NCBI GenBank assembly: GCA_965221125.1
Contig: CBDCRW010000003.1
Location: forward strand, 160,001-224,000
DNA: 64,000 nucleotides
From: Alphaproteobacteria bacterium
Lineage (GTDB): Bacteria; Pseudomonadota; Alphaproteobacteria; UBA828
Direction: 5' to 3'
In this document: positions 1-64,000 of the stretch, one piece after another
How the letters are laid out: every line of letters begins with the position of its first letter
How positions within the stretch are numbered: position 1 is the first letter of the stretch
The notes under the pieces: generated by a model
Told to the model about the DNA's origin: nothing
Seen by the model: only the letters and a program-made list of their open reading frames with translations
Database searches by the model: none
Position numbers and translations under genes: made by a program

Positions 1-809
1 GCCGCAAAACGCCCCGGCCGGCCCACCAGCCGGCTGTGCAGGCCGATGCTCATCATGCCGGGCTGCTGGGCGCCCTCCGCGTAGAGCACGTCGAAGGCAT
101 CGCGCAGGTAGGCGAAGAAGGGCTCGCCCCAGTCGAAGCCCGGCGCGGTGGCGAAGCGGTGGTCGTTGTGGTCCGCCGTGTACGGGATCATCAGCAGCGG
201 CCGGCCGGCCTCCTCCACCCAGTACGGCAGCTCGTCGGCATAGGAATCCTGACTGTAGAGGAAGCCTCCTTCCTCCGCCACCAGGCGCACGGTATTCGGG
301 CTCCTGCGGCCGAGGAAGTAGCCCAGGGGCCGCGTGCCCGTCAGCTCCTGCTGGATCGCGATGGCCTTTTCGATGTGCGCGCGCTCCTCCGCCTCGGGCA
401 CGGCGTGATAGTCGATCCAGCGGTAGCCGTGGCTCGCGATCTCCCAGTCCGCCTCCGTCATCGCGGCGACCGCCTCGGGGTTGCGGGCGAGCGCCATGGC
501 GACGCCGAAGATCGTGACCGGCACGTCCCGCTCGGTGAAGAGCCGGTGCAGCCGCCAGAAGCCGACGCGGCTGCCGAACTCGTACATGGACTCGATAGGC
601 AGCGCGCGCTCGCCGATGCGGGGCTCGGCGAAGCCGAACTCGGTGAGCAGCGTCTCCGAACCCGCATCGCCGTGGAGGATGCTGTTCTCCGCGCCTTCCT
701 CGTAGTTGATGACGAACTGCACGGCGATGCGCGCATCGCCCGGCCAGCGCGGGTGCGGCCGCCTCCGGCCGTAGCCCACCATGTCGCGGGGATAGGGGGT
801 GTCGGTCAT
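1..809 (-). CDS. puuE: Allantoinase PuuE / polysaccharide deacetylase family protein (3' end runs off the window)
   Basis: Not in the ORF track because it is truncated. Manual translation from ATG at 809 gives MTDTPYPRDMVGYG...WPGDARIAVQFVINYEEGAENSILHGD...ESMYEFGSRVGFWRL...EIASHGYRWIDY...MMSIGLHSRLVGRPGR, typical of PuuE. Confidence 0.85.
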   Translation of the reverse strand, partial: MTDTPYPRDMVGYGRRRPHPRWPGDARIAVQFVINYEEGAENSILHGDAGSETLLTEFGFAEPRIGERALPIESMYEFGSRVGFWRLHRLFTERDVPVTIFGVAMALARNPEAVAAMTEADWEIASHGYRWIDYHAVPEAEERAHIEKAIAIQQELTGTRPLGYFLGRRSPNTVRLVAEEGGFLYSQDSYADELPYWVEEAGRPLLMIPYTADHNDHRFATAPGFDWGEPFFAYLRDAFDVLYAEGAQQPGMMSIGLHSRLVGRPGRFA

Positions 810-822
810 GCGCGCCGAGGCC

Positions 823-1677
823 CTAGCGGAAGAGCGCCGCGTTCTCGCGGGCGAAGGTGCGGAAGTCGCGGGGCGCGCGCCCGGTCACGCGTTCCACCAC
901 GTCGGTCACCGGCGCCCCGAACCCCTCGCGGAAGAGCCCGTCGATCTCGACCAGCGCATGCGCGGCCTCCGGCCCGATGCCGGCGGCGCCCAGCGCAGCC
1001 CGCGCGTCGGCGTCGCTGACGGAGACGTAGCGCACCTCCCGGCCCAGCTCTTCCGAGAGGATCGCCGCGCATTCGGCATAGGAGACCGCCTCAGGCCCGG
1101 TGATCTCGTAGGTCTCGCCCTCGTGCCCGTCCTCGGCCAGAGCGGCCACGGTGACCGCCGCCACGTCCTCGATCTCGACCAGCGAGATCCGGGCGTCGCC
1201 CACGGGCGCGTAGAATTCGCTCCGCTCCCTGATGAGAGGGGCGAAGCGGCGGAAATTCTGCATGAAGGCGTTGGGCCAGAGGTGGGTGTAGGGAATGCCG
1301 GACTCGTTGATGCGCCGCTCGATCACCCCGTGCCAGCGGCGGATGGTGGTGGGCGCGTCCGGCGCGGCCTTGATCGCTGACATTTTCACGATACGCCGGA
1401 TGCCGGCCCGCTTGGCGGCCTCGACCGCGCTCAGCTCCAGCTCCACCATCGCTTCGGAGAAGGCGCAGAGCAGCGAGAGGGTCTCGACCCCCTCGAACGC
1501 GGCATCGAGGGTCGAGGGCGCGGCGAAGTCGCCTTCGACGTAGTCCAGGTCGTCGCCGAACTGCCGGCGCGCCCGGCTCACGTCGCGGCTCATGATGCGG
1601 AACGGCTGCGCCTGCGCGCGAAGCTGGGCGACGGTGGCACTCCCCGTCGTGCCCGTCGCTCCGGTCAGCAGGATCAT
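823..1677 (-). CDS. NmrA-like atypical SDR / NAD(P)H-binding oxidoreductase
   Basis: N-terminal ILLTGATGTTG Rossmann motif; PNAFMQN; YEITGPEA. Confidence 0.85.
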   Translation of the reverse strand: MILLTGATGTTGSATVAQLRAQAQPFRIMSRDVSRARRQFGDDLDYVEGDFAAPSTLDAAFEGVETLSLLCAFSEAMVELELSAVEAAKRAGIRRIVKMSAIKAAPDAPTTIRRWHGVIERRINESGIPYTHLWPNAFMQNFRRFAPLIRERSEFYAPVGDARISLVEIEDVAAVTVAALAEDGHEGETYEITGPEAVSYAECAAILSEELGREVRYVSVSDADARAALGAAGIGPEAAHALVEIDGLFREGFGAPVTDVVERVTGRAPRDFRTFARENAALFR

Positions 1678-1751
1678 GACTGGCCCCCGGCGGCTGCTCC
1701 CGCGGGGATGCTAGTCGATGCCCGCCCTCCCCTCCAGGGCCGCCGTGCGCC

Positions 1752-3281
1752 TCAGTGGTCGTGGCCCTCGTGGCCGCCCAGGGTCACCGTGTATTGCAGG
1801 ATGACCTGGTTGTCCTCCTCGCCGGCCGCGAGCTGCTCCCGGTTGTATTGCAGGCGGATCTGGCCGAAGTCGTCACTGGTCCAGTCACCCATGATGGCGA
1901 GGGCGCTCGGATTGTGGCCGGCTTCCGCTCCGCTCGGCGGTGAGAGTTGCGAATAGCGGGTTCCGATCCGCCATTGGGGCGCGAACTTGTAGACCGCCTG
2001 CGCGTACCAGCCGGCGCTCCTGTCATCGACGGCATGTTCGTGCTCGTCCAGGCCGTCATCGACCTGCCAGAGGTACTCGCCCTGGAGGATCAGCTCGCTC
2101 TGGCCCGCATCGCCCGTGGGCGCCCAGGCGAAGCGCATGTCGATGCCGAAGAGGTCGCGGTCGCCGCTGTAGAGGCCAGCGTACTCGTCCTCGCCCTCGT
2201 GACCGTGTTCGTCCTCGTCGTCGTGGTGCTCGTCCTCGTCGTGGTCGTCCTCGTCGTGGTCGTCCTCGTCGTGATGCTCGTCCTCGTCGTGGTCGTGCTC
2301 GTCCTCGTGCATCTCGTCGTCGTGGTGCTCGTCCTCGTGGTCGTCCATCTCGTGGGCGTGGCCGTGACCGCCACCGTCGCTGTCGACCTGGCCGCTGAGC
2401 AGCGACACGCCAATGCCCCACGACGAGTCGCGGCCCATGTCGCCGCCGATCCGCGCGAAGGCCGAGAGCGCCCGGCGCCCGTTGTCGGAGCCGATGAAGG
2501 GCTGGTCGTCGCCCCGGAACAGACCGCCGCCGATCTCCGTCCGTACGTCGCCGGGCAACGCGAGGGAAACCTGCAAGCCGTCGTCGTTGTACGCACCGTC
2601 CAGGAAGGCCCGGTAGGGCAAGGGCCGGTCGGCGAAGTCGTCTTCGTGCGCATGGCGCTCGTTGAGGTAGCCGAACGACCAGAGCTTGCGGCCCGCCGTC
2701 AGGGTCACCTCCTGGGGCAGCCGGGAGCCCGGCAGGGTCTGGATGTACGCCTCCTCAAGCTCGAGTTCCGTTGCTTCGCCAGGATGCGCACCGACGCCCA
2801 GCACGACAGCGGCGCGCAGCGCATCGCTGACATTGCTCGAAAGACTCAGCTCGCTGTGACCGAGCGAGAATCCCTCGGGCGCACGCTCGCTCTCATGCCC
2901 GAATTCGAACCCGCCGGCGATGTGCGAATCTTCGACCGAATGCGAGGCGAACATGCCCCTCAGCACCGCGCCGATCTGGGGAGCGAACGTCTCCCCATGA
3001 TCGTCGTGCGGGGTCATCGCGTCGTCGTGGCCGTGATCGTCGTGGCCGTGATCGTGCGGATCGGCCGCCTCGCCGGCTCTCCCGGATTGCAGCGCTTCGA
3101 GCTGCTCCTCCAGCGCCCTGATGCGGGCCTCGTATTCCTCCCGCAGCGTCGCAATCTCGACGGCGAGAATGGAAGCCATGGGCGTGTCGCCATCCGATTG
3201 TGCCTCCGCCTGCGGCGCGATCAGCGTCGTCGCAATGGCCGCGGTCGCGGCGGTGGCGGCAATGCCCACGGTGCGTCTCAT
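1752..3281 (-). CDS. His-rich outer-membrane beta-barrel protein, probable zinc-regulated metal uptake porin/receptor
   Basis: Signal peptide MRRTVGIAATAATAAIATTLIAPQAEA, coiled coil, amphipathic strands (LEEAYIQT, GWYAQAVYKF, IRLQYNR), three His-rich tracts, C-terminal GGHEGHDH; upstream Zur-like box. Confidence 0.75.
   Translation of the reverse strand: MRRTVGIAATAATAAIATTLIAPQAEAQSDGDTPMASILAVEIATLREEYEARIRALEEQLEALQSGRAGEAADPHDHGHDDHGHDDAMTPHDDHGETFAPQIGAVLRGMFASHSVEDSHIAGGFEFGHESERAPEGFSLGHSELSLSSNVSDALRAAVVLGVGAHPGEATELELEEAYIQTLPGSRLPQEVTLTAGRKLWSFGYLNERHAHEDDFADRPLPYRAFLDGAYNDDGLQVSLALPGDVRTEIGGGLFRGDDQPFIGSDNGRRALSAFARIGGDMGRDSSWGIGVSLLSGQVDSDGGGHGHAHEMDDHEDEHHDDEMHEDEHDHDEDEHHDEDDHDEDDHDEDEHHDDEDEHGHEGEDEYAGLYSGDRDLFGIDMRFAWAPTGDAGQSELILQGEYLWQVDDGLDEHEHAVDDRSAGWYAQAVYKFAPQWRIGTRYSQLSPPSGAEAGHNPSALAIMGDWTSDDFGQIRLQYNREQLAAGEEDNQVILQYTVTLGGHEGHDH
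2185..2370 (-). repeat. Low-complexity coding tandem repeat encoding a His/Asp/Glu tract
   Basis: TCGTCCTCGTCGTGG-like 15-mers at 2230-2274 plus degenerate copies; encodes HGHAHEMDDHEDEHHDDEMHEDEHDHDEDEHHDEDDHDEDDHDEDEHHDDEDEHGHE. Confidence 0.9.
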
Positions 3282-3352
3282 ATCTAGTCCCCCCTCGTCT
3301 GAATGAGCAGCGGCCCGACAGAGCGCCAGTGTTCCGCCGCCGTGTAAGCGTA

Positions 3353-3369
3353 ATGTTACAATATCACAT
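3353..3369. promoter_or_regulatory. Putative Zur box
   Basis: ATGTTACAATATCACAT, two mismatches from the Zur core ATGTTATAnTATAACAT; lies just downstream of a minus-strand TTGACG (-35-like, 3377-3372) ahead of the His-rich OM gene. Confidence 0.75.
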
Positions 3370-3471
3370 AGCGTCAAGTTATCATATATCCGGAATCGTT
3401 CGCTTCGCTCCGCAAGCTAGGTTCTCGGTGGTGTTAGGGGTGATCTCCGGCGGCGACGGCGCCACCCTTGC

Positions 3472-4128
3472 CTAGTAGGGCGCCCCCGAGAGGGACATCA
3501 TGACGGTCTGCTCGATGTCGGTGATCGCCTGGGCAAGCTCGCGGCCGATCAGGTCCATCTTGCGCAGCTGGTCGATGCGCGGGCGGCACTGCTCCATGTC
3601 CCGGTCGGGGAAGATCTCGCGGAGGATGTCGCACGCGTCCACCAGGCCGATCAGGGCGACGTCGCGGGGATGGGGAATGTCGTCGGAGAACAGGACGTCC
3701 CCGATCCGCAGCTTCACCTCCTGCTCGACGTTGCCGTCGATCGTGGGGTAGCGGCGGGCGCGGAACGCCCACATCACGCGGGCTTCGCGCTGCACGACGA
3801 TGCCGCGGGCGACGAGGCTCTGCAGCGCCTGCTCGCGGATGTTGGGCGCGTCTTCGACCGACAGCACCCTGATCCAGGTCCTCGTATCCGTCGGCGATCC
3901 CTGCGCCGCGATTTTCGCGAGCACGGGATCGACGATGGGACTCCCGGTGGGAGCCCGGTCCGTGATCACGAGGGAGTCGGGGTCGGTATCGATCCGGTTG
4001 GCGAACGCCAGATCCATCAGCACGGCGCCGGCGATGGCGCAGCCGAGGGTGGCCTTCGGAATCGGCACGAACGTGCCGTCCTTGTCGTCCAGCAGAAGGA
4101 GCAGAATCTCTTCGGTGAAGGTCAGCAT
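3472..4128 (-). CDS. GPP34 (GOLPH3/Vps74-like) family protein
   Basis: MLTFTEEILLLLLDDKDG...AIAGAVLMDLAFANRI...LVARGIV...WAFRARRYP pattern; the ORF track's upstream extension to 4974 overlaps the next gene and is spurious. Confidence 0.8.
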   Translation of the reverse strand: MLTFTEEILLLLLDDKDGTFVPIPKATLGCAIAGAVLMDLAFANRIDTDPDSLVITDRAPTGSPIVDPVLAKIAAQGSPTDTRTWIRVLSVEDAPNIREQALQSLVARGIVVQREARVMWAFRARRYPTIDGNVEQEVKLRIGDVLFSDDIPHPRDVALIGLVDACDILREIFPDRDMEQCRPRIDQLRKMDLIGRELAQAITDIEQTVMMSLSGAPY

Positions 4129-4163
4129 GGGTCGCGGTCCCCGACTGTTGCCAGGGACAGCGT

Positions 4164-4194
4164 AGAGCGTTTCCGTATCGTACGGAAACGTTCT
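4164..4194. promoter_or_regulatory. Inverted repeat (operator or hairpin) upstream of the GPP34 gene
   Basis: AGAGCGTTTCCGTA-TCG-TACGGAAACGTTCT, 14-bp arms with one mismatch. Confidence 0.5.
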
Positions 4195-4316
4195 GGGCAT
4201 TTGTCGCTCACGGCAGCCGGCCGTCCTGCGATTCCGCGCGCCCCTCAGAGTCGGACGCGCGCCAGCTCGCGCCGATGACGACCGCGTGTCGCCCCTCCGC
4301 TCCCATGGGCGCTCTG

Positions 4317-5471
4317 TCAGCTTCTGGCGGCATCCCGCACGGCGCGGGCGATCCGCGTCGCCGCCGCCTCGTCGAGGTCGGCGTGCATGGGCAGGCACAG
4401 CACCTGGCGGCAGAGGCGCTCGCTCACCGGCAGCGAGCCGGGGCCCTCGCCCCAGCCCCGATAGGCCGGCTGCAGGTGCATCGGCAGCGGATAGTGGATC
4501 GCGGTCGGGATCGCCTGCGCAGAAAGCACCGCCTGCACCGCGTCCCGGTTCTCCAGGCGGATCGTGTACTGCGCCCACGTGGAGCGCCGCGCCGGCAGCC
4601 GCCCCGGCAACGCGACGACGCCCGCGAGGCCCGCGTCGTACCACCCGGCCACCCGCCCGCGCGCGTCGATCTCCGCATCCAGGGCCGCGAGCTTCACCAG
4701 CAGGACCGCCGCCTGCAGCGTGTCGAAGCGGCTGTTGAGGCCGAGTCGGACGATGTCGTACTTGTCCCCGCCCGTGCCGTGCTGACGGATGGAGCGCCAG
4801 CGGTCCGCCCGCGCCGCATCGTCGGTGAAGAGCGCGCCGCCGTCTCCATAGCAGCCGAGTGGCTTGGCCGGGTAGAAGCTGGTCGTCGTGACCGGCGCGA
4901 GCGCGCCGACGGGCCGCCCGCCGCTCGCCCCGCCGAAGCTCTGCGCCGCATCGTCGATCAGCAGCATCTCCCACCGCGCCGCGATGGGGGCGAGCGCGTC
5001 GTAGTCCGCCGCCTGGCCGAAGAGGTCCGCCGCGATGACCGCGCGCGGCACGAGCCGCCCCTCTTCCGCGACGCGAGCGACCTGCACCGCGAGGTCGGCG
5101 GGGTCGATCATGTAGGTCTCCTCCACCACGTCGACGAAGACCGGCGCAGCCCCGATCAGCGCCACGACCTCCGCCGTCGCGGTGAAGGTGAAGCTCGGGA
5201 TGAAGACGGCATCGCCCGGTCCGATCCCCTCGGCCATCAGCGCGATCTGAAGCGCATCGGTCCCGCTCGCGCAGGTGACCGCGTGAGCGGCGCCGGCGCG
5301 CGCGGCAAGCGCTGCCTCGAGCTCGGCCACCGCCGGCCCCATGACGTAGCGGCCATCCTCGAGGACGCGCGCGATCGCGGCGTCGATATCGGGCTTGAGC
5401 CGCCGGTACTGCGCGCGCAGGTCGATGAAGGCGATGGGCCCGGGGCTGGTGTCGCGATCGGTGGATGACAT
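4317..5471 (-). CDS. DegT/DnrJ/EryC1/StrS nucleotide-sugar aminotransferase (WbpE-like)
   Basis: [38 protein letters not shown] (PLP Lys), [24 protein letters not shown]. Confidence 0.92.
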
Positions 5472-5681
5472 GCTGTTCCAGTTACACGGTTGTCGGGCGC
5501 GCCAAAAAAAGTCGCGGCGGCGGCGCGGTTACGTGGGCGCGGGGCGTTGTCATGCGTGAGGCATCCGGTGGGGAGGGTCCGGCGCACCGCGTTGCATCGG
5601 CACCGGCTTGTCGTTAGCCTTTATATATCACCGCGATACGTCAGGTTCATGGACGAACGGGCAACGAACCGGCGATTTTCC

Positions 5682-7346
5682 ATGGCGACCAGGCTACCCA
5701 TCGGCGACGACGACGCGCAGGCTGCGGCTGCCTCCAAGGCCGCGCGGCTGCGTGCCCTGCTGCGCGCCCCTGCCCTCTCCTTCATCATGGAGGCACACAA
5801 CGGGCTCTCCGCCAAGATCGTGGAGGAGGCCGGGTTCGAGGGCATCTGGGCCTCGGGCCTCTCCATGTCGGCCGCGCTCGGCGTGCGCGACAACAACGAG
5901 GCCTCGTGGACCCAGGTCCTCGAAATGCTGGAGTTCATGGCCGACGCCACCACGGTCCCGATCCTTGTGGACGGCGACACCGGCTACGGCAACTTCAACA
6001 ACGTGCGCCGCCTGGTGCAAAAACTCTGCCAGCGCGGCATCGCCGGGGTCTGCATCGAGGACAAGCTGTTCCCCAAGACCAACTCCTTCATCGGTGAGAA
6101 CCAGCCGCTGGCGGACGTGGAGGAGTTCTGCGGCCGCATCAAGGCCGGCAAGGACAGCCAGAGCGACGACGACTTCCAGATCGTGGCTCGCGTGGAAGCG
6201 CTGATCGCCGGCTGGGGCATGGAGGAAGCGCTGCGCCGGGCCGAGGCCTATCGCGGGGCCGGCGCCGATGCGGTCCTCATCCACTCCAAGAAGGCGACCG
6301 CCGACGAGATCACCGGCTTCTGCGAGGCCTGGGAGGGCCGTGCGCCCGTGGTCATCGTGCCCACCATGTACCACCGCACGCCGACGCAGACATTTCGGGA
6401 CGCCGGCGTCTCCATGGTGATCTGGGCGAACCACAACATGCGGGCCGCGGTCTCCGCCATGCGCCAGGTGAGCAAGGCGATCCGGGAGAGCGAATCGCTC
6501 GTCGAAGTTGAGGACGAGATCACGCCGGTGCGCGAGGTGTTCGCGCTCACGGGCCAGGCGGAGCTTGCGGCGGCCGAGGCGCGCTATCTCGCCGCAGCCG
6601 GCGGTCACAGCGCGATCCTGCTTGCGGCATCGCGCGGCGGCAAGCTCGGCCCGCTCACCGAGCAGCGGCCGAAGTGCATGATCGACGTGCGCGGCGAGCC
6701 GCTGCTGCAGCGCTTGGTGCGGACGCTGAACCGGAGCGGCGTCGGCGCGGTGACCGTGGTGCGCGGCTACCGCAAGGAGGCCATCGACATCCCCGGCATC
6801 GAGGCGGTCGACAACGACCGCTACGACGAGACCGGCGAAGCCGCCTCCCTCGCCTGCGCCAGCGAGCGCCTCCACGGACCCTGCCTGATCTCCTACGGCG
6901 ACATCCTGTTCCGCCGGCACGAGCTGGACGGCCTGCTCGCCGCGGACGGCGACATCGTCACGGTGGTCGATGCGAGGCGCCGGACAGAATCCTCCCGCGC
7001 GCCCGACCGCGCGGTCGACTGGGTGCGCTGCTCCCGCCCCTTCACCGGCGGCTACCTCGACGACGAGCGCGTGACGCTGGAGGCGATCTGGAACGGCACG
7101 GACGGCGCCGAGACCGCCCACGGCGAGTTCATCGGCCTGACGCGGCTGAGCGCCGACGGCGCCGCGCTGGTCCGCTGCGTGCTCGACGCCATGTGCGAGG
7201 ACGGCACCCTCGACCGCGCCGACCTCCCCGACGTCCTCGCCCGCCTCGTCGCCCAGGGCGCTGCCATCGACGTGCTCTACATCAACGGCCACTGGCTCGA
7301 CGTGGACGACGCCTTCGACCTCGCTAGCCTTCGCAACCTGGTGTAG
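5682..7346 (+). CDS. pepM: Phosphoenolpyruvate mutase fused to a C-terminal NTP-transferase (cytidylyltransferase-like) domain
   Basis: Diagnostic [10 protein letters not shown] (EDKxxxxxNS) motif, [20 protein letters not shown]; C-terminal ILLAASRG...PKCM...YGDILF...WLDVD. Confidence 0.93.
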
Positions 7347-7351
7347 CCGCC

Positions 7352-9199
7352 ATGGAAGACCTGCCCCTCTCCGATCCGGATACCATCGTCGTCGGCGGCG
7401 ATCCGATGACGGCCGAAGCGCCGGACTTCGACCCGATGCTGCTCTCGGTGCTCTCCAGCCGCTTCGGCGCCATCCTGCGCGAGATGAGCAACGGCGTGCT
7501 GCGTGCCAGCAAGTCGGGCGTCATCAAGATCGCGCGCGACATGTCCTGCGCCATCCTCACCTACGACCACCGCCTCGTCTGCATCGAGGAGTGCATCCCG
7601 GTGCACGCGGCGGCCATCGACCTCACGACCCGCCCGCTCACCGAGTTCTTCGACGACATCGAGGACGGCGACGCCTTCCTCAACAACTGCCCGTATACGG
7701 GCGTCACGCACCACGCGGACCTCACCATCTGCGTGCCGGTGTTCTTCGGCGGCAAGCCGCTCTTCTGGACCGTCTCGCGCGCCCACCATGCCGATGTCGG
7801 CGCGCCGATCCCGTCGACCTACCTGCCCTACGCCAAGACCATCTACGAGGAGGGGCTGCACTTCCCCGGCGTGCGCGTGGAACGCGGCTACAAGGAGCTC
7901 CGCGACATCATCCGCATGGCGAAGATGAAGGTGCGGGTGCCGGATCTCTGGTACGGCGACTACCTCGCGCAGGTGGGCGCCTGCCGCACCGCCGAGCGGC
8001 GCATCAAGGAGCTGGTGGAGAAGTACGGGCCGGAGACCATCGCCCGGTTCGTCGAGGCCTGGATGGCCTACGGCGAACGCCGCGCCGCCGCCGCCATCCG
8101 GACGCTGCCGGAAGGCTCGTGGTCGTACGAGAACCGCCACGACCCGTTGCCGGGCGTCGCCGACGAGGGCATCCCGGTCCGCGCGCGGGTCACAGTCGAC
8201 CCCGGCGAGGCGACCATCACGGTGGACGTGCGCGACAACATCGACTGCATCCCCGGCGGGCTCAACCTGAGCGAGACCTGCGCCATCGCCGCCTGCCGCG
8301 CCGGCGTCTTCTACAACATCGACCACACCATCCCGCACAACGAGGGCAGCGCGCGGCGCATCCGCGTGCTGCTGCGGGATGGCTGCATCGTCGGCCGGCC
8401 GCGCTATCCCGTCGGCACCTCGGTCGCCACCACCAATGTCACCGACCGGCTGGTGAACGCGGTCTCCTGCTGCTTCGCGCAGATCGGGCCGACGCACGGC
8501 ATGGCGGAAGGCGGCTACCAGCAGGCGCTGGGCCTCGCAGTGATTTCCGGCGAAGACCCGCGCCGCGACGGCCAGACCTACGTCAACCAGATGTTCATCG
8601 GCTTCGGCGGCGGGCCGGGGCTGCCGGGGCACGACGGCTGGGTCACGTATGGCGGGCCGGTGGACGGCGGCATGCAGATCCTCTCGCCCACCGAGGTCGA
8701 CGAGAGCATGTTCCCCATCCACTTCGAGTGCCGGGAGCTTGCCATCGACACGCTCGGCCACGGCGAGTGGGACGGCGCGCCGGGCACGCTCGCCGTCTAC
8801 GGCCCCACCGCCGGCGAGATGACCGCCGTCTACTGCAGCGACGGCGACACCTATCCGTCCAAGGGCGTGCGCGGCGGCGGCGACGGCGCGCCCTCGGTCA
8901 ACCAGAAGCGCAGGCCCGACGGCACGCTCGCCACCCTCCCCTCCTTCCACGAGGAACGCTGCGCCCCCGGCGAGATGTTCCGCTTCGTCACCACGGCCGG
9001 CGGCGGCTACGGCGATCCTGCGCGGCGCGAGCCCGCGGCGGTCGCACGCGCGGTCGACAACGGCTGGCTCAGCCCGGAGAAGGCCGAAGAGGTCTACGCC
9101 GTGGCGCTCCGTCTCGCCGACGACGGCATCCGCCACGAGGTCGACGGCACGGAGACCGCGCGCCTCCGCCAGGCGCAGAACGGCGGGGCCGGCAGCTAG
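7352..9199 (+). CDS. Hydantoinase B / oxoprolinase family protein
   Basis: EMSNGVLRASKSGVIKIARDMSCAI, NCPYTGVTHHAD, RAHHADVGA, EEGL, TAGGGGYGDP. Confidence 0.92.
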   Translation: MEDLPLSDPDTIVVGGDPMTAEAPDFDPMLLSVLSSRFGAILREMSNGVLRASKSGVIKIARDMSCAILTYDHRLVCIEECIPVHAAAIDLTTRPLTEFFDDIEDGDAFLNNCPYTGVTHHADLTICVPVFFGGKPLFWTVSRAHHADVGAPIPSTYLPYAKTIYEEGLHFPGVRVERGYKELRDIIRMAKMKVRVPDLWYGDYLAQVGACRTAERRIKELVEKYGPETIARFVEAWMAYGERRAAAAIRTLPEGSWSYENRHDPLPGVADEGIPVRARVTVDPGEATITVDVRDNIDCIPGGLNLSETCAIAACRAGVFYNIDHTIPHNEGSARRIRVLLRDGCIVGRPRYPVGTSVATTNVTDRLVNAVSCCFAQIGPTHGMAEGGYQQALGLAVISGEDPRRDGQTYVNQMFIGFGGGPGLPGHDGWVTYGGPVDGGMQILSPTEVDESMFPIHFECRELAIDTLGHGEWDGAPGTLAVYGPTAGEMTAVYCSDGDTYPSKGVRGGGDGAPSVNQKRRPDGTLATLPSFHEERCAPGEMFRFVTTAGGGYGDPARREPAAVARAVDNGWLSPEKAEEVYAVALRLADDGIRHEVDGTETARLRQAQNGGAGS

Positions 9200-11278
9200 A
9201 TGGCCGAGGCTCCGCCGCCCGGCGACTTCCGGGTCTGTATCGATATCGGCGGCACGTTTACCGACTGCGTCGTCTCGGACGCGGACCAGCGCCTGCGTAT
9301 CTTCAAGACCCCGTCGACGCCCGCCGCGTTCGAGCTCGGCTTCATGAACGCGCTGAAGCTCGCGGCGGACGGCTACGGGCTGCCGCTCCCCGATTTCATG
9401 GCGCGCGTGGCCCGCATCGTCCACGGCACGACGGTCTCCACCAACGCGCTGCTGGAGGAGAAGCACGCGCCGGTCGGCCTGATCTGCACCCACGGCTTCC
9501 GCGACATCCTCACGCTGCGCGAGGCGCCGCGGAAGCCGCCCTTCCACTGGCGCCTCGCCTACCCCGAGCCCTTCGTGCCCCGCATCAGGACGCGCGGCGT
9601 GCGCGGGCGGATCGACGCCACCGGCGCGGAGCACACGCCGCTGGAAGAGGACGACGTGCGCGCGGCGGTCGAGGACTTTCGCAAGCTCGGCGTCGAGGCC
9701 GTCGCCGTCTGCCTGCTCTGGTCGGTGGTGAACGGCAACCACGAGCGGCGCGTCGGCGAGATCGTGCGCGAGGCCTGGCCCGAGGTCCCGGTCACGCTCA
9801 GCCACCGCCTCAATCCCATCGCCCGCGAGTATCGCCGCGCCGTCTCCGCCGCCATCGACGCCGCGCTCAGGCCGGTGGTGAGCGCCTACGTCCACGCGCT
9901 CGACCGGGGCCTGCGCAAGAGCGGCTACGGCAACGAGCTGATGATCGCCAATTGCCTGGGCGGGATGATGCCGCCGGACGAAATCGCCGAGCGGCCGATC
10001 TACAGCGTGATGTCGGGGCCGACGCTTGCGCCGGTCGCGGCAAAGCGGCTCGCGGATGCGCCCGATCTCGTGGTCGTCGACATGGGCGGCACCTCCTTCG
10101 ACGTCTCCGCCGTGCGCGACGGCCAGCTCGTCATCTCGCCCGAGGCGATGCTGACCGAGTTCGACATGCTGGGCATCCCCAAGGTGGACGTGCGCTCCGT
10201 GGGCGCGGGCGGCGGCTCGATCGCGCACGTGGACGCCGGCGGGCTGCTGCGCGTGGGGCCCGAGAGCGCCGGCGCGGACCCCGGCCCAGCCTGCTACGGC
10301 CTCGGCGGCATGCGGCCGACCGTCACCGACGCCGACGTGGTGCTCGGCATCATCGATCCCGACTACTTCCTCGGCGGCCGGATGCACCTCGACAGGGAAG
10401 CGGCGGAGCACGCGGTCGGCACCATCGCCGATGCGCTCGGCATCGGGCTTGCGGCTGCGGCCCGCGCCATCGCGAGTGCGGTCGATCACACCATGATCGC
10501 CGCCATCGAGGACATCACCGTGCAGGAGGGGATCGACCCGCGCGAGAGCTACTTCGTCGCCGGCGGCGGCGCCACCGCCGTGCACATGGGGCAGATGGCG
10601 CGCGTGCTCGGCATCAAGGGCTACATGGTGCCGAAATTCTCGGCGGGGCTCAGCGCTTTCGGCGGCCTCATCTCCGACATCGTGTGGGAGGAGACGGCGA
10701 CGCTGGTGACCGACGCCGCCCGCTTCGACGTGGACGGCGTCAATGGCTTGCTCGGCCAACTGGAGGAGCGCGGCCGCGCTTTCCTCGCGCGCGCAGGCAT
10801 CGCCGAGGCCGACCAGCGCTTCGAGTACGCCTATCTCGGCCGCTACCAGTACCAGTCATGGGAGATCGAAGTGCCGTTCGCTGCGGCGGACGGCGCCCTT
10901 GCGGCGAGCGACGTGGCCGGGCTCGCCGACGGCTTCCACCGGATGCACGAGCGCATCTACACCATCAAGAACGAGAACGACCTCGTCGAGTTCACCACCT
11001 GGAAGGTCCGCGCCATCGGGCCCGCGGCGGCCGACCTCGCGCCTGCGGAAGGCGCGGCGGCCGCGCAGGACGCGAAGCCCCACGGCACGCGCCTGATTCA
11101 CCTGCCCGGCCGGGGCGCGCCCGAGATTGTGCCGGTCTACCGCGGCGACGACCTCGCGCCCGGCGCCCGCATCGCGGGCCCGGCAATCGTCGAGGAAGCG
11201 ACCACCACCGTCCTCGTGCCGGAAGACGCCGAAGCCCTGACTGACCCCCTCGGCAACTACCGCGTGACGCTGGAATAA
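9200..11278 (+). CDS. Hydantoinase A / oxoprolinase family protein
   Basis: IDIGGTFTD, HGTTVSTNALLE, SGP, DMGGTSFDVS, GAGGGSIA, GPESAGADPGPACY. Confidence 0.93.
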   Translation: MAEAPPPGDFRVCIDIGGTFTDCVVSDADQRLRIFKTPSTPAAFELGFMNALKLAADGYGLPLPDFMARVARIVHGTTVSTNALLEEKHAPVGLICTHGFRDILTLREAPRKPPFHWRLAYPEPFVPRIRTRGVRGRIDATGAEHTPLEEDDVRAAVEDFRKLGVEAVAVCLLWSVVNGNHERRVGEIVREAWPEVPVTLSHRLNPIAREYRRAVSAAIDAALRPVVSAYVHALDRGLRKSGYGNELMIANCLGGMMPPDEIAERPIYSVMSGPTLAPVAAKRLADAPDLVVVDMGGTSFDVSAVRDGQLVISPEAMLTEFDMLGIPKVDVRSVGAGGGSIAHVDAGGLLRVGPESAGADPGPACYGLGGMRPTVTDADVVLGIIDPDYFLGGRMHLDREAAEHAVGTIADALGIGLAAAARAIASAVDHTMIAAIEDITVQEGIDPRESYFVAGGGATAVHMGQMARVLGIKGYMVPKFSAGLSAFGGLISDIVWEETATLVTDAARFDVDGVNGLLGQLEERGRAFLARAGIAEADQRFEYAYLGRYQYQSWEIEVPFAAADGALAASDVAGLADGFHRMHERIYTIKNENDLVEFTTWKVRAIGPAAADLAPAEGAAAAQDAKPHGTRLIHLPGRGAPEIVPVYRGDDLAPGARIAGPAIVEEATTTVLVPEDAEALTDPLGNYRVTLE

Positions 11279-11284
11279 CCGAAC

Positions 11285-12127
11285 TCAGGGCTTTCGGCCG
11301 ATTGCGGCGCCCCAAGCGAAGGCGGCGAAGGCGCCGGGCTCCTCCATCCATTCGTCGAGCGAACGGCGCCAGCGCTCGAACTGCTCCTCGCTCGCCAGCC
11401 CGTGCTTGATGGCCGCCGCCATGGTGAGCGGCGAGAAGAACCAGCCGACGATCAGGCCATGGAGAAAGCCCAGGTCGTCGGCCGTGTCGTACGTCTCGAA
11501 GGAGGCGGAGGCGCGAACGTCGACGAACCCGGCCTCGACGAACGCGGCCTTCAGCTCCCTGCCCATCTGCGGGTGGCCGCCGTTGGCCGCGAGCAGCTTG
11601 AGGAAGGTCGCCCACACGGTCTCGCCGATGATGCCGCCGATGTCGCGCGCGGGCTCGACGAAGGACGAATCGCCGAATACCTCGCGCGCGGCGAACAGCC
11701 CGCCCGGCTTCAGCACCCGCTTCACCTCGGCCAGCACCGCCTGCGTAGCCGGCGCATGGTTGAGCAGGGCGTGGCAGTGGACCACGTCGAACGAGGCGTC
11801 GTCGAAGGGAAGGCCGGTCGCGTCGCCGGTCCGGAACGAGGCGTTGTCGTGCCCGCCGGCCTTGGCAGCGGCGTTGGCCATCTCGACCTGCGTCTCCTCC
11901 ATGTCCACGCCGTCCACCGTGCCGGGCGCCACCGCCTCCGCCAGGCCTACGGAAATCGTGCCGGGCCCGCAGCCGAGGTCGAGCAGGCGCATGCCGGGCC
12001 TGAGGTGCGGCAGCAGGTGAGCGGCGCAGTCCGCCGCGTTTCGCCGCTCCAGCATCTTTCGGAATTCCGGGCCGTAGCCCATCGTGTAGGTGGGCGTGGA
12101 CTCGCTCGCCGATTCGTCGCGGCTCAT
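11285..12127 (-). CDS. Class I SAM-dependent methyltransferase (UbiE-like)
   Basis: LLDLGCGPGTIS, GDATGLPFDDASFDVV, RVLKPGG. Confidence 0.9.
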   Translation of the reverse strand: MSRDESASESTPTYTMGYGPEFRKMLERRNAADCAAHLLPHLRPGMRLLDLGCGPGTISVGLAEAVAPGTVDGVDMEETQVEMANAAAKAGGHDNASFRTGDATGLPFDDASFDVVHCHALLNHAPATQAVLAEVKRVLKPGGLFAAREVFGDSSFVEPARDIGGIIGETVWATFLKLLAANGGHPQMGRELKAAFVEAGFVDVRASASFETYDTADDLGFLHGLIVGWFFSPLTMAAAIKHGLASEEQFERWRRSLDEWMEEPGAFAAFAWGAAIGRKP

Positions 12128-12230
12128 GAGAGGCTCCTTGGTTCGTCCTGCTTGAATTGACATTTGAGAAACGTTTTGCACCGTATTCAATTAATTGATA
12201 AGCGCCGGCCCGGCAAAAGGAGGCGTTCAG

Positions 12231-12362
12231 GTGACGAAGACTCTCGACGGTGCCTGCCATTGCGGCGCGATCGGCGTCGCGCTCGAAGTGGAGGACGTGC
12301 CGGGACGGCTCGCGCGGCGCAAGCAGCGCTGGATCTCCAACGTCACCATCGTCGAGGGCTGA
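12231..12362 (+). pseudogene. Internally deleted GFA/CENP-V family gene remnant (43 aa)
   Basis: AAGGAGG RBS, GTG start; translates VTKTLDGACHCGAIGVALEVEDVPGRLARRKQRWISNVTIVEG*. The N-terminal GxCHCG is joined directly to a family-like C-terminus and the central CxCxxC core is missing. Confidence 0.7.
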
Positions 12363-12379
12363 CCGACAGCCCTTTCGAG

Positions 12380-13201
12380 CTAGAGGCCGGACAGGAACTC
12401 CGCCAGGATTTCGTTGAACCTGTCGGGATACTCCCAGAACATCATGTGCCCGCCGAAGGCGTCGACGCGCGCGTTGGGGCAGTGCTTCGCCAGGAAAGGC
12501 CTTGCCGTCTCGGCCCAGTGGTCGGCGACGAAGAAGACGGAAGGAATCTCCGTGTCCACCTGCTTCGCCTCCTCCAGGTAGTTGGCGAAGCACACGTCGG
12601 CGATGAGGTTGGCGGCGATGAGCGGCGGCGTCGCCAGCGACTGCTCGACCACCCACGCGGTCACTTCCGGCGTCAGCTCGCCTTCGATCATGATGTTGTC
12701 GGCGTACCAGGTGACGACGGCGCGCTGCCCCTGCGCGGTCTGCACTCCCTGGAAGAACCCGGCGAGAGCGTCGATCGCCCCCTCGACCCAGTCGCTCGTC
12801 TCGTAGCTCATCCCGAGCGGCGGCATGTCGACGGAGACCAGGCCCCGGATGCCGCCGGTGCCCCGATTGCGGACGTGGTGCCAGGCGGTGAGCGAACCCG
12901 CCGACCAGCCGACGAGAACCGGGTTCTCCACGGACAGGTGATCGAGGAGCGCGGCCAGATCGGCGGCCTGGGTGGCGTAGTTGTTGCCGTCGCTGGTCAC
13001 GGTCGAGCGCCCGTGACTGCGCGGGTCGAACGAGATGACCCGATGGGTGCCCGCGAACGCTGCGAACTGGTGGTCGAACACCCGGGTGGTGAAGGTCCAG
13101 CCGGGGATCAGGACGAGCGGAGGTCCCTCCCCCTCGTCCTCGTAGTAGATGTCGACGCCGGGCGCGACTTCGACGTAAGAGCCGATGCGTTGAGCGGTCA
13201 T
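12380..13201 (-). CDS. Alpha/beta hydrolase (non-heme haloperoxidase/esterase-like)
   Basis: YYEDEGEGPPLVLIPGW, DPRSHGRS, GWSAG nucleophile elbow, GGHMMFWEYPDRFN. Confidence 0.9.
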   Translation of the reverse strand: MTAQRIGSYVEVAPGVDIYYEDEGEGPPLVLIPGWTFTTRVFDHQFAAFAGTHRVISFDPRSHGRSTVTSDGNNYATQAADLAALLDHLSVENPVLVGWSAGSLTAWHHVRNRGTGGIRGLVSVDMPPLGMSYETSDWVEGAIDALAGFFQGVQTAQGQRAVVTWYADNIMIEGELTPEVTAWVVEQSLATPPLIAANLIADVCFANYLEEAKQVDTEIPSVFFVADHWAETARPFLAKHCPNARVDAFGGHMMFWEYPDRFNEILAEFLSGL

Positions 13202-13240
13202 GCTCCCTCCTGCCAAGGGCCGGTCGGCTGCGCTCTGCCG

Positions 13241-14254
13241 TCAGCCGCTGCGATAGATGTAGCTGTAGGCGTTGATCGCCGGCACGCCGCCGAGATGAGC
13301 GTAGAGCACCCGCGAGCCGGCCGGGAAAAAACCCGTCCGCACGAGGTCGATCATGCCCTGCATGGATTTCCCCTCGTAGACGGGGTCCGTCATCATCCCC
13401 TCAAGGCGCGCCGCGAGACGGATCGCCTCGTTGGTCTCCGCCGACGGCACGCCGTAGTTGGGATAGGCGTAGTTCTCCAGCAGGACCAGATCCTCATCGG
13501 CGATCTCGCGGCCGAGTTCCACGAGGTCCGCCGTGTTGCGCGCGATGTCCATGACCTGCGCACGGGTCTCCGCCGGCGTCGCGGACGCATCGATGCCGAT
13601 GACCCTGTCGGCGCGCCCGTCCCTGGCGAAGCCCACGAGCATGCCGGCATGGGTGGAGCCCGTGACGGTGCAGACGACGACGTAGTCGAACGTGAAGCCG
13701 AGCTCCTGCTCCTGCGCCCTCACCTCTTCGGCGAAGCCGACGTAACCGAGGCCGCCGAACTTGTGGACCGACGCGCCGGCCGGGATGGGATAGGGCTTCC
13801 CTCCCTGCGCCTTCACATCCTCGATCGCCTTCAGCCAGCTCTCGCGAATGCCGATGTCGAAGCCTTCGTTGACCAGCTCGATTTCCGCGCCCATCACGCG
13901 GCTCATCAGGATGTTGCCGACCCGGTCGTAGACGGCGTCCTCGAACGGCACCCAGCTCTCCTGCACGAGGCGGCACTTCATGCCGAGCTTGGCGGCGACG
14001 GCGGCGACCTGGCGCGTGTGGTTGGACTGCACGCCCCCGATGGTGACGAGCGTATCGGCGTTGGACGCGATGGCGTCGGGCACGATGTACTCGAGCTTGC
14101 GGATCTTGTTGCCGCCAAAGGCGAGGCCCGAGTTGCAGTCGTCCCGCTTGGCGTAGAGCTGGACGGCGCCGCCCAGGTGGTCGGACAACCGGCCCAGATG
14201 CTCGATGGGCGTCGGCCCAAAGGTCAGGGGATAGCGCTCGAACTTCTCCAGCAT
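13241..14254 (-). CDS. acdS: 1-aminocyclopropane-1-carboxylate deaminase
   Basis: [53 protein letters not shown] and YAHLGG (the Glu/Leu pair that distinguishes AcdS from D-cysteine desulfhydrase). Confidence 0.95.
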
Positions 14255-14443
14255 TCCGTCCGCAAGCTCCCTCGAAGGGCGGCGTCCTCCGCACAATCCC
14301 AACACAACCGCCCCCGCCGCGTCCACTGTCGGACGCCCGTGGCGCCGAAGCCGCTCAAGGCGGCACCGTTCCCAGGGAGCAGGAAACGACTATGCTGCCC
14401 GTGCACTTCGATGAGTACACAAGCGGGTGTCGAGGCGCGGACC

Positions 14444-15790
14444 GTGCCGGATCGGGAGAGCGACAGGCTGAGCGGGCGCGTGCGCCGCTATGCGCGGGTC
14501 GGCACACGGGTCGGCGGCGTGGCGGCGCGCATCGCGGGCCAGCGCTATCTCGGCCTGCCCGCCGACCGGGAGCGCAACGCCGCCGAGCTCAAGCGCGCGT
14601 TGGGCGGCCTCAAGGGGCCGCTGATGAAGGTCGCGCAGCTGCTGGCGACAGTCCCCGGCGGGCTGCCGGACGAGTACGCCGAGGCGCTCGGCGCGCTGCA
14701 GTCGCAGGCGCCCGCGATGGGCTGGAGCTTCGTCAAGCGCCGCATGGCCGCCGAGCTCGGCTCCGACTGGCGCGCGGCCTTCGCCGAATTCGAACCGGAC
14801 GCGGCGGCCGCGGCCTCCCTCGGCCAGGTGCACCGCGCCACGGCTCATGACGGCACGCCGCTCGCCTGCAAGCTGCAGTACCCGGACATGGCGTCGGCGG
14901 TCGCGGCGGACATCCGCCAGCTCAAGCTCATCTTCGCCGTCTACGCCCGCTACGACCGGGCCATCGATACCGGCGAGATCCACGCCGAGATCGCGGCCCG
15001 GCTCCGCGAGGAGCTCGACTACGAGCGCGAGGCCGGGCACATGGCGCTCTACGGCGAGATGCTGAAGGACGATCCGGGCGTCCACGTGCCGGTGGTCGAG
15101 ACCGCGCTTTCCACCGGGCGGCTGCTCACCATGAACTGGCTCGACGGCGCCCGCCTGCTGGACTTCACCGAGGCCCCGCTGGAGCGGCGCAACGATATCG
15201 CGCTGCACATGTTCAGCGCCTGGTACGTGCCGCTCTACCGCTTCGGCGTGCTCCACGGCGACCCGCACCTCGGCAACTACACCGTGCGCGAGGACGGCAC
15301 GATCAACCTCCTCGATTACGGCTGCATCCGCGTGTTCGACAGCCGCTTCGTCCACGGCATCATCGACCTCTACCACGCGGTGCGGGACGACGACCGCGAC
15401 CTCGCGGTGCACGCCTACGAGACCTGGGGCTTCAGCGACCTCACCAACGACATGGTGGACGCGCTCAACATCTGGGCACACTACATCTACGGGCCGCTGA
15501 TCGACGACCGCGTCCGCATGATCGACGAATCCGGCAACGCGCACTACGGCGGCGCGGTCGCGGCCAGGACGCACCGGGAGATCCGCCGTCTCGGCGGCGT
15601 CACCCCACCACGCGAGTTCGTGCTGATCGACCGCTCGGCGATCGGGCTGGGCTCGGTCTTCCTCCACCTCAAGGCCGAGCTCAACTGGCATCGGCTCTAC
15701 GAGGAGCTGATTGCCGATTTCGAGGCCGCCCGGCTCACGCGCCGCCAGACCGCTGCACTGGAGCGCTGCGGCGTGCCCGAGGCCGCCTGA
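14444..15790 (+). CDS. AarF/ABC1/UbiB atypical kinase family protein
   Basis: LKGPLMKVAQ, AAASLGQVHRA, KLQYP, EELDY, HGDPHLGN, LDYGC; start could also be ATG 14411. Confidence 0.92.
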   Translation: MPDRESDRLSGRVRRYARVGTRVGGVAARIAGQRYLGLPADRERNAAELKRALGGLKGPLMKVAQLLATVPGGLPDEYAEALGALQSQAPAMGWSFVKRRMAAELGSDWRAAFAEFEPDAAAAASLGQVHRATAHDGTPLACKLQYPDMASAVAADIRQLKLIFAVYARYDRAIDTGEIHAEIAARLREELDYEREAGHMALYGEMLKDDPGVHVPVVETALSTGRLLTMNWLDGARLLDFTEAPLERRNDIALHMFSAWYVPLYRFGVLHGDPHLGNYTVREDGTINLLDYGCIRVFDSRFVHGIIDLYHAVRDDDRDLAVHAYETWGFSDLTNDMVDALNIWAHYIYGPLIDDRVRMIDESGNAHYGGAVAARTHREIRRLGGVTPPREFVLIDRSAIGLGSVFLHLKAELNWHRLYEELIADFEAARLTRRQTAALERCGVPEAA

Positions 15791-15920
15791 CGGCCGCCTG
15801 GCGCACGCTTCCGCCCCCCACCCGACCTTCCGTGAAAACGCGCGCACCGGGCCTTGGCAAACGGCATCGGGCGGGGCATTGTGACGCCGCGCCCGGGCAG
15901 GCGGAGTCGTCGGTGCAGGC

Positions 15921-17072
15921 ATGAGGATCGGGGTTCCGAAGGAGATTGTCCCGGGCGAGACCCGCATCGCCGCGTCACCGGATTCCATCAGGAAATTCAC
16001 CACGCTCGGCGTGGACGTGCTGGTGGAATGCGGCGCCGGTGCAGGCGCCCAGATGTCGGACGAAGAGCTGACGGAAGCCGGCGCGCAGATCGCCCCCGAC
16101 GCGAAGACGATTTACGGCGAGGCCGACCTCGTCACCAAGGTCCGCGCGCCGCTCACGGACGGGAACGCGCTGGACGAGCTCGCCCTGGTGAGGCCGGAGG
16201 CGGTGCTGGTCGGGCTGCTTGCGCCCCTGCAGCAGCGCGAGATGGTCGCCCGCTACGCCGAACGCGGCGTCACCTCCTTCGCCATGGAGCTGATCCCGCG
16301 CATCAGCCGCGCGCAGTCCATGGATGCGCTCTCATCCCAGAGCAACATCGCGGGCTACAAGGCCGTGATCGACGCGGCCGAGCATTTCGGCCGCATCCTG
16401 CCCATGATGATGACGGCGGCCGGCACCGTAGCGCCGGCGCGGGTGGTGGTGCTCGGCGCGGGCGTGGCCGGGCTGCAGGCGATCGCGACCGCCAAGCGCC
16501 TCGGCGCGCTGGTCTCGGCCTTCGACGTGCGGCCGGCGGTCAAGGAGCAGGTGGAAAGCCTCGGCGCCAAGTTCGTCTCCGTCGATGCCGACGCCGCGGA
16601 TGCGGAGACCGCAGGCGGCTACGCCAGGGAGATGGACGACGCGTACAAGGAACGGCAATCCGCGCTCATCCACGAGACGCTGGCCAGGCAGGACATCTGC
16701 ATCACGACGGCGCAGATTCCCGGCAGGCCCGCTCCCGAGCTCATCACCGAGGCGATGGTCGAAGACATGAAGCCCGGCTCCGTGATCGTCGACCTCGCCG
16801 TCGAGACCGGCGGCAACTGCGCGCTCAGCGCCTACGACCAGGTGGTCGTGCGCCACGGCGTGACCATCATCGGCCACGCCAACTATCCCGCGCGGGTGCC
16901 GGTCGATACCAGCACGCTCTATGCGCGCAACCTCTTCAACTTCATCGAGCCGATGATCGACCGGGAGAGCGGCGCGCTCGCCATCGACTGGGAGGACGAG
17001 GTGATACGGGGCGCCCTGCTGACGAAGGGCGGCGACGTGGTGAACCCGGCGCTTCAAGGGGGAGAGATGTAA
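15921..17072 (+). CDS. pntAA: NAD(P) transhydrogenase subunit alpha, part 1
   Basis: [48 protein letters not shown]. Confidence 0.96.
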
Positions 17073-17074
17073 CC

Positions 17075-17377
17075 GTGGAGGCGGTGCTCGAGCTTCATCC
17101 GCTGGTCATTGCGGTCACGGTCTTCGTGCTCGCGGTGTTCATCGGCTACTACGTGGTGTGGAGCGTCACGCCCGCGCTGCATACGCCGCTCATGTCGGTC
17201 ACCAACGCGATTTCGAGCGTGATCATCGTGGGCGCGCTGCTGGCGGCGACGCCGGCCGAGGGCAGCGTCCTGGCCAAGATATTCGGCGGCGTCGCCGTGG
17301 GACTTGCCGCGGTCAATATATTCGGGGGCTTCACGGTCACCCAGCGCATGCTCGTGATGTTCAAGAAGAAGAAATAG
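17075..17377 (+). CDS. pntAB: NAD(P) transhydrogenase subunit alpha, part 2 (membrane)
   Basis: GTG at 17075; [23 protein letters not shown]...[13 protein letters not shown]. Confidence 0.95.
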
Positions 17378-17389
17378 GCGGCGCGTCTG

Positions 17390-18772
17390 ATGACCTCCAA
17401 TCTGGCGGCGATCCTCTACCTGATCGCCGGCGTCTGCTTCATCATGGCGCTGCGGGGCCTGTCCTCGCCCGCGACCGCGCGCAGCGGCAACATCTTCGGC
17501 ATCGCCGGCATGGTGATCGCCATCGGCACGACCCTCGGCCAGCCGGGGGTCGACGACTACCTGTGGATCGGCGTCGGCATCGTCGTCGGCGGGCTGATCG
17601 GCACGGTGATCGCCCTCCGCATCCGCATGACTGCGATGCCGCAGCTCGTGGCCGCCTTCCACAGCCTGGTGGGGCTGGCCGCGGTGCTCGTCGCCGGCGC
17701 CGCGCTCTATGCGCCGGAGACCTTCCACATCGGCACGCCCGGCGACATCAGGCTGGTGAGCCGCATCGAGATGAGCTTCGGCGTGGTGATCGGCGCGCTC
17801 ACCTTCACCGGCTCGGTCGTCGCCTTCGCCAAGCTGCAGGAGCTGATGACCGGCGCGCCGCTGGTCTTTCGCGGCCAGCACATGCTCAACCTCGCGCTCA
17901 TCATCGCCATCATCGCCCTCGGCGCGGTCTTTTCCGTCGAGCAGCAGGAGAGCGTGTTCTGGGCCATGACCGGCCTCGCGCTGATCTTCGGCGTGCTGCT
18001 CATCGTCCCCATTGGCGGCGCCGACATGCCGGTGGTGATCTCGATGCTGAACTCGTACTCGGGATGGGCGGCGGCGGGCATCGGCTTCACCCTCGAGAAC
18101 ACGGTGCTCATCATCGTCGGCGCGCTGGTGGGCTCGGCCGGCGCGATCCTCAGCTACATCATGTGCCGCGCGATGAACCGCTCCTTCATCAGCGTGATCC
18201 TGGGCGGCTTCGGCACCGATTCCGCGCGTGCCGTGACGGCGACCGACCGCACCCACAAGGCCGGCAGCGCCGACGATGCCGCCTTCATCATGCGCAACGC
18301 GGGCACCGTGGTGATCGTGCCGGGCTACGGCCTCGCCGTCGCCCAGGCGCAGCATGCGTTGCGTGAGATGGCTGGCCTCCTCCAGAAGGAAGGGGTCGAC
18401 GTTCGCTACGCGATCCATCCCGTTGCCGGCCGCATGCCGGGCCACATGAACGTGCTGCTGGCCGAGGCCAACGTCCCCTACGACGAGGTCTTCGAGCTGG
18501 AGGACATCAACAGCGACATGCCCAACACCGACGTCGCCCTCGTGATCGGCGCCAACGACGTGGTCAATCCGGTGGCGAAGACGGATCCGCAGAGCCCCAT
18601 CGCAGGCATGCCGATCCTCGACGTGGAGCTCTGCAAGACGGTGCTGTTCGTCAAGCGCTCGCTGGCGCCCGGCTACGCGGGCATCGACAACCCGGTGTTC
18701 TACCGGGACAACACGATGATGCTCTTCGGCGACGCCAAGAAGATGGTCGAGGAAATCGTCAAGTCCCTCTGA
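17390..18772 (+). CDS. pntB: NAD(P) transhydrogenase subunit beta
   Basis: MTAMPQLVAAFHSLVG, IGGADMPVVISMLNSYSGWA, HPVAGRMPGHMNVLLAEA. Confidence 0.97.
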   Translation: MTSNLAAILYLIAGVCFIMALRGLSSPATARSGNIFGIAGMVIAIGTTLGQPGVDDYLWIGVGIVVGGLIGTVIALRIRMTAMPQLVAAFHSLVGLAAVLVAGAALYAPETFHIGTPGDIRLVSRIEMSFGVVIGALTFTGSVVAFAKLQELMTGAPLVFRGQHMLNLALIIAIIALGAVFSVEQQESVFWAMTGLALIFGVLLIVPIGGADMPVVISMLNSYSGWAAAGIGFTLENTVLIIVGALVGSAGAILSYIMCRAMNRSFISVILGGFGTDSARAVTATDRTHKAGSADDAAFIMRNAGTVVIVPGYGLAVAQAQHALREMAGLLQKEGVDVRYAIHPVAGRMPGHMNVLLAEANVPYDEVFELEDINSDMPNTDVALVIGANDVVNPVAKTDPQSPIAGMPILDVELCKTVLFVKRSLAPGYAGIDNPVFYRDNTMMLFGDAKKMVEEIVKSL

Positions 18773-18879
18773 CCCTGTAATCTCTCATTTGGAATTGGGT
18801 CAGGCCACGCAGCCCTGCCGCGCGCGGCCAACAAAGCGGGAAATCTCAGGAAACGGCACCGCCCTACGCGGGGCGGCGA

Positions 18880-19083
18880 TTACTCTTCGCGCTGCGCGCG
18901 CTTGCGGGCGAGTTTCCGGGCACGCCGGACCGCCTCTGCCTTCTCCCGCGCCCGCCGCTCCGAGGGTTTCTCGTAGTGGCGGCGCATCTTCATTTCCCGG
19001 AAGATTCCTTCGCGCTGCATCTTTTTCTTGAGTGCTTTCAGCGCCTGATCGACATTGTTTTCGCGTACGACGACGTGAACCAA
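18880..19083 (-). CDS. rpsU: 30S ribosomal protein S21
   Basis: [29 protein letters not shown]...YEKPSE, alphaproteobacterial type; TTG start. Confidence 0.97.
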
Positions 19084-19247
19084 AATTCTGCTTCCCTTCG
19101 CAAGATTTCGGGTTTCATTGCGGAGCGCGCGGCTCTATAGCACGCGTCGCCCACGCTGTGAAGGCGGCAGGCGCCCTGCCCGCGGCCGCTCACGAGGGCT
19201 AGAGTAGCACGGCGCGCGCGCCTTGCGGGCGGGAAAGGATGAACGCC

Positions 19248-19739
19248 ATGACCGAGACCACCGCCCAGGTCGGGATCATCATGGGGAGCCAGTCGGACTG
19301 GGAAACCATGCGCCATGCCGCGGACGCGCTGGAGGCGCTGGGCGTGGCGTTCGAAACGCGCATCGTCTCCGCCCACCGCACGCCCCGACGGCTCTATGCC
19401 TACGCCGAGGGCGCACGCGAGCGCGGGCTCAAGGTCGTGATCGCGGGCGCGGGCGGCGCAGCGCACCTGCCCGGCATGACCGCCTCGATGACCCCCCTCC
19501 CCGTGATCGGCGTCCCGGTCGAGAGCAAGAGCCTGAAGGGGATGGACAGCCTGCTCTCCATCGTCCAGATGCCGGCGGGCGTCCCCGTCGGCACTGTCGC
19601 CATCGGGCGCGCGGGCGCGGTCAACGCGGCGCTGCTTGCCGCCGCCATCGTGGCCCTCGGCGATGAGCGGGTGGCCGCCGCGCTCGACGAATGGCGGGCC
19701 AACCAGACCGCAGCGGTCGCCGAGACGCCGCAGTCCTGA
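19248..19739 (+). CDS. purE: N5-CAIR mutase
   Basis: [38 protein letters not shown]. Confidence 0.97.
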
Positions 19740-19743
19740 TCCC

Positions 19744-20859
19744 GTGATCGCGCCCGGCGGGACCATCGGCATACTCGGCGGCGGCCAGCTCGGCCGGATG
19801 CTGGCGCTCGCCGCAGCCCCCCTCGGCTACCGCTGCCACGTCTTCTCGCCGGAGCCGGGCGGCCCCGCCGCGCAGGTCGCGGCCGCCGAGACCGTGGCGG
19901 ACTACGACGACCGCGCGGCGCTGGATGCCTTCAGCGGGGCGGTGGACGCGGTCACGGTCGAGTTCGAGAACGTGCCGGCGGAGGCGCTGGAACGCTTGGC
20001 CCGCCGGGTGCTGGTGCGGCCGGGCGCGCGCTCGCTCCGCGTCGCCCAGAACCGCATTACGGAAAAGGATTTCGTGCGCGGCCTCGGCCTCGAGACGACG
20101 CTCTATGCAGCGGTCGAGGACGACGCGAGCGCCGGGGCCGCCGACCGGATGATCGGCCGGCCCGCCATTCTCAAGACCCAGACCCTCGGCTACGACGGCA
20201 AGGGGCAGGTCGCATTCGCGGCGGGCGACGATCTTCGGGTCGCCTGGCGCGGCACGCTCGGCGGACGACCCGCGATCCTGGAAGCGCTGGCGCCCATCGA
20301 GCGCGAGGTCTCGGTGGTCGTGGCCCGCGCGGCGGACGGGCACGTAGCGAGCTTCGATCCGGTCGAGAACCACCACGTGAACGGCATCCTCGACGTGACT
20401 CTGGCACCGGCGGACGTTTCTCCCGCCCTCGCCGAGGCTGCCCGCGACGCCGCCGCGCGCATCGTCCACGCGCTGGAGCACGTGGGCGTGCTGTGCGTCG
20501 AGCTGTTCGTCACCACGGACGGCCGCCTGCTGGTCAACGAGATCGCGCCCCGCGTCCATAACTCGGGCCACTGGACCATCGAGGGCTGCGAGACCAGCCA
20601 ATTCGCGCAGCACGTCCGCGCCGTCTGCGGCCAGCCCTTAGGTTCCACCGCGCGGCGCGCCAACGCCGCCATGAAGAACCTCGTTGGCGCCGACGTCGAG
20701 CACTGGCGCGCGCTCGCCGCCGACCCGGCTGCACACCTCCACCTCTACGGCAAGGCGGAGACCCGCCCCGACCGCAAGATGGGTCACGTCACCTGGCTCA
20801 GCCCCCTCAACGCCCCGCCGCCTGAGCCCCCCTGGCCGCCCTCGGCGACAAAGAACTAA
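19744..20859 (+). CDS. purK: N5-CAIR synthase
   Basis: GILGGGQLGRML, EFENVP, GYDGKGQ, NEIAPRVHNSGHWT, RKMGH. Confidence 0.97.
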   Translation: MIAPGGTIGILGGGQLGRMLALAAAPLGYRCHVFSPEPGGPAAQVAAAETVADYDDRAALDAFSGAVDAVTVEFENVPAEALERLARRVLVRPGARSLRVAQNRITEKDFVRGLGLETTLYAAVEDDASAGAADRMIGRPAILKTQTLGYDGKGQVAFAAGDDLRVAWRGTLGGRPAILEALAPIEREVSVVVARAADGHVASFDPVENHHVNGILDVTLAPADVSPALAEAARDAAARIVHALEHVGVLCVELFVTTDGRLLVNEIAPRVHNSGHWTIEGCETSQFAQHVRAVCGQPLGSTARRANAAMKNLVGADVEHWRALAADPAAHLHLYGKAETRPDRKMGHVTWLSPLNAPPPEPPWPPSATKN

Positions 20860-21575
20860 CGGTTGCGGACCAGCGCGACGAAGTTGTCGTAGAGGATGCG
20901 CGCGTCGCGGTTGAAGGCCGGCATGTTGCGCGCGGCCTCCGCCTCGAAGGGCGCGAGGCCGTCGGGGCCGAGCGTTCGGTCCAGCGACTCCTGGTAGGCG
21001 GGCACGGCGCCCCAGTCGGCGACCGTCGTCGGCGTGAGTTCCACGTGGTACTGCAGCCCGTAGGCGTGGCGGCCGACGCGGAAGGCCTGGACCGCGCAGA
21101 GCGGCGACGACGCGAGGCTCACGGAATCGTCGGGCAGCCGGGTCACCGCGCAGCCGTGCCACTGCAGGCAGGTCACGGTCGGTTCGAGCCCGGCCAGCAG
21201 CGGATCGGCGCGCCCGGCCTCCGTGAGGTCGACCGTCATGATGCCGACCTCGGGCTCGGGCATCGTCTCCACCCGGCCGCCCAGCGCATCGGCAAGCAGT
21301 TGGTGGCCGAGGCAGACGCCGAGGAAGGGCATGTCGCGCTCCGCCACGGCCTCGCGGATCGCCACCTTCTCGTCGGCGAGCCACGGGTGCGCCTCCTCCT
21401 CGAACACGTCCATCGGCCCGCCCATGGAGATCAGCGCGTCGTAGCCATCGAGGGGCGGAATGGCCTCGCCCTCGTCCAGCTCCACCGTGTCCCAGGCGAT
21501 GCCGTCCGCGCGCATGAAGTCGCGGAAGATGCCGGGATGCTCGATGTCGATGTGCTGGAGCACGAGGAACTTCAT
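20856..21575 (-). CDS. Type 1 glutamine amidotransferase-like protein
   Basis: MGGPMD, GVCLGHQLLA (nucleophile Cys), QWH, LQYHVE; ATGA overlap with the upstream gene. Confidence 0.9.
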   Translation of the reverse strand: MKFLVLQHIDIEHPGIFRDFMRADGIAWDTVELDEGEAIPPLDGYDALISMGGPMDVFEEEAHPWLADEKVAIREAVAERDMPFLGVCLGHQLLADALGGRVETMPEPEVGIMTVDLTEAGRADPLLAGLEPTVTCLQWHGCAVTRLPDDSVSLASSPLCAVQAFRVGRHAYGLQYHVELTPTTVADWGAVPAYQESLDRTLGPDGLAPFEAEAARNMPAFNRDARILYDNFVALVRNR

Positions 21576-24043
21576 CGCGGGTTTCTCCGGGGTGCGAGGT
21601 CGCGGGCCTGCGGCGTGACGGCCGCGGCGAGGACGTAGAGCACCAAAGCACAGCCGAGCACGGGCGTGAAGCCGACATGGAGGGCGATGAAGGTCGCGAG
21701 CGACGCGCTCACCACCGAGGCGCAGGCGTTGATCCCCCACGCCCAGGGCACGAGCGCCGGCGCGCGGTCTCCGAGCGCCTTCAGCCCGAGCGGGAACGGC
21801 ATGCCCAAGAGAAAGCCGATGGGCCCGAGCAGCGCGAGCGCCACGGCGATACGCGCATGCGTCGGCAACCCCTGCGCGGCTTCGAAAACGTGGGGCAGCA
21901 ACCCGAGGTAGGCTCCGCCGACGATGACGATGCCGGCCGCGGCAAGCGTAACGGGTTGCCAGCGGCGGGCCAGGCGTGCGAGCCAGTCGGTCGCGCCGGC
22001 GCCGAGGCCCGCAAAGACGAGAAGACCCGCGAGCACCACGGCGATGGCGTAGAGCGGATGGCCGAGAAAGACCGCGAAGCGCTGCATGAACGCGATCTCG
22101 ATGAAGAGGAAGGCCAGGCCCAGGCTCGCGAAGAACAGCACGACACGCCAGCGTGCGGGCGTGGGCGCAGCCGCCGCGCGCGGGCGGCGGAGCGCGAGCA
22201 ACGGCAGCAGGATCAGCACTGCCGCCGCAATCGCGCCCTGCACCAGGGTCGCGACGAGGATGACGAAGCCCCATTCCACCAGCGGCAGGCCGCCTTGCGC
22301 GCGGAGCGCCAGCAGCTCCGGCAGCGTCGCCCACTTCAGGCTGTGGAAGAAGAACGGTCGGTCGTCGGTCGCGGGCCGGAGCGCGAACTTGTATCGCTCT
22401 GCGAAGTCTTCCGGCGCAGGACCGAGAATAGCGGCGGCCGCGCGATGGAATTCGGGCTCCGCAAGGCGGTTATGGCGGTTGGCGTCGGCCTCCGCCATCC
22501 CCGGATGCCAGACCAGGTCGAACGCGTAGTCGTTCGCGAAGGCGCGCAGCCCCGCAATCGCCCTCGCGTCCAACGGTCCCGCGCCCACCACCAGCGTCGT
22601 GGTCTTCCAGCCACGGATCATGGCGAGCTGCGATGCAGGATCGGAGACACCCCGCGCCTCCAGCGCCTGCCGCGCGGTCCAGAGCAGCTTGAGCGAATCG
22701 CGCGGCGGCAGCTTGAGCCAGCGCGTGACGGCGAGCACGCCCTCCGGCGCGAGGCGGCCGAGAAAGGTCTCGAACGCTTCGACCGTGTAGAGCAGCGACT
22801 CGTCCAGCGCGTGCACGCCCGCCGCCGCCGCGCTGAAGGAATCCACCAGGGCGATCTGGATGAGATCCCATTGTTCCGGCGAGCGCGCGGCGAAGCTGCG
22901 TGCATCGGCCACGTGCGTGCGGACCCTCTCGCCCTGCCACGCGGCCTCCTCCGTGCCCGCCAGCACGTCGCGCACGACGGCGAGCACGTCCGGGTTCAGC
23001 TCCACCGCGTCGACCGCGCGGGCGCCGTGGTGCAGCGCGCGCAGCACCTCGGCCCCGCCGCCCGCGCCCAGCACCAGCACGCGCGGGCGGTCGACCATGT
23101 GGTAGGGGAGCGCGGCGGTCTCGGCCTCCAGGTAGCGCAGGTCGGCGTCGGCCGGCGTGATCGCGCTGGGCGCGCCGCCGTCGGTGAAGAGCCCGATCTG
23201 CTCCGGTGGCCCCGCGGGCGCAAGCAGGCTGAGGCCCGGCGCATGGCGGAACGGCACCGTGGGGCTTTCGACCGCCGCGAGCCAGCCGAGCGGCCCGTGG
23301 CGCTCCGCGACGATCCGGGCATCGGGTGCGGTGAGCGCGAGGCTCAACCCCTTGTAGGGCGAGGGATGCGGGCGCAGCCAGTCGTCGGGGAGCGCTGCGG
23401 GGAGCGCGAGCCCGGCGGCGACCGCCAGCCACGCGCCGCCCCGCGCGAGCCGTCCCGCCCTCCCCCACAGCAGGACGATCCCGCCGGAGGCCGCGCCCGC
23501 CACACCCACGACCCTGAGCGCATCGGCAAGCGGCAGGGCGTCGAGCAAAAAAACCATGCCGAGCGCGCCCAGCCCCGCGCCCAGGAGGTCCATGCGGTAG
23601 AGCGCGCCCGCGCGCGCGGCGTGCGCCCGGAAGGCCAGCGCCAACGCCAAAGCCGCCGAGAGGAAGGGCAGCGACAGCACCAGATAGAGCGCGAAGAGCC
23701 AGGCGGGCTGCGCAGGGTCCCAGGCGATCTCCAGCGCGTTGAAGGGGAGCGACTGCACCAGCGCGAAAGCCAGCGGGGCGCCCGCGCCGAAGCCCAATGC
23801 GGCGGCGCCGAAGACCCAGCGAAACCGCGCGAGAAGCGGCCCCTGGAACACCGCCACCAGGCTCCCCGCCGCCCCAAAACCCAGCAGCGCCACCGCGATG
23901 ATCATGTAGGCGAAGTGGTGCCAGTGGACGATCGCCAGCAGGCGCGCCAGCAGGATCTCGTAGCCCAGCACGCCGGCCGAGAGCAGCGCCACGGCGATGA
24001 AGACGCCGGGCCGGGAGAGGCTGTACGCCCCCTCCCCCGTCAC
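21572..24043 (-). CDS. Polytopic membrane protein with central spermidine-synthase-like SAM-binding domain
   Basis: Hydrophobic N- and C-terminal helix bundles flanking VLVLGAGGGAEV...VDAVELNP...DARSF...DLIQI; ATDDRPFF; WAWGINACASV. Confidence 0.85.
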   Translation of the reverse strand: MTGEGAYSLSRPGVFIAVALLSAGVLGYEILLARLLAIVHWHHFAYMIIAVALLGFGAAGSLVAVFQGPLLARFRWVFGAAALGFGAGAPLAFALVQSLPFNALEIAWDPAQPAWLFALYLVLSLPFLSAALALALAFRAHAARAGALYRMDLLGAGLGALGMVFLLDALPLADALRVVGVAGAASGGIVLLWGRAGRLARGGAWLAVAAGLALPAALPDDWLRPHPSPYKGLSLALTAPDARIVAERHGPLGWLAAVESPTVPFRHAPGLSLLAPAGPPEQIGLFTDGGAPSAITPADADLRYLEAETAALPYHMVDRPRVLVLGAGGGAEVLRALHHGARAVDAVELNPDVLAVVRDVLAGTEEAAWQGERVRTHVADARSFAARSPEQWDLIQIALVDSFSAAAAGVHALDESLLYTVEAFETFLGRLAPEGVLAVTRWLKLPPRDSLKLLWTARQALEARGVSDPASQLAMIRGWKTTTLVVGAGPLDARAIAGLRAFANDYAFDLVWHPGMAEADANRHNRLAEPEFHRAAAAILGPAPEDFAERYKFALRPATDDRPFFFHSLKWATLPELLALRAQGGLPLVEWGFVILVATLVQGAIAAAVLILLPLLALRRPRAAAAPTPARWRVVLFFASLGLAFLFIEIAFMQRFAVFLGHPLYAIAVVLAGLLVFAGLGAGATDWLARLARRWQPVTLAAAGIVIVGGAYLGLLPHVFEAAQGLPTHARIAVALALLGPIGFLLGMPFPLGLKALGDRAPALVPWAWGINACASVVSASLATFIALHVGFTPVLGCALVLYVLAAAVTPQARDLAPRRNPR

Positions 24044-24049
24044 GTGGCG

Positions 24050-24796
24050 CTAGTGCCCGCCGGTCAGCGGAACGAAGATCACCGGCAGGATCTGGCGGCT
24101 GGTCACGCTGCCGTCCTCCCCTTTCTCAACAAGCAGCAGGTGCTGGGTGAGGAAGGCGCTGCCAACCGGGATCACCATGCGCCCGCCCGTCTTGAGCTGG
24201 GCGATGAGCGGCGGCGGCACGTGGCTCGCGGCGGCGGTAACAACGATGATGTCGAAGGGCGCGTGCTCGGGCCAGCCGAAGTAGCCGTCGCCGGCGCGCA
24301 CTGTCACGTTGTCGTAGCCGAGCGCGGCCAGCCTTTCGGCGGCGCTCTCCGCGAGAGGCTGCACGATCTCCACCGTGTAGACCTCGGCCACCAGCTCGGC
24401 GAGGATCGCCGCCTGGTAGCTCGACCCGGTGCCGAGCTCGAAGGCCACGTCGCCCGGCTCAGGCTCCAGCAGGTCGGTCATCAGCGCCACGATGTAGGGC
24501 TGCGAGATGGTCTGGCCGTAGCCGATCGGGAGCGGCCTGTTGAGATAGCCCATGTCCTGCAGCTCCGGCGGCACGAAGAGATGGCGCGGCACCCGGCCCA
24601 CCGCCGCCATCACCTCGGGCGCCAGTTCCGTCTTGCCGATCCACTCGGCGGTCTCTTCCGTGGTCTCGGCGACGGCCCGCACCATCTCGGCTCGCGCCTC
24701 GGCGTACGCATCGTCCGACTCGTCAGCGGCGGCAGGGCCGGCGAGCAGCAGCGCGGCGCAGACAAGCGCGGCGCGGCTGAGTCCAGTGGGTCGCAT
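24050..24796 (-). CDS. pcm: Protein-L-isoaspartate O-methyltransferase homolog with N-terminal signal peptide
   Basis: VPRHLFVP, LPIGYGQTISQPYIVALMT, ELGTGSSYQAA, GDGYFGWPEHAPFD, FVPL; leader MRPTGLSRAALVCAALLLAGPAAA. Confidence 0.92.
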   Translation of the reverse strand: MRPTGLSRAALVCAALLLAGPAAADESDDAYAEARAEMVRAVAETTEETAEWIGKTELAPEVMAAVGRVPRHLFVPPELQDMGYLNRPLPIGYGQTISQPYIVALMTDLLEPEPGDVAFELGTGSSYQAAILAELVAEVYTVEIVQPLAESAAERLAALGYDNVTVRAGDGYFGWPEHAPFDIIVVTAAASHVPPPLIAQLKTGGRMVIPVGSAFLTQHLLLVEKGEDGSVTSRQILPVIFVPLTGGH

Positions 24797-24822
24797 CGCT
24801 TGCCCCGCCGTCCGGCGCGCCG

Positions 24823-26466
24823 TCAGAGCGCGGCGGCGCGCTCCCTCAGCACGTACTTGCGAATCTTGCCGGTGGACGTCTTGGGCAGCGCGCCGAACAC
24901 CACCGTCTTCGGGCACTTGAAGTGGGCCAGCTCGCCCCGGCAGAACGCGATCAGCCCGGCCTCGTCGGCCTCGGCGCCGTCCTTCAGCGTGACGAAGGCG
25001 CACGGCGTCTCGCCCCAGGTCTCGTCCGGGCGCGCGACCACGGCGGCCTCCATCACTGCCGGGTGGCGGTAGAGCGCGCCCTCGACCTCGATGGTCGAGA
25101 TGTTCTCGCCGCCCGAGATGATGATGTCCTTGGCCCGGTCCTTGAGCTGGATGTAGCCGTCCGCATGCACCACACCCAGGTCGCCGGTGTGGAACCAGCC
25201 GCCGGCGAACGCTTCCTCCGTCGCCTGCGGGTTGTGGAGGTAGCCCTTCATCACCGTGTTGCCGCGCATGAAGACCTCGCCCATGGTCTCGCCGTCCGCC
25301 GGCACCGGCTCGAGCGTGTTCGAGTCGGCAACCATGAGCCCGTCGAGCGTGGCGTAGGGCACGCCCTGGCGCGCCTTGAGCGCCGCCTGCTCGTCGAGCG
25401 GCAGCGCGTTCCACTCGTCGTGCCAGTCGCACACGGTGACCGGGCCGTAGACCTCGGTGAGCCCGTAGACGTGGGTGACGCGGAAGCCGGCCGCCTCCAT
25501 CCGAGCGATGACCGCGGCGGGCGGCGGGGCCGCAGCGGTCATCACCTCGACCTTGTGGTCGAAGGCGACGCGCTCCTCCTCGCTCGCGTTGTTGAGGAGG
25601 TTGAGCACGATCGGCGCGCCGCAGAAGTGCGTGACCTCGTGCGCAGCAATCGCCTGGAAGATGGCCCCGGCTTCCACCTTGCGCAGGCACACGTGCGTGC
25701 CCGAATAGGCGGTGACCGCCCAGGGGAAGCACCAGCCGTTGCAGTGGAATATCGGCAGAGTCCAGAGATAGACCGGCCCCTGCGGCATGGCCCAGGTGAT
25801 GCCGTCGCCCAGCGCATTCAGGTAGGCGCCCCGGTGGTGGTAGAGCACGCCCTTGGGGTTGCCCGTGGTGCCCGAGGTGTAGTTGAGCGAGATCGCGTCC
25901 CACTCGTCCGCCGGCCAGGGCCAGTCGTAATCGGGATCGCCCTCGGCGAGCAGCGCCTCGTACTCGATCTCGCCGATCAGGTCGCCGCCTTCCTCCGGCG
26001 TGTCGTCGATGTCGATGACGGTGGGCCTTACCTTCGCCTGCGAGAGCGCGTCGGCAATGACCGGGGAGAACGCCCGGTCCGTGAGCAGCACCTTGGCCTC
26101 GGCATGGTCGAGGATGAAGGCCAGGGAGGCGGCGTCGAGCCGGTAGTTCAGCGCGTTGAGGATGGCGCCGCTCATGGGCACGCCGTAGTGCGCCTCCAGC
26201 ATCGCCGGCGTGTTGGGGGACATGATCGCCACCGTGTCGCCCTTGCCGATGCCGCGCTTGGCCAGTGCCGAGGCGAGGCGCCGGCAGCGCGCGTAGAACG
26301 CGGCGTAGCTCGCGCTGCGGTCGCCGTGAATCCATCCCGTCCGCTCGGGGAATACCGCAGCGGCGCGGCGCAGGAACGAGAGCGGCGTCAGGGGAACGTA
26401 GTTCGCGTCGTTGCGCGCGAGACCGGCCTCTTCCGGGCTCTTGTCGCTGCGCGTCCCGGCCATCAT
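24823..26466 (-). CDS. Acyl-CoA synthetase (AMP-binding enzyme)
   Basis: NYTSGTTGNPKGV, YGLTE, WFHTGD, DRAKDIIISGGENIS, PKTSTGK. Confidence 0.93.
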   Translation of the reverse strand: MMAGTRSDKSPEEAGLARNDANYVPLTPLSFLRRAAAVFPERTGWIHGDRSASYAAFYARCRRLASALAKRGIGKGDTVAIMSPNTPAMLEAHYGVPMSGAILNALNYRLDAASLAFILDHAEAKVLLTDRAFSPVIADALSQAKVRPTVIDIDDTPEEGGDLIGEIEYEALLAEGDPDYDWPWPADEWDAISLNYTSGTTGNPKGVLYHHRGAYLNALGDGITWAMPQGPVYLWTLPIFHCNGWCFPWAVTAYSGTHVCLRKVEAGAIFQAIAAHEVTHFCGAPIVLNLLNNASEEERVAFDHKVEVMTAAAPPPAAVIARMEAAGFRVTHVYGLTEVYGPVTVCDWHDEWNALPLDEQAALKARQGVPYATLDGLMVADSNTLEPVPADGETMGEVFMRGNTVMKGYLHNPQATEEAFAGGWFHTGDLGVVHADGYIQLKDRAKDIIISGGENISTIEVEGALYRHPAVMEAAVVARPDETWGETPCAFVTLKDGAEADEAGLIAFCRGELAHFKCPKTVVFGALPKTSTGKIRKYVLRERAAAL

Positions 26467-26554
26467 GATCTCCCAATCGTCGAAATGGCGCGCGATTCTG
26501 GGCGTGCCCCGCGGCGAATGCAACCGGACGGGCGAGCGCAGCCGGGGAGGCAGG

Positions 26555-27073
26555 GTGCGGCGGCTCTACCTGATGCGTCACGGCAAGGCGGAAGCCGGCA
26601 TGCCGCCCGGCGGCGGCGACCGCGAGCGGGCGCTGGTCGAGCGTGGGCGGCGGGAATGCCGGCGCATGGGCGCCTTCTGCCGCGAACAGTCGCCCGCGCC
26701 GACGCTGATCCTCTGCTCGCCCGCGCGGCGCACGTTGGAAACCAGCGAATCCTTCTGCGAAGGCTTCGGCGAGAGCCTGCCGCAGAAAGACGTGGACGGG
26801 ATCTACATGGGGAGCCCGGGGAGTCTGCTCTACGCCATCGCCGAGGCCGGCGGCGGCGCGGCGGGGGTCCTCGTCATCGGCCACAATCCCGGCCTGCACG
26901 CGCTGGCGCTGGCACTCGGTCGGCGCGGGCCGGGGCCGGCCTACGCGCGGCTGTCCACACGTTTCCCGACGGCGGCGCTCGCGGTCTTCGAGACCGGCAT
27001 CGACGACTGGGCCGCGTTCAGGCCCGAAAGCGCCCGCCTCGTGGACTTCAGGATGGCGAAGGAGTTTCGCTAG
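26555..27073 (+). CDS. SixA-like histidine phosphatase
   Basis: LYLMRHGKAE, CSPARRT, IGHNPG, FPTAA; GTG start after GGAGG. Confidence 0.88.
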   Translation: MRRLYLMRHGKAEAGMPPGGGDRERALVERGRRECRRMGAFCREQSPAPTLILCSPARRTLETSESFCEGFGESLPQKDVDGIYMGSPGSLLYAIAEAGGGAAGVLVIGHNPGLHALALALGRRGPGPAYARLSTRFPTAALAVFETGIDDWAAFRPESARLVDFRMAKEFR

Positions 27074-27081
27074 CCGGGACT

Positions 27082-28119
27082 TCAGTGCACCCGGTTCGTG
27101 CAGAAGTCGACCACGCCGAGGAAGGCGTCCTTCGCCTCCGACGCGGGGAAGAGACCGAGCGCGTCCCGCGCCATGGCGCTGTAGTGGCGCGCGCGCTCGA
27201 CCGTGTCGTCGATCGCCCCGTGCCGCGCGAGGAGGGCCATCGCGCGGGCGAAGTCGCCCTCCTCCTGCTCCTCCTCTTCCATGACGCGGCGCCAGAAGGC
27301 GCGCTCCTCCTCGTCGCCCCGGCGGAATGCCAGGACCACGGGGAGCGTGATCTTGCCGTCGCGGAAGTCGTCGCCGACCGACTTGCCCAGCACCGACTCG
27401 CGGGCGTCGTAGTCGAGCGCGTCGTCCACCAGCTGATAGGCCGTGCCGAGGTTGAGCCCGAAGCTCCTCAGCGCCTCTTCCTCCGCTGCCGGGCGCTCGG
27501 CCACCACGGCGCCGAGCTGGCAGGCCGCGGCGAAGAGCGCCGCCGTCTTCGCGTTGATCACCTTGAGGTAGGCGTCCTCGCTGGTCTCGGTATCGTTGGA
27601 GGTGGTGAGCTGCATCACCTCGCCCTCGGCCAGCGTGGCGGCGGTATCGGCCAGGATGCCGAGCACGCGAAGCGAGCCGTCGGCGACCGAGATCTGGAAC
27701 GCGCGGCTGAACAGGAAGTCGCCGACCAGAACGCTCGGCTTGTTGCCCCACACCGCGTTCGCCGTCGCCGCGCCCCGCCTGAGCGCGCTGTCGTCGACCA
27801 CGTCGTCGTGGAGCAGCGTCGCGGTATGGATGAACTCGACGCAGGCCGCAAGGTCGATGTGGCGCTTGCCCGTGTAGCCACAGAGCCGGGCGGAGCCCAG
27901 CGTCAGCATCGGCCTCAGCCGCTTGCCGCCGGCGGCGACGATGTGCGCCGCAAGCTCGGAAATGAGCATCACCGAGCTCTGCATGTTGTCGAGAATGACG
28001 CCGTTCACGGCGCGCAGGTCATCCGCGACCAGCCCGTGAAGCTGGTCCAGCGAGGCGCCGGACCCCGCCTTGCGCCGCGCGGCGGCCCGCCCTTCCAGCG
28101 GCACAACCGTGTCTGCCAT
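27082..28119 (-). CDS. ispB: Polyprenyl (octa/decaprenyl) diphosphate synthase
   Basis: GGKRLRP, LLHDDVVD...RRG, GDFL, KTA, QLVDDALDY, GDDFRDGKITLP. Confidence 0.93.
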   Translation of the reverse strand: MADTVVPLEGRAAARRKAGSGASLDQLHGLVADDLRAVNGVILDNMQSSVMLISELAAHIVAAGGKRLRPMLTLGSARLCGYTGKRHIDLAACVEFIHTATLLHDDVVDDSALRRGAATANAVWGNKPSVLVGDFLFSRAFQISVADGSLRVLGILADTAATLAEGEVMQLTTSNDTETSEDAYLKVINAKTAALFAAACQLGAVVAERPAAEEEALRSFGLNLGTAYQLVDDALDYDARESVLGKSVGDDFRDGKITLPVVLAFRRGDEEERAFWRRVMEEEEQEEGDFARAMALLARHGAIDDTVERARHYSAMARDALGLFPASEAKDAFLGVVDFCTNRVH

Positions 28120-28244
28120 CGACCCTCTCGCTTGACGACGCGCCCGCGCAAGGGCATCCATGCGCTTGTACGCCGCCGTTACACTAGCATCTGCCATTCG
28201 GCTCGACACGGATGGTTGGGACTGCCGCTTAAGGTCGGGACGGA

Positions 28245-28457
28245 ATGATCGAGCTCCTGCGCACGAACGACCTGGTCAAGCTCTCGTTCCTCGACGCCGT
28301 GCTGAAGGACGGCGGGATCGAGACCATCGTGCTCGATCAGCACATGAGCGTCCTGGAGGGGAGCGCCGCGGCGATCCCGCGCCGCCTCATGGTGGCCGAC
28401 GAGGACGCGGACGCGGCGCGGCGCATCCTGCGCGAGGTGGGCGAGCTGGATGAGTGA
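28245..28457 (+). CDS. DUF2007 family small protein
   Basis: MIELLRTNDLVKLSF...MSVLEGS...IPRRLMV; usual position between ispB and the tRNA methyltransferase. Confidence 0.85.
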   Translation: MIELLRTNDLVKLSFLDAVLKDGGIETIVLDQHMSVLEGSAAAIPRRLMVADEDADAARRILREVGELDE

Positions 28458-29244
28458 GAGCGACTCCGCGCGGGTGACGAGCGACACGCTGCTGGGCGGC
28501 AGGGTCGCGCTGCAGCAGCCGGCGGCGGGCTATCGCGTCGCCATCGATCCGGTGCTGCTGGCCGCTGCGGTGCCGGCGTCGGACGGCGAGCGGGCGCTGG
28601 ACGTGGGCTGCGGCTCCGGCGCGGGCGCTCTCTGCCTCGCCAGCCGCGTGAGCGGCCTGCACGTCACCGGGATCGAGGTGGACCGGGCCTTCGCGCAGCT
28701 CGCCAAGGACAACGCCGCGCTCAACGGCCTGGAGGACCGCATCGACGTCCTGCTCGGCGACTTTGAGCGGCCGCCGCCGAAACTCTCGCCCAAGAGCTTC
28801 GACCACGTCTTCGCGAACCCGCCCTTCTTCGAGAAAGGCGCGCACCAGCCGCCCGCCGCCCGCAACCGCGCGCAGGCGACCGTGGAAGGCGCGGCCGGGC
28901 TGGATGTCTGGCTCGAATTCTGCGCGCGGATGGTCCGCCCCGGCGGCTCGATCACCATCATCCACCGGCCGGAGCGCCTCACCCAGATTCTGGGCGGCCT
29001 GTCCCAGGCGCGCGCGGGCGCCATCGTCGTCTATCCGCTCTGGTCCCATAACCCGTTCTCCGGCGCGCGCGCCAAGAAGACCGCCAACCGCCTCATCGTG
29101 CAGGCAACGACCGAGCACGGCGGGCCGCTGCAGCTCACCCGCGGCATGGTCCTGCACGAGGACGACGGCTCCTACGCCCACGTGGCGGACCGCGTCCTGC
29201 GCGGCGGCGCGGCCCTCGAGCTCCTGGAGGAGCAGGAATGCTGA
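28450..29244 (+). CDS. tRNA1(Val) A37 N6-methyltransferase-like protein
   Basis: QPAAGYRVAIDPVLLAA, LDVGCGSG, ANPPFF. Confidence 0.85.
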   Translation: MSESDSARVTSDTLLGGRVALQQPAAGYRVAIDPVLLAAAVPASDGERALDVGCGSGAGALCLASRVSGLHVTGIEVDRAFAQLAKDNAALNGLEDRIDVLLGDFERPPPKLSPKSFDHVFANPPFFEKGAHQPPAARNRAQATVEGAAGLDVWLEFCARMVRPGGSITIIHRPERLTQILGGLSQARAGAIVVYPLWSHNPFSGARAKKTANRLIVQATTEHGGPLQLTRGMVLHEDDGSYAHVADRVLRGGAALELLEEQEC

Positions 29245-30092
29245 GCCGCGTGCTGATGCGCGCGACCTTCCGCCGGCCGCCGCCGGTGGTCTCGGTCGTG
29301 CGCCTTTCCGGCGTGATCGGCCGGGCCGGCATGTTCGGAGGGCGCATCAGCATGGAGAGCGCAGGCCCCGTGCTGCAACGAGCCTTCCGCCAGCCGGGGC
29401 TCAAGGCGGTGGCGCTCGAAATCAACTCGCCGGGAGGCTCGGCCGCGCAGTCGGCGCTCATTCACAACCGCATCCGCGCGCTTGCCGCCGAGCGGGACGT
29501 GCCGGTGATGGCCTTCGTGGAGGACGTCGCCGCGTCCGGCGGCTACTGGCTGGCGGCGGCGGCGGACGAGATCTTCGTGAACGACAACTCCATCGTCGGC
29601 AGCATCGGCGTCATCTATTCCGGCTTCGGCTTCCAGGAGGCGATCGCGAAGCTCGGCGTCGAGCGCAGGCTCTTCACCGCCGGCGAGAAGAAGTCGCTGC
29701 TGGACCCCTTCCTCGCTGTGAACCCTGACGACCTCGGCCGCCTGCGCCGGGTGCAGGACGGGATCCACGACAATTTCAAGGACCTGATCCGCGAGCGGCG
29801 CGGAGCGCGCCTGGCCGACGAGCCCGATCTCTTCAGCGGCGAGTTCTGGCTGGGCAGCAAGGCGATCGGGCTCGGCCTCGCAGACGGGATCGGCGACATC
29901 CGCAGCGTGCTGCGCGAGCGCTACGGGCGGAAGGTCGTCATGCGCCGCATCGGCCGTCGGCGCGGATGGCTCGCGCGCCGCCTCGGCCCCGGCCTCGCCT
30001 TCGGCAGCGACGGCGAGGAGGCCGGCTCGCTGGCGGGCGACCTGCTCGGCGCGATCGAGGCCCGCCTCTGGTGGTCCCGCTACGGGCTCTGA
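29238..30092 (+). CDS. S49 family peptidase (SppA/SohB-like)
   Basis: INSPGGS, DVAASGGYWLA, SIVGSIGVI, FSGEFW. Confidence 0.92.
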   Translation: MLSRVLMRATFRRPPPVVSVVRLSGVIGRAGMFGGRISMESAGPVLQRAFRQPGLKAVALEINSPGGSAAQSALIHNRIRALAAERDVPVMAFVEDVAASGGYWLAAAADEIFVNDNSIVGSIGVIYSGFGFQEAIAKLGVERRLFTAGEKKSLLDPFLAVNPDDLGRLRRVQDGIHDNFKDLIRERRGARLADEPDLFSGEFWLGSKAIGLGLADGIGDIRSVLRERYGRKVVMRRIGRRRGWLARRLGPGLAFGSDGEEAGSLAGDLLGAIEARLWWSRYGL

Positions 30093-30210
30093 ACCGGGCC
30101 GAAAATCTCTCCCCGCCGCCCCGATCGTGCTGGAGGCAGCACCGGCCTTCGACTACGATTTCGGTCAGGCTTCCCTGTGAAGTCGAAACGACGACCAAGG
30201 GGGGAATTCG

Positions 30211-30663
30211 ATGATATCGATGAAGATCAACGGGATCAGCCGGCAGTTCCACGGCGATCCCGACATGCCGCTTCTCTGGTATGTCCGAGACGAGCTCGGG
30301 CTGACAGGAACGAAGTTCGGCTGCGGCGCGGCGCTCTGCGGCGCCTGCACGATTCACCTGGACGGCGAGGCCGTCCGCTCCTGCGTCACCCCGGTCTCGG
30401 AGGCCAACGGCAAGGACGTGACCACCATCGAGGGTCTCGACGCCGAGGGCAACCACCCCGTGCAGCGGGCGTGGCGCGCGAACAACGTGCCGCAGTGCGG
30501 CTACTGCCAGTCCGGCCAGATCATGTCGGCGGCGGCGCTGCTCCACGAGAACCCTGATCCCAGCGACGAAGAGATCGTCGACGGCATGTCCGGCAACATC
30601 TGTCGCTGCGGCACCTACCAGCGGATCTTCTCTGCGGTCCGCACAGCGGCGCAGGAGGTCTGA
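30211..30663 (+). CDS. (2Fe-2S) small subunit of an isoquinoline-oxidoreductase-like molybdoenzyme (IorA-like)
   Basis: [33 protein letters not shown]. Confidence 0.93.
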
Positions 30664-30665
30664 TC

Positions 30666-32960
30666 ATGCTAGGCGTGCAGAACATCAGCCGGCGCACCTT
30701 CCTGAAGTCCGCCGGCGTCACGGGCGCTTTGGTGCTCGGCGCCAACGTCACCACCGGCTCCATGATCGGGACGGCGCGCGGCCAGAGCAACGGCAGCTCG
30801 GTCAAGCCCAACCTCTTCGTCGAGATTGCCGACGACGGGACGGTCACCATCACCTGCAGCCGCTCAGAGATGGGGCAAGGCGTGCGCACGGGCATCCCCA
30901 TGATCCTGGCCGACGAGATGGAGGCCGACTGGCAGCGGGTCAAGATCTGGCAGGCGCCGGGCGACGAGACCAAGTACGACCCGGCCGGCAAGGACCAGCA
31001 GAACACCGACGGCTCGCGCAGCACCCGCCACCACTTCGACGTGATGCGGGAACTGGGCGCCGCCGGCCGCTACGTGCTGGAGCAGGCGGCGGCCAAGAAG
31101 TGGGGCGTCGACGCAAGCGAGGTCTACGCCAAGGATCACCGCCTCTACCACACCGGCACAGGCCAGTGGTTCGACTTCGGCGAAGTGGTGGATGCCGCCG
31201 CCGACATCGCGGTGCCCACCGGCGACGCCGCGCCCAAGCTCAAGGACCAGTCGCAGTGGAAGTACATCGGCCGCGACATGCCGGTGGTCGACAACTACGA
31301 CATGAGCACGGGCGGGGCCACCTACGGCGCCGACATCAGCGTGCCCGGCATGAAGATCGCCGTCGTGGCGCGGCCGCCGGTCTACCGCGGCAAGGCGAAG
31401 TCCTTCGACGCCACCGAGGCGCTCAAGGTGCAGGGCGTCGAGCAGGTCATCGAGATTCCGCCGCTGGCGGACGACAAGCCGGCCGAGTTCCGCGCGCTGG
31501 GCGGCATCGCGGTGATCGGCACCAACACCTGGTCGGTGATGGAGGGCCGAGACAGGCTCGTCATCGAGTGGGAAGGCGGCCCCAACGTCAAGCACGACTC
31601 GAGCACGTACAACGACGCGCTCATGGCCGCGGCGAAGACCGGCGGGCACGTCATCCGCGATCGCGGCAACGTTGACGAAGCCTTCGCCGCAGCGGCGCAG
31701 GTGAAGGAGGCCGACTACTTCGTGCCCTACTTCATCCACACGCCGATGGAGCCGCCGGTGGCGCTGGCCGACGCCACGCAGATGCCGGTGAAGGTCGTGA
31801 CCTCGACCCAGGCGCCCAACTGGGTCCGCCAGTACGTGGCGGACGCACTCGGCATCGAGCAGACCGACGTCGAGTGCGAGGTGACGTTGCTGGGCGGCGG
31901 CTTCGGCCGCAAGTCGAAGCCCGACTTCGCCTGCGAGGCGGCGATCCTCTCGGCCAACATCGGCGCCCCGGTGCGGGTGCAGTGGACCCGCGAGGACGAG
32001 ATCCGGCACGGCTTCTACCACGCGGCATCCGCCCACACGCTGAAGGCGGGGCTCGACGACGCGGGCAACGTCACGGCGTGGCATCACTCGGGCGCGTGGC
32101 CGACGCTGATCGCGCTCTGGGCGCCGGCGATGCGGACGGGCCATCCGCTCGAATACGGGCTCGGTCTCATCGACACGCCCTACAACCAGGTGCCGAACCT
32201 CCGCATCGAGAACGGCGAGGCCGACGCCATGATTCGGGTCGGCTGGTACCGCTCGGTCAACAACATCCAGCACGCCTTCGCGATGAACTGCTTCGCAAAC
32301 GAGCTGGCGGAGGCCGCCGGGCGCGATCCGGTCGAGTTCCTGATGGAGCTGATCGGCGATGCGGACGTCATGGACCTCACGGCGGACGGCGTGGAAGGCC
32401 ATTGGAACTACGGCGATGCGATCGAGGACTGGCCGATCATGCCGAAGCGGCTCTCCAACGTGCTCCGCGTGGTGGCCGAGAAGTCGGGCTACGGCAAGGC
32501 GATGCCGCCCGGCCACGGCTTAGGCATCGCGTGTCACCGCAGCTTCCACAGCTACGTGGGCACGGCCGTGCACGTCGTGGTGCGGGACGACGGCTCGCTC
32601 CACATCCCGCAGGTTGACATGGCCATCGACTGCGGCCGCTACGTCAATCCCGAAGGGGTGAAGAAGCAGATGGAGGGCGCCGCCATCTACGGCCACTCGG
32701 TCGCGATGCACGGGCAGATCACCACCACGCAGGGGGCGGTCGACCAGAGCAACTTCCATGACTACACGATCACCCGCATGGAGGATGCGCCGCTCGACGT
32801 GCGCACGCACATCGTCGAGGACTTCACGCACCTGAAGCCCTGCGGCGTGGGCGAGCCCGGCGTGCCGCCCTACACGCCGGCGCTGGTCAACGCGATCTAC
32901 CAGGCGACCGGCAAGCGCATCCGCCGGCTGCCGATCGGCGACCAGCTCGCATCCGCATAA
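30666..32960 (+). CDS. Molybdopterin-binding large subunit (IorB/aldehyde oxidoreductase-like) with Tat signal
   Basis: SRRTFLK twin-arginine leader, RSEMGQG, TDGSRS, GGGFGRK, WYRSV, GVGEPGVPP. Confidence 0.92.
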   Translation: MLGVQNISRRTFLKSAGVTGALVLGANVTTGSMIGTARGQSNGSSVKPNLFVEIADDGTVTITCSRSEMGQGVRTGIPMILADEMEADWQRVKIWQAPGDETKYDPAGKDQQNTDGSRSTRHHFDVMRELGAAGRYVLEQAAAKKWGVDASEVYAKDHRLYHTGTGQWFDFGEVVDAAADIAVPTGDAAPKLKDQSQWKYIGRDMPVVDNYDMSTGGATYGADISVPGMKIAVVARPPVYRGKAKSFDATEALKVQGVEQVIEIPPLADDKPAEFRALGGIAVIGTNTWSVMEGRDRLVIEWEGGPNVKHDSSTYNDALMAAAKTGGHVIRDRGNVDEAFAAAAQVKEADYFVPYFIHTPMEPPVALADATQMPVKVVTSTQAPNWVRQYVADALGIEQTDVECEVTLLGGGFGRKSKPDFACEAAILSANIGAPVRVQWTREDEIRHGFYHAASAHTLKAGLDDAGNVTAWHHSGAWPTLIALWAPAMRTGHPLEYGLGLIDTPYNQVPNLRIENGEADAMIRVGWYRSVNNIQHAFAMNCFANELAEAAGRDPVEFLMELIGDADVMDLTADGVEGHWNYGDAIEDWPIMPKRLSNVLRVVAEKSGYGKAMPPGHGLGIACHRSFHSYVGTAVHVVVRDDGSLHIPQVDMAIDCGRYVNPEGVKKQMEGAAIYGHSVAMHGQITTTQGAVDQSNFHDYTITRMEDAPLDVRTHIVEDFTHLKPCGVGEPGVPPYTPALVNAIYQATGKRIRRLPIGDQLASA

Positions 32961-32973
32961 CGCTGCGGACGAC

Positions 32974-33017
32974 AGGGGCGGCGGGCGCCTTCACCGGCCT
33001 CGCCGCCCCTTTTCTTT
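32974..33017 (+). terminator. Rho-independent terminator after the iorB-like gene
   Basis: AGGGGCGGCG...CGCCGCCCCT stem followed by TTTCTTT. Confidence 0.75.
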
Positions 33018-33053
33018 CGGCTCGGGCACGGCTCCTTCCAGTCCGATCCTGCC

Positions 33054-33764
33054 CTAAAACCGCGACAGCCAGTGATCGAGGAAGCGGCCGAGCCAGCGAT
33101 GCACCACCGGGTCGTAGCGGGGCGCGTCGGCGCGCTGCTGCTCGGCGGACGGCACCTCCGGCCGCAAAAAATATTTCTGGGCCTTGGGGTTGTTGAGCCA
33201 GCGCTCGTGCGTCACCGACGTCATCTCCGGGTGGAACTGAACGCCGAACGCGCGGGTGCCGACGCTGAACGCCTGATTCTCGAAGATCACGCCCCGCGCC
33301 AGCAGCTCCGCACCGGGCGGCAGGTCGAAGCCCTCGCGGTGCCAGTGAAAGGCGTGGAAGGGCGACGGGAACAGCGGGCAATCGGGGCGGGCGGGTTCGA
33401 GCCGATGATAGCCGACCTCGCAGAGATCGTCCGGGTGCGGGAAGACCCGCGCGCCGAGGACTCGGGCCATGATCTGGGCGCCGAGGCAGACGCCGAGAAC
33501 GGGCGCGTCGGCCGCGAGCTGCGCGCCGATCCATTCCGTCTCCTCGCGCAGGAACGCGTGCTCGTCGACATCGCACGCGCTCATCGCGCCGCCGAACACG
33601 ACTGCCGCGTCGTAGCCTTCGAGGCGGCTTGCGTTCATGGGCGGCAGCGCCGCGCCGCCGGCCACGTAGCAGACCTCGGTCGCACACCCCCGTGCGTGCA
33701 GCGCCTCGCGCACCCTGCCGGGATTGGCGCGCTCGGAATGGGTTACCAGGACGATGCGCTTCAC
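33054..33764 (-). CDS. Type 1 glutamine amidotransferase-like protein
   Basis: FGGAMSA, GVCLGAQIMA, HWHREGFDLP, QFHPE; GTG start at 33764 preferred over the ORF-track start. Confidence 0.88.
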   Translation of the reverse strand: MKRIVLVTHSERANPGRVREALHARGCATEVCYVAGGAALPPMNASRLEGYDAAVVFGGAMSACDVDEHAFLREETEWIGAQLAADAPVLGVCLGAQIMARVLGARVFPHPDDLCEVGYHRLEPARPDCPLFPSPFHAFHWHREGFDLPPGAELLARGVIFENQAFSVGTRAFGVQFHPEMTSVTHERWLNNPKAQKYFLRPEVPSAEQQRADAPRYDPVVHRWLGRFLDHWLSRF

Positions 33765-34025
33765 GGCGCTTGGCTGCTCCCTGCGTATTGGCGTCACGCG
33801 GCTCCCTGCCGGGCCGCTGCGGTTCTTTGCCTCATCGCAGCCCGGCGGGCAAGCGTGCGCGCGCTGCGTGCCCACGACTTCCGGCACGTACCGGCCGGGC
33901 CAGACGGCACGGCCTCGGGACTGGTAAAGACCGTTGCGGGTCACCAAGTCAGGATCATGGGAGGCGCTGCACCGTCGCGCGCAATGCGCTCACGTCCGCC
34001 ACGTGCCGGCTGGTCGTGATCGGCC

Positions 34026-34655
34026 ATGACGTCTGAGCGCGGACCCTGGAGCCGCCTCCGCCGCGAGGCCGGATGGCACCGCCTCGGCACGCCGCCGCGA
34101 TCACCGCAGCCGCCGCGAACGCCGGGCGAGGCGCGGCAGCGGTGGGCGCGCAGGCTGCGCCACGCCGCCGTATGGCTGGCCCTGGCCGCCGTGCTGGCCA
34201 TCGGCTACAGCTACCGCTTCGAGCTTACGGACGTCGTCAACCGGCTGGGCGGCGAGATCATCCCTTACGCGGCGGTGACCGGCGAAGACGGCTCCGTGCG
34301 CGTGCGCGCCCACCGCGACGGCCACTTCTACGTCGACTCGAACGTGAACGGCGAGACCATCCGCTTTCTCGTGGATACCGGCGCCACCTCGGTGGCGCTC
34401 AGCCCGGCGGACGCCCGGCGCATCGGCTTCGATCCGGCGACGCTCGAGTTCTCGCGCCGCCTTCAGACCGCCGGCGGCACGGTGCGCGGCGCGCCGGTGG
34501 TGATCCCGTCACTCGAGATCGGCGGCATCCGCCTCGCCAACGTGCGCGCCATCGTGAACGAGCAGGCGATGCGGCACTCGCTCCTCGGCATCAGCGCGCT
34601 CGACCGCCTCGGCGGCTACGAGGTCCGCGACGGCACGCTCACGCTGCGGCCCTAG
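34026..34655 (+). CDS. Membrane-anchored clan AA aspartic protease (TIGR02281-like)
   Basis: TM helix followed by DGHFYV, FLVDTGAT, TAGG, SLLGISAL. Confidence 0.9.
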   Translation: MTSERGPWSRLRREAGWHRLGTPPRSPQPPRTPGEARQRWARRLRHAAVWLALAAVLAIGYSYRFELTDVVNRLGGEIIPYAAVTGEDGSVRVRAHRDGHFYVDSNVNGETIRFLVDTGATSVALSPADARRIGFDPATLEFSRRLQTAGGTVRGAPVVIPSLEIGGIRLANVRAIVNEQAMRHSLLGISALDRLGGYEVRDGTLTLRP

Positions 34656-34762
34656 AGCGCGCCCTCTCTCGACCGGGCGCGCGTCAGGGCGCCCTCCACG
34701 GTTTGATCCTCGGTATCCAACACGGCATGTCGGCCTTCTTCAGCCCCGCCCGAACCTGCGCG

Positions 34763-35737
34763 TCACTCCCCCCAGGCGTCGGCGAGAAAGCGCAGCCAGT
34801 TCTCACCCATGACCTTGCCGATGCGGGCTTGCGACCAGCCGGCGCGCTCCATGGCGGCGGTGAGATTGGGGAGCTGCCCGATGGTCTCGACGCCCTTCGG
34901 ATTCGGCATCGGGCTGAACTTGATGAGGGAGCGGGCGTCGCCCTTGTCGTTGGTGATCCAGTCGAAGAAATCCTGGCCGTAGCCTTGCGTGAAGTCGGTG
35001 CCGAAGGCGACGTGGTCCTCTCCTGCGACCGAGATCACGTGCTCCATCGCCTCCACGTAGTCCCCCACGGTCGAATCGGCGCCGCGCTTGAGGAAGGCCG
35101 GAAACATGGTGACCCCGATCATGCCGCCCTGCTCGGCGATGAAGCGGAGCTCTCCGTCGCCCTTGTTGCGCGGATGCGGCTTCAGCGCGGAGGGGCAGCA
35201 GTGGGTGTAGGCGACCGGCCTGCTCGATTCGCGGATCGTCTCCTCCGACGTGCGGGAGCCCACGTGGCTCAGGTCGATCAGCATCCCCACCCGGTTCATC
35301 TCTGCCACCAGCTCGCGGCCCCAGTCGCTGATCCCCGAGTCGCGGCTCTCGTAGCAGCCGGAGCCCGCCAGGTTCTGCGTGTTGTAGGTGAGCTGCGCGA
35401 TGCCGACGCCGGCGTCCTTGAAGAGCTGCACCGCGCCCAGCCTGTCCTCGAAGGCGGACGTGTTCTGGAAGCCGAGGATGATCGCTGTGCGCCCGTCCTC
35501 CTTAGCCTTGCGGATGTCGGCTGCCGTGCGTGCCTTGACGATCAGGTCGTCGTGCTCGCGGAACCAGCCGTTCCAGCAGGCGATGTTGTTCATGGTCTCG
35601 GAAAAACCTTCCCACACGCAGCAGGTGCAGTTGGCGGCGGTGAGCCCGCCCTTGCGCATGTCCTGAAAAACCTCCGCCGACCAGTTGGAGACGATGAGCC
35701 CGTCGATGACGATCAGGTCCTCGTGCAGCGTGCTCAT
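34763..35737 (-). CDS. Membrane dipeptidase (peptidase M19) family protein
   Basis: VIDGL, QLTYN, DLSHVG, THCCP, HPRNK, GTDF, MGENWLR. Confidence 0.9.
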   Translation of the reverse strand: MSTLHEDLIVIDGLIVSNWSAEVFQDMRKGGLTAANCTCCVWEGFSETMNNIACWNGWFREHDDLIVKARTAADIRKAKEDGRTAIILGFQNTSAFEDRLGAVQLFKDAGVGIAQLTYNTQNLAGSGCYESRDSGISDWGRELVAEMNRVGMLIDLSHVGSRTSEETIRESSRPVAYTHCCPSALKPHPRNKGDGELRFIAEQGGMIGVTMFPAFLKRGADSTVGDYVEAMEHVISVAGEDHVAFGTDFTQGYGQDFFDWITNDKGDARSLIKFSPMPNPKGVETIGQLPNLTAAMERAGWSQARIGKVMGENWLRFLADAWGE

Positions 35738-35842
35738 GGCTTCTCCCCCTCCCGCTACGCCTTGCCCGGCCGAAGCCCGTTGTCTCGGCGGGCCGAGCGG
35801 CTAAGATACGGTGACACTCTGCGCGCGCGAAGGAGAGATGCA

Positions 35843-36304
35843 ATGCCCCTGCTCGACCTGCATCACGTGGCCATCAAGTCCAAGAACCTCGAAGAGACGG
35901 TTGAATTCTACTGTGACGTGCTCGGCATGGAGAAGGTCGAACGGCCTGACTTCCCGTTCCCCGGCGCCTGGCTCCAGATGGGCGAGACCATGTTCCACAT
36001 CTATGGCGGCGACGCGGCCAAGACCCACAACGGGAACTACAGGTACAACCAGCGCACCTCGCCGGTGGACCATATCGCGCTCCGCGCCACGGGCTTCGAC
36101 GAGATGAAGAAGACCTTCGTGAAGAACAAGTGCGAATGGCGCCAGATGAACATCCCGGACTTCAAGCTCTGGCAGCTGTTCGTCCTCGACCCGAGCGGCG
36201 TGGTCATCGAGCTCAACTTCGAGGCCGAGAAGGAGCCGAAGGGCAGCAAGGGCCCGAGCGGGCAGAAGAAGTACGAGTTCGGGCGCTTCGCGGCCGCCGC
36301 CTGA
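35843..36304 (+). CDS. VOC/glyoxalase family protein
   Basis: AAGGAG RBS; LHHVAI...FYCDVLGM...RPDFPFPGAWL...DHIAL...QLFVLDPSGVVIELNF. Confidence 0.88.
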   Translation: MPLLDLHHVAIKSKNLEETVEFYCDVLGMEKVERPDFPFPGAWLQMGETMFHIYGGDAAKTHNGNYRYNQRTSPVDHIALRATGFDEMKKTFVKNKCEWRQMNIPDFKLWQLFVLDPSGVVIELNFEAEKEPKGSKGPSGQKKYEFGRFAAAA

Positions 36305-36315
36305 GGCGGCTCCGC

Positions 36316-36747
36316 TCAGGAGCGCGGGACCCGAACGACCCCGCGCGGCAGAGTATCGTGGCGGGGCAGGTCGTCCCCGATCGCGAGCCAGGGCATGCGC
36401 TCGCGCACGAAGACGTGGCGCTCCGGTGCGATTAGCTCCGGCTTATCCAGCGTGCCGGCCATGATGTGGACCTCACCGGGGTAGACGGCCGCCTCGTAGG
36501 TAAGCGGCGTGCCGCAGGTGCCGCAGAACTTTCGCACGACCTGCGGCGAGCTTTCGTAAGAGCGGGCCGTGCCGGCCACGAAGGCGAACCCATCAGTGCC
36601 GACGCCGACGAAGGTGGAGACCGGCGCCCCGGACGAACGCCGACACTCCTCGCAATGGCAGTGGGTCACCCAGAGCATCCGGCCCTCGGCCCGGTAGCGC
36701 ACGGCGCCGCAGCGGCAGCCGCCCTCGATGGCAGGCGCGTCGTTCAT
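36316..36747 (-). CDS. GFA family protein
   Basis: GGCRCGAVRY, HCHCEECRR, FCGTCGTPL. Confidence 0.9.
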   Translation of the reverse strand: MNDAPAIEGGCRCGAVRYRAEGRMLWVTHCHCEECRRSSGAPVSTFVGVGTDGFAFVAGTARSYESSPQVVRKFCGTCGTPLTYEAAVYPGEVHIMAGTLDKPELIAPERHVFVRERMPWLAIGDDLPRHDTLPRGVVRVPRS

Positions 36748-37517
36748 TCCCTGAGCGAGCACCAGATCGGCGTGTGGTCCGAGGCCTTGGGGCCGCCACG
36801 CGGGCCCGTGTCGACCTCGCAGGCCTCCAGGCGGTCCGCCGCCTCGGGCGAGAGCAGCAAGTGGTCGATGCGCAACCCCTCGCCCCTCTGCCAGCGGCCG
36901 GCTTGGTAATCCCAGAACGTGTAGGCGCGCCGGTGCGGGTGCAGCGTGCGGAACGCCTCCACGTAGCCGCTGTGGAGCAGCGCGCGGAAGCGGGCGCGGG
37001 ACTCCGTCTGGCAGAGCGCGTCGTCGCGCCACGCCGGCGGGTCGTAGCAGTCGAGGTCGGCCGGGATGACGTTGTAGTCGCCGCCGAGCACGACCGCCTC
37101 CTCGTAGCCCAGCAGGATTTCCGCGCGCGCCGCGAGCCGGTCCATCCACGCGAGCTTGTAGGGGAACTTCTCGGTCGTGACCGGATTGCCGTTGGGCAGG
37201 TAGATCGAAGCGACCCGGACGCCGCCGGTCACGGCCTCGACGTAGCGCGCCTGCTCGTCGTCATCGTCGCCGGGGAGGCCAGTGAAGACATCCTCCAGCG
37301 GCCGTTTGCTGAGGATGGCGACGCCGTTGTAGGTCTTCTGCCCGTGGACGGCGAGGTTGTAGCCGCAGTCCTCGATCTCGAGGCGCGGGAAGGCCTCGTC
37401 CAGCGACTTGGTCTCCTGCAGCAGCACCACGTCGGGCGCGGCACTGCCCAGCCAGTCCAGCAACGCGGGCAGGCGGACCTTGATCGAGTTGACGTTCCAG
37501 GTCGCGATCTTGAGCAC
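36744..37517 (-). CDS. xthA: Exodeoxyribonuclease III
   Basis: IATWNVNS, LQETK, YNGVAILS, YLPNGNP, GDYN, RIDHLL, SDHTP. Confidence 0.95.
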   Translation of the reverse strand: MLKIATWNVNSIKVRLPALLDWLGSAAPDVVLLQETKSLDEAFPRLEIEDCGYNLAVHGQKTYNGVAILSKRPLEDVFTGLPGDDDDEQARYVEAVTGGVRVASIYLPNGNPVTTEKFPYKLAWMDRLAARAEILLGYEEAVVLGGDYNVIPADLDCYDPPAWRDDALCQTESRARFRALLHSGYVEAFRTLHPHRRAYTFWDYQAGRWQRGEGLRIDHLLLSPEAADRLEACEVDTGPRGGPKASDHTPIWCSLRE

Positions 37518-37521
37518 GGGC

Positions 37522-37896
37522 TCAGACGAGGGAGAAGGAGGTGCCGCAGCCGCAGGCGGAGACCGCATTCGGGTTCCTCACCTGAAAGGCGGCGCCGATC
37601 AGATCCTCCACGTAGTCGATCTCCGAGCCCGCCATGTAGCCGGCGGAGACCCGGTCCACCAGCGCCACGACGCCGTCCCGCTCGATGGCGATGTCGTCCG
37701 CGCGCCGCTCCGTCTCGAAGGCGAAGCCGTACTGGAAGCCGGAGCAGCCGCCGCCGGAAACGGTGACCCGGAGCATGGTGCCCGAATCGGCTTCCTCGGC
37801 GATCAGCGCCGCAATGCGCCGCGCCGCGCTGAGGGAGAGCGTGATGTCCCCCTCCCCTGCGGCCAACGGCTCCGCTGTGTCGAATGAACGCGCCAT
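37522..37896 (-). CDS. erpA: A-type Fe-S cluster insertion protein
   Basis: GGGCSGFQY, NPNA...CGCGTSF; upstream of xth as in Alphaproteobacteria. Confidence 0.9.
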   Translation of the reverse strand: MARSFDTAEPLAAGEGDITLSLSAARRIAALIAEEADSGTMLRVTVSGGGCSGFQYGFAFETERRADDIAIERDGVVALVDRVSAGYMAGSEIDYVEDLIGAAFQVRNPNAVSACGCGTSFSLV

Positions 37897-38040
37897 GGCG
37901 TCGAAGGGCCTCCCATCCAGTCCCGAGAATTAGATAGCGCCGACCGAGGGCTTGTCAATCGACGGAGCAAAATGCTCTCCCACTGTGGCCTCCGCTGCTG
38001 GCCCATGTTAGGTGCCACCGGGAGACAGCGAGAGCGAGCC

Positions 38041-38496
38041 ATGGCCTATCTCCTCGCCATCCACGTCCTGAGCGCCGTCGTCTGGGTCGGCGGAATGTTC
38101 TTCGCCCTGCTCGTTCTGCGGCCGGCGGCCGGCGCGCTCGAGCCTGCGGTGCGGCTCCCGCTCTGGCGCCGGGTGTTCGCGCGCTTCTTCCCGGCCGTGG
38201 GCGTCGCCGTGCTGGCGCTGCTCGCGACCGGCCACGCGATGATCGTGGTCGAGCTCGGCGGCTTCGGCGCAATCGATCTCTCCGTTCACCTGATGCAGGG
38301 CACCGGCCTGCTCATGGCGCTGATCTACTTGCTGCTTCTGCTGGGGCCCTATCGCGCGTTTCTCAAGGCGCTCGACGCCGGGGTCCTGCCGGCGGCCGGC
38401 CGCGCGATCGAGCGCATTCGATGGCTCATCGCCGTCAACCTGGCCATCGGCGTCGTGACCATCGTGCTCGCCACCACTGGCCACTACTGGGGCTGA
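38041..38496 (+). CDS. CopD/DUF4149-like four-TM membrane protein
   Basis: HVLSAVVWVGGMFFA..LRPAA, four hydrophobic helices. Confidence 0.75.
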   Translation: MAYLLAIHVLSAVVWVGGMFFALLVLRPAAGALEPAVRLPLWRRVFARFFPAVGVAVLALLATGHAMIVVELGGFGAIDLSVHLMQGTGLLMALIYLLLLLGPYRAFLKALDAGVLPAAGRAIERIRWLIAVNLAIGVVTIVLATTGHYWG

Positions 38497-38683
38497 CGAG
38501 CCTCGGCGGCGCGGGCAGCACAGTGTTGCCTGCATGCAAGCGCGCGCCATAATTTCTGCCGTAAATTGAAAACGAAGAAAGCCGCCCTGTTGTATTCTTG
38601 ACGCGTATCAACATTTCTTTTGGAAAACGAGGCAAGACTTCAGGTGTCAATAACAAGTCAACACAGCATTACGAACAGTTAAT

Positions 38684-38712
38684 TTGACATCTCCGCCTCT
38701 CGCGGCCGATAT
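38684..38712 (+). promoter_or_regulatory. Putative sigma70 promoter of the sbmA-like gene
   Basis: TTGACA-N17-CGATAT in an AT-rich intergenic region, followed by a GGGAGG RBS. Confidence 0.5.
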
Positions 38713-38730
38713 AAGATAAAGGGAGGGTTC

Positions 38731-39753
38731 ATGTTCCGATCTTTTTTTCTTTCCCGCGAATGGGCGCTGTGGGCCTGGGGCGGCATGGCAATCATCATTG
38801 GCGGCACCTGGTATCAGGTGCAGGTCGACGTGCAAATCAACGAGTGGTTCGGCGAATTCTACGACGGCGTCCAGAAGGCGCTGGGCGAACCCGGCAGCAT
38901 GACGATCGAAGAGTTCTACGCGCTGCTGCTGTCCTTCGGCCGCATTGCCGGCATCTACATCGTCGTCGCCGTGATGCTCAGCTTTTTCACCAAGCACTGG
39001 GTGTTCCGCTGGCGCCATGCGATGAACGACTTCTACATGGCCCGGTGGGAGCGGCTGCGTCACATCGAGGGCGCCAGCCAGCGCATTCAGGAAGACACCC
39101 GCCGCTTCGCCATTATCATGGAGTCGCTCGGCAGCCGCCTGCTCGATTCCGTCATGACGCTGATCGCCTTCCTGCCGATTCTCTGGCAGCTCTCGAAGTC
39201 GATCAAGGTGGTTCCGGTGATCGGCGAGCTGGACCACGCGCTGGTCTACGCCGCCATCATCTTCGCGCTGTTCGGCACGGCCGTGCTGGCGGTGGTCGGC
39301 ATCAGGCTTCCGGGACTGGAGTTCAACAACCAGGTGGTGGAGGCCGCTTATAGAAAGGAACTCGTGTACGGCGAGGACCACGAAGAACGCGCCGATCCGC
39401 CGACCGTGCGGGAGTTGTTTTTCAACGTCCGCCGCAATTATTTTCGTCTGTTTTTCCACTACATGTACTTCGATATCGCGAAGTGGTCGTATCTCCAGTT
39501 CGGTGTTCTGGTGCCCTACATCGTGCTGGCGCCGACCATCGTCGCCGGCACGATCACCCTCGGCGTGATGCAGCAGATCGTCCGTGCGTTCGGACGCGTG
39601 GAGGGTTCGTTCCAGTACCTCGTGCACAGCTGGACAGTCATCGTCGAGCTGATCTCGGTCTACAAGCGGCTGCGCGCGTTCGAGGCGGCGCTCTACGACC
39701 GCGGGCCCTACGCGGAGCCCCCTCCGTGCGGCCCGTCCAGATTTGGCCGGTAA
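38731..39753 (+). CDS. SbmA/BacA-like peptide transporter
   Basis: MFRSFF, INEWFGEFYD, FRWR.AMN, IEGASQRIQEDT, NQVVEAAYRKELVYGED, ELISVYKRLRAFE. Confidence 0.9.
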   Translation: MFRSFFLSREWALWAWGGMAIIIGGTWYQVQVDVQINEWFGEFYDGVQKALGEPGSMTIEEFYALLLSFGRIAGIYIVVAVMLSFFTKHWVFRWRHAMNDFYMARWERLRHIEGASQRIQEDTRRFAIIMESLGSRLLDSVMTLIAFLPILWQLSKSIKVVPVIGELDHALVYAAIIFALFGTAVLAVVGIRLPGLEFNNQVVEAAYRKELVYGEDHEERADPPTVRELFFNVRRNYFRLFFHYMYFDIAKWSYLQFGVLVPYIVLAPTIVAGTITLGVMQQIVRAFGRVEGSFQYLVHSWTVIVELISVYKRLRAFEAALYDRGPYAEPPPCGPSRFGR

Positions 39754-39756
39754 TCC

Positions 39757-40653
39757 TCAATCGAACACGGGCGTGCCGTGGGCGCCCGATTCCCGCATCG
39801 CCCAGTAGAGCTTGTCGAGCCGGTCGGTAACGGGACCGGGGCAGGGCTGCGGCAGCCGTCGGCCGGCGATCTCGCGCACCGCGAGCGCGCCGCCGGCAGT
39901 GCTGCACGTGAAGACCTCGTCGGCCGCGTAGAGGTCGAAGGCGGTCAAATCGCATTCGACGAGCGGCAGGCCCGCGTCCCGCGTAAGTTCCATGAAGGTC
40001 TGGCGCGTGATGCCGCGCAGCACGTTGCGGCCGGGCGTGCGCACCACGCCGTCCTTGACCGCAAAGATGTTCGACGCCGGCCCCTCGCAGGCGTAGCCCG
40101 CCTGGTCGAGCCAGATCACGTCGTCGTACCCCGCTTCCAGCGCCTCCAACCGCGCCATCTGCGAGTGCAGCCGGTCGAGGCACTTGTAGCGGGCATCGAG
40201 CGTATCGGGCGAGAACGCCCGCAGATGGGTGATGTGCAGGCGAATGCCTGAGCGCCGCGTCGCCTCGTCGGCGAGGAAGATGTAGGGCGCGGCCCAGACG
40301 ACGCGCGTGGGCTCGAAGTCGCGCGGGTCGGCGACGACGGCGTTGGGCGCGCCGCGGGTCACGATGAAGCGGATGCTGGCGTCGCGCAGCCCGTTGCGCC
40401 GGCAGGTCTGGACGATCGCGGCACGCCAGTTGTCGCGGGTCATCGCGGTTTCCAGGCGCGTCGCGCGCAGCGAATCGAAGAAGCGATCGATGTGCTGATC
40501 GAGCTTGAAGATCGAGCCGCGCCAGGCCGAGACCACGTCGAAGACGCCATCGCCGAGGAGAAACCCCTGGTCGAGCACAGAGACCTTGGCCTCGCCGAGC
40601 GGCACGAAGTCGCCGTTGAGGTAGACGATGGGCTCGTTGGGTGTCTCTGCCAT
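39757..40653 (-). CDS. Fold-type IV PLP aminotransferase
   Basis: YLNGDFV, LDQGFLLGDGVFD, catalytic Lys in RYKC, EGPASNIF, LRGITR, ADEVF. Confidence 0.9.
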   Translation of the reverse strand: MAETPNEPIVYLNGDFVPLGEAKVSVLDQGFLLGDGVFDVVSAWRGSIFKLDQHIDRFFDSLRATRLETAMTRDNWRAAIVQTCRRNGLRDASIRFIVTRGAPNAVVADPRDFEPTRVVWAAPYIFLADEATRRSGIRLHITHLRAFSPDTLDARYKCLDRLHSQMARLEALEAGYDDVIWLDQAGYACEGPASNIFAVKDGVVRTPGRNVLRGITRQTFMELTRDAGLPLVECDLTAFDLYAADEVFTCSTAGGALAVREIAGRRLPQPCPGPVTDRLDKLYWAMRESGAHGTPVFD

Positions 40654-40963
40654 TCCGCATGCTCCGCAACCGGCAACGTGGGTCGGCGACGGCACCGCTC
40701 GCGTTCGCCGTCACGGGCCGAAGTCTGCCCGGCCCGGAGGCGCTTCGCAAACGGCGACCATGCCCGAGCGTCGCTCATTCTATGCCTCGGCGGACATGCC
40801 CCGTTGCAACGATCCCGCGCGCCACCCAACTCAGGACGACCGGGATGCGCCGCGAGCTTCGGTCCCCGGCGTATCGACCGCCAGGAGCAACGGGGGTTGC
40901 GTGCTGTCGATGTCTGCAGTCGAGCGTGCGCGAAACGCCCCCCATCGGAAGGAGAAACCGGAC

Positions 40964-41497
40964 ATGAGATATCTCTTGGGTCTTTCGGCAATCGCCGCGG
41001 CCGTCGGCCTGATGGCCAACGCGAGCATTGCCTCCGAGCACATGCCCTACGAGGTCACGGTGACGAACAACATGGAGGAAGAACTCTTGGCGCCGGTGCT
41101 GGTCGCGCCGGTGTCGGAAGACGGCAAGATCTTCGTCGACCGCTATGTCTCGAAGGAAGCCGAGCACCAGATCCTCACCGGCGACCCCGCGATGCTGGTG
41201 GAGGTCATCGGCGACGAAGCCTCGGTCGGGCACGGCATGGATGGCCCGCCCGGCGTGCTTCTGGCCCCGGGCAAGTCGATCACCTTCGCGGTGAAGAGCC
41301 ACGCGCCGGAGGTCCGCGTTCTGGCGATGGTGGCCCCCACCATGTTCGAGGACCATTACGTGACGGCGGTGCTCCCTCTGAACGGCGAGTCCATGGCGGT
41401 CGATCTCGACCGCTTCGACATCGGCTACGATGAGGGTCGCAAGACCATCGAGCCCGTCGCCGAAGCGGTTGCGACCGTGCGGATCAACGCCTACTGA
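40964..41497 (+). CDS. Secreted protein, Spondin_N-like domain
   Basis: AAGGAG RBS, signal peptide, YEVTVTN...APVLVA, LAPGKSITF, LAMVAPT, FDIGYDE resemble bacterial spondin-domain motifs. Confidence 0.6.
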   Translation: MRYLLGLSAIAAAVGLMANASIASEHMPYEVTVTNNMEEELLAPVLVAPVSEDGKIFVDRYVSKEAEHQILTGDPAMLVEVIGDEASVGHGMDGPPGVLLAPGKSITFAVKSHAPEVRVLAMVAPTMFEDHYVTAVLPLNGESMAVDLDRFDIGYDEGRKTIEPVAEAVATVRINAY

Positions 41498-41564
41498 CGC
41501 AGGCGAGCGTTCCCTGGGCGCCGGCGGGCGGGAAACCTGCCTGCCGGCGCCGCTCGTTTGCGTC
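41497..41564 (+). terminator. Long hairpin after the spondin-like gene
   Basis: GACGCAGGCGAGCG...CGCTCGTTTGCGTC outer stem with inner GGCGCCGGCGGGC/GCCTGCCGGCGCC stem; weak U tract. Confidence 0.45.
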
Positions 41565-41613
41565 GTCGCTAACAATGGTTAATCGTGCGGCGGCGGGGTG
41601 GCAGGAGCAAGGC

Positions 41614-42087
41614 ATGACGGGAGAGCACACTTACGCGGCGACGGTGACCTGGACCGGGAACCTCGGCGCCGGCACGGCAGGCTACAAGGCATACACGCGC
41701 GACCACGACATCGCGTGCCCCGGCAAGCCCGTGATCCGTGGCTCGGCCGACCCGGCCTATCGCGGCGATGCGACCCGGCTCAATCCTGAGGACATGCTGG
41801 TGGCGGCGCTCTCCGCCTGTCACATGCTCTGGTACCTGCACCTCTGCTCCGCCGCCGGCGTGGTCGTGACCGCGTATGAAGACGAGGCCGAGGGCGTCAT
41901 GCAGACCCACCCGCCCGAGGGCGCCGGCGAGTTCACCGGGGTGACCCTCAGACCCCGCGTGACGATCACGGCCGAGAGCGATGCCGAGACGGCAGAACGC
42001 CTGCACGAGACGGCCAACGCCAACTGCTTCGTCGCGCGTTCGGTCAGCTTTCCCGTGGATCACCGACCGACGATCGTGAAAGCGTAA
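41614..42087 (+). CDS. OsmC family protein
   Basis: WTGN, GSADPAYRGD, NPEDMLVAALSACHMLWYL, CFVARSV. Confidence 0.9.
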   Translation: MTGEHTYAATVTWTGNLGAGTAGYKAYTRDHDIACPGKPVIRGSADPAYRGDATRLNPEDMLVAALSACHMLWYLHLCSAAGVVVTAYEDEAEGVMQTHPPEGAGEFTGVTLRPRVTITAESDAETAERLHETANANCFVARSVSFPVDHRPTIVKA

Positions 42088-42111
42088 GTCCGGCCAAGGG
42101 CGATCAGTGGA

Positions 42112-43365
42112 TCACCTCACCTGGACCTTGACGCCGGGTCCGATCTCGGGGAAGCGGGTGGTGGCGACGCGCTCGCCGTCGGCGATCCCGCCCGAGACCA
42201 CCACGTCGTTGCCGACGCGCGCCAGCAGCGCCACAGGGCGGGGCTCGAGCCGGCCCTCGACCACGGCGTAGACCGTATCGCCCCCTACCAGCGCCGTCTC
42301 CGGCAGACGCGCCGCGGCCCGGTACACACGGTCCGGGATGCGAACCTCGACGAAGGCGCCGGGGCGAAGCGGCACGCGCGCGCCCGCATCCTCGATCCGC
42401 GCATAGACCCGCACCCCGCCGCTCGCCGCGTCCACCTCTCCGTCGGCCCGCTGGATCACCGCGCGGAAGGGGAAGTTGCGCTCGCCCGCCCGCCACGTCA
42501 CCTCCACGGGCCGCCCGCGCAGACCGGCGGGAGAGGAGACGAGCCGGCCATAGTCCCCGTCGCTCAGCTGGATGCGGATGTCGAGGCGCGCCTGGTCCAG
42601 CAGGCGCACGACGCGGTCGTTCACGCCGAGCCGCTTGCCGAGCGCCGCCGAGACATCCGTGAGATAGCCGTCGAAGGGCGCGATCAGCCGCGTGTTCTCA
42701 AGGTCGCGCTCCGCCCGCTCCAGCGCCACCCTGCTCCGCGCGATCACCGCATCCTGGCGCGCAAGCCGCGCCCGCAGACCCGCCGCACGCCGCTCCGTCG
42801 CCGCCACCGCCCGCGCCCGCTCGCTGCGCCGAACCAGGGCATCGTCGACCGTCTTCTGGGCCGCCGTCCCCTTGGCGAGAAGCGCCTCGCGCCGCGCAAG
42901 CTCGCGCTCCGCCAGCGCAAGCTGGGTGCGGTCCTCCGCCAGGCCCGACTCCTCCGCCCCGAGCTCGGCCCCGGTCTCCGCCAGCTGCGCCCGCGCCTCC
43001 GCGAGCGCTGCCTCCGCCTCCGTCACCGCAGCGCGGTACTCGAAGGGGTCGATCTCCACCAGCAAGTCGCCGGCGCGGACCGTGCCGCCGTTCACGAAGT
43101 TCTCACCCACCGCCACGACCGGGCCCGCCACCAGCGCGCGCAACTCCACGTCGCGCTGCGCCACCACCTCGCCGTAGGCCGAGATGGAGGGCTGGACGTC
43201 CAGGATCGCCACCGTCGCCGCGGCGATGGGCCGCGCGCGTTCCTCGAACCCGGTGCGCTCGATTTCCGGCTTCGTCGCCCGCAGGTAGCCGACCGCCAGC
43301 ACCGCGCACACCAGCGTCAGCAGCGGAAGCGCGATCTTCAGAAAGCGATAGCGGCGACGGGCCAA
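42112..43365 (-). CDS. RND efflux periplasmic adaptor (MFP)
   Basis: N-terminal TM, GDLLVEIDP, long coiled coil, LIAPFDG, LRPGAFV; TTG start with GGAGGAG RBS. Confidence 0.9.
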   Translation of the reverse strand: MARRRYRFLKIALPLLTLVCAVLAVGYLRATKPEIERTGFEERARPIAAATVAILDVQPSISAYGEVVAQRDVELRALVAGPVVAVGENFVNGGTVRAGDLLVEIDPFEYRAAVTEAEAALAEARAQLAETGAELGAEESGLAEDRTQLALAERELARREALLAKGTAAQKTVDDALVRRSERARAVAATERRAAGLRARLARQDAVIARSRVALERAERDLENTRLIAPFDGYLTDVSAALGKRLGVNDRVVRLLDQARLDIRIQLSDGDYGRLVSSPAGLRGRPVEVTWRAGERNFPFRAVIQRADGEVDAASGGVRVYARIEDAGARVPLRPGAFVEVRIPDRVYRAAARLPETALVGGDTVYAVVEGRLEPRPVALLARVGNDVVVSGGIADGERVATTRFPEIGPGVKVQVR

Positions 43366-43548
43366 GGGCTAACCGGCTCCTCCGGTCATTCGGGGCGGCG
43401 GAAAAGGCCGCGCGCGGTCTCAACTCCCGCGACTGCAATTCTACACCTGTTACGGGCGCGACCGCGAAATTTCGCGTGTCCCACGCGGCGGCCTGCGCGA
43501 CCTCCGGCGATGCGACGGCGCCCGGCCCCGCGCCGGACTCGATCGGGA

Positions 43549-46500
43549 TTATTCCCGGCGGCCCTCGGCAATCATGACCAATGCCGGCAGGACGAACAGG
43601 ATGCCCAACGTGGCAGCCACGAGGCCGCCCAGCATGCTGACCACGAACGGCACGAAGACGATCAGCGAGTCGCTGCGCTCGTACAGGAGCGGCGAGAGCC
43701 CCAGCACGGTGGTCAGGCTCGTCAGGAACACTGCCCGGAAGCGCTGCCGGGCTGCCGCCGAGGCTGCGGCGATGGCGGGAATCATCTCGTTGTCCCGCCG
43801 GATCCTGTTGTAGCGATCCAACAGCACCAGCGCGTCGTTCACGACCACGCCGCCGACGGCGATCATGCCGAAGAGCGACATGGTGGTCAGATCCCACCCG
43901 AGGATCCAGTGGCTCACGATCGCGCCTGCGAAGGCGATGGGAATCCCCACCACCGCAACGAGGGGCTTCCAGTAGCTGCGCAGGAAGGCCGCGATCAGCG
44001 CATAGATCGCGATCAGCACGATGGGGACCAGGATCCCCAGCGTCCCGAGCAGGTCGCTCTCGTCCCTGGCGCCCGCCTCGGTCTCGACCGCGAGGCCCGG
44101 ATACTTTGCAAGAAGGTCGGGAATGACCTGCTCGTGGATGTCACGCCGCGCCTGAATGGGGGTGATCACGGCAACGTCCGCGCGCGCGTTGACGCGCACG
44201 GCGCGCTTGCCGTCGATCCGCGTCAGCGTCGCCGGCTCGCGCTTCTCGGTGATGCGGGCCACCACCGAGAGCGGCACTTCGCCGCCGCCGGGCCGATGAA
44301 TCCGCTCGCCGGCCAGGTCGCTGAGACTGCTGCGATGCTCGGCCGGATACCTGACGACGACCCTGATCTCCTCGCGGCCCCGCTGGATACGCTGGACCTC
44401 CGCGCCGTGGAAGGCGGCGCGCAGCTGCCCGCCCACGAGCGCGGGCGTCAGTCCGGCGGCCTTTCCGGCCGGCGTCAGCTCGACCTCGAAGGTCCGCTTG
44501 CCCAGCGCCAGGTCGTCCGAGACCCCGTAGATCCCCGGCACGGCCGCCATCGCCGCTCTCAGCTCGGCGGCGGCATCCCGCAATCTCTCCGGGTCCTCGT
44601 GCTTGAGCGCGTAGGAGACGCTCGGCCTTGCTTCGATGCGCCTGGAGCGGAACTCGGCCTTCTCCAGGTTCAGCACGGGGCCGATGGCCCGGCGCCACGC
44701 CCGCTCGATTTCCGCCGGGCTCGCCGTGCGCTCGGGCCGGTCGTTGAGATGCAGGCGCACCGATGCGAGATGGCTGCTGTTCAGCCTCTCCTTGATCGGC
44801 CGCCCGGTCTCAATGTTGCCGATGATCATGCTCACCGCATCGATGGACGAGCCGTCCAACGCGTCGTCGATGCCGTGCGCCGAGTCCACGAATTGCTGGG
44901 CCGCGGCGAGCGTCTCTTCGAACGGCGTCCCGGCCGGGAGGTAGATGTCCGCCTGAACGTGGTCGGTGCTGCTCAGGTTTTCGTCCATGAGGACGATCCG
45001 CACCGTGTCGGTACCGATGAGCAGCACGGCGACAACCAGAGCGAGGATGCCGCCGGCGATGGAGAGCCAGACGTTGCGCACCGCCCATGCGGCCGCAGGC
45101 GCCACGACCCTGTCCCGCACCTCGTCCAGCCATCCGCCCATCTGGCTCTGCACGTCGCTCAGCGGCGAAAGGCTCCAGCGCCGCCCGTGCGACAGATGGG
45201 CCGGCAGAATGAAGAACGCGGCGGCGAGCGAAACCAGCAGGACGAAGATCGCGACATAGGGGAACACGTTCACGATCTGATAGGCGGGCGACGTGACGAA
45301 GAGAAACGGCAGGAAGGCCAGGATCGTCGTGATGGCGCCGATAACCAGCGGCCCCACCATGGCCCGCGCGCCGGATATCGCCGCATCGAGCGCGTTCTTC
45401 CCCCTCTCGCGCTCCGCCGCGATGCTTTCCCCCACCACAACCGAGTCATCGACCACGATGCCGACCAGGAGGAAGAAGCCGAAGAGCGTGCCGAGATTCA
45501 GGGTCAGGTCCGCGACATCGAAGAACAGCAGGGCGCCCACGAACGAGAGCGGAATGCCGACGGTCATCCAGAATGCGGTGCGCAGCTCGAAGACGAGAAC
45601 GAGGCTGATGAATACCAGAACGATGCCGATCGCCCCGTTCTTCACGATCTCCAGCAAGCGGTGGAAGATGGGGCCCGCCGCATCGTTCCAGACGCTGACG
45701 CTCGCACCGTCGGGCGGGACATAGTTCGCAAGCAGGTCCCTGATATCGTCGGCCATGTGGACGACCGATTGCTGGTCAGTCGCGTTGACGCGAACGAGCA
45801 CCGCCGGCTGGCCGTTGACTTCGGTGATCACCTGCTCGTCGACGAACCCGTCGCGGATCGTCGCGACGTCGCCGAGCGTCACGATCGTGCCGCCGAGGTT
45901 GGTGGTGAGCGGAATGTCCCCAAAATCCTGCCCGACGCTCCTCTTGGCGACGGTCTGCAGGATCACGCTGCCGGAGTCCGTCTCGATCTCGCCCATGGTG
46001 AGGTTGACCGACGCCCGCCTCACCGTCGCGGACACCGCGGCGATTGAGAGCCTGTGACGACGCAGCTCCTCCTCGTTCAACTCTATGGTGATCTCGCGGT
46101 CGCGGGTGCCCTTGAGGGACACCAGGGACACGGAAGGCAACGCCAGCACCCGGTCGCGCAGATCCTCCGCCGCGAGGCGCAAGCCGTTCTCCGAAAGGGA
46201 GGCCGACGTGACGGCCAGCGTCATGACCTCGTGGGCGAGCTTGAAAAGCACGACCTCCGGCTGTTCCGCCCTGACCGGCGGAAAGTTCTCGATGCTGTCG
46301 ACCGCGCTCTGGATGTCGTTGAAGACCGCGTCGGCGTCGGCGAAGGTCGCCATCTCCGCCGTGACCCGGCCGATGCTCTGGCTTGCGGTCGCCACCACGC
46401 GCTCGACGCCCGACAGTCCGACGATGCTCTCCTCGATGCGCCGGTTGATGTCCTCCTCGACCTCCTGGGGCGATGCGCCGGGGTACAGCACCGAGACGGC

Positions 46501-46704
46501 GACCTGCCGCGCCTCGATGTCGGGATAGTACTGGACGATGAGCTGCAGTCCGGAGAGCACGCCGCCCACGATCAGCAGGATCATCAGCAGGTTGGCGGCG
46601 ACGGGATTGTCCGCGAAGTAGGCGATCAGCCCCGACTTGAGGCCGGTCGGGCCAGGCTGTGCGGCGGGTGTGGCGTCGCTGCCGCCGGCGTCGGTCATGC
46701 TCAT
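43549..46704 (-). CDS. RND efflux permease (AcrB/AcrD/AcrF family)
   Basis: NPVAANLLM, YPGASPQEVEE, GIVVDDSVVVGE, VVNDALV, RFRAVFLTSLTT. Confidence 0.93.
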   Translation of the reverse strand: MSMTDAGGSDATPAAQPGPTGLKSGLIAYFADNPVAANLLMILLIVGGVLSGLQLIVQYYPDIEARQVAVSVLYPGASPQEVEEDINRRIEESIVGLSGVERVVATASQSIGRVTAEMATFADADAVFNDIQSAVDSIENFPPVRAEQPEVVLFKLAHEVMTLAVTSASLSENGLRLAAEDLRDRVLALPSVSLVSLKGTRDREITIELNEEELRRHRLSIAAVSATVRRASVNLTMGEIETDSGSVILQTVAKRSVGQDFGDIPLTTNLGGTIVTLGDVATIRDGFVDEQVITEVNGQPAVLVRVNATDQQSVVHMADDIRDLLANYVPPDGASVSVWNDAAGPIFHRLLEIVKNGAIGIVLVFISLVLVFELRTAFWMTVGIPLSFVGALLFFDVADLTLNLGTLFGFFLLVGIVVDDSVVVGESIAAERERGKNALDAAISGARAMVGPLVIGAITTILAFLPFLFVTSPAYQIVNVFPYVAIFVLLVSLAAAFFILPAHLSHGRRWSLSPLSDVQSQMGGWLDEVRDRVVAPAAAWAVRNVWLSIAGGILALVVAVLLIGTDTVRIVLMDENLSSTDHVQADIYLPAGTPFEETLAAAQQFVDSAHGIDDALDGSSIDAVSMIIGNIETGRPIKERLNSSHLASVRLHLNDRPERTASPAEIERAWRRAIGPVLNLEKAEFRSRRIEARPSVSYALKHEDPERLRDAAAELRAAMAAVPGIYGVSDDLALGKRTFEVELTPAGKAAGLTPALVGGQLRAAFHGAEVQRIQRGREEIRVVVRYPAEHRSSLSDLAGERIHRPGGGEVPLSVVARITEKREPATLTRIDGKRAVRVNARADVAVITPIQARRDIHEQVIPDLLAKYPGLAVETEAGARDESDLLGTLGILVPIVLIAIYALIAAFLRSYWKPLVAVVGIPIAFAGAIVSHWILGWDLTTMSLFGMIAVGGVVVNDALVLLDRYNRIRRDNEMIPAIAAASAAARQRFRAVFLTSLTTVLGLSPLLYERSDSLIVFVPFVVSMLGGLVAATLGILFVLPALVMIAEGRRE

Positions 46705-46716
46705 CGCCCGGCTCCG

Positions 46717-47901
46717 CTATTCCGACGCCTGCGCATCGCTGACCTCGACGGCCAATCCCTCTCGTGCGCCCGGCAAGGTGCCGACGACGACGCCGTCTCC
46801 CACGTCGAACGCCTCCACCACCAGGCCGCCGTCGGCGTATCCCAGCGCGCGCGGCTGGACGGCCTTCAGTGCGCCGCCGTCGACGATCCAGACGCCGCCC
46901 CGATCCCGCACCGCCGCTTCCGGCAGGACGAACACGTTGTCGTGCACGGGCCCTGCGATCGAAACCTCCGCGAACATGCCGGGCAGCGGCAGCGAGTCCC
47001 GTGCCTCGCCATCCGCAAAGTCCAGGAACAGCGTCGCCATGCGCGTCTTGGGGGCGATGATCGCGGACGTTCGCACCACAGTCGCCGCGTAGGTCGCGGA
47101 TGACGTGCGAATCGTCGCGGAACGGCCGATGGCCGGCGCGAGATGGGCCAGGTCATCCTGCTGGATCGGCGCCCTCACCTGGAGTGCAGCGGTCCGATAT
47201 ACGGAGCCCAGCCCTGCGTCCGGTCCAACGATGTCCGGAGGGCCGACGAATTCACCGATCTCGAGGTCCGTCTTGATCACGCGGCCGTCGTAGGGGAGCG
47301 AGATGTTCGTCCGTTCGAGCCGGAGCGCCGCCAGCTTCAGGGCAGCCTGCGCGCTCGCCAGCGCGGCCTCCGCCTTCGCGATCCAGTGCGTGCCGCGAAT
47401 CCGGCCGGGAACCTCCGCATCCGGATTGTCGCGCACGAACGCTCTTTCCTTCTCCTCCGCTCTTGCGCGCGCGGCCTCGAGACGGGCCTCGGCGTGCCTG
47501 ACCGCCACCTCCGCCGCTTCGACTTCAAGCTCGTATTCGGTCGGGTCGATCCTGATGAACGGCTCGTTCGCGGCGACCGACCCGCCGTTCCTGAACGTGG
47601 GCGAGATCCAGGCCACGCGGCCGGCGACCTCGGACGTGACCCTGGCCTTGCCCATCAGCGTCACGCCGCCCGTCACGTCGACCGTCAGCGCGTGCTCGCC
47701 CGCCGCAGGCTTTATCGTCTTGACGGTTGGCTTGGCCTGCTCGAGCGCCACGTCGGAGATGGGATCGCGCTCCACCCGGCTCGGCGCCTGCGCGAAGTAC
47801 AAGGCGACCCCGATGGCAGCCAATATCAGGACCAGCTGCGCGTAGCCCATCCACCTGGGACGGCCGGATCTACCGTGGGGCTCTGTCGTTTCCTGTGCCA
47901 T
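46717..47901 (-). CDS. RND efflux periplasmic adaptor (MFP)
   Basis: TM anchor, EVAGRV, RIDP, LERTNISLPYDG, PGMFAEV. Confidence 0.9.
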   Translation of the reverse strand: MAQETTEPHGRSGRPRWMGYAQLVLILAAIGVALYFAQAPSRVERDPISDVALEQAKPTVKTIKPAAGEHALTVDVTGGVTLMGKARVTSEVAGRVAWISPTFRNGGSVAANEPFIRIDPTEYELEVEAAEVAVRHAEARLEAARARAEEKERAFVRDNPDAEVPGRIRGTHWIAKAEAALASAQAALKLAALRLERTNISLPYDGRVIKTDLEIGEFVGPPDIVGPDAGLGSVYRTAALQVRAPIQQDDLAHLAPAIGRSATIRTSSATYAATVVRTSAIIAPKTRMATLFLDFADGEARDSLPLPGMFAEVSIAGPVHDNVFVLPEAAVRDRGGVWIVDGGALKAVQPRALGYADGGLVVEAFDVGDGVVVGTLPGAREGLAVEVSDAQASE

Positions 47902-48327
47902 CGCTCATTCCGAGTCCGTGTGACGGGTCTCCAAACCTTCTCGACAGCGCCGAGCGCACGGCCAGGCGGCGCAGGGCGCTGTCGCCCATCCCGATCCTCT
48001 CGCAGTCGACCGGGGATCGCGCGCGTCGTGGGAAGAGACACCCCGTTGCCCTCGCGTCTGGCAACGGTTTGGCCGCCCGTGAGCGCTCCGCAGAGTCAGG
48101 TGGACCTCGGCATCCTCCCAGTCTCCATCGCGACTCCCTGTCAGTCGAACGGGACGGCTTATCGCGTCTTCGTGCCGCGAATACGCTGACATTCCACGGT
48201 GCCAGGTGTCAACTCGATTGCCGCGGTTCGGCCTGCGTCACGGACAGCCCGGCAGCGATTCGGCAGCCGCGCCCCCAGCGCGCTATGATTCGGCCGCGGC
48301 GCGATGAAGAAGCGGAGGGAAATTCCG

Positions 48328-49761
48328 ATGAGCGGCTTCGCGGAGTACGAATCATACGATGCGCTGGGTCTCGCGGCGCTCGTCAAGGCGGGCGAGGTCA
48401 GCGCGACGGAGGTGCTCGAAGCAGCCATCGCGCGCGTGGGCGAACGCAACCCCACCGTCAACGCGGTCGTCATGGAGCTTTACGACCTCGCGGCGGAGGC
48501 CATCGCGGCGGGCCTGCCGGACGGGCCGCTCACCGGCGTGCCGTTCCTGCTCAAGGATCTCGGCTCGTCGCTCGCCGGCGCCAGGACAGCGCGGGGCAGC
48601 CGCTTCTTCGCCGACCTGCCGCCGGCCGCCGAGGACAGCCTCCACGTCACGCGCCTCAAGCAGGCCGGCATGGTGATCTACGGCAAGACGAGCAGCTGCG
48701 AGCTCGGCCTCAGCCTCACCTGCGAGCCCCAGCTCTACGGCCCCTCGCGCAACCCCTGGGACCTGGAGCGGACACCCGCCGGCTCCAGCGGCGGCGCTGC
48801 GGCGGCCGTGGCGGCCCGCATGCTGCCCATCGCCCATGCCTCGGACGGATTCGGCTCGATCCGCGCGCCGGCGGCCTCCTGCGGCCTGGTCGGCCTGCGC
48901 CCGACGCGGGCGCGCAACACCATGGCGCCCTACTTCGGCGAATCGCTCGGCGGGCTCGCGGTGGAGAACGCGGTCTCGCTCACGGTCCGCGACAGCGCGG
49001 CGCTGCTCGATGCGACGGCCGGTCCTGCGCCGGGCGATCCCTACATCGCGCCGCCGCCGGCCCGCCCCTTCCTCGACGAGGTCGGCGCCGATCCCGGCAC
49101 GCTCCGCATCGCGGTCACCAGCACGGCGCCGAACGACGCGCCGGTGGAGGCCGACCCGCTGCGCGTGCTGCAGGAGACCGCGTCGCTCTGCGCCGACCTC
49201 GGCCATCGGGTGGACGAGGCCGACCCGGCGATCGACGGCGCCGACGTGGTGCCGACCTTCCGCACCATCAGCGCCATTCAGATCCTCTACCTGATTCGGG
49301 CTCATCCTGCCGGCCGGACGCCGCAGCCGGGCGATCTCGAGACCGTGGTGGCGGACACCGCCAAACTCGCCGAGGGGATCGACGGCGCGACCTACATGGC
49401 GGCGGTCCACACGGCGCACCGGATCGGCCGGCAAATGGCGGCGTTCCACGAGGACTGGGACGTGCTGCTCACGCCGGGCCTCGGCACGCTGCCGCCGAAA
49501 CTCGGCTGGCTCGACATGATGATGGACGATCTGGAGGAGTACTGGCGGCGCGTGTTCAGCTTCAGCCCGTTCACGGTGTGGTTCAACCTCACCGGCCAGC
49601 CGGCCATGATGATCCCGCTCGGGCAGACGGAGAGCGGCTTCCCGGTGGCGGTGCAGGCGATCGCCCGCCACGGCGACGAGGCCACGCTGTTCCGCCTCGC
49701 CGCCCAGCTCGAAGAGGCCCGCCCCTGGATCGGCCGCAGGCCCGCGTGGACTACATCCTGA
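48328..49761 (+). CDS. Amidase signature family protein
   Basis: [42 protein letters not shown]. Confidence 0.93.
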
Positions 49762-52075
49762 CGCGCGACTTGTCGGGGTCATAGAAGGGGAACGGCACGA
49801 CCGTCGCCTCGAGGCGCTTCTGCACGTCGTCGAGCTGGCCCACCTCGACGGCGGTGCCGAGCCCCGCGTGCTCCACCGCCATGCGGCAGAGCGCGATGGA
49901 CTTTCCGGTCAGCGGCGAGCGCGTGCCCGACGTGACGACGCCGACGCGGTGGCGGCCGACGAACACGCCATCGCCGTGGCCCGCCACCTCGTCGCCCGCA
50001 AGCTCCAGGCCGACCAGCGTGCGCTGCGGGTTGGCCCTGCGCTTGATGAGCGCCGCCCTGCCGCAAAAGTCGTCCTCCTTGGACTTGAGCGGCACCGCAA
50101 ACCCGATCCCGGCCTCGAAGGGGTCGGTTTGATCGTCGAACTCGTAGCCCGCGAAGATCAGACCGGCCTCGATCCGCAGCATGTCGAGCGCTTCGAGGCC
50201 GAGCGGGCTCAGCCCGTGCGGCTCGCCCGCCTCGAAGACCGCGTCCCACACCGCCGCGCAATCGCCCGGATGGCAGAAAATCTCGTAGCCCAGCTCGCCG
50301 GTGTAGCCCGTGCGCGAGACCACCAGGGGCGAGCCGTCCGCGCCGCCCAGCCGCCCGACGGCGAAGCGGAACCAGCCGAGTTCCCCGACGCTCGGCTGGG
50401 CCGGCGGGGTCCAGACGACCGCGTCCACCACCTGCCGGCTCAGCGGACCCTGGACGGAGAGGTTGTGGAGCTGGTCGGTCGACGAGCGGACCCACACGTC
50501 GAGGCCCAGCGCCTCGGCCTGCTCACGCAGCCAGTCGCCGCCCTGGTCGCAGCCGCCGATCCAGCGGAAATTGTCCCGGCCCAGCCGGAACAGCGTGCCG
50601 TCGTCGAGCATCGTGCCGGTGTCGTAGCACATGGCCGTGTAGACGACCTGCCCCACCGCGAGCTTCCGCACGTTGCGGGTGAGGCAGTGCTGCAATAGCG
50701 CCTCCGCCCCCGGCCCCAGGACCTCGAACTTGCGCAGCGGCGAAAGGTCGATGGCGGCGGCGCGCTCGCGGCAGGCCCAGTATTCGGCGATCGGCCCGAC
50801 GCCGGTATAGCTGTTGGGCAGCCAATAGCCGTTGTATTCCACGAAGTCGCGGGTGCGGCCGCTGCTGCGGGCGTGGAAGCCGGTTTCCTTCGTCATGGTC
50901 ACGTCCGCGTCCGGTTGTTTGCGGTGACCGACGGCGCGCTTGAACGAGTCCGTCGCCGGATAGACGCGCACGTGAATGTCGGTGGGGTTCCAGCCGTTCG
51001 CCGCGTCGATGTCGTCCGGGCACGCGGACGAGACGCACACCAGGTCGGTGAGCGCGCGCAGCAGCACGTAGTCGCCGGGGCGCGACCACGGCTCGTCGAG
51101 AACGAACAGGTTCTGGCCGTCGACCACGGTGTTGTAGAAGAAGTTCATGGCCATCCAGCCGCGCCGGGGCTGAATCGCATACGCCTCCAGCGCGGCGTTG
51201 AAATTGTCGGAACAATTCGCGTGGCCGGGGTAGCCCTGGTCCTCGTAGTACTTGGCGGCGCAGGCGAGGCCGAAGGCGTCGTGGCGCATGCACGTGTCCT
51301 GCACCACCTCCACCAGCGCCACGAAATCCTGATCGAGATACTTGGCGCGCTGGCCGGGATGGGGATAGCCGAGGCCCATCAGCGAGCGGGTCGTGGTCAC
51401 GTCCAGGCAGCGCTCGACGCCTTCATCGAGCCGTGCCCGGTGGAAGGCCTGGAAGTCCGTGCACTGCCTGCCCTCGACATCGATGATCTGAAGCCACTCG
51501 CCGGCGCGCACCTCGTAGCTCGCGGCCGTGCGGCGATCGATCCGCCGGTCGAGGCGCGGGTCCGCCAGCGGCTCGGGCAGCATCGCCTCGCCTGCCGGCG
51601 GCGCACCGGCCGCACGCTCGACGAACACGATGATCGGCGTGGGCGGGTTCTGACCGTGCGGAGCCATCGGCGCACCCGGCGCGGCAACGAGCACCGTGCC
51701 GGCGGCGTTCGCGGTGAATGACGCCTCCTCGCCCGCGCGGCTCTCCGAACTGAACAGGTCGAGGGACGAGGCGCCGGCGAGGTCCCGGTCCACGCGCGCG
51801 GCACCGTCAGAAACCAGCCGGCGGAGGCCGGAAGCATCGCCCCCTGCCCTCTCCCCCAGCAGGTCGGTAGCAAAGCGGCCGTCGTCCGCCACGGGCACCA
51901 GCTCGCAGGGCTGCGCGCCCTCGGGATCGACGACGCGGACGACGTCGCCGCCGGCGATCCGTATGGCCTTCGCGCCGAGCCCCGGCACGACGTAGCGCTC
52001 GACCCCCGGCGGGAGCGCGTGCGGGCCGGGCCGCCGCACGCCCCGGCCGGGACGGGACGCACCGGCTGAAACCAT
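49751..52075 (-). CDS. tdm: TMAO demethylase (DUF1989 + GcvT aminomethyltransferase)
   Basis: GRQCTDF, DTCMRHDAFGLACAAKYYEDQGYPGHANCSDNFN, SACPDDID, followed by GcvT motifs DLSPLRKFE, SRTGYTGELGYE, LRIEAG, FYDP; directly downstream of tmoXWV. Confidence 0.9.
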   Translation of the reverse strand: MVSAGASRPGRGVRRPGPHALPPGVERYVVPGLGAKAIRIAGGDVVRVVDPEGAQPCELVPVADDGRFATDLLGERAGGDASGLRRLVSDGAARVDRDLAGASSLDLFSSESRAGEEASFTANAAGTVLVAAPGAPMAPHGQNPPTPIIVFVERAAGAPPAGEAMLPEPLADPRLDRRIDRRTAASYEVRAGEWLQIIDVEGRQCTDFQAFHRARLDEGVERCLDVTTTRSLMGLGYPHPGQRAKYLDQDFVALVEVVQDTCMRHDAFGLACAAKYYEDQGYPGHANCSDNFNAALEAYAIQPRRGWMAMNFFYNTVVDGQNLFVLDEPWSRPGDYVLLRALTDLVCVSSACPDDIDAANGWNPTDIHVRVYPATDSFKRAVGHRKQPDADVTMTKETGFHARSSGRTRDFVEYNGYWLPNSYTGVGPIAEYWACRERAAAIDLSPLRKFEVLGPGAEALLQHCLTRNVRKLAVGQVVYTAMCYDTGTMLDDGTLFRLGRDNFRWIGGCDQGGDWLREQAEALGLDVWVRSSTDQLHNLSVQGPLSRQVVDAVVWTPPAQPSVGELGWFRFAVGRLGGADGSPLVVSRTGYTGELGYEIFCHPGDCAAVWDAVFEAGEPHGLSPLGLEALDMLRIEAGLIFAGYEFDDQTDPFEAGIGFAVPLKSKEDDFCGRAALIKRRANPQRTLVGLELAGDEVAGHGDGVFVGRHRVGVVTSGTRSPLTGKSIALCRMAVEHAGLGTAVEVGQLDDVQKRLEATVVPFPFYDPDKSRVRM

Positions 52076-52105
52076 GTCCATTTCCTCGTCTCCCTCGGCG
52101 GTCGC

Positions 52106-54106
52106 TCAGGCAAGGCCCAGCTGGCGCCGCCGCTGCTCCGACCACTCCACGACCAGGCGGTCGACGGTGAGCCCGATGAAGGCGACGCAGAGGCCGATGA
52201 CGAGCCCCTTGCCCGCATCGGCGAAGGTCAGCGCCCGGAAGATCTCCTGGCCGAGGTCCTTGGTGCCGATGAAGGCGGCGATGATCACCATGAAGAGCCC
52301 GAACATGATGGTCTGGTTGACCCCCAGCATGATCTCGGGGAAGGCCAGAGGCATCCGCACCTTCCACAGGATCTGCCGCGGCGTGCAGCCGGCGGTAATC
52401 GCCGCCTCGATGGTCTCGTTGGGCACGCCGCGCAGGCCGAAGATCGTGTAGCGCACAATCGGGATCGCCGCGTAGATCACGATGGCCGTGATCGCGGCCA
52501 CGTCGCCCACCTGGAACAGCATGATCACGGGGATCAGGTAGATGAACGACGGGAAGGTCTGGAAGGTATCGCAGAGCAGTTGCACGAAGCGCGTGCGCCG
52601 CGCCGTCTTCGATGCCCAGATGCCGAGCGGCAGCCCGAAGATCAGGCAGAGGATCAGCGCGAAGAAGACCATGTAGGCCGTGATCGACGCGCGCTCCCAG
52701 AAGCCCGTGAGCGCGATGAAGGCGACGAAGCCGGCCACCGTCGCAGACAGCCGCCAGCCCGCGAGCCGCCAGCCGATGGCGCCGGCCAGCGCCGCGACCG
52801 CGATCCACGGCATCCACTGGAAGCCCGTGCGCAGCGGGATCAGCACGTGCACCAGCAGCCCGTCGCGGATGATGGAGAGCGGATCGTAGAGCGCGAAGGT
52901 GACGACATCGACGACCATGTCCCAGAAAGGCGCAGTGGTGATGGTGGCGTTCCTGGGCAGCGTCTGGGCATAGGGCGTGAGCTGCGAGGCGACGATGGAC
53001 GCGGCGATCACGAGTCCCGCGACGCAGAGGTATGGGTGCACCCGCCAGAACGGCCCTTCCGGGCGGCGCTCGGGCTGCTTCTCGGAGAGCGCCCGGCTGA
53101 GGCGGTCGAGCATGACCGCCATCAGCACCACGGCGACGCCGTTCTCGAGCGCCTGCCCGAGGCGCAGGCTCTGCAGGCGGAACAGCAGGTCCTGCCCCAG
53201 CCCCTTGGCGCCCACGAAGGAGGCGATCACCACCATCGCCAGGCACTGCATGATGACCTGGTTGACGCCCAGCATGAGCGAATCGCGCGCGGCCGGTATC
53301 TCCACCTTGAAGAGCATCTGCCAGCGCGTGCACCCGGCCATGCGGCCGGCCTCCCGCACCTCTTCCGAGACGCCCTTGAGCCCGAGCACGGTGAGCCGCG
53401 CCATCGGCGGGATCGCGAAGAGGATCGTGGCGATGGCGCCGGCCCGGTGCGAGACGCCGATGAAGAGCGCCACCGGGATCAGGTACGAGAAATGCGGCAG
53501 CGACTGCATGACGTTGAGGATCGGCCAGAGCAACCGCTCGAAGGGCGGCCACTTGACCGCCACCACGCCCAGAGCCACGCCGACGGCGGCCGCGATCGGC
53601 GCCGCGACCAGGACGACGGAGAGCGTCGTCATCGAGAGCGACCACTTGCCGAAGACGGCGAAGTAGACGATGCAGCCGCCGGCGAGCAGCGCGAGGCGCC
53701 AGCCCTTCAGCCACCAGCCGAAGACCGCGGCGAGGCCGGCGATCATCACCCACGGGATGGCGGGAATGCCGATCGACCTGAAGCCGTCTGCGAGCAGGCC
53801 GTGCACGATGTCGAGCGGCCACTCGATCCCGAAGGCGATCGCCCGCGTCGCGTCCTTCACGGTGAAGACGCCGAAGATCTCGTGCTTGTGGAAGACGTCG
53901 ACGACGACGTTGATCCAGTCGATGAAGGGTACCGCGATATCCCTGGGCCAGACGATCCCGGCCTCGGGCAGGATGGGCTTCAGCGCGAGGAGGACGACGA
54001 ACGGCACCAGGACGAGGAGCGGCCCCGCCCCCGGCGTGCGCCAGAGGCGGCGGGTGGCCGCGACCGGGCCCGCGATCGATCCGCCGAGGGTCCGCTCCGC
54101 GGCCAT
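52106..54106 (-). CDS. tmoV: TMAO ABC transporter fused double permease
   Basis: Two ProW-like halves (QSLPHFSYLIP / QTFPSFIYLIP, two EAA loops, LGVNQ twice). Confidence 0.85.
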   Translation of the reverse strand: MAAERTLGGSIAGPVAATRRLWRTPGAGPLLVLVPFVVLLALKPILPEAGIVWPRDIAVPFIDWINVVVDVFHKHEIFGVFTVKDATRAIAFGIEWPLDIVHGLLADGFRSIGIPAIPWVMIAGLAAVFGWWLKGWRLALLAGGCIVYFAVFGKWSLSMTTLSVVLVAAPIAAAVGVALGVVAVKWPPFERLLWPILNVMQSLPHFSYLIPVALFIGVSHRAGAIATILFAIPPMARLTVLGLKGVSEEVREAGRMAGCTRWQMLFKVEIPAARDSLMLGVNQVIMQCLAMVVIASFVGAKGLGQDLLFRLQSLRLGQALENGVAVVLMAVMLDRLSRALSEKQPERRPEGPFWRVHPYLCVAGLVIAASIVASQLTPYAQTLPRNATITTAPFWDMVVDVVTFALYDPLSIIRDGLLVHVLIPLRTGFQWMPWIAVAALAGAIGWRLAGWRLSATVAGFVAFIALTGFWERASITAYMVFFALILCLIFGLPLGIWASKTARRTRFVQLLCDTFQTFPSFIYLIPVIMLFQVGDVAAITAIVIYAAIPIVRYTIFGLRGVPNETIEAAITAGCTPRQILWKVRMPLAFPEIMLGVNQTIMFGLFMVIIAAFIGTKDLGQEIFRALTFADAGKGLVIGLCVAFIGLTVDRLVVEWSEQRRRQLGLA

Positions 54107-54109
54107 GGT

Positions 54110-55135
54110 CTACGCGCGGTCGCTGTACATCGCGTGGACGAGGCGGTAGCGGTCCACCACGCCGACCGTCCTGCCGTTCTCGTCGACCACGGCCACCGGG
54201 TGCTCGGCCTCGATCACCTGCGGTGCCACGTCCGCCAGCGTGGCGTCCGCCCTGACCTCGCCCTGCGTGGCCTCGTCCGCAGCCGCGGGGCGCACCGCCG
54301 TCGCCACCGTGAGCAGGCGATCCCGCGCCACGTCCTTGGTGAACTCGCGCACGTAGTCGGTCTCCGGGTTCTCGATCAGCTCGGTGGCGGTGCCGGACTG
54401 CTCGATGATGCCGTCCTTCATGATGATGATCCGGTCGGCGAGCCGGATGGCCTCGTCGAAGTCGTGCGTGATGAACAGGATCGTCTTCTGCAGCATGTTC
54501 TGCAGGCGCAGGAACTCGTTCTGCATCTCGCGCCGGATGAGCGGGTCGAGGGCGGAGAACGGCTCGTCGAGGAACCAGAGCTCGGGCCCCACGGCGAGCG
54601 AGCGGGCGATGCCGACGCGTTGCTGCTGCCCGCCGGAAAGCTCGCGCGGGTAGTAGCGCTCGCGCCCGTCGAGGCCCACGAGCTCGATCATCTCCCGGGC
54701 GCGGGCCTCGCGGGTGCGCCGGTCGATGCCCTGCACCTCGAGGGGAAAGGCCACGTTCTGCAGCACCGTGCGGTGGGGCAGCAGCGCGAAGTGCTGAAAC
54801 ACCATGCCCATCTTGTGGCGGCGCAGCTGCGTCAGCTCGCGATTGGTCGCCTTGAGCAGGTCCTGGCCCTCAAACACGATCTCGCCGGCGGTGGGCTCGA
54901 TCAGGCGCGCGAGGCAGCGCAGAAGCGTGGACTTGCCGGAGCCCGAGAGCCCCATGATCACGAGTATCTCGCCGGCGTTGACCTCCAGCGAGGCGTCGCG
55001 CACGGCGGGGATGTAGCCTTCTTCCAGAATGGCGGCGAGGTCGGGCGCGCCCCCGTGCCGGTCCATGAACGGCCGGGGCTTGGGGCCGAACAGCTTCCAG
55101 ACGCTGCTGCACGTGAGAATGGGATCGGCCAACAT
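54110..55135 (-). CDS. tmoW: TMAO ABC transporter ATPase (ProV-like)
   Basis: GLSGSGKS, LSGGQQQRVGIARSL, DEPFSALDPLIR, ITHD, C-terminal CBS-like region. Confidence 0.88.
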   Translation of the reverse strand: MLADPILTCSSVWKLFGPKPRPFMDRHGGAPDLAAILEEGYIPAVRDASLEVNAGEILVIMGLSGSGKSTLLRCLARLIEPTAGEIVFEGQDLLKATNRELTQLRRHKMGMVFQHFALLPHRTVLQNVAFPLEVQGIDRRTREARAREMIELVGLDGRERYYPRELSGGQQQRVGIARSLAVGPELWFLDEPFSALDPLIRREMQNEFLRLQNMLQKTILFITHDFDEAIRLADRIIIMKDGIIEQSGTATELIENPETDYVREFTKDVARDRLLTVATAVRPAAADEATQGEVRADATLADVAPQVIEAEHPVAVVDENGRTVGVVDRYRLVHAMYSDRA

Positions 55136-55255
55136 GCACCTCCCTGCCGCGGCGAAGCGTGCGTTGCCGCTCCGCCCGGTCAGCCCGCCTCCCCCGTCGC
55201 CGGCGGCGCGGGGCACGGACTGCCTTATGCCCGTACTATGTGCCGGCAGGGGCAC

Positions 55256-55301
55256 GAAATAAAGCGAGGGCGCCGCCACAGGGAGACGGACGGCGCCCTC
55301 G
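55256..55301 (-). terminator. Hairpin with U-rich tail between tmoX and tmoW
   Basis: CGAGGGCGCCG...CGGCGCCCTCG stem; the minus strand continues CTTTATTT. Confidence 0.6.
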
Positions 55302-55319
55302 TCGCCAGCAGGCTCTAGG

Positions 55320-56288
55320 CTAGTTCACCCAGGACTGCCACTTGGCTTCGTTGTCGGCCAGCCACTTGTCGGCCGCCTCTTCGACTTCCATGCCGTCGAT
55401 GTCGACGAGCTTGGACATCACCGCGATGTCGAGATTGGTGAGGTTCATCTTCGAGACGATGGCATAGACCGTCGGCCACTTGTCGGGCATGCCCTTCCAG
55501 ACGCCGATCTTGAGATAGCCGTCCTTCGGGTTGCCGCAGTCGTAGGTCATATCGGGGTTGGGACCCCAGGCCGGATCGTCCTTGCAGCCCTCGCCATACT
55601 CGGGGAACTCGACGAACTTGCCGTCGTAGATCGCCTCGATGAAGTTGGGCGTCCAGTTGAAGTGCACGATCGGCGCCTTGCGCTCGAACGCCGATGCGAG
55701 CTCCGCCCAGATCGCCGCGGCCGAGCCGGCGTTCACCACCTCGAAGTCCATGCCGAGGCCTTCGACGCGCTCGGCGTCGTGCTTCAACCAGTCGACCGGC
55801 CCGCCGAGGAAGCGACCCTTCGGGGCCGTCTCGGCCGTGGAGAACATCTCGGCGCAGGCATTCAGCGCTTGCCAGTCGGGCAGGCCCGGGCACTGCTCCT
55901 CGACATAGCTCGGATACCACCACTCCTCGCGGGTCTTCGCGTCGTGGGTCGCGGCGTCGATCACGCAGCCCTGGTCCACCACCGTCTCGAAGGCCACGCC
56001 GAACGCGCCCTGCCAGACCTCGTGGACCACGTCGATGTCACCCTCGCACATGGAGGTGTAGACCACCTGGCTGTCGGCGGGGATGAACTCGGTCGCGAAG
56101 CCCTGGCCGTTCAGAATCTTGCCCAGGACATGGGCGCCCACGATCTGGCTCGACCAGTTGTGGATCGGTATCTTGATCGGGTCGTCGGAATCCGCGGCCC
56201 CTGCCACGCCGGACACGGCGCCCGACAGGCCGATCGCGGCCCCCGCGACGAGGGCGATTGCCAACCGCCTCATTTTCGTTCCCACCAT
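55320..56288 (-). CDS. tmoX: TMAO-binding periplasmic protein
   Basis: ADSDDPIKIPIHNWSSQIV, EVWQGAFG, TREEWWYP, CPGLPDWQALN, GPVDWLKH, FNWTPNF, YDCGNPKDGYLK match the TmoX clade as recalled. Confidence 0.9.
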   Translation of the reverse strand: MVGTKMRRLAIALVAGAAIGLSGAVSGVAGAADSDDPIKIPIHNWSSQIVGAHVLGKILNGQGFATEFIPADSQVVYTSMCEGDIDVVHEVWQGAFGVAFETVVDQGCVIDAATHDAKTREEWWYPSYVEEQCPGLPDWQALNACAEMFSTAETAPKGRFLGGPVDWLKHDAERVEGLGMDFEVVNAGSAAAIWAELASAFERKAPIVHFNWTPNFIEAIYDGKFVEFPEYGEGCKDDPAWGPNPDMTYDCGNPKDGYLKIGVWKGMPDKWPTVYAIVSKMNLTNLDIAVMSKLVDIDGMEVEEAADKWLADNEAKWQSWVN

Positions 56289-56369
56289 AGTCGCCTCCTC
56301 CATGTTGCTTGCGTGCGGTCCTCGGCATGCGCAGACATCCGCGCAGCTAAGCACAAGGGTAAAGAGGCG

Positions 56370-56431
56370 TTGTGAACAAGACAGACCATTGCCATAAACA
56401 GCCTGTAAAAGATCATGAAAGATGTGAAAAT
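56370..56431 (-). promoter_or_regulatory. Degenerate tor-box-like direct repeats in the tmoX/torR divergent promoter
   Basis: Minus-strand decamers TTGTTCACAA (56370-79), CTGTTTATGG (56392-401) and ATTTTCACAT (56422-31), each 7/10 to CTGTTCATAT; weaker copies at 56403 and 56413. Confidence 0.5.
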
Positions 56432-56457
56432 GGAGAATCGATGATCCGAGCCCGCGA

Positions 56458-57162
<705 letters not shown>

Positions 57163-60144
57163 GCGCTGCGCTCGGCTGAATCGAGGCCGGCCCAGAGCGT
57201 CACCAGCGCCTCGCGGGACTCTTCGAACAGGCTCCCCAGGTCCTCGGCGAGCGCAGCCGCCTCCGGCGTCCGCGCGCGCGCTTCCAGCACGCCGCAGCGG
57301 TCCGCCAGGCGGCGCAGCCCGAGGCTGCCGGCGGCACCCCGCAGCGCGTGGGCGAGATCCGCCGCGCGCTCGATGCGCCCCTCGACCAGAGCCTGCCTGA
57401 TCCCGTCGATCTGGACCGGGGCGGTTTCCACAAACGTGTCGATCATCAGGGCGCCGCGCTCGGCTCCGAGAACGGCGCGGTCCTCCGCCAGCACGGTCGG
57501 ATCGATGATCGAGCCGTCGTCGCCGGCGTCCCGCTCGCCGCCCTCGCTTCTGCGTCCGTCGCGCGTGTGGCCGAGGACGCGCGCAATCGTCTCCGCCAGG
57601 CCGTCGGGCGCGATGGGCTTGCCGATGAAGGCATCCATCCCCGACTGCAGGTGCTGCGCGACCTCGCTGTCGAACACGTGCGCCGACATGGCGATGACGG
57701 GCAGCGAGCGGATCGCCGCATCGGTGTGAGCGCGGATGCGCTGCGTCGCCTCGATGCCGTCGATGCCCGGCAGGCTGATGTCCATCAGCACCAGATCGAA
57801 GGTCCGGGTCTCGAGCAGCGCGAGCCCCTCTTCGGCGGTCGGCGCGACCAGCGGCTCGTGCCCCATCCTGGCGACGAAGGCTTCGACGACCATCGCGTTG
57901 ACCACGTTATCCTCGACGACGAGGACGCTCAGCGCCCTCTCGGGCCCGGCCGCCCCGTGCGGAATCGCTTCGGCCGGCGGCTGCGCTGCGGCCTCGCTCT
58001 GCGGCAGCGGCAGCGTGACCGAGAAGCAACTGCCCTCCCCCGGCTCGGTCTCCACCGCGATTTGCCCGCCCATCGCCGTGACCAGCCGCCGGGAGATGGC
58101 GAGGCCGAGCCCGGTTCCGGTCTGCTGCCCGCGCCGGCGCGAGGACGCCGCCTGGTAGAAGGGCTCGAAGAGCTGGGCCAGGTCGGGCTCGGCGATGCCG
58201 GGGCCCGTATCCCGCACGGCAAGGTGGATCGCGTCGCGCCCGCCGCCGTTGGAGACCGCGAGCGAGACGGTGCCGCGGTCCGTGAACTTGATGCCGTTGC
58301 CGAGCAGGTTGAGAAGCACCTGGCTCAGCTTCTGGCGATCGCCCGTCACCGCCGCCGGCACGCCCGCGTCGATGGTGAGGTCAAGGGCGAGGTCCTTCTC
58401 CCTCGCGCGGCCCTGCATGAGCACCACGATGTCCTCGACCAGCTCGTGCAGGTCGAAGACGGCGTTGTCGACCTCGATCTCGCCGGACTCGACCCGCGAG
58501 TAATCCAGGATGTCGTTGAGGATGCCGAGCAGGATTTCGCTCGACGAGCGCATGACCCGGACCTGCTGCTGTTGCCGGTCGTTCAGCGGGCCGTCCGCCA
58601 TGAGCCGCAGCATGCCGAGCACCCCGTTCATCGGGGTGCGGATCTCGTGGCTCATCGTGGCAAGGAACTCCGACTTGGCGCGGCTCGCCTGCTCGGCGCG
58701 GGCCCGCGCCTGGTCGTGGTTCTCCACTTCCTCGACGAGCCGCGCGTTGGCGTCCGTCAACTGCGCCGTGCGCTCGTCGACCAGCCTTTCCAGCTGTTCC
58801 TTGTGCTCTTGCAGCTCGTCGTAGGTCTGCTTTTGCTTTTTCTCGAGCTCCCGCTTTTCGCTCAGGTTGTTGCGGAACACCTTGACCGTCTTGGCCATGT
58901 CCGAAAGTTCGTCGCTGCCTCCCGCCGGCACGTCAACGTCAAGGCGCCCGCTGGCAAGGCTCTGCATCACCCGGTGCAGCGCCCTGAGCCGGTGGACGAG
59001 GTTGCGGTGGACGTAGAGCCAGGCGATGGCGCCCGCGATGGCGATGAAGAGCACGATCTGCAGCAGCACGGTGAGGCCGCCGAACTCGACGGCGCTGTCC
59101 GCCGCCTCGGATGCGTTGGCGGCGATCAGTTGAGAGCGGGAGACCACCGCTGCCACGCCTTCGTTCATCCGGTCGGTCAGCGCGCGATCGTCGTCGACGA
59201 GGCTGGCGAGCGCGGCATCGAGAGCCAGCGTCCGGCGGCGCAGGTCGAACAGGCCGAGCGTGCCGGGCGGCCCATCGGCCGCGAGCGCGGCAACGAGCGT
59301 CCCCGCCTGCTCGCGGCGGATCGGATCGTCGATCAGGGCCACGCGGCGCGGCAGGATGCGGAGGTTGCCGCTGTAGCGCTCCTCGATCCAGGCGATCTCG
59401 TCGGCATCGCGCGCCCGGCTGAGCTGGTTCAGCAGCAGCCCCTGCTCCGAGGCGCGCATCCTGAGCTCGAACATCCGCTCGAGCAGGAACAGATCGGCCT
59501 CGACCAGCCGGTCGAAGGCGTCCAGCGTGGCCGGCAGGCGCGCCCGGTCCTCGACCAGCTCGTAGAGGTTGGAGATGACCACGGTGGCGCCGGACGCCGC
59601 GTTGGAGGTGAGCGTCTCGGAAAGCGCGGAGAGTTCCCCGGCCGCGGCCAGCGTGCGCGCGACCGAGGCGGCCATCACGGCGTTCATCTCGATCCGCGCC
59701 GCGACCATTTCGTCCTGCCGCTCCAGGTTGGCCGTCAGCGCCGAGACCACGCCGCGCAGCTCGGCGACTTCCTCCTCGGGGAAGCCGTACCCCTCCAGCG
59801 CATCGAGCCGGGCGGAGAGCAGATCGGTCGTGGAGCGGAGGATGTGGGCCTCCGCCTGCCGCTCGGCCTGGCTCTCGGCCGTGGCGAGCAGGGCGCCGCG
59901 CGCGGCGATCCGGCTCGAGGTCTCGGCGATGATCCGCCCCTCGGCGATGGCCGGCAGGGCCTGATCGACGATGGTGGTCTGCGCCGTGTCGACGTTGCGC
60001 AGCACGACCCAGCCGATGATCCCGGCTGCGATGGAGAGAGCCGCGACGCCAGCGAACGCGGCGAAGAGGCGGCTCGCGATGCCGAAGCGGCGGAACATGG
60101 GAAATTAGAACACCGGATGGAATCGAAAGGCAATCGGCTTCAGA

Positions 60145-61278
60145 ATGACGTCCATGAGATCATGCCGTCTGCCTGGGCTGGTGCTGGGGCTGCTTGCGGG
60201 CCTGGCGCTGGCTGCAAGCCCGACGCACGGGCCGGCGCACGAAGCGCCTCAGGAAGCGGCGCAGGAAGCGCCGCAGGCCCCCGCGCCGCCCGCGACATGG
60301 GCGCTCGAGGTCTGGTCGCCGCCCTTCGACTTCCGCAGCCCGACGACGACCATTACCTATCGCCCCCTCGGGCAAGCGTCCCGGAAATGGCGCATCTGCG
60401 CCTCGTACCCCCACCTCAAGGATTCGTACTGGCTCAGCGTCAACTACGGCATGGTCGAGGAGGCGAAGCGGCTCGGCGTGGCGCTCCGCGTCGTCGAAGC
60501 CGGCGGCTACCCCAACCTGGAGCGCCAGATCGCCCAGATCACCGAGTGCGCCAGGGACGCGGACATTCTGGCGCTGGGCGCGGTGAGCTTCGACGGCCTG
60601 ACCGAAGCGGTGGTGGCGATCAGCGAGCAGATTCCGGTGCTCGCCGTGGTCAACGACATCGCCGACCCCGGTATCAGCGCCAAGGCCGCCGTCTCGTGGG
60701 TGACGATGGGGGCCGTCACCGGCGCCTACCTCGCCAGCCTCCACCCGGCCGGCACGCCGCCGGTCAAGGTGGCGTGGTTCCCGGGCCCCCGCCAGTCGCA
60801 GTGGGCCCACTTCGTCGAGGAGGGGTTCACCGAGGCGCTCGCCGGCAGCGCCGTCGATATCGTGCTCCGAAAGTGGGGCGACACCGGGCGGGAAATCCAG
60901 CTCATCCTGGTCGAGGAAGCGCTGGAGGAACGGCCGGACGTCGACTACATCGTGGGCAGCGCCGTCACCGCCGGCGTGGCGGTCAGCCTGCTCCGGGCGC
61001 GCGGCCTCACCGGCCGGATCCGCGTGCTGGCGGACTACTTCACCCACGCCGTCTACCGCGGGATCAAGCGCGAGAAGATCCTGGCCGCGCCCACCGATTT
61101 TCCCGCACTCCAGGGGCGAATGGGGATCGAGATGGCCGTGCGGCTGCTCGAAGGCAAGCTCGAACACCCGCACGCGGGGCCGCTGATCCACATCGTCGAG
61201 CAGGGCAACCTCGGCGACTTCAGCACGCGCCTCTCGCTCGCGCCTGCCGATTTCTCGCCGACCTTCGTGGTCGAATAG
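60145..61278 (+). CDS. torT: Periplasmic TMAO sensor accessory protein
   Basis: WRICASYPHLKDSYWLSVNYGMVEEA, EAGGYPN, FPGP, GSAV, HAVYRG.KR, APTD are TorT hallmarks; divergent from torS. Confidence 0.92.
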   Translation: MTSMRSCRLPGLVLGLLAGLALAASPTHGPAHEAPQEAAQEAPQAPAPPATWALEVWSPPFDFRSPTTTITYRPLGQASRKWRICASYPHLKDSYWLSVNYGMVEEAKRLGVALRVVEAGGYPNLERQIAQITECARDADILALGAVSFDGLTEAVVAISEQIPVLAVVNDIADPGISAKAAVSWVTMGAVTGAYLASLHPAGTPPVKVAWFPGPRQSQWAHFVEEGFTEALAGSAVDIVLRKWGDTGREIQLILVEEALEERPDVDYIVGSAVTAGVAVSLLRARGLTGRIRVLADYFTHAVYRGIKREKILAAPTDFPALQGRMGIEMAVRLLEGKLEHPHAGPLIHIVEQGNLGDFSTRLSLAPADFSPTFVVE

Positions 61279-61444
61279 GCGCCGCCAAGCGATGTAGTAG
61301 ACGCGCGGTCGTATATTCTTCACCCCACTGTCGCTTTGCCCTGCGCCCACTCTTTGGCATGATGCGCCGTCCGATTCCGATGCACTGGCGGGGAGTTGGC
61401 CGCCGGTGAGCGCGCCGGCACGGTGGCAAGGGGTATCTGGAACC

Positions 61445-62008
61445 ATGCACGCATCGCTCGACAGCTGCCCTGCGCTGGTGCTCAACGCCGACTATCGGCC
61501 GCTCAGCTACTTCCCGCTCTCGGTCTGGGGCTGGCAGGACGCGGTCAAGGCCGCCTTCCTCGACCGGGTGACGATCCTGTCGACCTACGACCGCGCCATC
61601 CGCTCGCCCAGCATGGCGATCCGGCTGCCGAGCGTCGTGGCGCTGAAGCGCTACCGCCCGCTCGCCCGCCGCCCCGCGTTTACCCGCTTCAACGTCTTCC
61701 TGCGCGATTCCTTCACCTGCCAGTACTGCGTGACGCCCTTCCCCGTGGAGAACCTCACCTTCGACCACCTGGTGCCGCGTTCGCGTGGCGGGCGCACCAC
61801 GTGGGAGAACGTCCTCGCCGCCTGCAGCGCCTGCAACCTCTCCAAGGGCGATCGGCTGCCGCAGGAGTGCGGCATGCGGCCCCAGCGCAAGCCCAGGGCG
61901 CCGAGCGCCTACGACCTGCACGAGGCGGGCCGGCGCTTCCCGCCCCGCTACCTGCACGAGAGCTGGGGCGACTACCTCTACTGGGATTCCGAGCTGGACC
62001 CCGACTAG
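61445..62008 (+). CDS. HNH endonuclease (McrA-like, conserved stand-alone type)
   Basis: ALVLNADYRPLSYFP, FTRFNVFLRD.F.CQYC, TFDHLVPRSRGG, ACSACN..KG, YLHESWGDYLYWD. Confidence 0.9.
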   Translation: MHASLDSCPALVLNADYRPLSYFPLSVWGWQDAVKAAFLDRVTILSTYDRAIRSPSMAIRLPSVVALKRYRPLARRPAFTRFNVFLRDSFTCQYCVTPFPVENLTFDHLVPRSRGGRTTWENVLAACSACNLSKGDRLPQECGMRPQRKPRAPSAYDLHEAGRRFPPRYLHESWGDYLYWDSELDPD

Positions 62009-62032
62009 CCCCGCCGAACCGGGAGAGCGCAG

Positions 62033-62824
62033 ATGCTCGTCGAGCAGATCTGGACCGCCAACGCCTACCGCAACTTCAACTACCTCATCGCCTGCCCCGA
62101 GACCGGCGAGGCTCTGGCCGTCGATCCGCTGGATCACCGGCGCTGCCTCAAGGCGGCCGGGGACAAGGGCTGGCAGATCACCCAGATCCTCAACACCCAC
62201 GAGCACGGCGACCACACCGGCGGCAACAAGGCGATGGTCAAGGCGACCGGCGCGCGCCTGCTGGCCCACGCCAACGCGAAGGGCAAGATCCCCGATATCG
62301 ACCGGGGACTCGATGCTGGCGACGTGATCACGGTGGGCGCCACGGTGGAGCTGGAGGCGCTGGACACCCCCGGCCACACCATGAGCCACGTGTGCCTGCT
62401 GTCTCGCACCGACACGCCGGCGCTCTTCTGCGGCGACACGCTCTTCAATGCCGGCGCCGGCAACTGCCACTCCGGCGGCCACCCGGCGGAGCTTTACGAG
62501 ACCTTCGCCGGCCAGCTCGCGAAGCTCCCGGACGAGACCCTGATCTATCCCGGCCACGACTACATCGCGAACAACCTGGAGTTCACCCTGGACCGGGAGC
62601 CCGACAACGAGCGGGCGAAGACGCTGCTCGACGAGGTGGGGCCGCAGGACCCCGACGACGCCCTGGTCTCGACCCTGGCGCTGGAGAAGGAGATCAACAC
62701 CTTCTTCCGCCTGCACAGCGCGAGCGTCATCGCGCGCCTGCGCGAGGCCTTCCCCGACCTCTCCGACGACCCCGGCCCGCGCGAGGTCTTCCTCAAGCTC
62801 CGCGAGCTGCGGAACAGCTGGTAG
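62033..62824 (+). CDS. gloB: Hydroxyacylglutathione hydrolase (glyoxalase II)-like metallo-beta-lactamase fold protein
   Basis: NTHEHGDHTGG, TPGHT, GDTLF.AGAG, YPGHDY, EKEINTF. Confidence 0.85.
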   Translation: MLVEQIWTANAYRNFNYLIACPETGEALAVDPLDHRRCLKAAGDKGWQITQILNTHEHGDHTGGNKAMVKATGARLLAHANAKGKIPDIDRGLDAGDVITVGATVELEALDTPGHTMSHVCLLSRTDTPALFCGDTLFNAGAGNCHSGGHPAELYETFAGQLAKLPDETLIYPGHDYIANNLEFTLDREPDNERAKTLLDEVGPQDPDDALVSTLALEKEINTFFRLHSASVIARLREAFPDLSDDPGPREVFLKLRELRNSW

Positions 62825-62845
62825 GGAGCCCCCGGATCGCGGGCC

Positions 62846-63259
62846 ATGAGCGCACCCCGCGAGCAGCGCTGGCGTCAGCGCATGGAGAGCTTCGGCGCCG
62901 CACTCGAACGGTTGGACGAGGCCTGCCGGCAGACCTCATACACGAACCTCGAGCGGGCCGGACTGGTCCAGACGTTCGTGTTCTCCTACGAGCTCGGCTG
63001 GAAGTCCCTGCGGGACTTGCTCCTTTTCGAGGGATACGATCCGAATAGCCCACGCGACGTGATCCGCCAGGGCTTCGAGGCGGCGTATCTCGACGCCGAC
63101 GATTGCGAGACCTTTCTCGATGCCGTCGGCAGGCGCAACCTGCTGACCCACACGTACCGGGACGAGACCGCCCGCGAAGCGGAAGCGTCGATCAAGGGCC
63201 GGTATCACCCGATGCTTCGCAGGCTGCACCGGGCGCTGCAAGGCAAGCGCACCGCATGA
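62846..63259 (+). CDS. HEPN-domain protein (HI0074-like nucleotidyltransferase substrate-binding subunit)
   Basis: RWRQR, GLVQTF.FSYELGWK, SPRDVIR, RNLLTHTY (Rx4H). Confidence 0.88.
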   Translation: MSAPREQRWRQRMESFGAALERLDEACRQTSYTNLERAGLVQTFVFSYELGWKSLRDLLLFEGYDPNSPRDVIRQGFEAAYLDADDCETFLDAVGRRNLLTHTYRDETAREAEASIKGRYHPMLRRLHRALQGKRTA

Positions 63260-63597
63260 CCGACGGCCTGAAGGAGCGGCACCGCAAGGCCGTCATCGAC
63301 ATCATCGCGGGCAACGCCAGGGTGGAGCGGGCCGTGCTGTTCGGCTCGCGCGCCGCGGGCACCTTCCGCCCGGCCTCGGACGTGGACGTGGCACTGTTCG
63401 GCGAGCGCCTGTCGGCGCGCGATCAGGCGAGCCTCGCCGCCGCCATCGAGGAACTGACGATCCCGCAGCGTGTCCAACTGCTCCTCTTCGGAGCGGTCGA
63501 GAGCGTCGACCTGCGCAAGCACATCGAGACGCAGGGCGTCGAGTGGTATCGGCGGGGAGACGCGCCTCGCGTCAGGCGAACAGCGCCTGGGCCATGA
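63256..63597 (+). CDS. Minimal nucleotidyltransferase (MNT)
   Basis: LFGSRAAGTFRPASDVDVA (GSx10DxD); ATGA overlap with the HEPN gene. Confidence 0.88.
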   Translation: MTDGLKERHRKAVIDIIAGNARVERAVLFGSRAAGTFRPASDVDVALFGERLSARDQASLAAAIEELTIPQRVQLLLFGAVESVDLRKHIETQGVEWYRRGDAPRVRRTAPGP

Positions 63598-64000
63598 ATT
63601 TTTGCGCGTCGATGTTGGTGCCGCAGACGATGACGGCCGTGCGCTTGCCCCGTAGCCTCCCGGCGAGCGGGCCGAGCAGCGCCGCCGTCGCCGCCGCGCC
63701 TGCCGGCTCCACGGCGAGCTTCATCTCGGCGAAGAGCAGACCCATGGCGCGGCGCATGGCCTCGTCGTCGATCCTGAGCAGCTCGTCCACGTAGCGCCGG
63801 CAGAGCCCGAATGAGTAAGGCAGGGCGAAGGGCGCGCCGAGGCTGTCGGCGATGGTCCTCACCCGCTCGATCGGCTGGGGCGCGCCGGCGGCGAAGCTCC
63901 GGTGCATGGTATCGGCGCCTTCCGGCTCCACGCCGTAGACCCGGCAATCCGGCTGGAGGGTCTTGATCGCGCAGGAGACGCCGGCGCAGAGCCCGCCGCC
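63572..64000 (-). CDS. Threonine/serine dehydratase family PLP enzyme (5' end outside the window)
   Basis: GGLCAGV...YGVEPEGA, TIADSLGAP, VEPAGAAATAA, VCGTNID. Confidence 0.85.
   Translation of the reverse strand, partial: GGGLCAGVSCAIKTLQPDCRVYGVEPEGADTMHRSFAAGAPQPIERVRTIADSLGAPFALPYSFGLCRRYVDELLRIDDEAMRRAMGLLFAEMKLAVEPAGAAATAALLGPLAGRLRGKRTAVIVCGTNIDAQKFMAQALFA

Follow-up and report, generated by a model that had tools for sequence, protein, structure and literature searches.

The window (the whole 64,000-nt stretch of DNA analysed) belonged to a 4.58-Mb genome assembly that was 92% complete with 5.8% contamination, and it carried a seven-gene locus in which tdm, tmoW, tmoV and tmoX lay on the minus strand, torR was divergent from tmoX, and torS and torT followed. 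TorSTR of E. coli, Vibrio and Shewanella senses periplasmic TMAO and activates the torCAD reductase, while TmoXWV–Tdm accounts for TMAO import and demethylation in marine heterotrophs. All seven genes were found where a first-pass annotation of the same DNA had placed them; that annotation had the members of the minus-strand operon right but not their order, which was tmoX, tmoV (ATPase), tmoW (permease) and tdm, giving the coordinate order tdm, tmoW, tmoV, tmoX on the minus strand. The locus was composed of the following features:

49751..52081, minus strand: tdm, TMAO demethylase, 776 aa (equivalog NF053776, 1169.2 bits vs. cut-off 1100)
52106..54106, minus strand: tmoW, fused double permease, 666 aa (two BPD_transp_1 halves)
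54110..55279, minus strand: tmoV, ABC ATPase of ProV/OpuAA type (TIGR01186, 344.7 bits vs. cut-off 326.6)
55320..56273, minus strand: tmoX, predicted TMAO-binding periplasmic subunit of the importer, with OpuAC fold (PF04069, E=2.6e-45)
56370..56379, minus strand: tor-box-like decamer nearest tmoX, counterpart of E. coli box 4 (TTGTTCACAA read towards tmoX; 13.7 bits with a matrix built leaving out the window's clade)
56392..56401, minus strand: weak decamer 22 bp from the first box, counterpart of the low-affinity box 3 of E. coli
56403..56431, minus strand: three tandem decamers by torR (starts 56403, 56413 and 56422)
56458..57162, plus strand: torR, OmpR-family response regulator (NF008034, 285.3 bits vs. 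cut-off 275)
57132..60098, minus strand: torS, hybrid sensor kinase (TIGR02956, 778.4 bits vs. cut-off 676.5)
60145..61278, plus strand: torT, periplasmic sensor-partner binding protein with signal peptide (NF008185, 371.9 bits vs. cut-off 200)

The intergenic gaps within tmoX–tmoV–tmoW–tdm were 40, 3 and 24 nt, a tight spacing indicating one operon, and a convergent amidase gene bounded its end. Tdm, the product of the final gene (24 nt after tmoW), displayed the expected domain architecture DUF1989, GCV_T and GCV_T_C (Pfam). Of the 62 loci in which TmoW had a match, 59 carried a full-length relative (86–100% coverage), and TmoV showed a weak C-terminal CBS match (22.9 bits, below the cut-off of 24). 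TmoX matched PDB 4xz6_A over residues 46–343 (298 residues; phmmer E=3.9e-121), which we take to be the R. pomeroyi TmoX structure and which carries the database label glycine betaine/proline binding protein; NCBIfam held no curated TmoX model, and the best match there was to a choline-binding subfamily (41.9 bits vs. cut-off 379). The similarity of TmoX, together with the adjoining ProV/ProW-type ATPase and permease, identified TmoXVW as a TMAO importer, its substrate being predicted. The open frame of tmoX extended to a GTG at 56354, and the signal peptide opened with Met at 56273; the latter, not the GTG, is most likely the start. The operon resembled TmoXWV–Tdm of R. pomeroyi DSS-3 and SAR11 in that its Tdm scored above the equivalog cut-off and its transporter was of the betaine/choline type. 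Rfam models had no match in the window.

As a side observation, RNA-library contigs at least 90% alike covered parts of tmoX, tmoV and torR in four libraries/studies (sponge, coral and marine metatranscriptomes). These contigs came mostly from relatives (90–95% alike), may contain DNA carry-over, and showed no strand, ends or level; they are no evidence on regulation.

The three signalling proteins were the same as those of the E. coli Tor system, and TorR, TorS and TorT, like Tdm, each passed an NCBIfam cut-off, which bore out the earlier naming of these four proteins. The gene order was torR, torS, torT, compared to torS, torT, torR in E. coli. TorR shared 51% identity with its E. coli namesake and had a conserved receiver Asp context, and the 3′ ends of torR and torS overlapped by 31 bp. 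TorS harbored the sensor domain PF21689 (TorS_sensor_domain; E=3.8e-43) and, as in E. coli, all six Pfam domains in the order sensor, HAMP, HisKA, HATPase, receiver and HPt; its H484, D773 and H917 aligned with H453, D733 and H860 of E. coli TorS, presumably the phosphorylation sites there, and its score against the E. coli-type model NF008543 was 415.7, below the cut-off of 982. TorT and TorS are a textbook pair, and here torT was divergent from torS with 46 bp between; TorT additionally scored 308.0 bits against TIGR02955, marginally below the cut-off of 310. The 4.58-Mb assembly held one TorS and one TorT only. TorT (Peripla_BP_1/4) and TmoX (OpuAC) belonged to two unrelated binding-protein families in Pfam, as had been claimed for them.

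The tor-box-like module and the operon

The 184-bp tmoX–torR gap contained four tor-box-like decamers directed at tmoX with a spacing of 22/21/9 bp, plus an extra tandem copy. In E. coli, box1 and box2 are adjacent by torR, followed by box3 and then by box4 next to torC, with 22/21/10 start-to-start from the torC side; tmoX occupied the position held by torC. The two systems shared (i) the orientation and a near-identical spacing (22/21/10 in most homologous gaps), with a tandem pair by torR and a weak third box, and (ii) the decamer core TTCA/TGAA, but they differed in (i) the additional tandem box of the window and (ii) the box consensus, which was WTGTKAAMAN here and ATATGAACAG in E. coli, the third position being G instead of A. 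The tmoX-proximal box was the strongest in the window, and the second box from this side was the weak one in both systems (−0.7 bits in the layout test, and likewise −0.6 bits for E. coli box 3). The three tandem decamers, counterparts of boxes 2 and 1 of E. coli with an additional copy, ended 26 nt ahead of the torR start codon.

The exact 22/21/10 spacing was found in 46 of the 58 homologous tmoX–torR gaps, and 22/21/9 in the window's clade (6 sequences). All 58 gaps outscored all 20 of their own shuffles, with a position-weight matrix trained on gaps of the same kind as those scored, so that the clean tests were those of the window's clade, E. coli and six co-directional genomes (see below). 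A seedless motif count over 49 non-redundant torR-upstream regions gave TTGTGAA and TGTTAAC as the commonest 7-mers (24/49 each), both of which match the tor-box core in reverse complement. One published account gives CTGTTCATAT as the typical tor box (PMC9239176). With the window's clade left out of the matrix, the tmoX–torR gap scored as the best four-box site of the genome (27.7 bits; next independent site 11.7 bits; 4.58 Mb, both strands). By its E. coli layout, this module is a candidate TorR target, at which TorR binding may be supposed.

The search for ATATGAACAG with at most two mismatches gave seven matches in the window (8.9 expected), none of them in the tmoX–torR gap; since the third position of the local consensus is G, a matrix was needed rather than an exact search. 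The first matrix scan at 8 bits gave no clusters, and the thresholds were then lowered. The next-best clusters of the genome, one before panB (C5:550135) and an AT-rich one near mnmE (C5:528303-528381), were treated as chance, since each had two boxes only and was devoid of the four-box layout.

An independent test came from six Oceanospirillaceae/Njordibacter genomes, none of which was used in matrix training and all of which had the order tdm–tmoXVW and then torR in a single direction. The box module was located upstream of tdm and directed at tdm in all six, about 5.5 kb from torR, and it scored 24.3–32.2 bits, with the next best site per stretch at 13.6 bits or less; exact CTGTTCATAT was present in one of the six, 60–75 nt ahead of the tdm start. 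The boxes thus followed the operon, not torR. At unlinked tdm genes, the module was absent in all three genomes checked.

These observations bear on whether torR and tmoX are merely adjacent, with the boxes serving torR autoregulation only and another regulator running the operon. A precedent is available in R. pomeroyi (PMC13390433). Both of its published regulators of TMAO genes are cytoplasmic proteins: TmaR is of the AraC type and responds to a catabolite that arises downstream of monomethylamine, and TmoR is of the GntR type. Induction of its tmoXWV and tdm goes through TmaR, with no mention of a Tor system. Moreover, most Rhodobacterales tmoX loci had no adjoining TorT (see below). Unlike R. 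pomeroyi, the window had a periplasm-sensing two-component system at the operon, and its tdm was joined to the transporter operon. Bare adjacency is extremely improbable in light of the module lying ahead of tdm, far from torR, in six of six co-directional genomes, the strongest box of the window being the one next to tmoX, and a layout that copies the E. coli torC promoter.

Distribution of the linkage and of reductase genes

Across the 80 closest TorT loci, 69 had one or more tmo genes, 58 had all three, and in 57 tmoX was divergent from torR within 700 bp; the association of torSTR with tmoX suspected from the window was thereby found to be conserved. A tdm gene was present in only 17 of the 80 loci, and the partner conserved across genomes is the transporter. 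No convincing TorC, TorA or TorD match was found within 10 kb in any of the 80 loci, the single match being a TorA-like stretch (25.5% identical) in locus L018. The linkage occurred in Rhodospirillales, Rhodobacterales, one Rhizobiaceae genome and Oceanospirillaceae. Candidate cultured carriers include Roseovarius mucosus DSM 17069, Sulfitobacter aestuarii, Gemmobacter lutimaris or caeni, Cypionkella spp. and Aliisedimentitalea scapharcae.

In a 301-genome Rhodobacterales sample, 37 genomes had a TmoX of 55% identity or more; TorT adjoined it in 6 of these and was absent beside tmoX in the remaining 31. TorTSR is not a general regulator of TMAO catabolism. The same sample contained 23 high-scoring TorTs, none of which was linked to torCAD: (i) six were located 4–5 kb from tmoX, and the two of these checked had TorS and TorR in between; and (ii) 17 had no TorS. 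TorT-like ABC binding proteins without TorS, such as PDB 4YHS (deposited as a CUT2-family monosaccharide-binding protein), were 45–52% identical to the window TorT and scored above the NCBIfam TorT cut-off; unlike the window TorT with torS 46 bp away, they had no TorS or TorR nearby. Of the 17 Rhodobacterales examples, 13 had an ABC ATPase within about 2 kb, and hence these proteins look like transport proteins, not sensor partners.

A different arrangement was observed in some gammaproteobacteria (loci L074 and L083), where sister TorTSR systems had this box layout and faced an unrelated, uncharacterised operon. It encoded a BNR_2 propeller, two small proteins and a protein of 537 aa; in L074, the last of these had no match in Pfam, NCBIfam or Atlas. 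The module facing this operon hints at further functions that may be TMAO-responsive.

The window contained no torCAD, as the first-pass annotation had pointed out, and for TorA and TorC this absence extended to the whole 92%-complete assembly: the best TorA match scored 80.8 bits vs. a cut-off of 1465, and the TorC model had no match. As for tmm, the genome gave only a partial 45-bit FMO-like match. Among the genomes of five relatives, TorA above cut-off was found in none, while a full-length Tdm match was present in all five (four above cut-off and the fifth at 1081.6 bits); in G001, the closest relative whose chromosome is in one piece, the best match to the TorA model scored 87 bits. Three of the five relatives harbored a DMSO-reductase-family paralogue (610–657 bits) far from the tor locus, and it aligned from model position 39–40 and was therefore read as a putative signal-less BisC-like enzyme.

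It could be argued from the 92% completeness of the genome, and from this paralogue in three of the five relatives, that TorR controls the tmo operon together with a TMAO/DMSO reductase operon located in the unassembled 8%, in which case TMAO catabolism would be served "also" and not "instead of" respiration. This is very unlikely: neither TorA nor TorC was found in the assembly, G001 had no TorA match better than the above 87 bits, no second four-box site was found in the assembly (11.7 bits for the next one vs. 27.7), and torCAD was nearby in none of the 80 related loci.

TorT relationships and the proposed circuit

The solved structure nearest to the window TorT was that of a transporter-type binding protein, 4yhs_A (E=2e-97); Vibrio TorT was a weaker match (3o1h_B, E=6.1e-59). 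In the TorT tree, respiratory TorTs constituted one clade with a long stem, and tmo-linked TorTs were placed on short branches beside transporter-type TorT-like proteins; the window TorT fell outside the respiratory clade (SH-aLRT 99). Compared to all eight respiratory-type TorTs, the tmo-linked ones had W220 instead of G, W211 instead of L or F, and T247 instead of N, with G248/D as a further clade difference. These substitutions fell at conserved TorT positions, and the TorT ligand could therefore differ. There were 39 columns, including Y95, W96, Y101, Y122, W185 and Y298, that were invariant across tmo-linked and respiratory TorTs.

The same wiring might accordingly respond to another signal, with TorT sensing choline, betaine, DMSO or another methylated amine and TorR driving the operon. 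The clade-specific substitutions, the transporter-type nearest structure, and the sister systems of L074 and L083 facing an unrelated operon from the same box layout all speak for such a change of ligand, but the 39 invariant columns speak against it, and an inducer other than the substrate would be odd for an operon with a TmoX so near the studied one and a Tdm equivalog. We consider it unlikely that the signal is a compound other than TMAO.

In the preferred reading, TMAO itself is the signal: TorT would bind periplasmic TMAO and dock on TorS at its periplasmic sensor domain, and TorS would pass phosphate by a His–Asp–His route to TorR; TorR~P would bind the four-box (here five-box) module in the tmoX–torR gap, activating tmoX–tmoV–tmoW–tdm at the tmoX-proximal box and probably also controlling torR itself at the tandem boxes, as in E. 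coli; and TmoXVW would import TMAO, which Tdm would demethylate to dimethylamine plus a C1 unit, with no respiration involved. That TMAO, through TorT, TorS and TorR~P, activates tmoXVW–tdm as an uptake/catabolism unit is judged likely; its three links, namely TMAO as the TorT ligand, TorR binding to these boxes, and activation of transcription by this binding, are what we infer from the sequences.

Compared to E. coli Tor, the output at this locus was an ABC importer and a demethylase instead of a c-type cytochrome, a molybdo-reductase and a chaperone; the promoter module of four boxes was retained, with its spacing, through this change of output. The central claim of the first-pass annotation, that TorT/TorS/TorR is attached to tmoX–tmoV–tmoW–tdm and not to a reductase, agreed with the synteny, the boxes and the absence of TorA and TorC. 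Its description of the sensor as "rewired" held for the link to TMAO catabolism, but the TorT tree did not resolve a direction from respiration to catabolism. A tentative and rather doubtful extension is that, outside the enteric, Vibrio and Shewanella lineages, TorT/TorS/TorR could be primarily a nutrient-uptake sensor, its respiratory wiring being a derived special case.

Besides being a major marine osmolyte, TMAO is a source of nitrogen, carbon and energy. To our knowledge, the regulation of bacterial TMAO uptake is known only for Ruegeria pomeroyi, with its cytoplasmic TmaR and TmoR (reported in 2026). The first-pass annotation had left the novelty of the TorTSR–tmoX link to a literature check, and none of the papers searched described tmoX with TorS or TorR in the relevant sense. 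If the proposed circuit is true, periplasmic sensing would let cells respond to external TMAO before import, which is another regulatory logic, and one sensor with one promoter architecture would serve two opposite ends, namely TMAO as electron acceptor vs. TMAO as nutrient. The system would work like Tor without being a TMAO reductase system, and the label "TMAO reductase system" for TorT/TorS/TorR would be misleading in genomes without such a reductase. It would also offer a ready TMAO-responsive promoter/sensor pair from aerobic marine bacteria and give the field tractable isolates for tests of TMAO sensing.

Gene content and organization of the tmo-tor locus

Seven genes were identified in the 49751-61278 region by ORF calling combined with Pfam and NCBIfam models, and they are listed below with the adjoining amidase gene.

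Genes of the locus and the adjoining amidase gene (window coordinates, strand, product or model)
48304-49761, plus: amidase gene (PF01425, E=1e-79), convergent with tdm and closing the operon
49751-52081, minus: tdm (NF053776, 1169.2 bits versus cut-off 1100)
52106-54106, minus: tmoW, 666-aa permease with two BPD_transp_1 halves
54110-55279, minus: tmoV, ProV-type ATPase
55320-56273, minus: tmoX, OpuAC binding protein (signal peptide opening at Met 56273; open frame extending to 56354)
56458-57162, plus: torR (NF008034, 285.3 bits versus 275)
57132-60098, minus: torS (TIGR02956, 778.4 versus 676.5), with TorS sensor, HAMP, HisKA, HATPase, receiver, and HPt domains
60145-61278, plus: torT (NF008185, 371.9 versus 200)

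TmoX matched PDB 4xz6_A (E=3.9e-121), and TorT matched 4yhs_A (E=2e-97) and Vibrio TorT 3o1h_B (E=6.1e-59). The first-pass annotation had described TorT/TorS/TorR attached to tmoXWV-tdm instead of torCAD (TMAO respiration operon of E. coli); family models and PDB matches bore out this gene block, and the observation was therefore correct, with the tmoV/tmoW order and the tmoX start as the sole corrections.

The minus-strand tmo and tdm genes follow one another, in the sense of transcription, as tmoX, tmoV, tmoW, and tdm, and they were assigned to one operon because the intergenic gaps were only 40, 3, and 24 nt, respectively. The 3' ends of tdm and the amidase gene overlapped by 11 bp (49751-49761), and RND efflux genes lay beyond the latter. 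The 3' ends of torR and torS overlapped tail to tail by 31 bp (57132-57162); the corresponding 28-bp overlap in E. coli is that of torR/torT, so gene order differed but the overlap type recurred. Two long open frames past torT (61396-63048, plus; 61220-62716, minus) gave no Pfam match at E<=1e-5. The G+C content of the window was 70%; that of 38001-40000 was 0.63 versus about 0.69-0.72 in the remainder.

The tor-box module and its probable target

In the available text of PMC9239176, tor boxes typically read CTGTTCATAT, with CCGTTCATCC as the weak box 3. The E. coli K-12 layout comprised adjacent boxes 1 and 2 beside torR, then box 3, and then box 4 beside torC. An unseeded count over 49 non-redundant torR-upstream regions gave TTGTGAA and TGTTAAC as the commonest 7-mers (24/49 each), which correspond to the core of the tor box in reverse complement, and iteration led to the decamer WTGTKAAMAN with 144 sites across all sequences; omitting the window's clade gave 139 sites over 45 sequences. 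Four-box placement, with one base of play per step, was applied to the window and 57 loci, 58 sequences in all: start-to-start spacing was exactly 22/21/10 in 46 of them and 22/21/9 in the window's clade (six sequences), and all 58 outscored each of 20 shuffles of their own. The E. coli region scored 29.2 bits at 22/21/10 with the same matrix, and the weak box was second from the operon in both the E. coli and the tmo-linked systems.

Boxes in the 184-bp tmoX-torR gap (start in window coordinates, strand)
56370, minus: box, read as TTGTGAACAA on the plus strand
56392, minus: box
56413, minus: box
56422, minus: box
56403, minus: extra tandem box

The consensus of the four boxes lay on the minus strand, towards tmoX. 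When both strands of the genome were scored with a matrix built without the window's clade, this gap was the best four-box site (27.7 bits; next independent site, 11.7) and also the best 80-bp cluster (31.3 versus 21.5 bits). Elsewhere in this assembly (550135-550164 of contig C5), the decamers CTGTTCACAA and TTTGTTACAA, 20 bp apart, were found directly upstream of panB and pointing at it. The panB product, ketopantoate hydroxymethyltransferase, is an enzyme that uses 5,10-methylene-tetrahydrofolate; the pair is probably due to chance because it had only two boxes and lacked the four-box layout.

The tandem boxes stopped 26 nt ahead of the torR start codon, and a module serving torR only was considered as an alternative. 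In Oceanospirillaceae and Candidatus Njordibacter, none of which entered matrix building, the order was tdm-tmoX-tmoV-tmoW followed by torR, all co-directional. The best four-box layout in the fetched stretch lay immediately upstream of tdm and pointed at it in all six such genomes, scoring 24.3-32.2 bits (next best, <=13.6); in one of them, reading the plus strand in the direction of tdm gave a tandem pair followed by CCATTCATAG and an exact CTGTTCATAT, with the tdm start 60-75 nt past the last. It is thus the operon, rather than torR, that the module accompanies, and the torR-only alternative, strongly disfavoured by these genomes, is very improbable. Three genomes with tdm distant from the tor locus had no box layout upstream of tdm (all scores negative). 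In the Njordibacter locus L105, a 237-aa gene (1934-2647) ended 21 nt before the module upstream of tdm, and its product might act on that operon as a further regulator.

Synteny and TorT phylogeny

Species-level genomes were scanned with the window TorT, and the best 80 of 167 relatives (51-96% identity) were compared by tblastn using the window proteins and E. coli K-12 TorC/A/D as queries. This comparison yielded at least one tmo gene in 69 of these best 80 loci, TmoX in 62, all three in 58, tmoX divergent from torR at <700 bp in 57, and Tdm at least 50% identical in 17. No convincing match to TorC, TorA, or TorD was detected in the 80 loci; the sole hit, in L018, was to a TorA-like stretch with 25.5% identity. 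Carriers included (i) Rhodospirillales-type genomes, the nearest relatives of the window; (ii) Roseobacteraceae/Paracoccaceae (Roseovarius, Sulfitobacter, Primorskyibacter, Gemmobacter, and Cypionkella); (iii) one Rhizobiaceae genome; and (iv) Oceanospirillaceae and Candidatus Njordibacter. The 11 of 80 loci without a tmo gene comprised five with a short contig or contig end beside the tor genes (L009, L013, L018, L055, and L082), gammaproteobacterial L074, L077, and L083, and also L032, L042, and L066. RNA-library contigs of relatives covered parts of tmoX, tmoV, and torR and were uninformative on regulation.

In L074 (1211-5996) and L083 (2809-6089), torR, part of a TorT/TorS/TorR set, was divergent from an operon other than tmoX, composed of a 537-aa protein (529-aa in L083) followed by a 387-aa BNR_2 beta-propeller (E=6.4e-76 and 3.9e-81, respectively); the L074 operon also had two small proteins (210 and 248 aa). 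The first protein had no Pfam match in either locus, nor an NCBIfam or Atlas match for the L074 copy. The four-box layout was present in the L074 gap too (5707-5769), and this operon may represent a further TMAO-responsive function.

The TorT tree (96 rows, quick mode) was rooted on six TorS-less proteins, and all TorS-coupled TorTs grouped together (SH-aLRT 99). Four groups were resolved within them: (i) the E. coli protein with one torCAD-linked and six Vibrio-like counterparts, eight respiratory-type TorTs in all (support 99, long stem of 1.01); (ii) 65 tmo-linked alphaproteobacterial rows (92); (iii) 11 tmo-linked Oceanospirillaceae rows (99); and (iv) six gammaproteobacterial rows (97) including L074, L083, and their tree sister L077. 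These groups met at an unresolved fork, with a tool warning of long branches; the tmo-linked TorTs, being separate groups joined at that fork, are therefore not nested within the respiratory clade, and either wiring may be the older one. The tmo-linked and respiratory kinds shared 39 invariant TorT columns, and some conserved residues differed by kind (e.g., W220 versus G in 8/8 respiratory proteins). A TorT ligand other than TMAO is improbable.

Among 400 genomes sampled evenly across the phylum, 14 had a TorT-family match: one torCAD-linked, one tmoXVW-torR-torS-torT, six without TorS, and six with torS-torT alone from one family, which we take to be Vibrio-like. A sample of 301 Rhodobacterales gave 23 genomes with TorT matches of at least 375 bits, none torCAD-linked, plus 11 weaker ones (253-309 bits). 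TmoX lay 4-5 kb from TorT in six of the 23, the distance expected of the tmo-linked layout, and intervening TorS and TorR were confirmed in two of these (L037 and L097). The other 17 (L114-L130) had neither TorS nor TorR within 10 kb of TorT, and an ABC ATPase gene within about 2 kb in 13 of them suggests transport proteins. The TorS-less proteins (L114-L130 and L096; 45-52% identical to the window TorT, 394-429 bits versus NCBIfam cut-off 200) resemble the binding proteins of transporters, which is also the label of PDB 4YHS, and the automatic annotation of these proteins as "TMAO reductase system protein TorT" is thus probably wrong.

Proposed control of TMAO catabolism

The assembly (4.58 Mb, seven contigs, 92% complete, 5.8% contaminated) contained single copies of TorS and TorT. 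The suggested genome-wide search for torA gave nothing above cut-off in this 92%-complete assembly (80.8 bits at best versus 1465), and the TorC model had no match. The parallel search for tmm returned a sole, partial FMO-like match of 45 bits, which makes a trimethylamine monooxygenase unlikely. TorA was above cut-off in none of five relatives' genomes, three of which had a TorA-model paralogue of 610-657 bits distant from the tor locus; full-length Tdm matches were present in all five and above cut-off in four. There is a small chance, below that of a different TorT ligand, that TorR has a further target, a reductase, in the portion of the genome missing from the assembly.

The best-supported reading, probable as a whole chain, is that (i) TorT would bind periplasmic TMAO; (ii) TorT would act on TorS; (iii) the H484-D773-H917 relay of TorS, positioned by alignment to E. 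coli and presumably the phosphorylation sites, would phosphorylate TorR; (iv) TorR~P on the boxes would activate tmoX-tmoV-tmoW-tdm; and (v) TorR~P would probably also regulate torR via the tandem boxes.

The literature search returned no paper joining tmoX with TorS or TorR in the relevant sense, a passing mention in print being possible, and none combining TorT, TMAO, an ABC transporter, and a demethylase. No Tor protein or two-component system was mentioned in the available portions of the TmoX/methylamine papers PMC8918994 and PMC5520151 and a 2026 bioRxiv transcriptome study, and a Paracoccus genome paper labelled TorS a reductase regulator by homology. Neither the sensor nor the catabolic genes are new; their coupling, with a promoter module kept across the output change, appears undescribed. 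TmoX at least 55% identical to that of the window was present in 37 of the 301 Rhodobacterales, with TorT alongside in six, so TorTSR would control a minority of tmoX loci; this share agrees with the case of R. pomeroyi, for which different regulators have been published, TmaR and TmoR being the only ones named for the pathway in the available text of PMC13390433 (2026).
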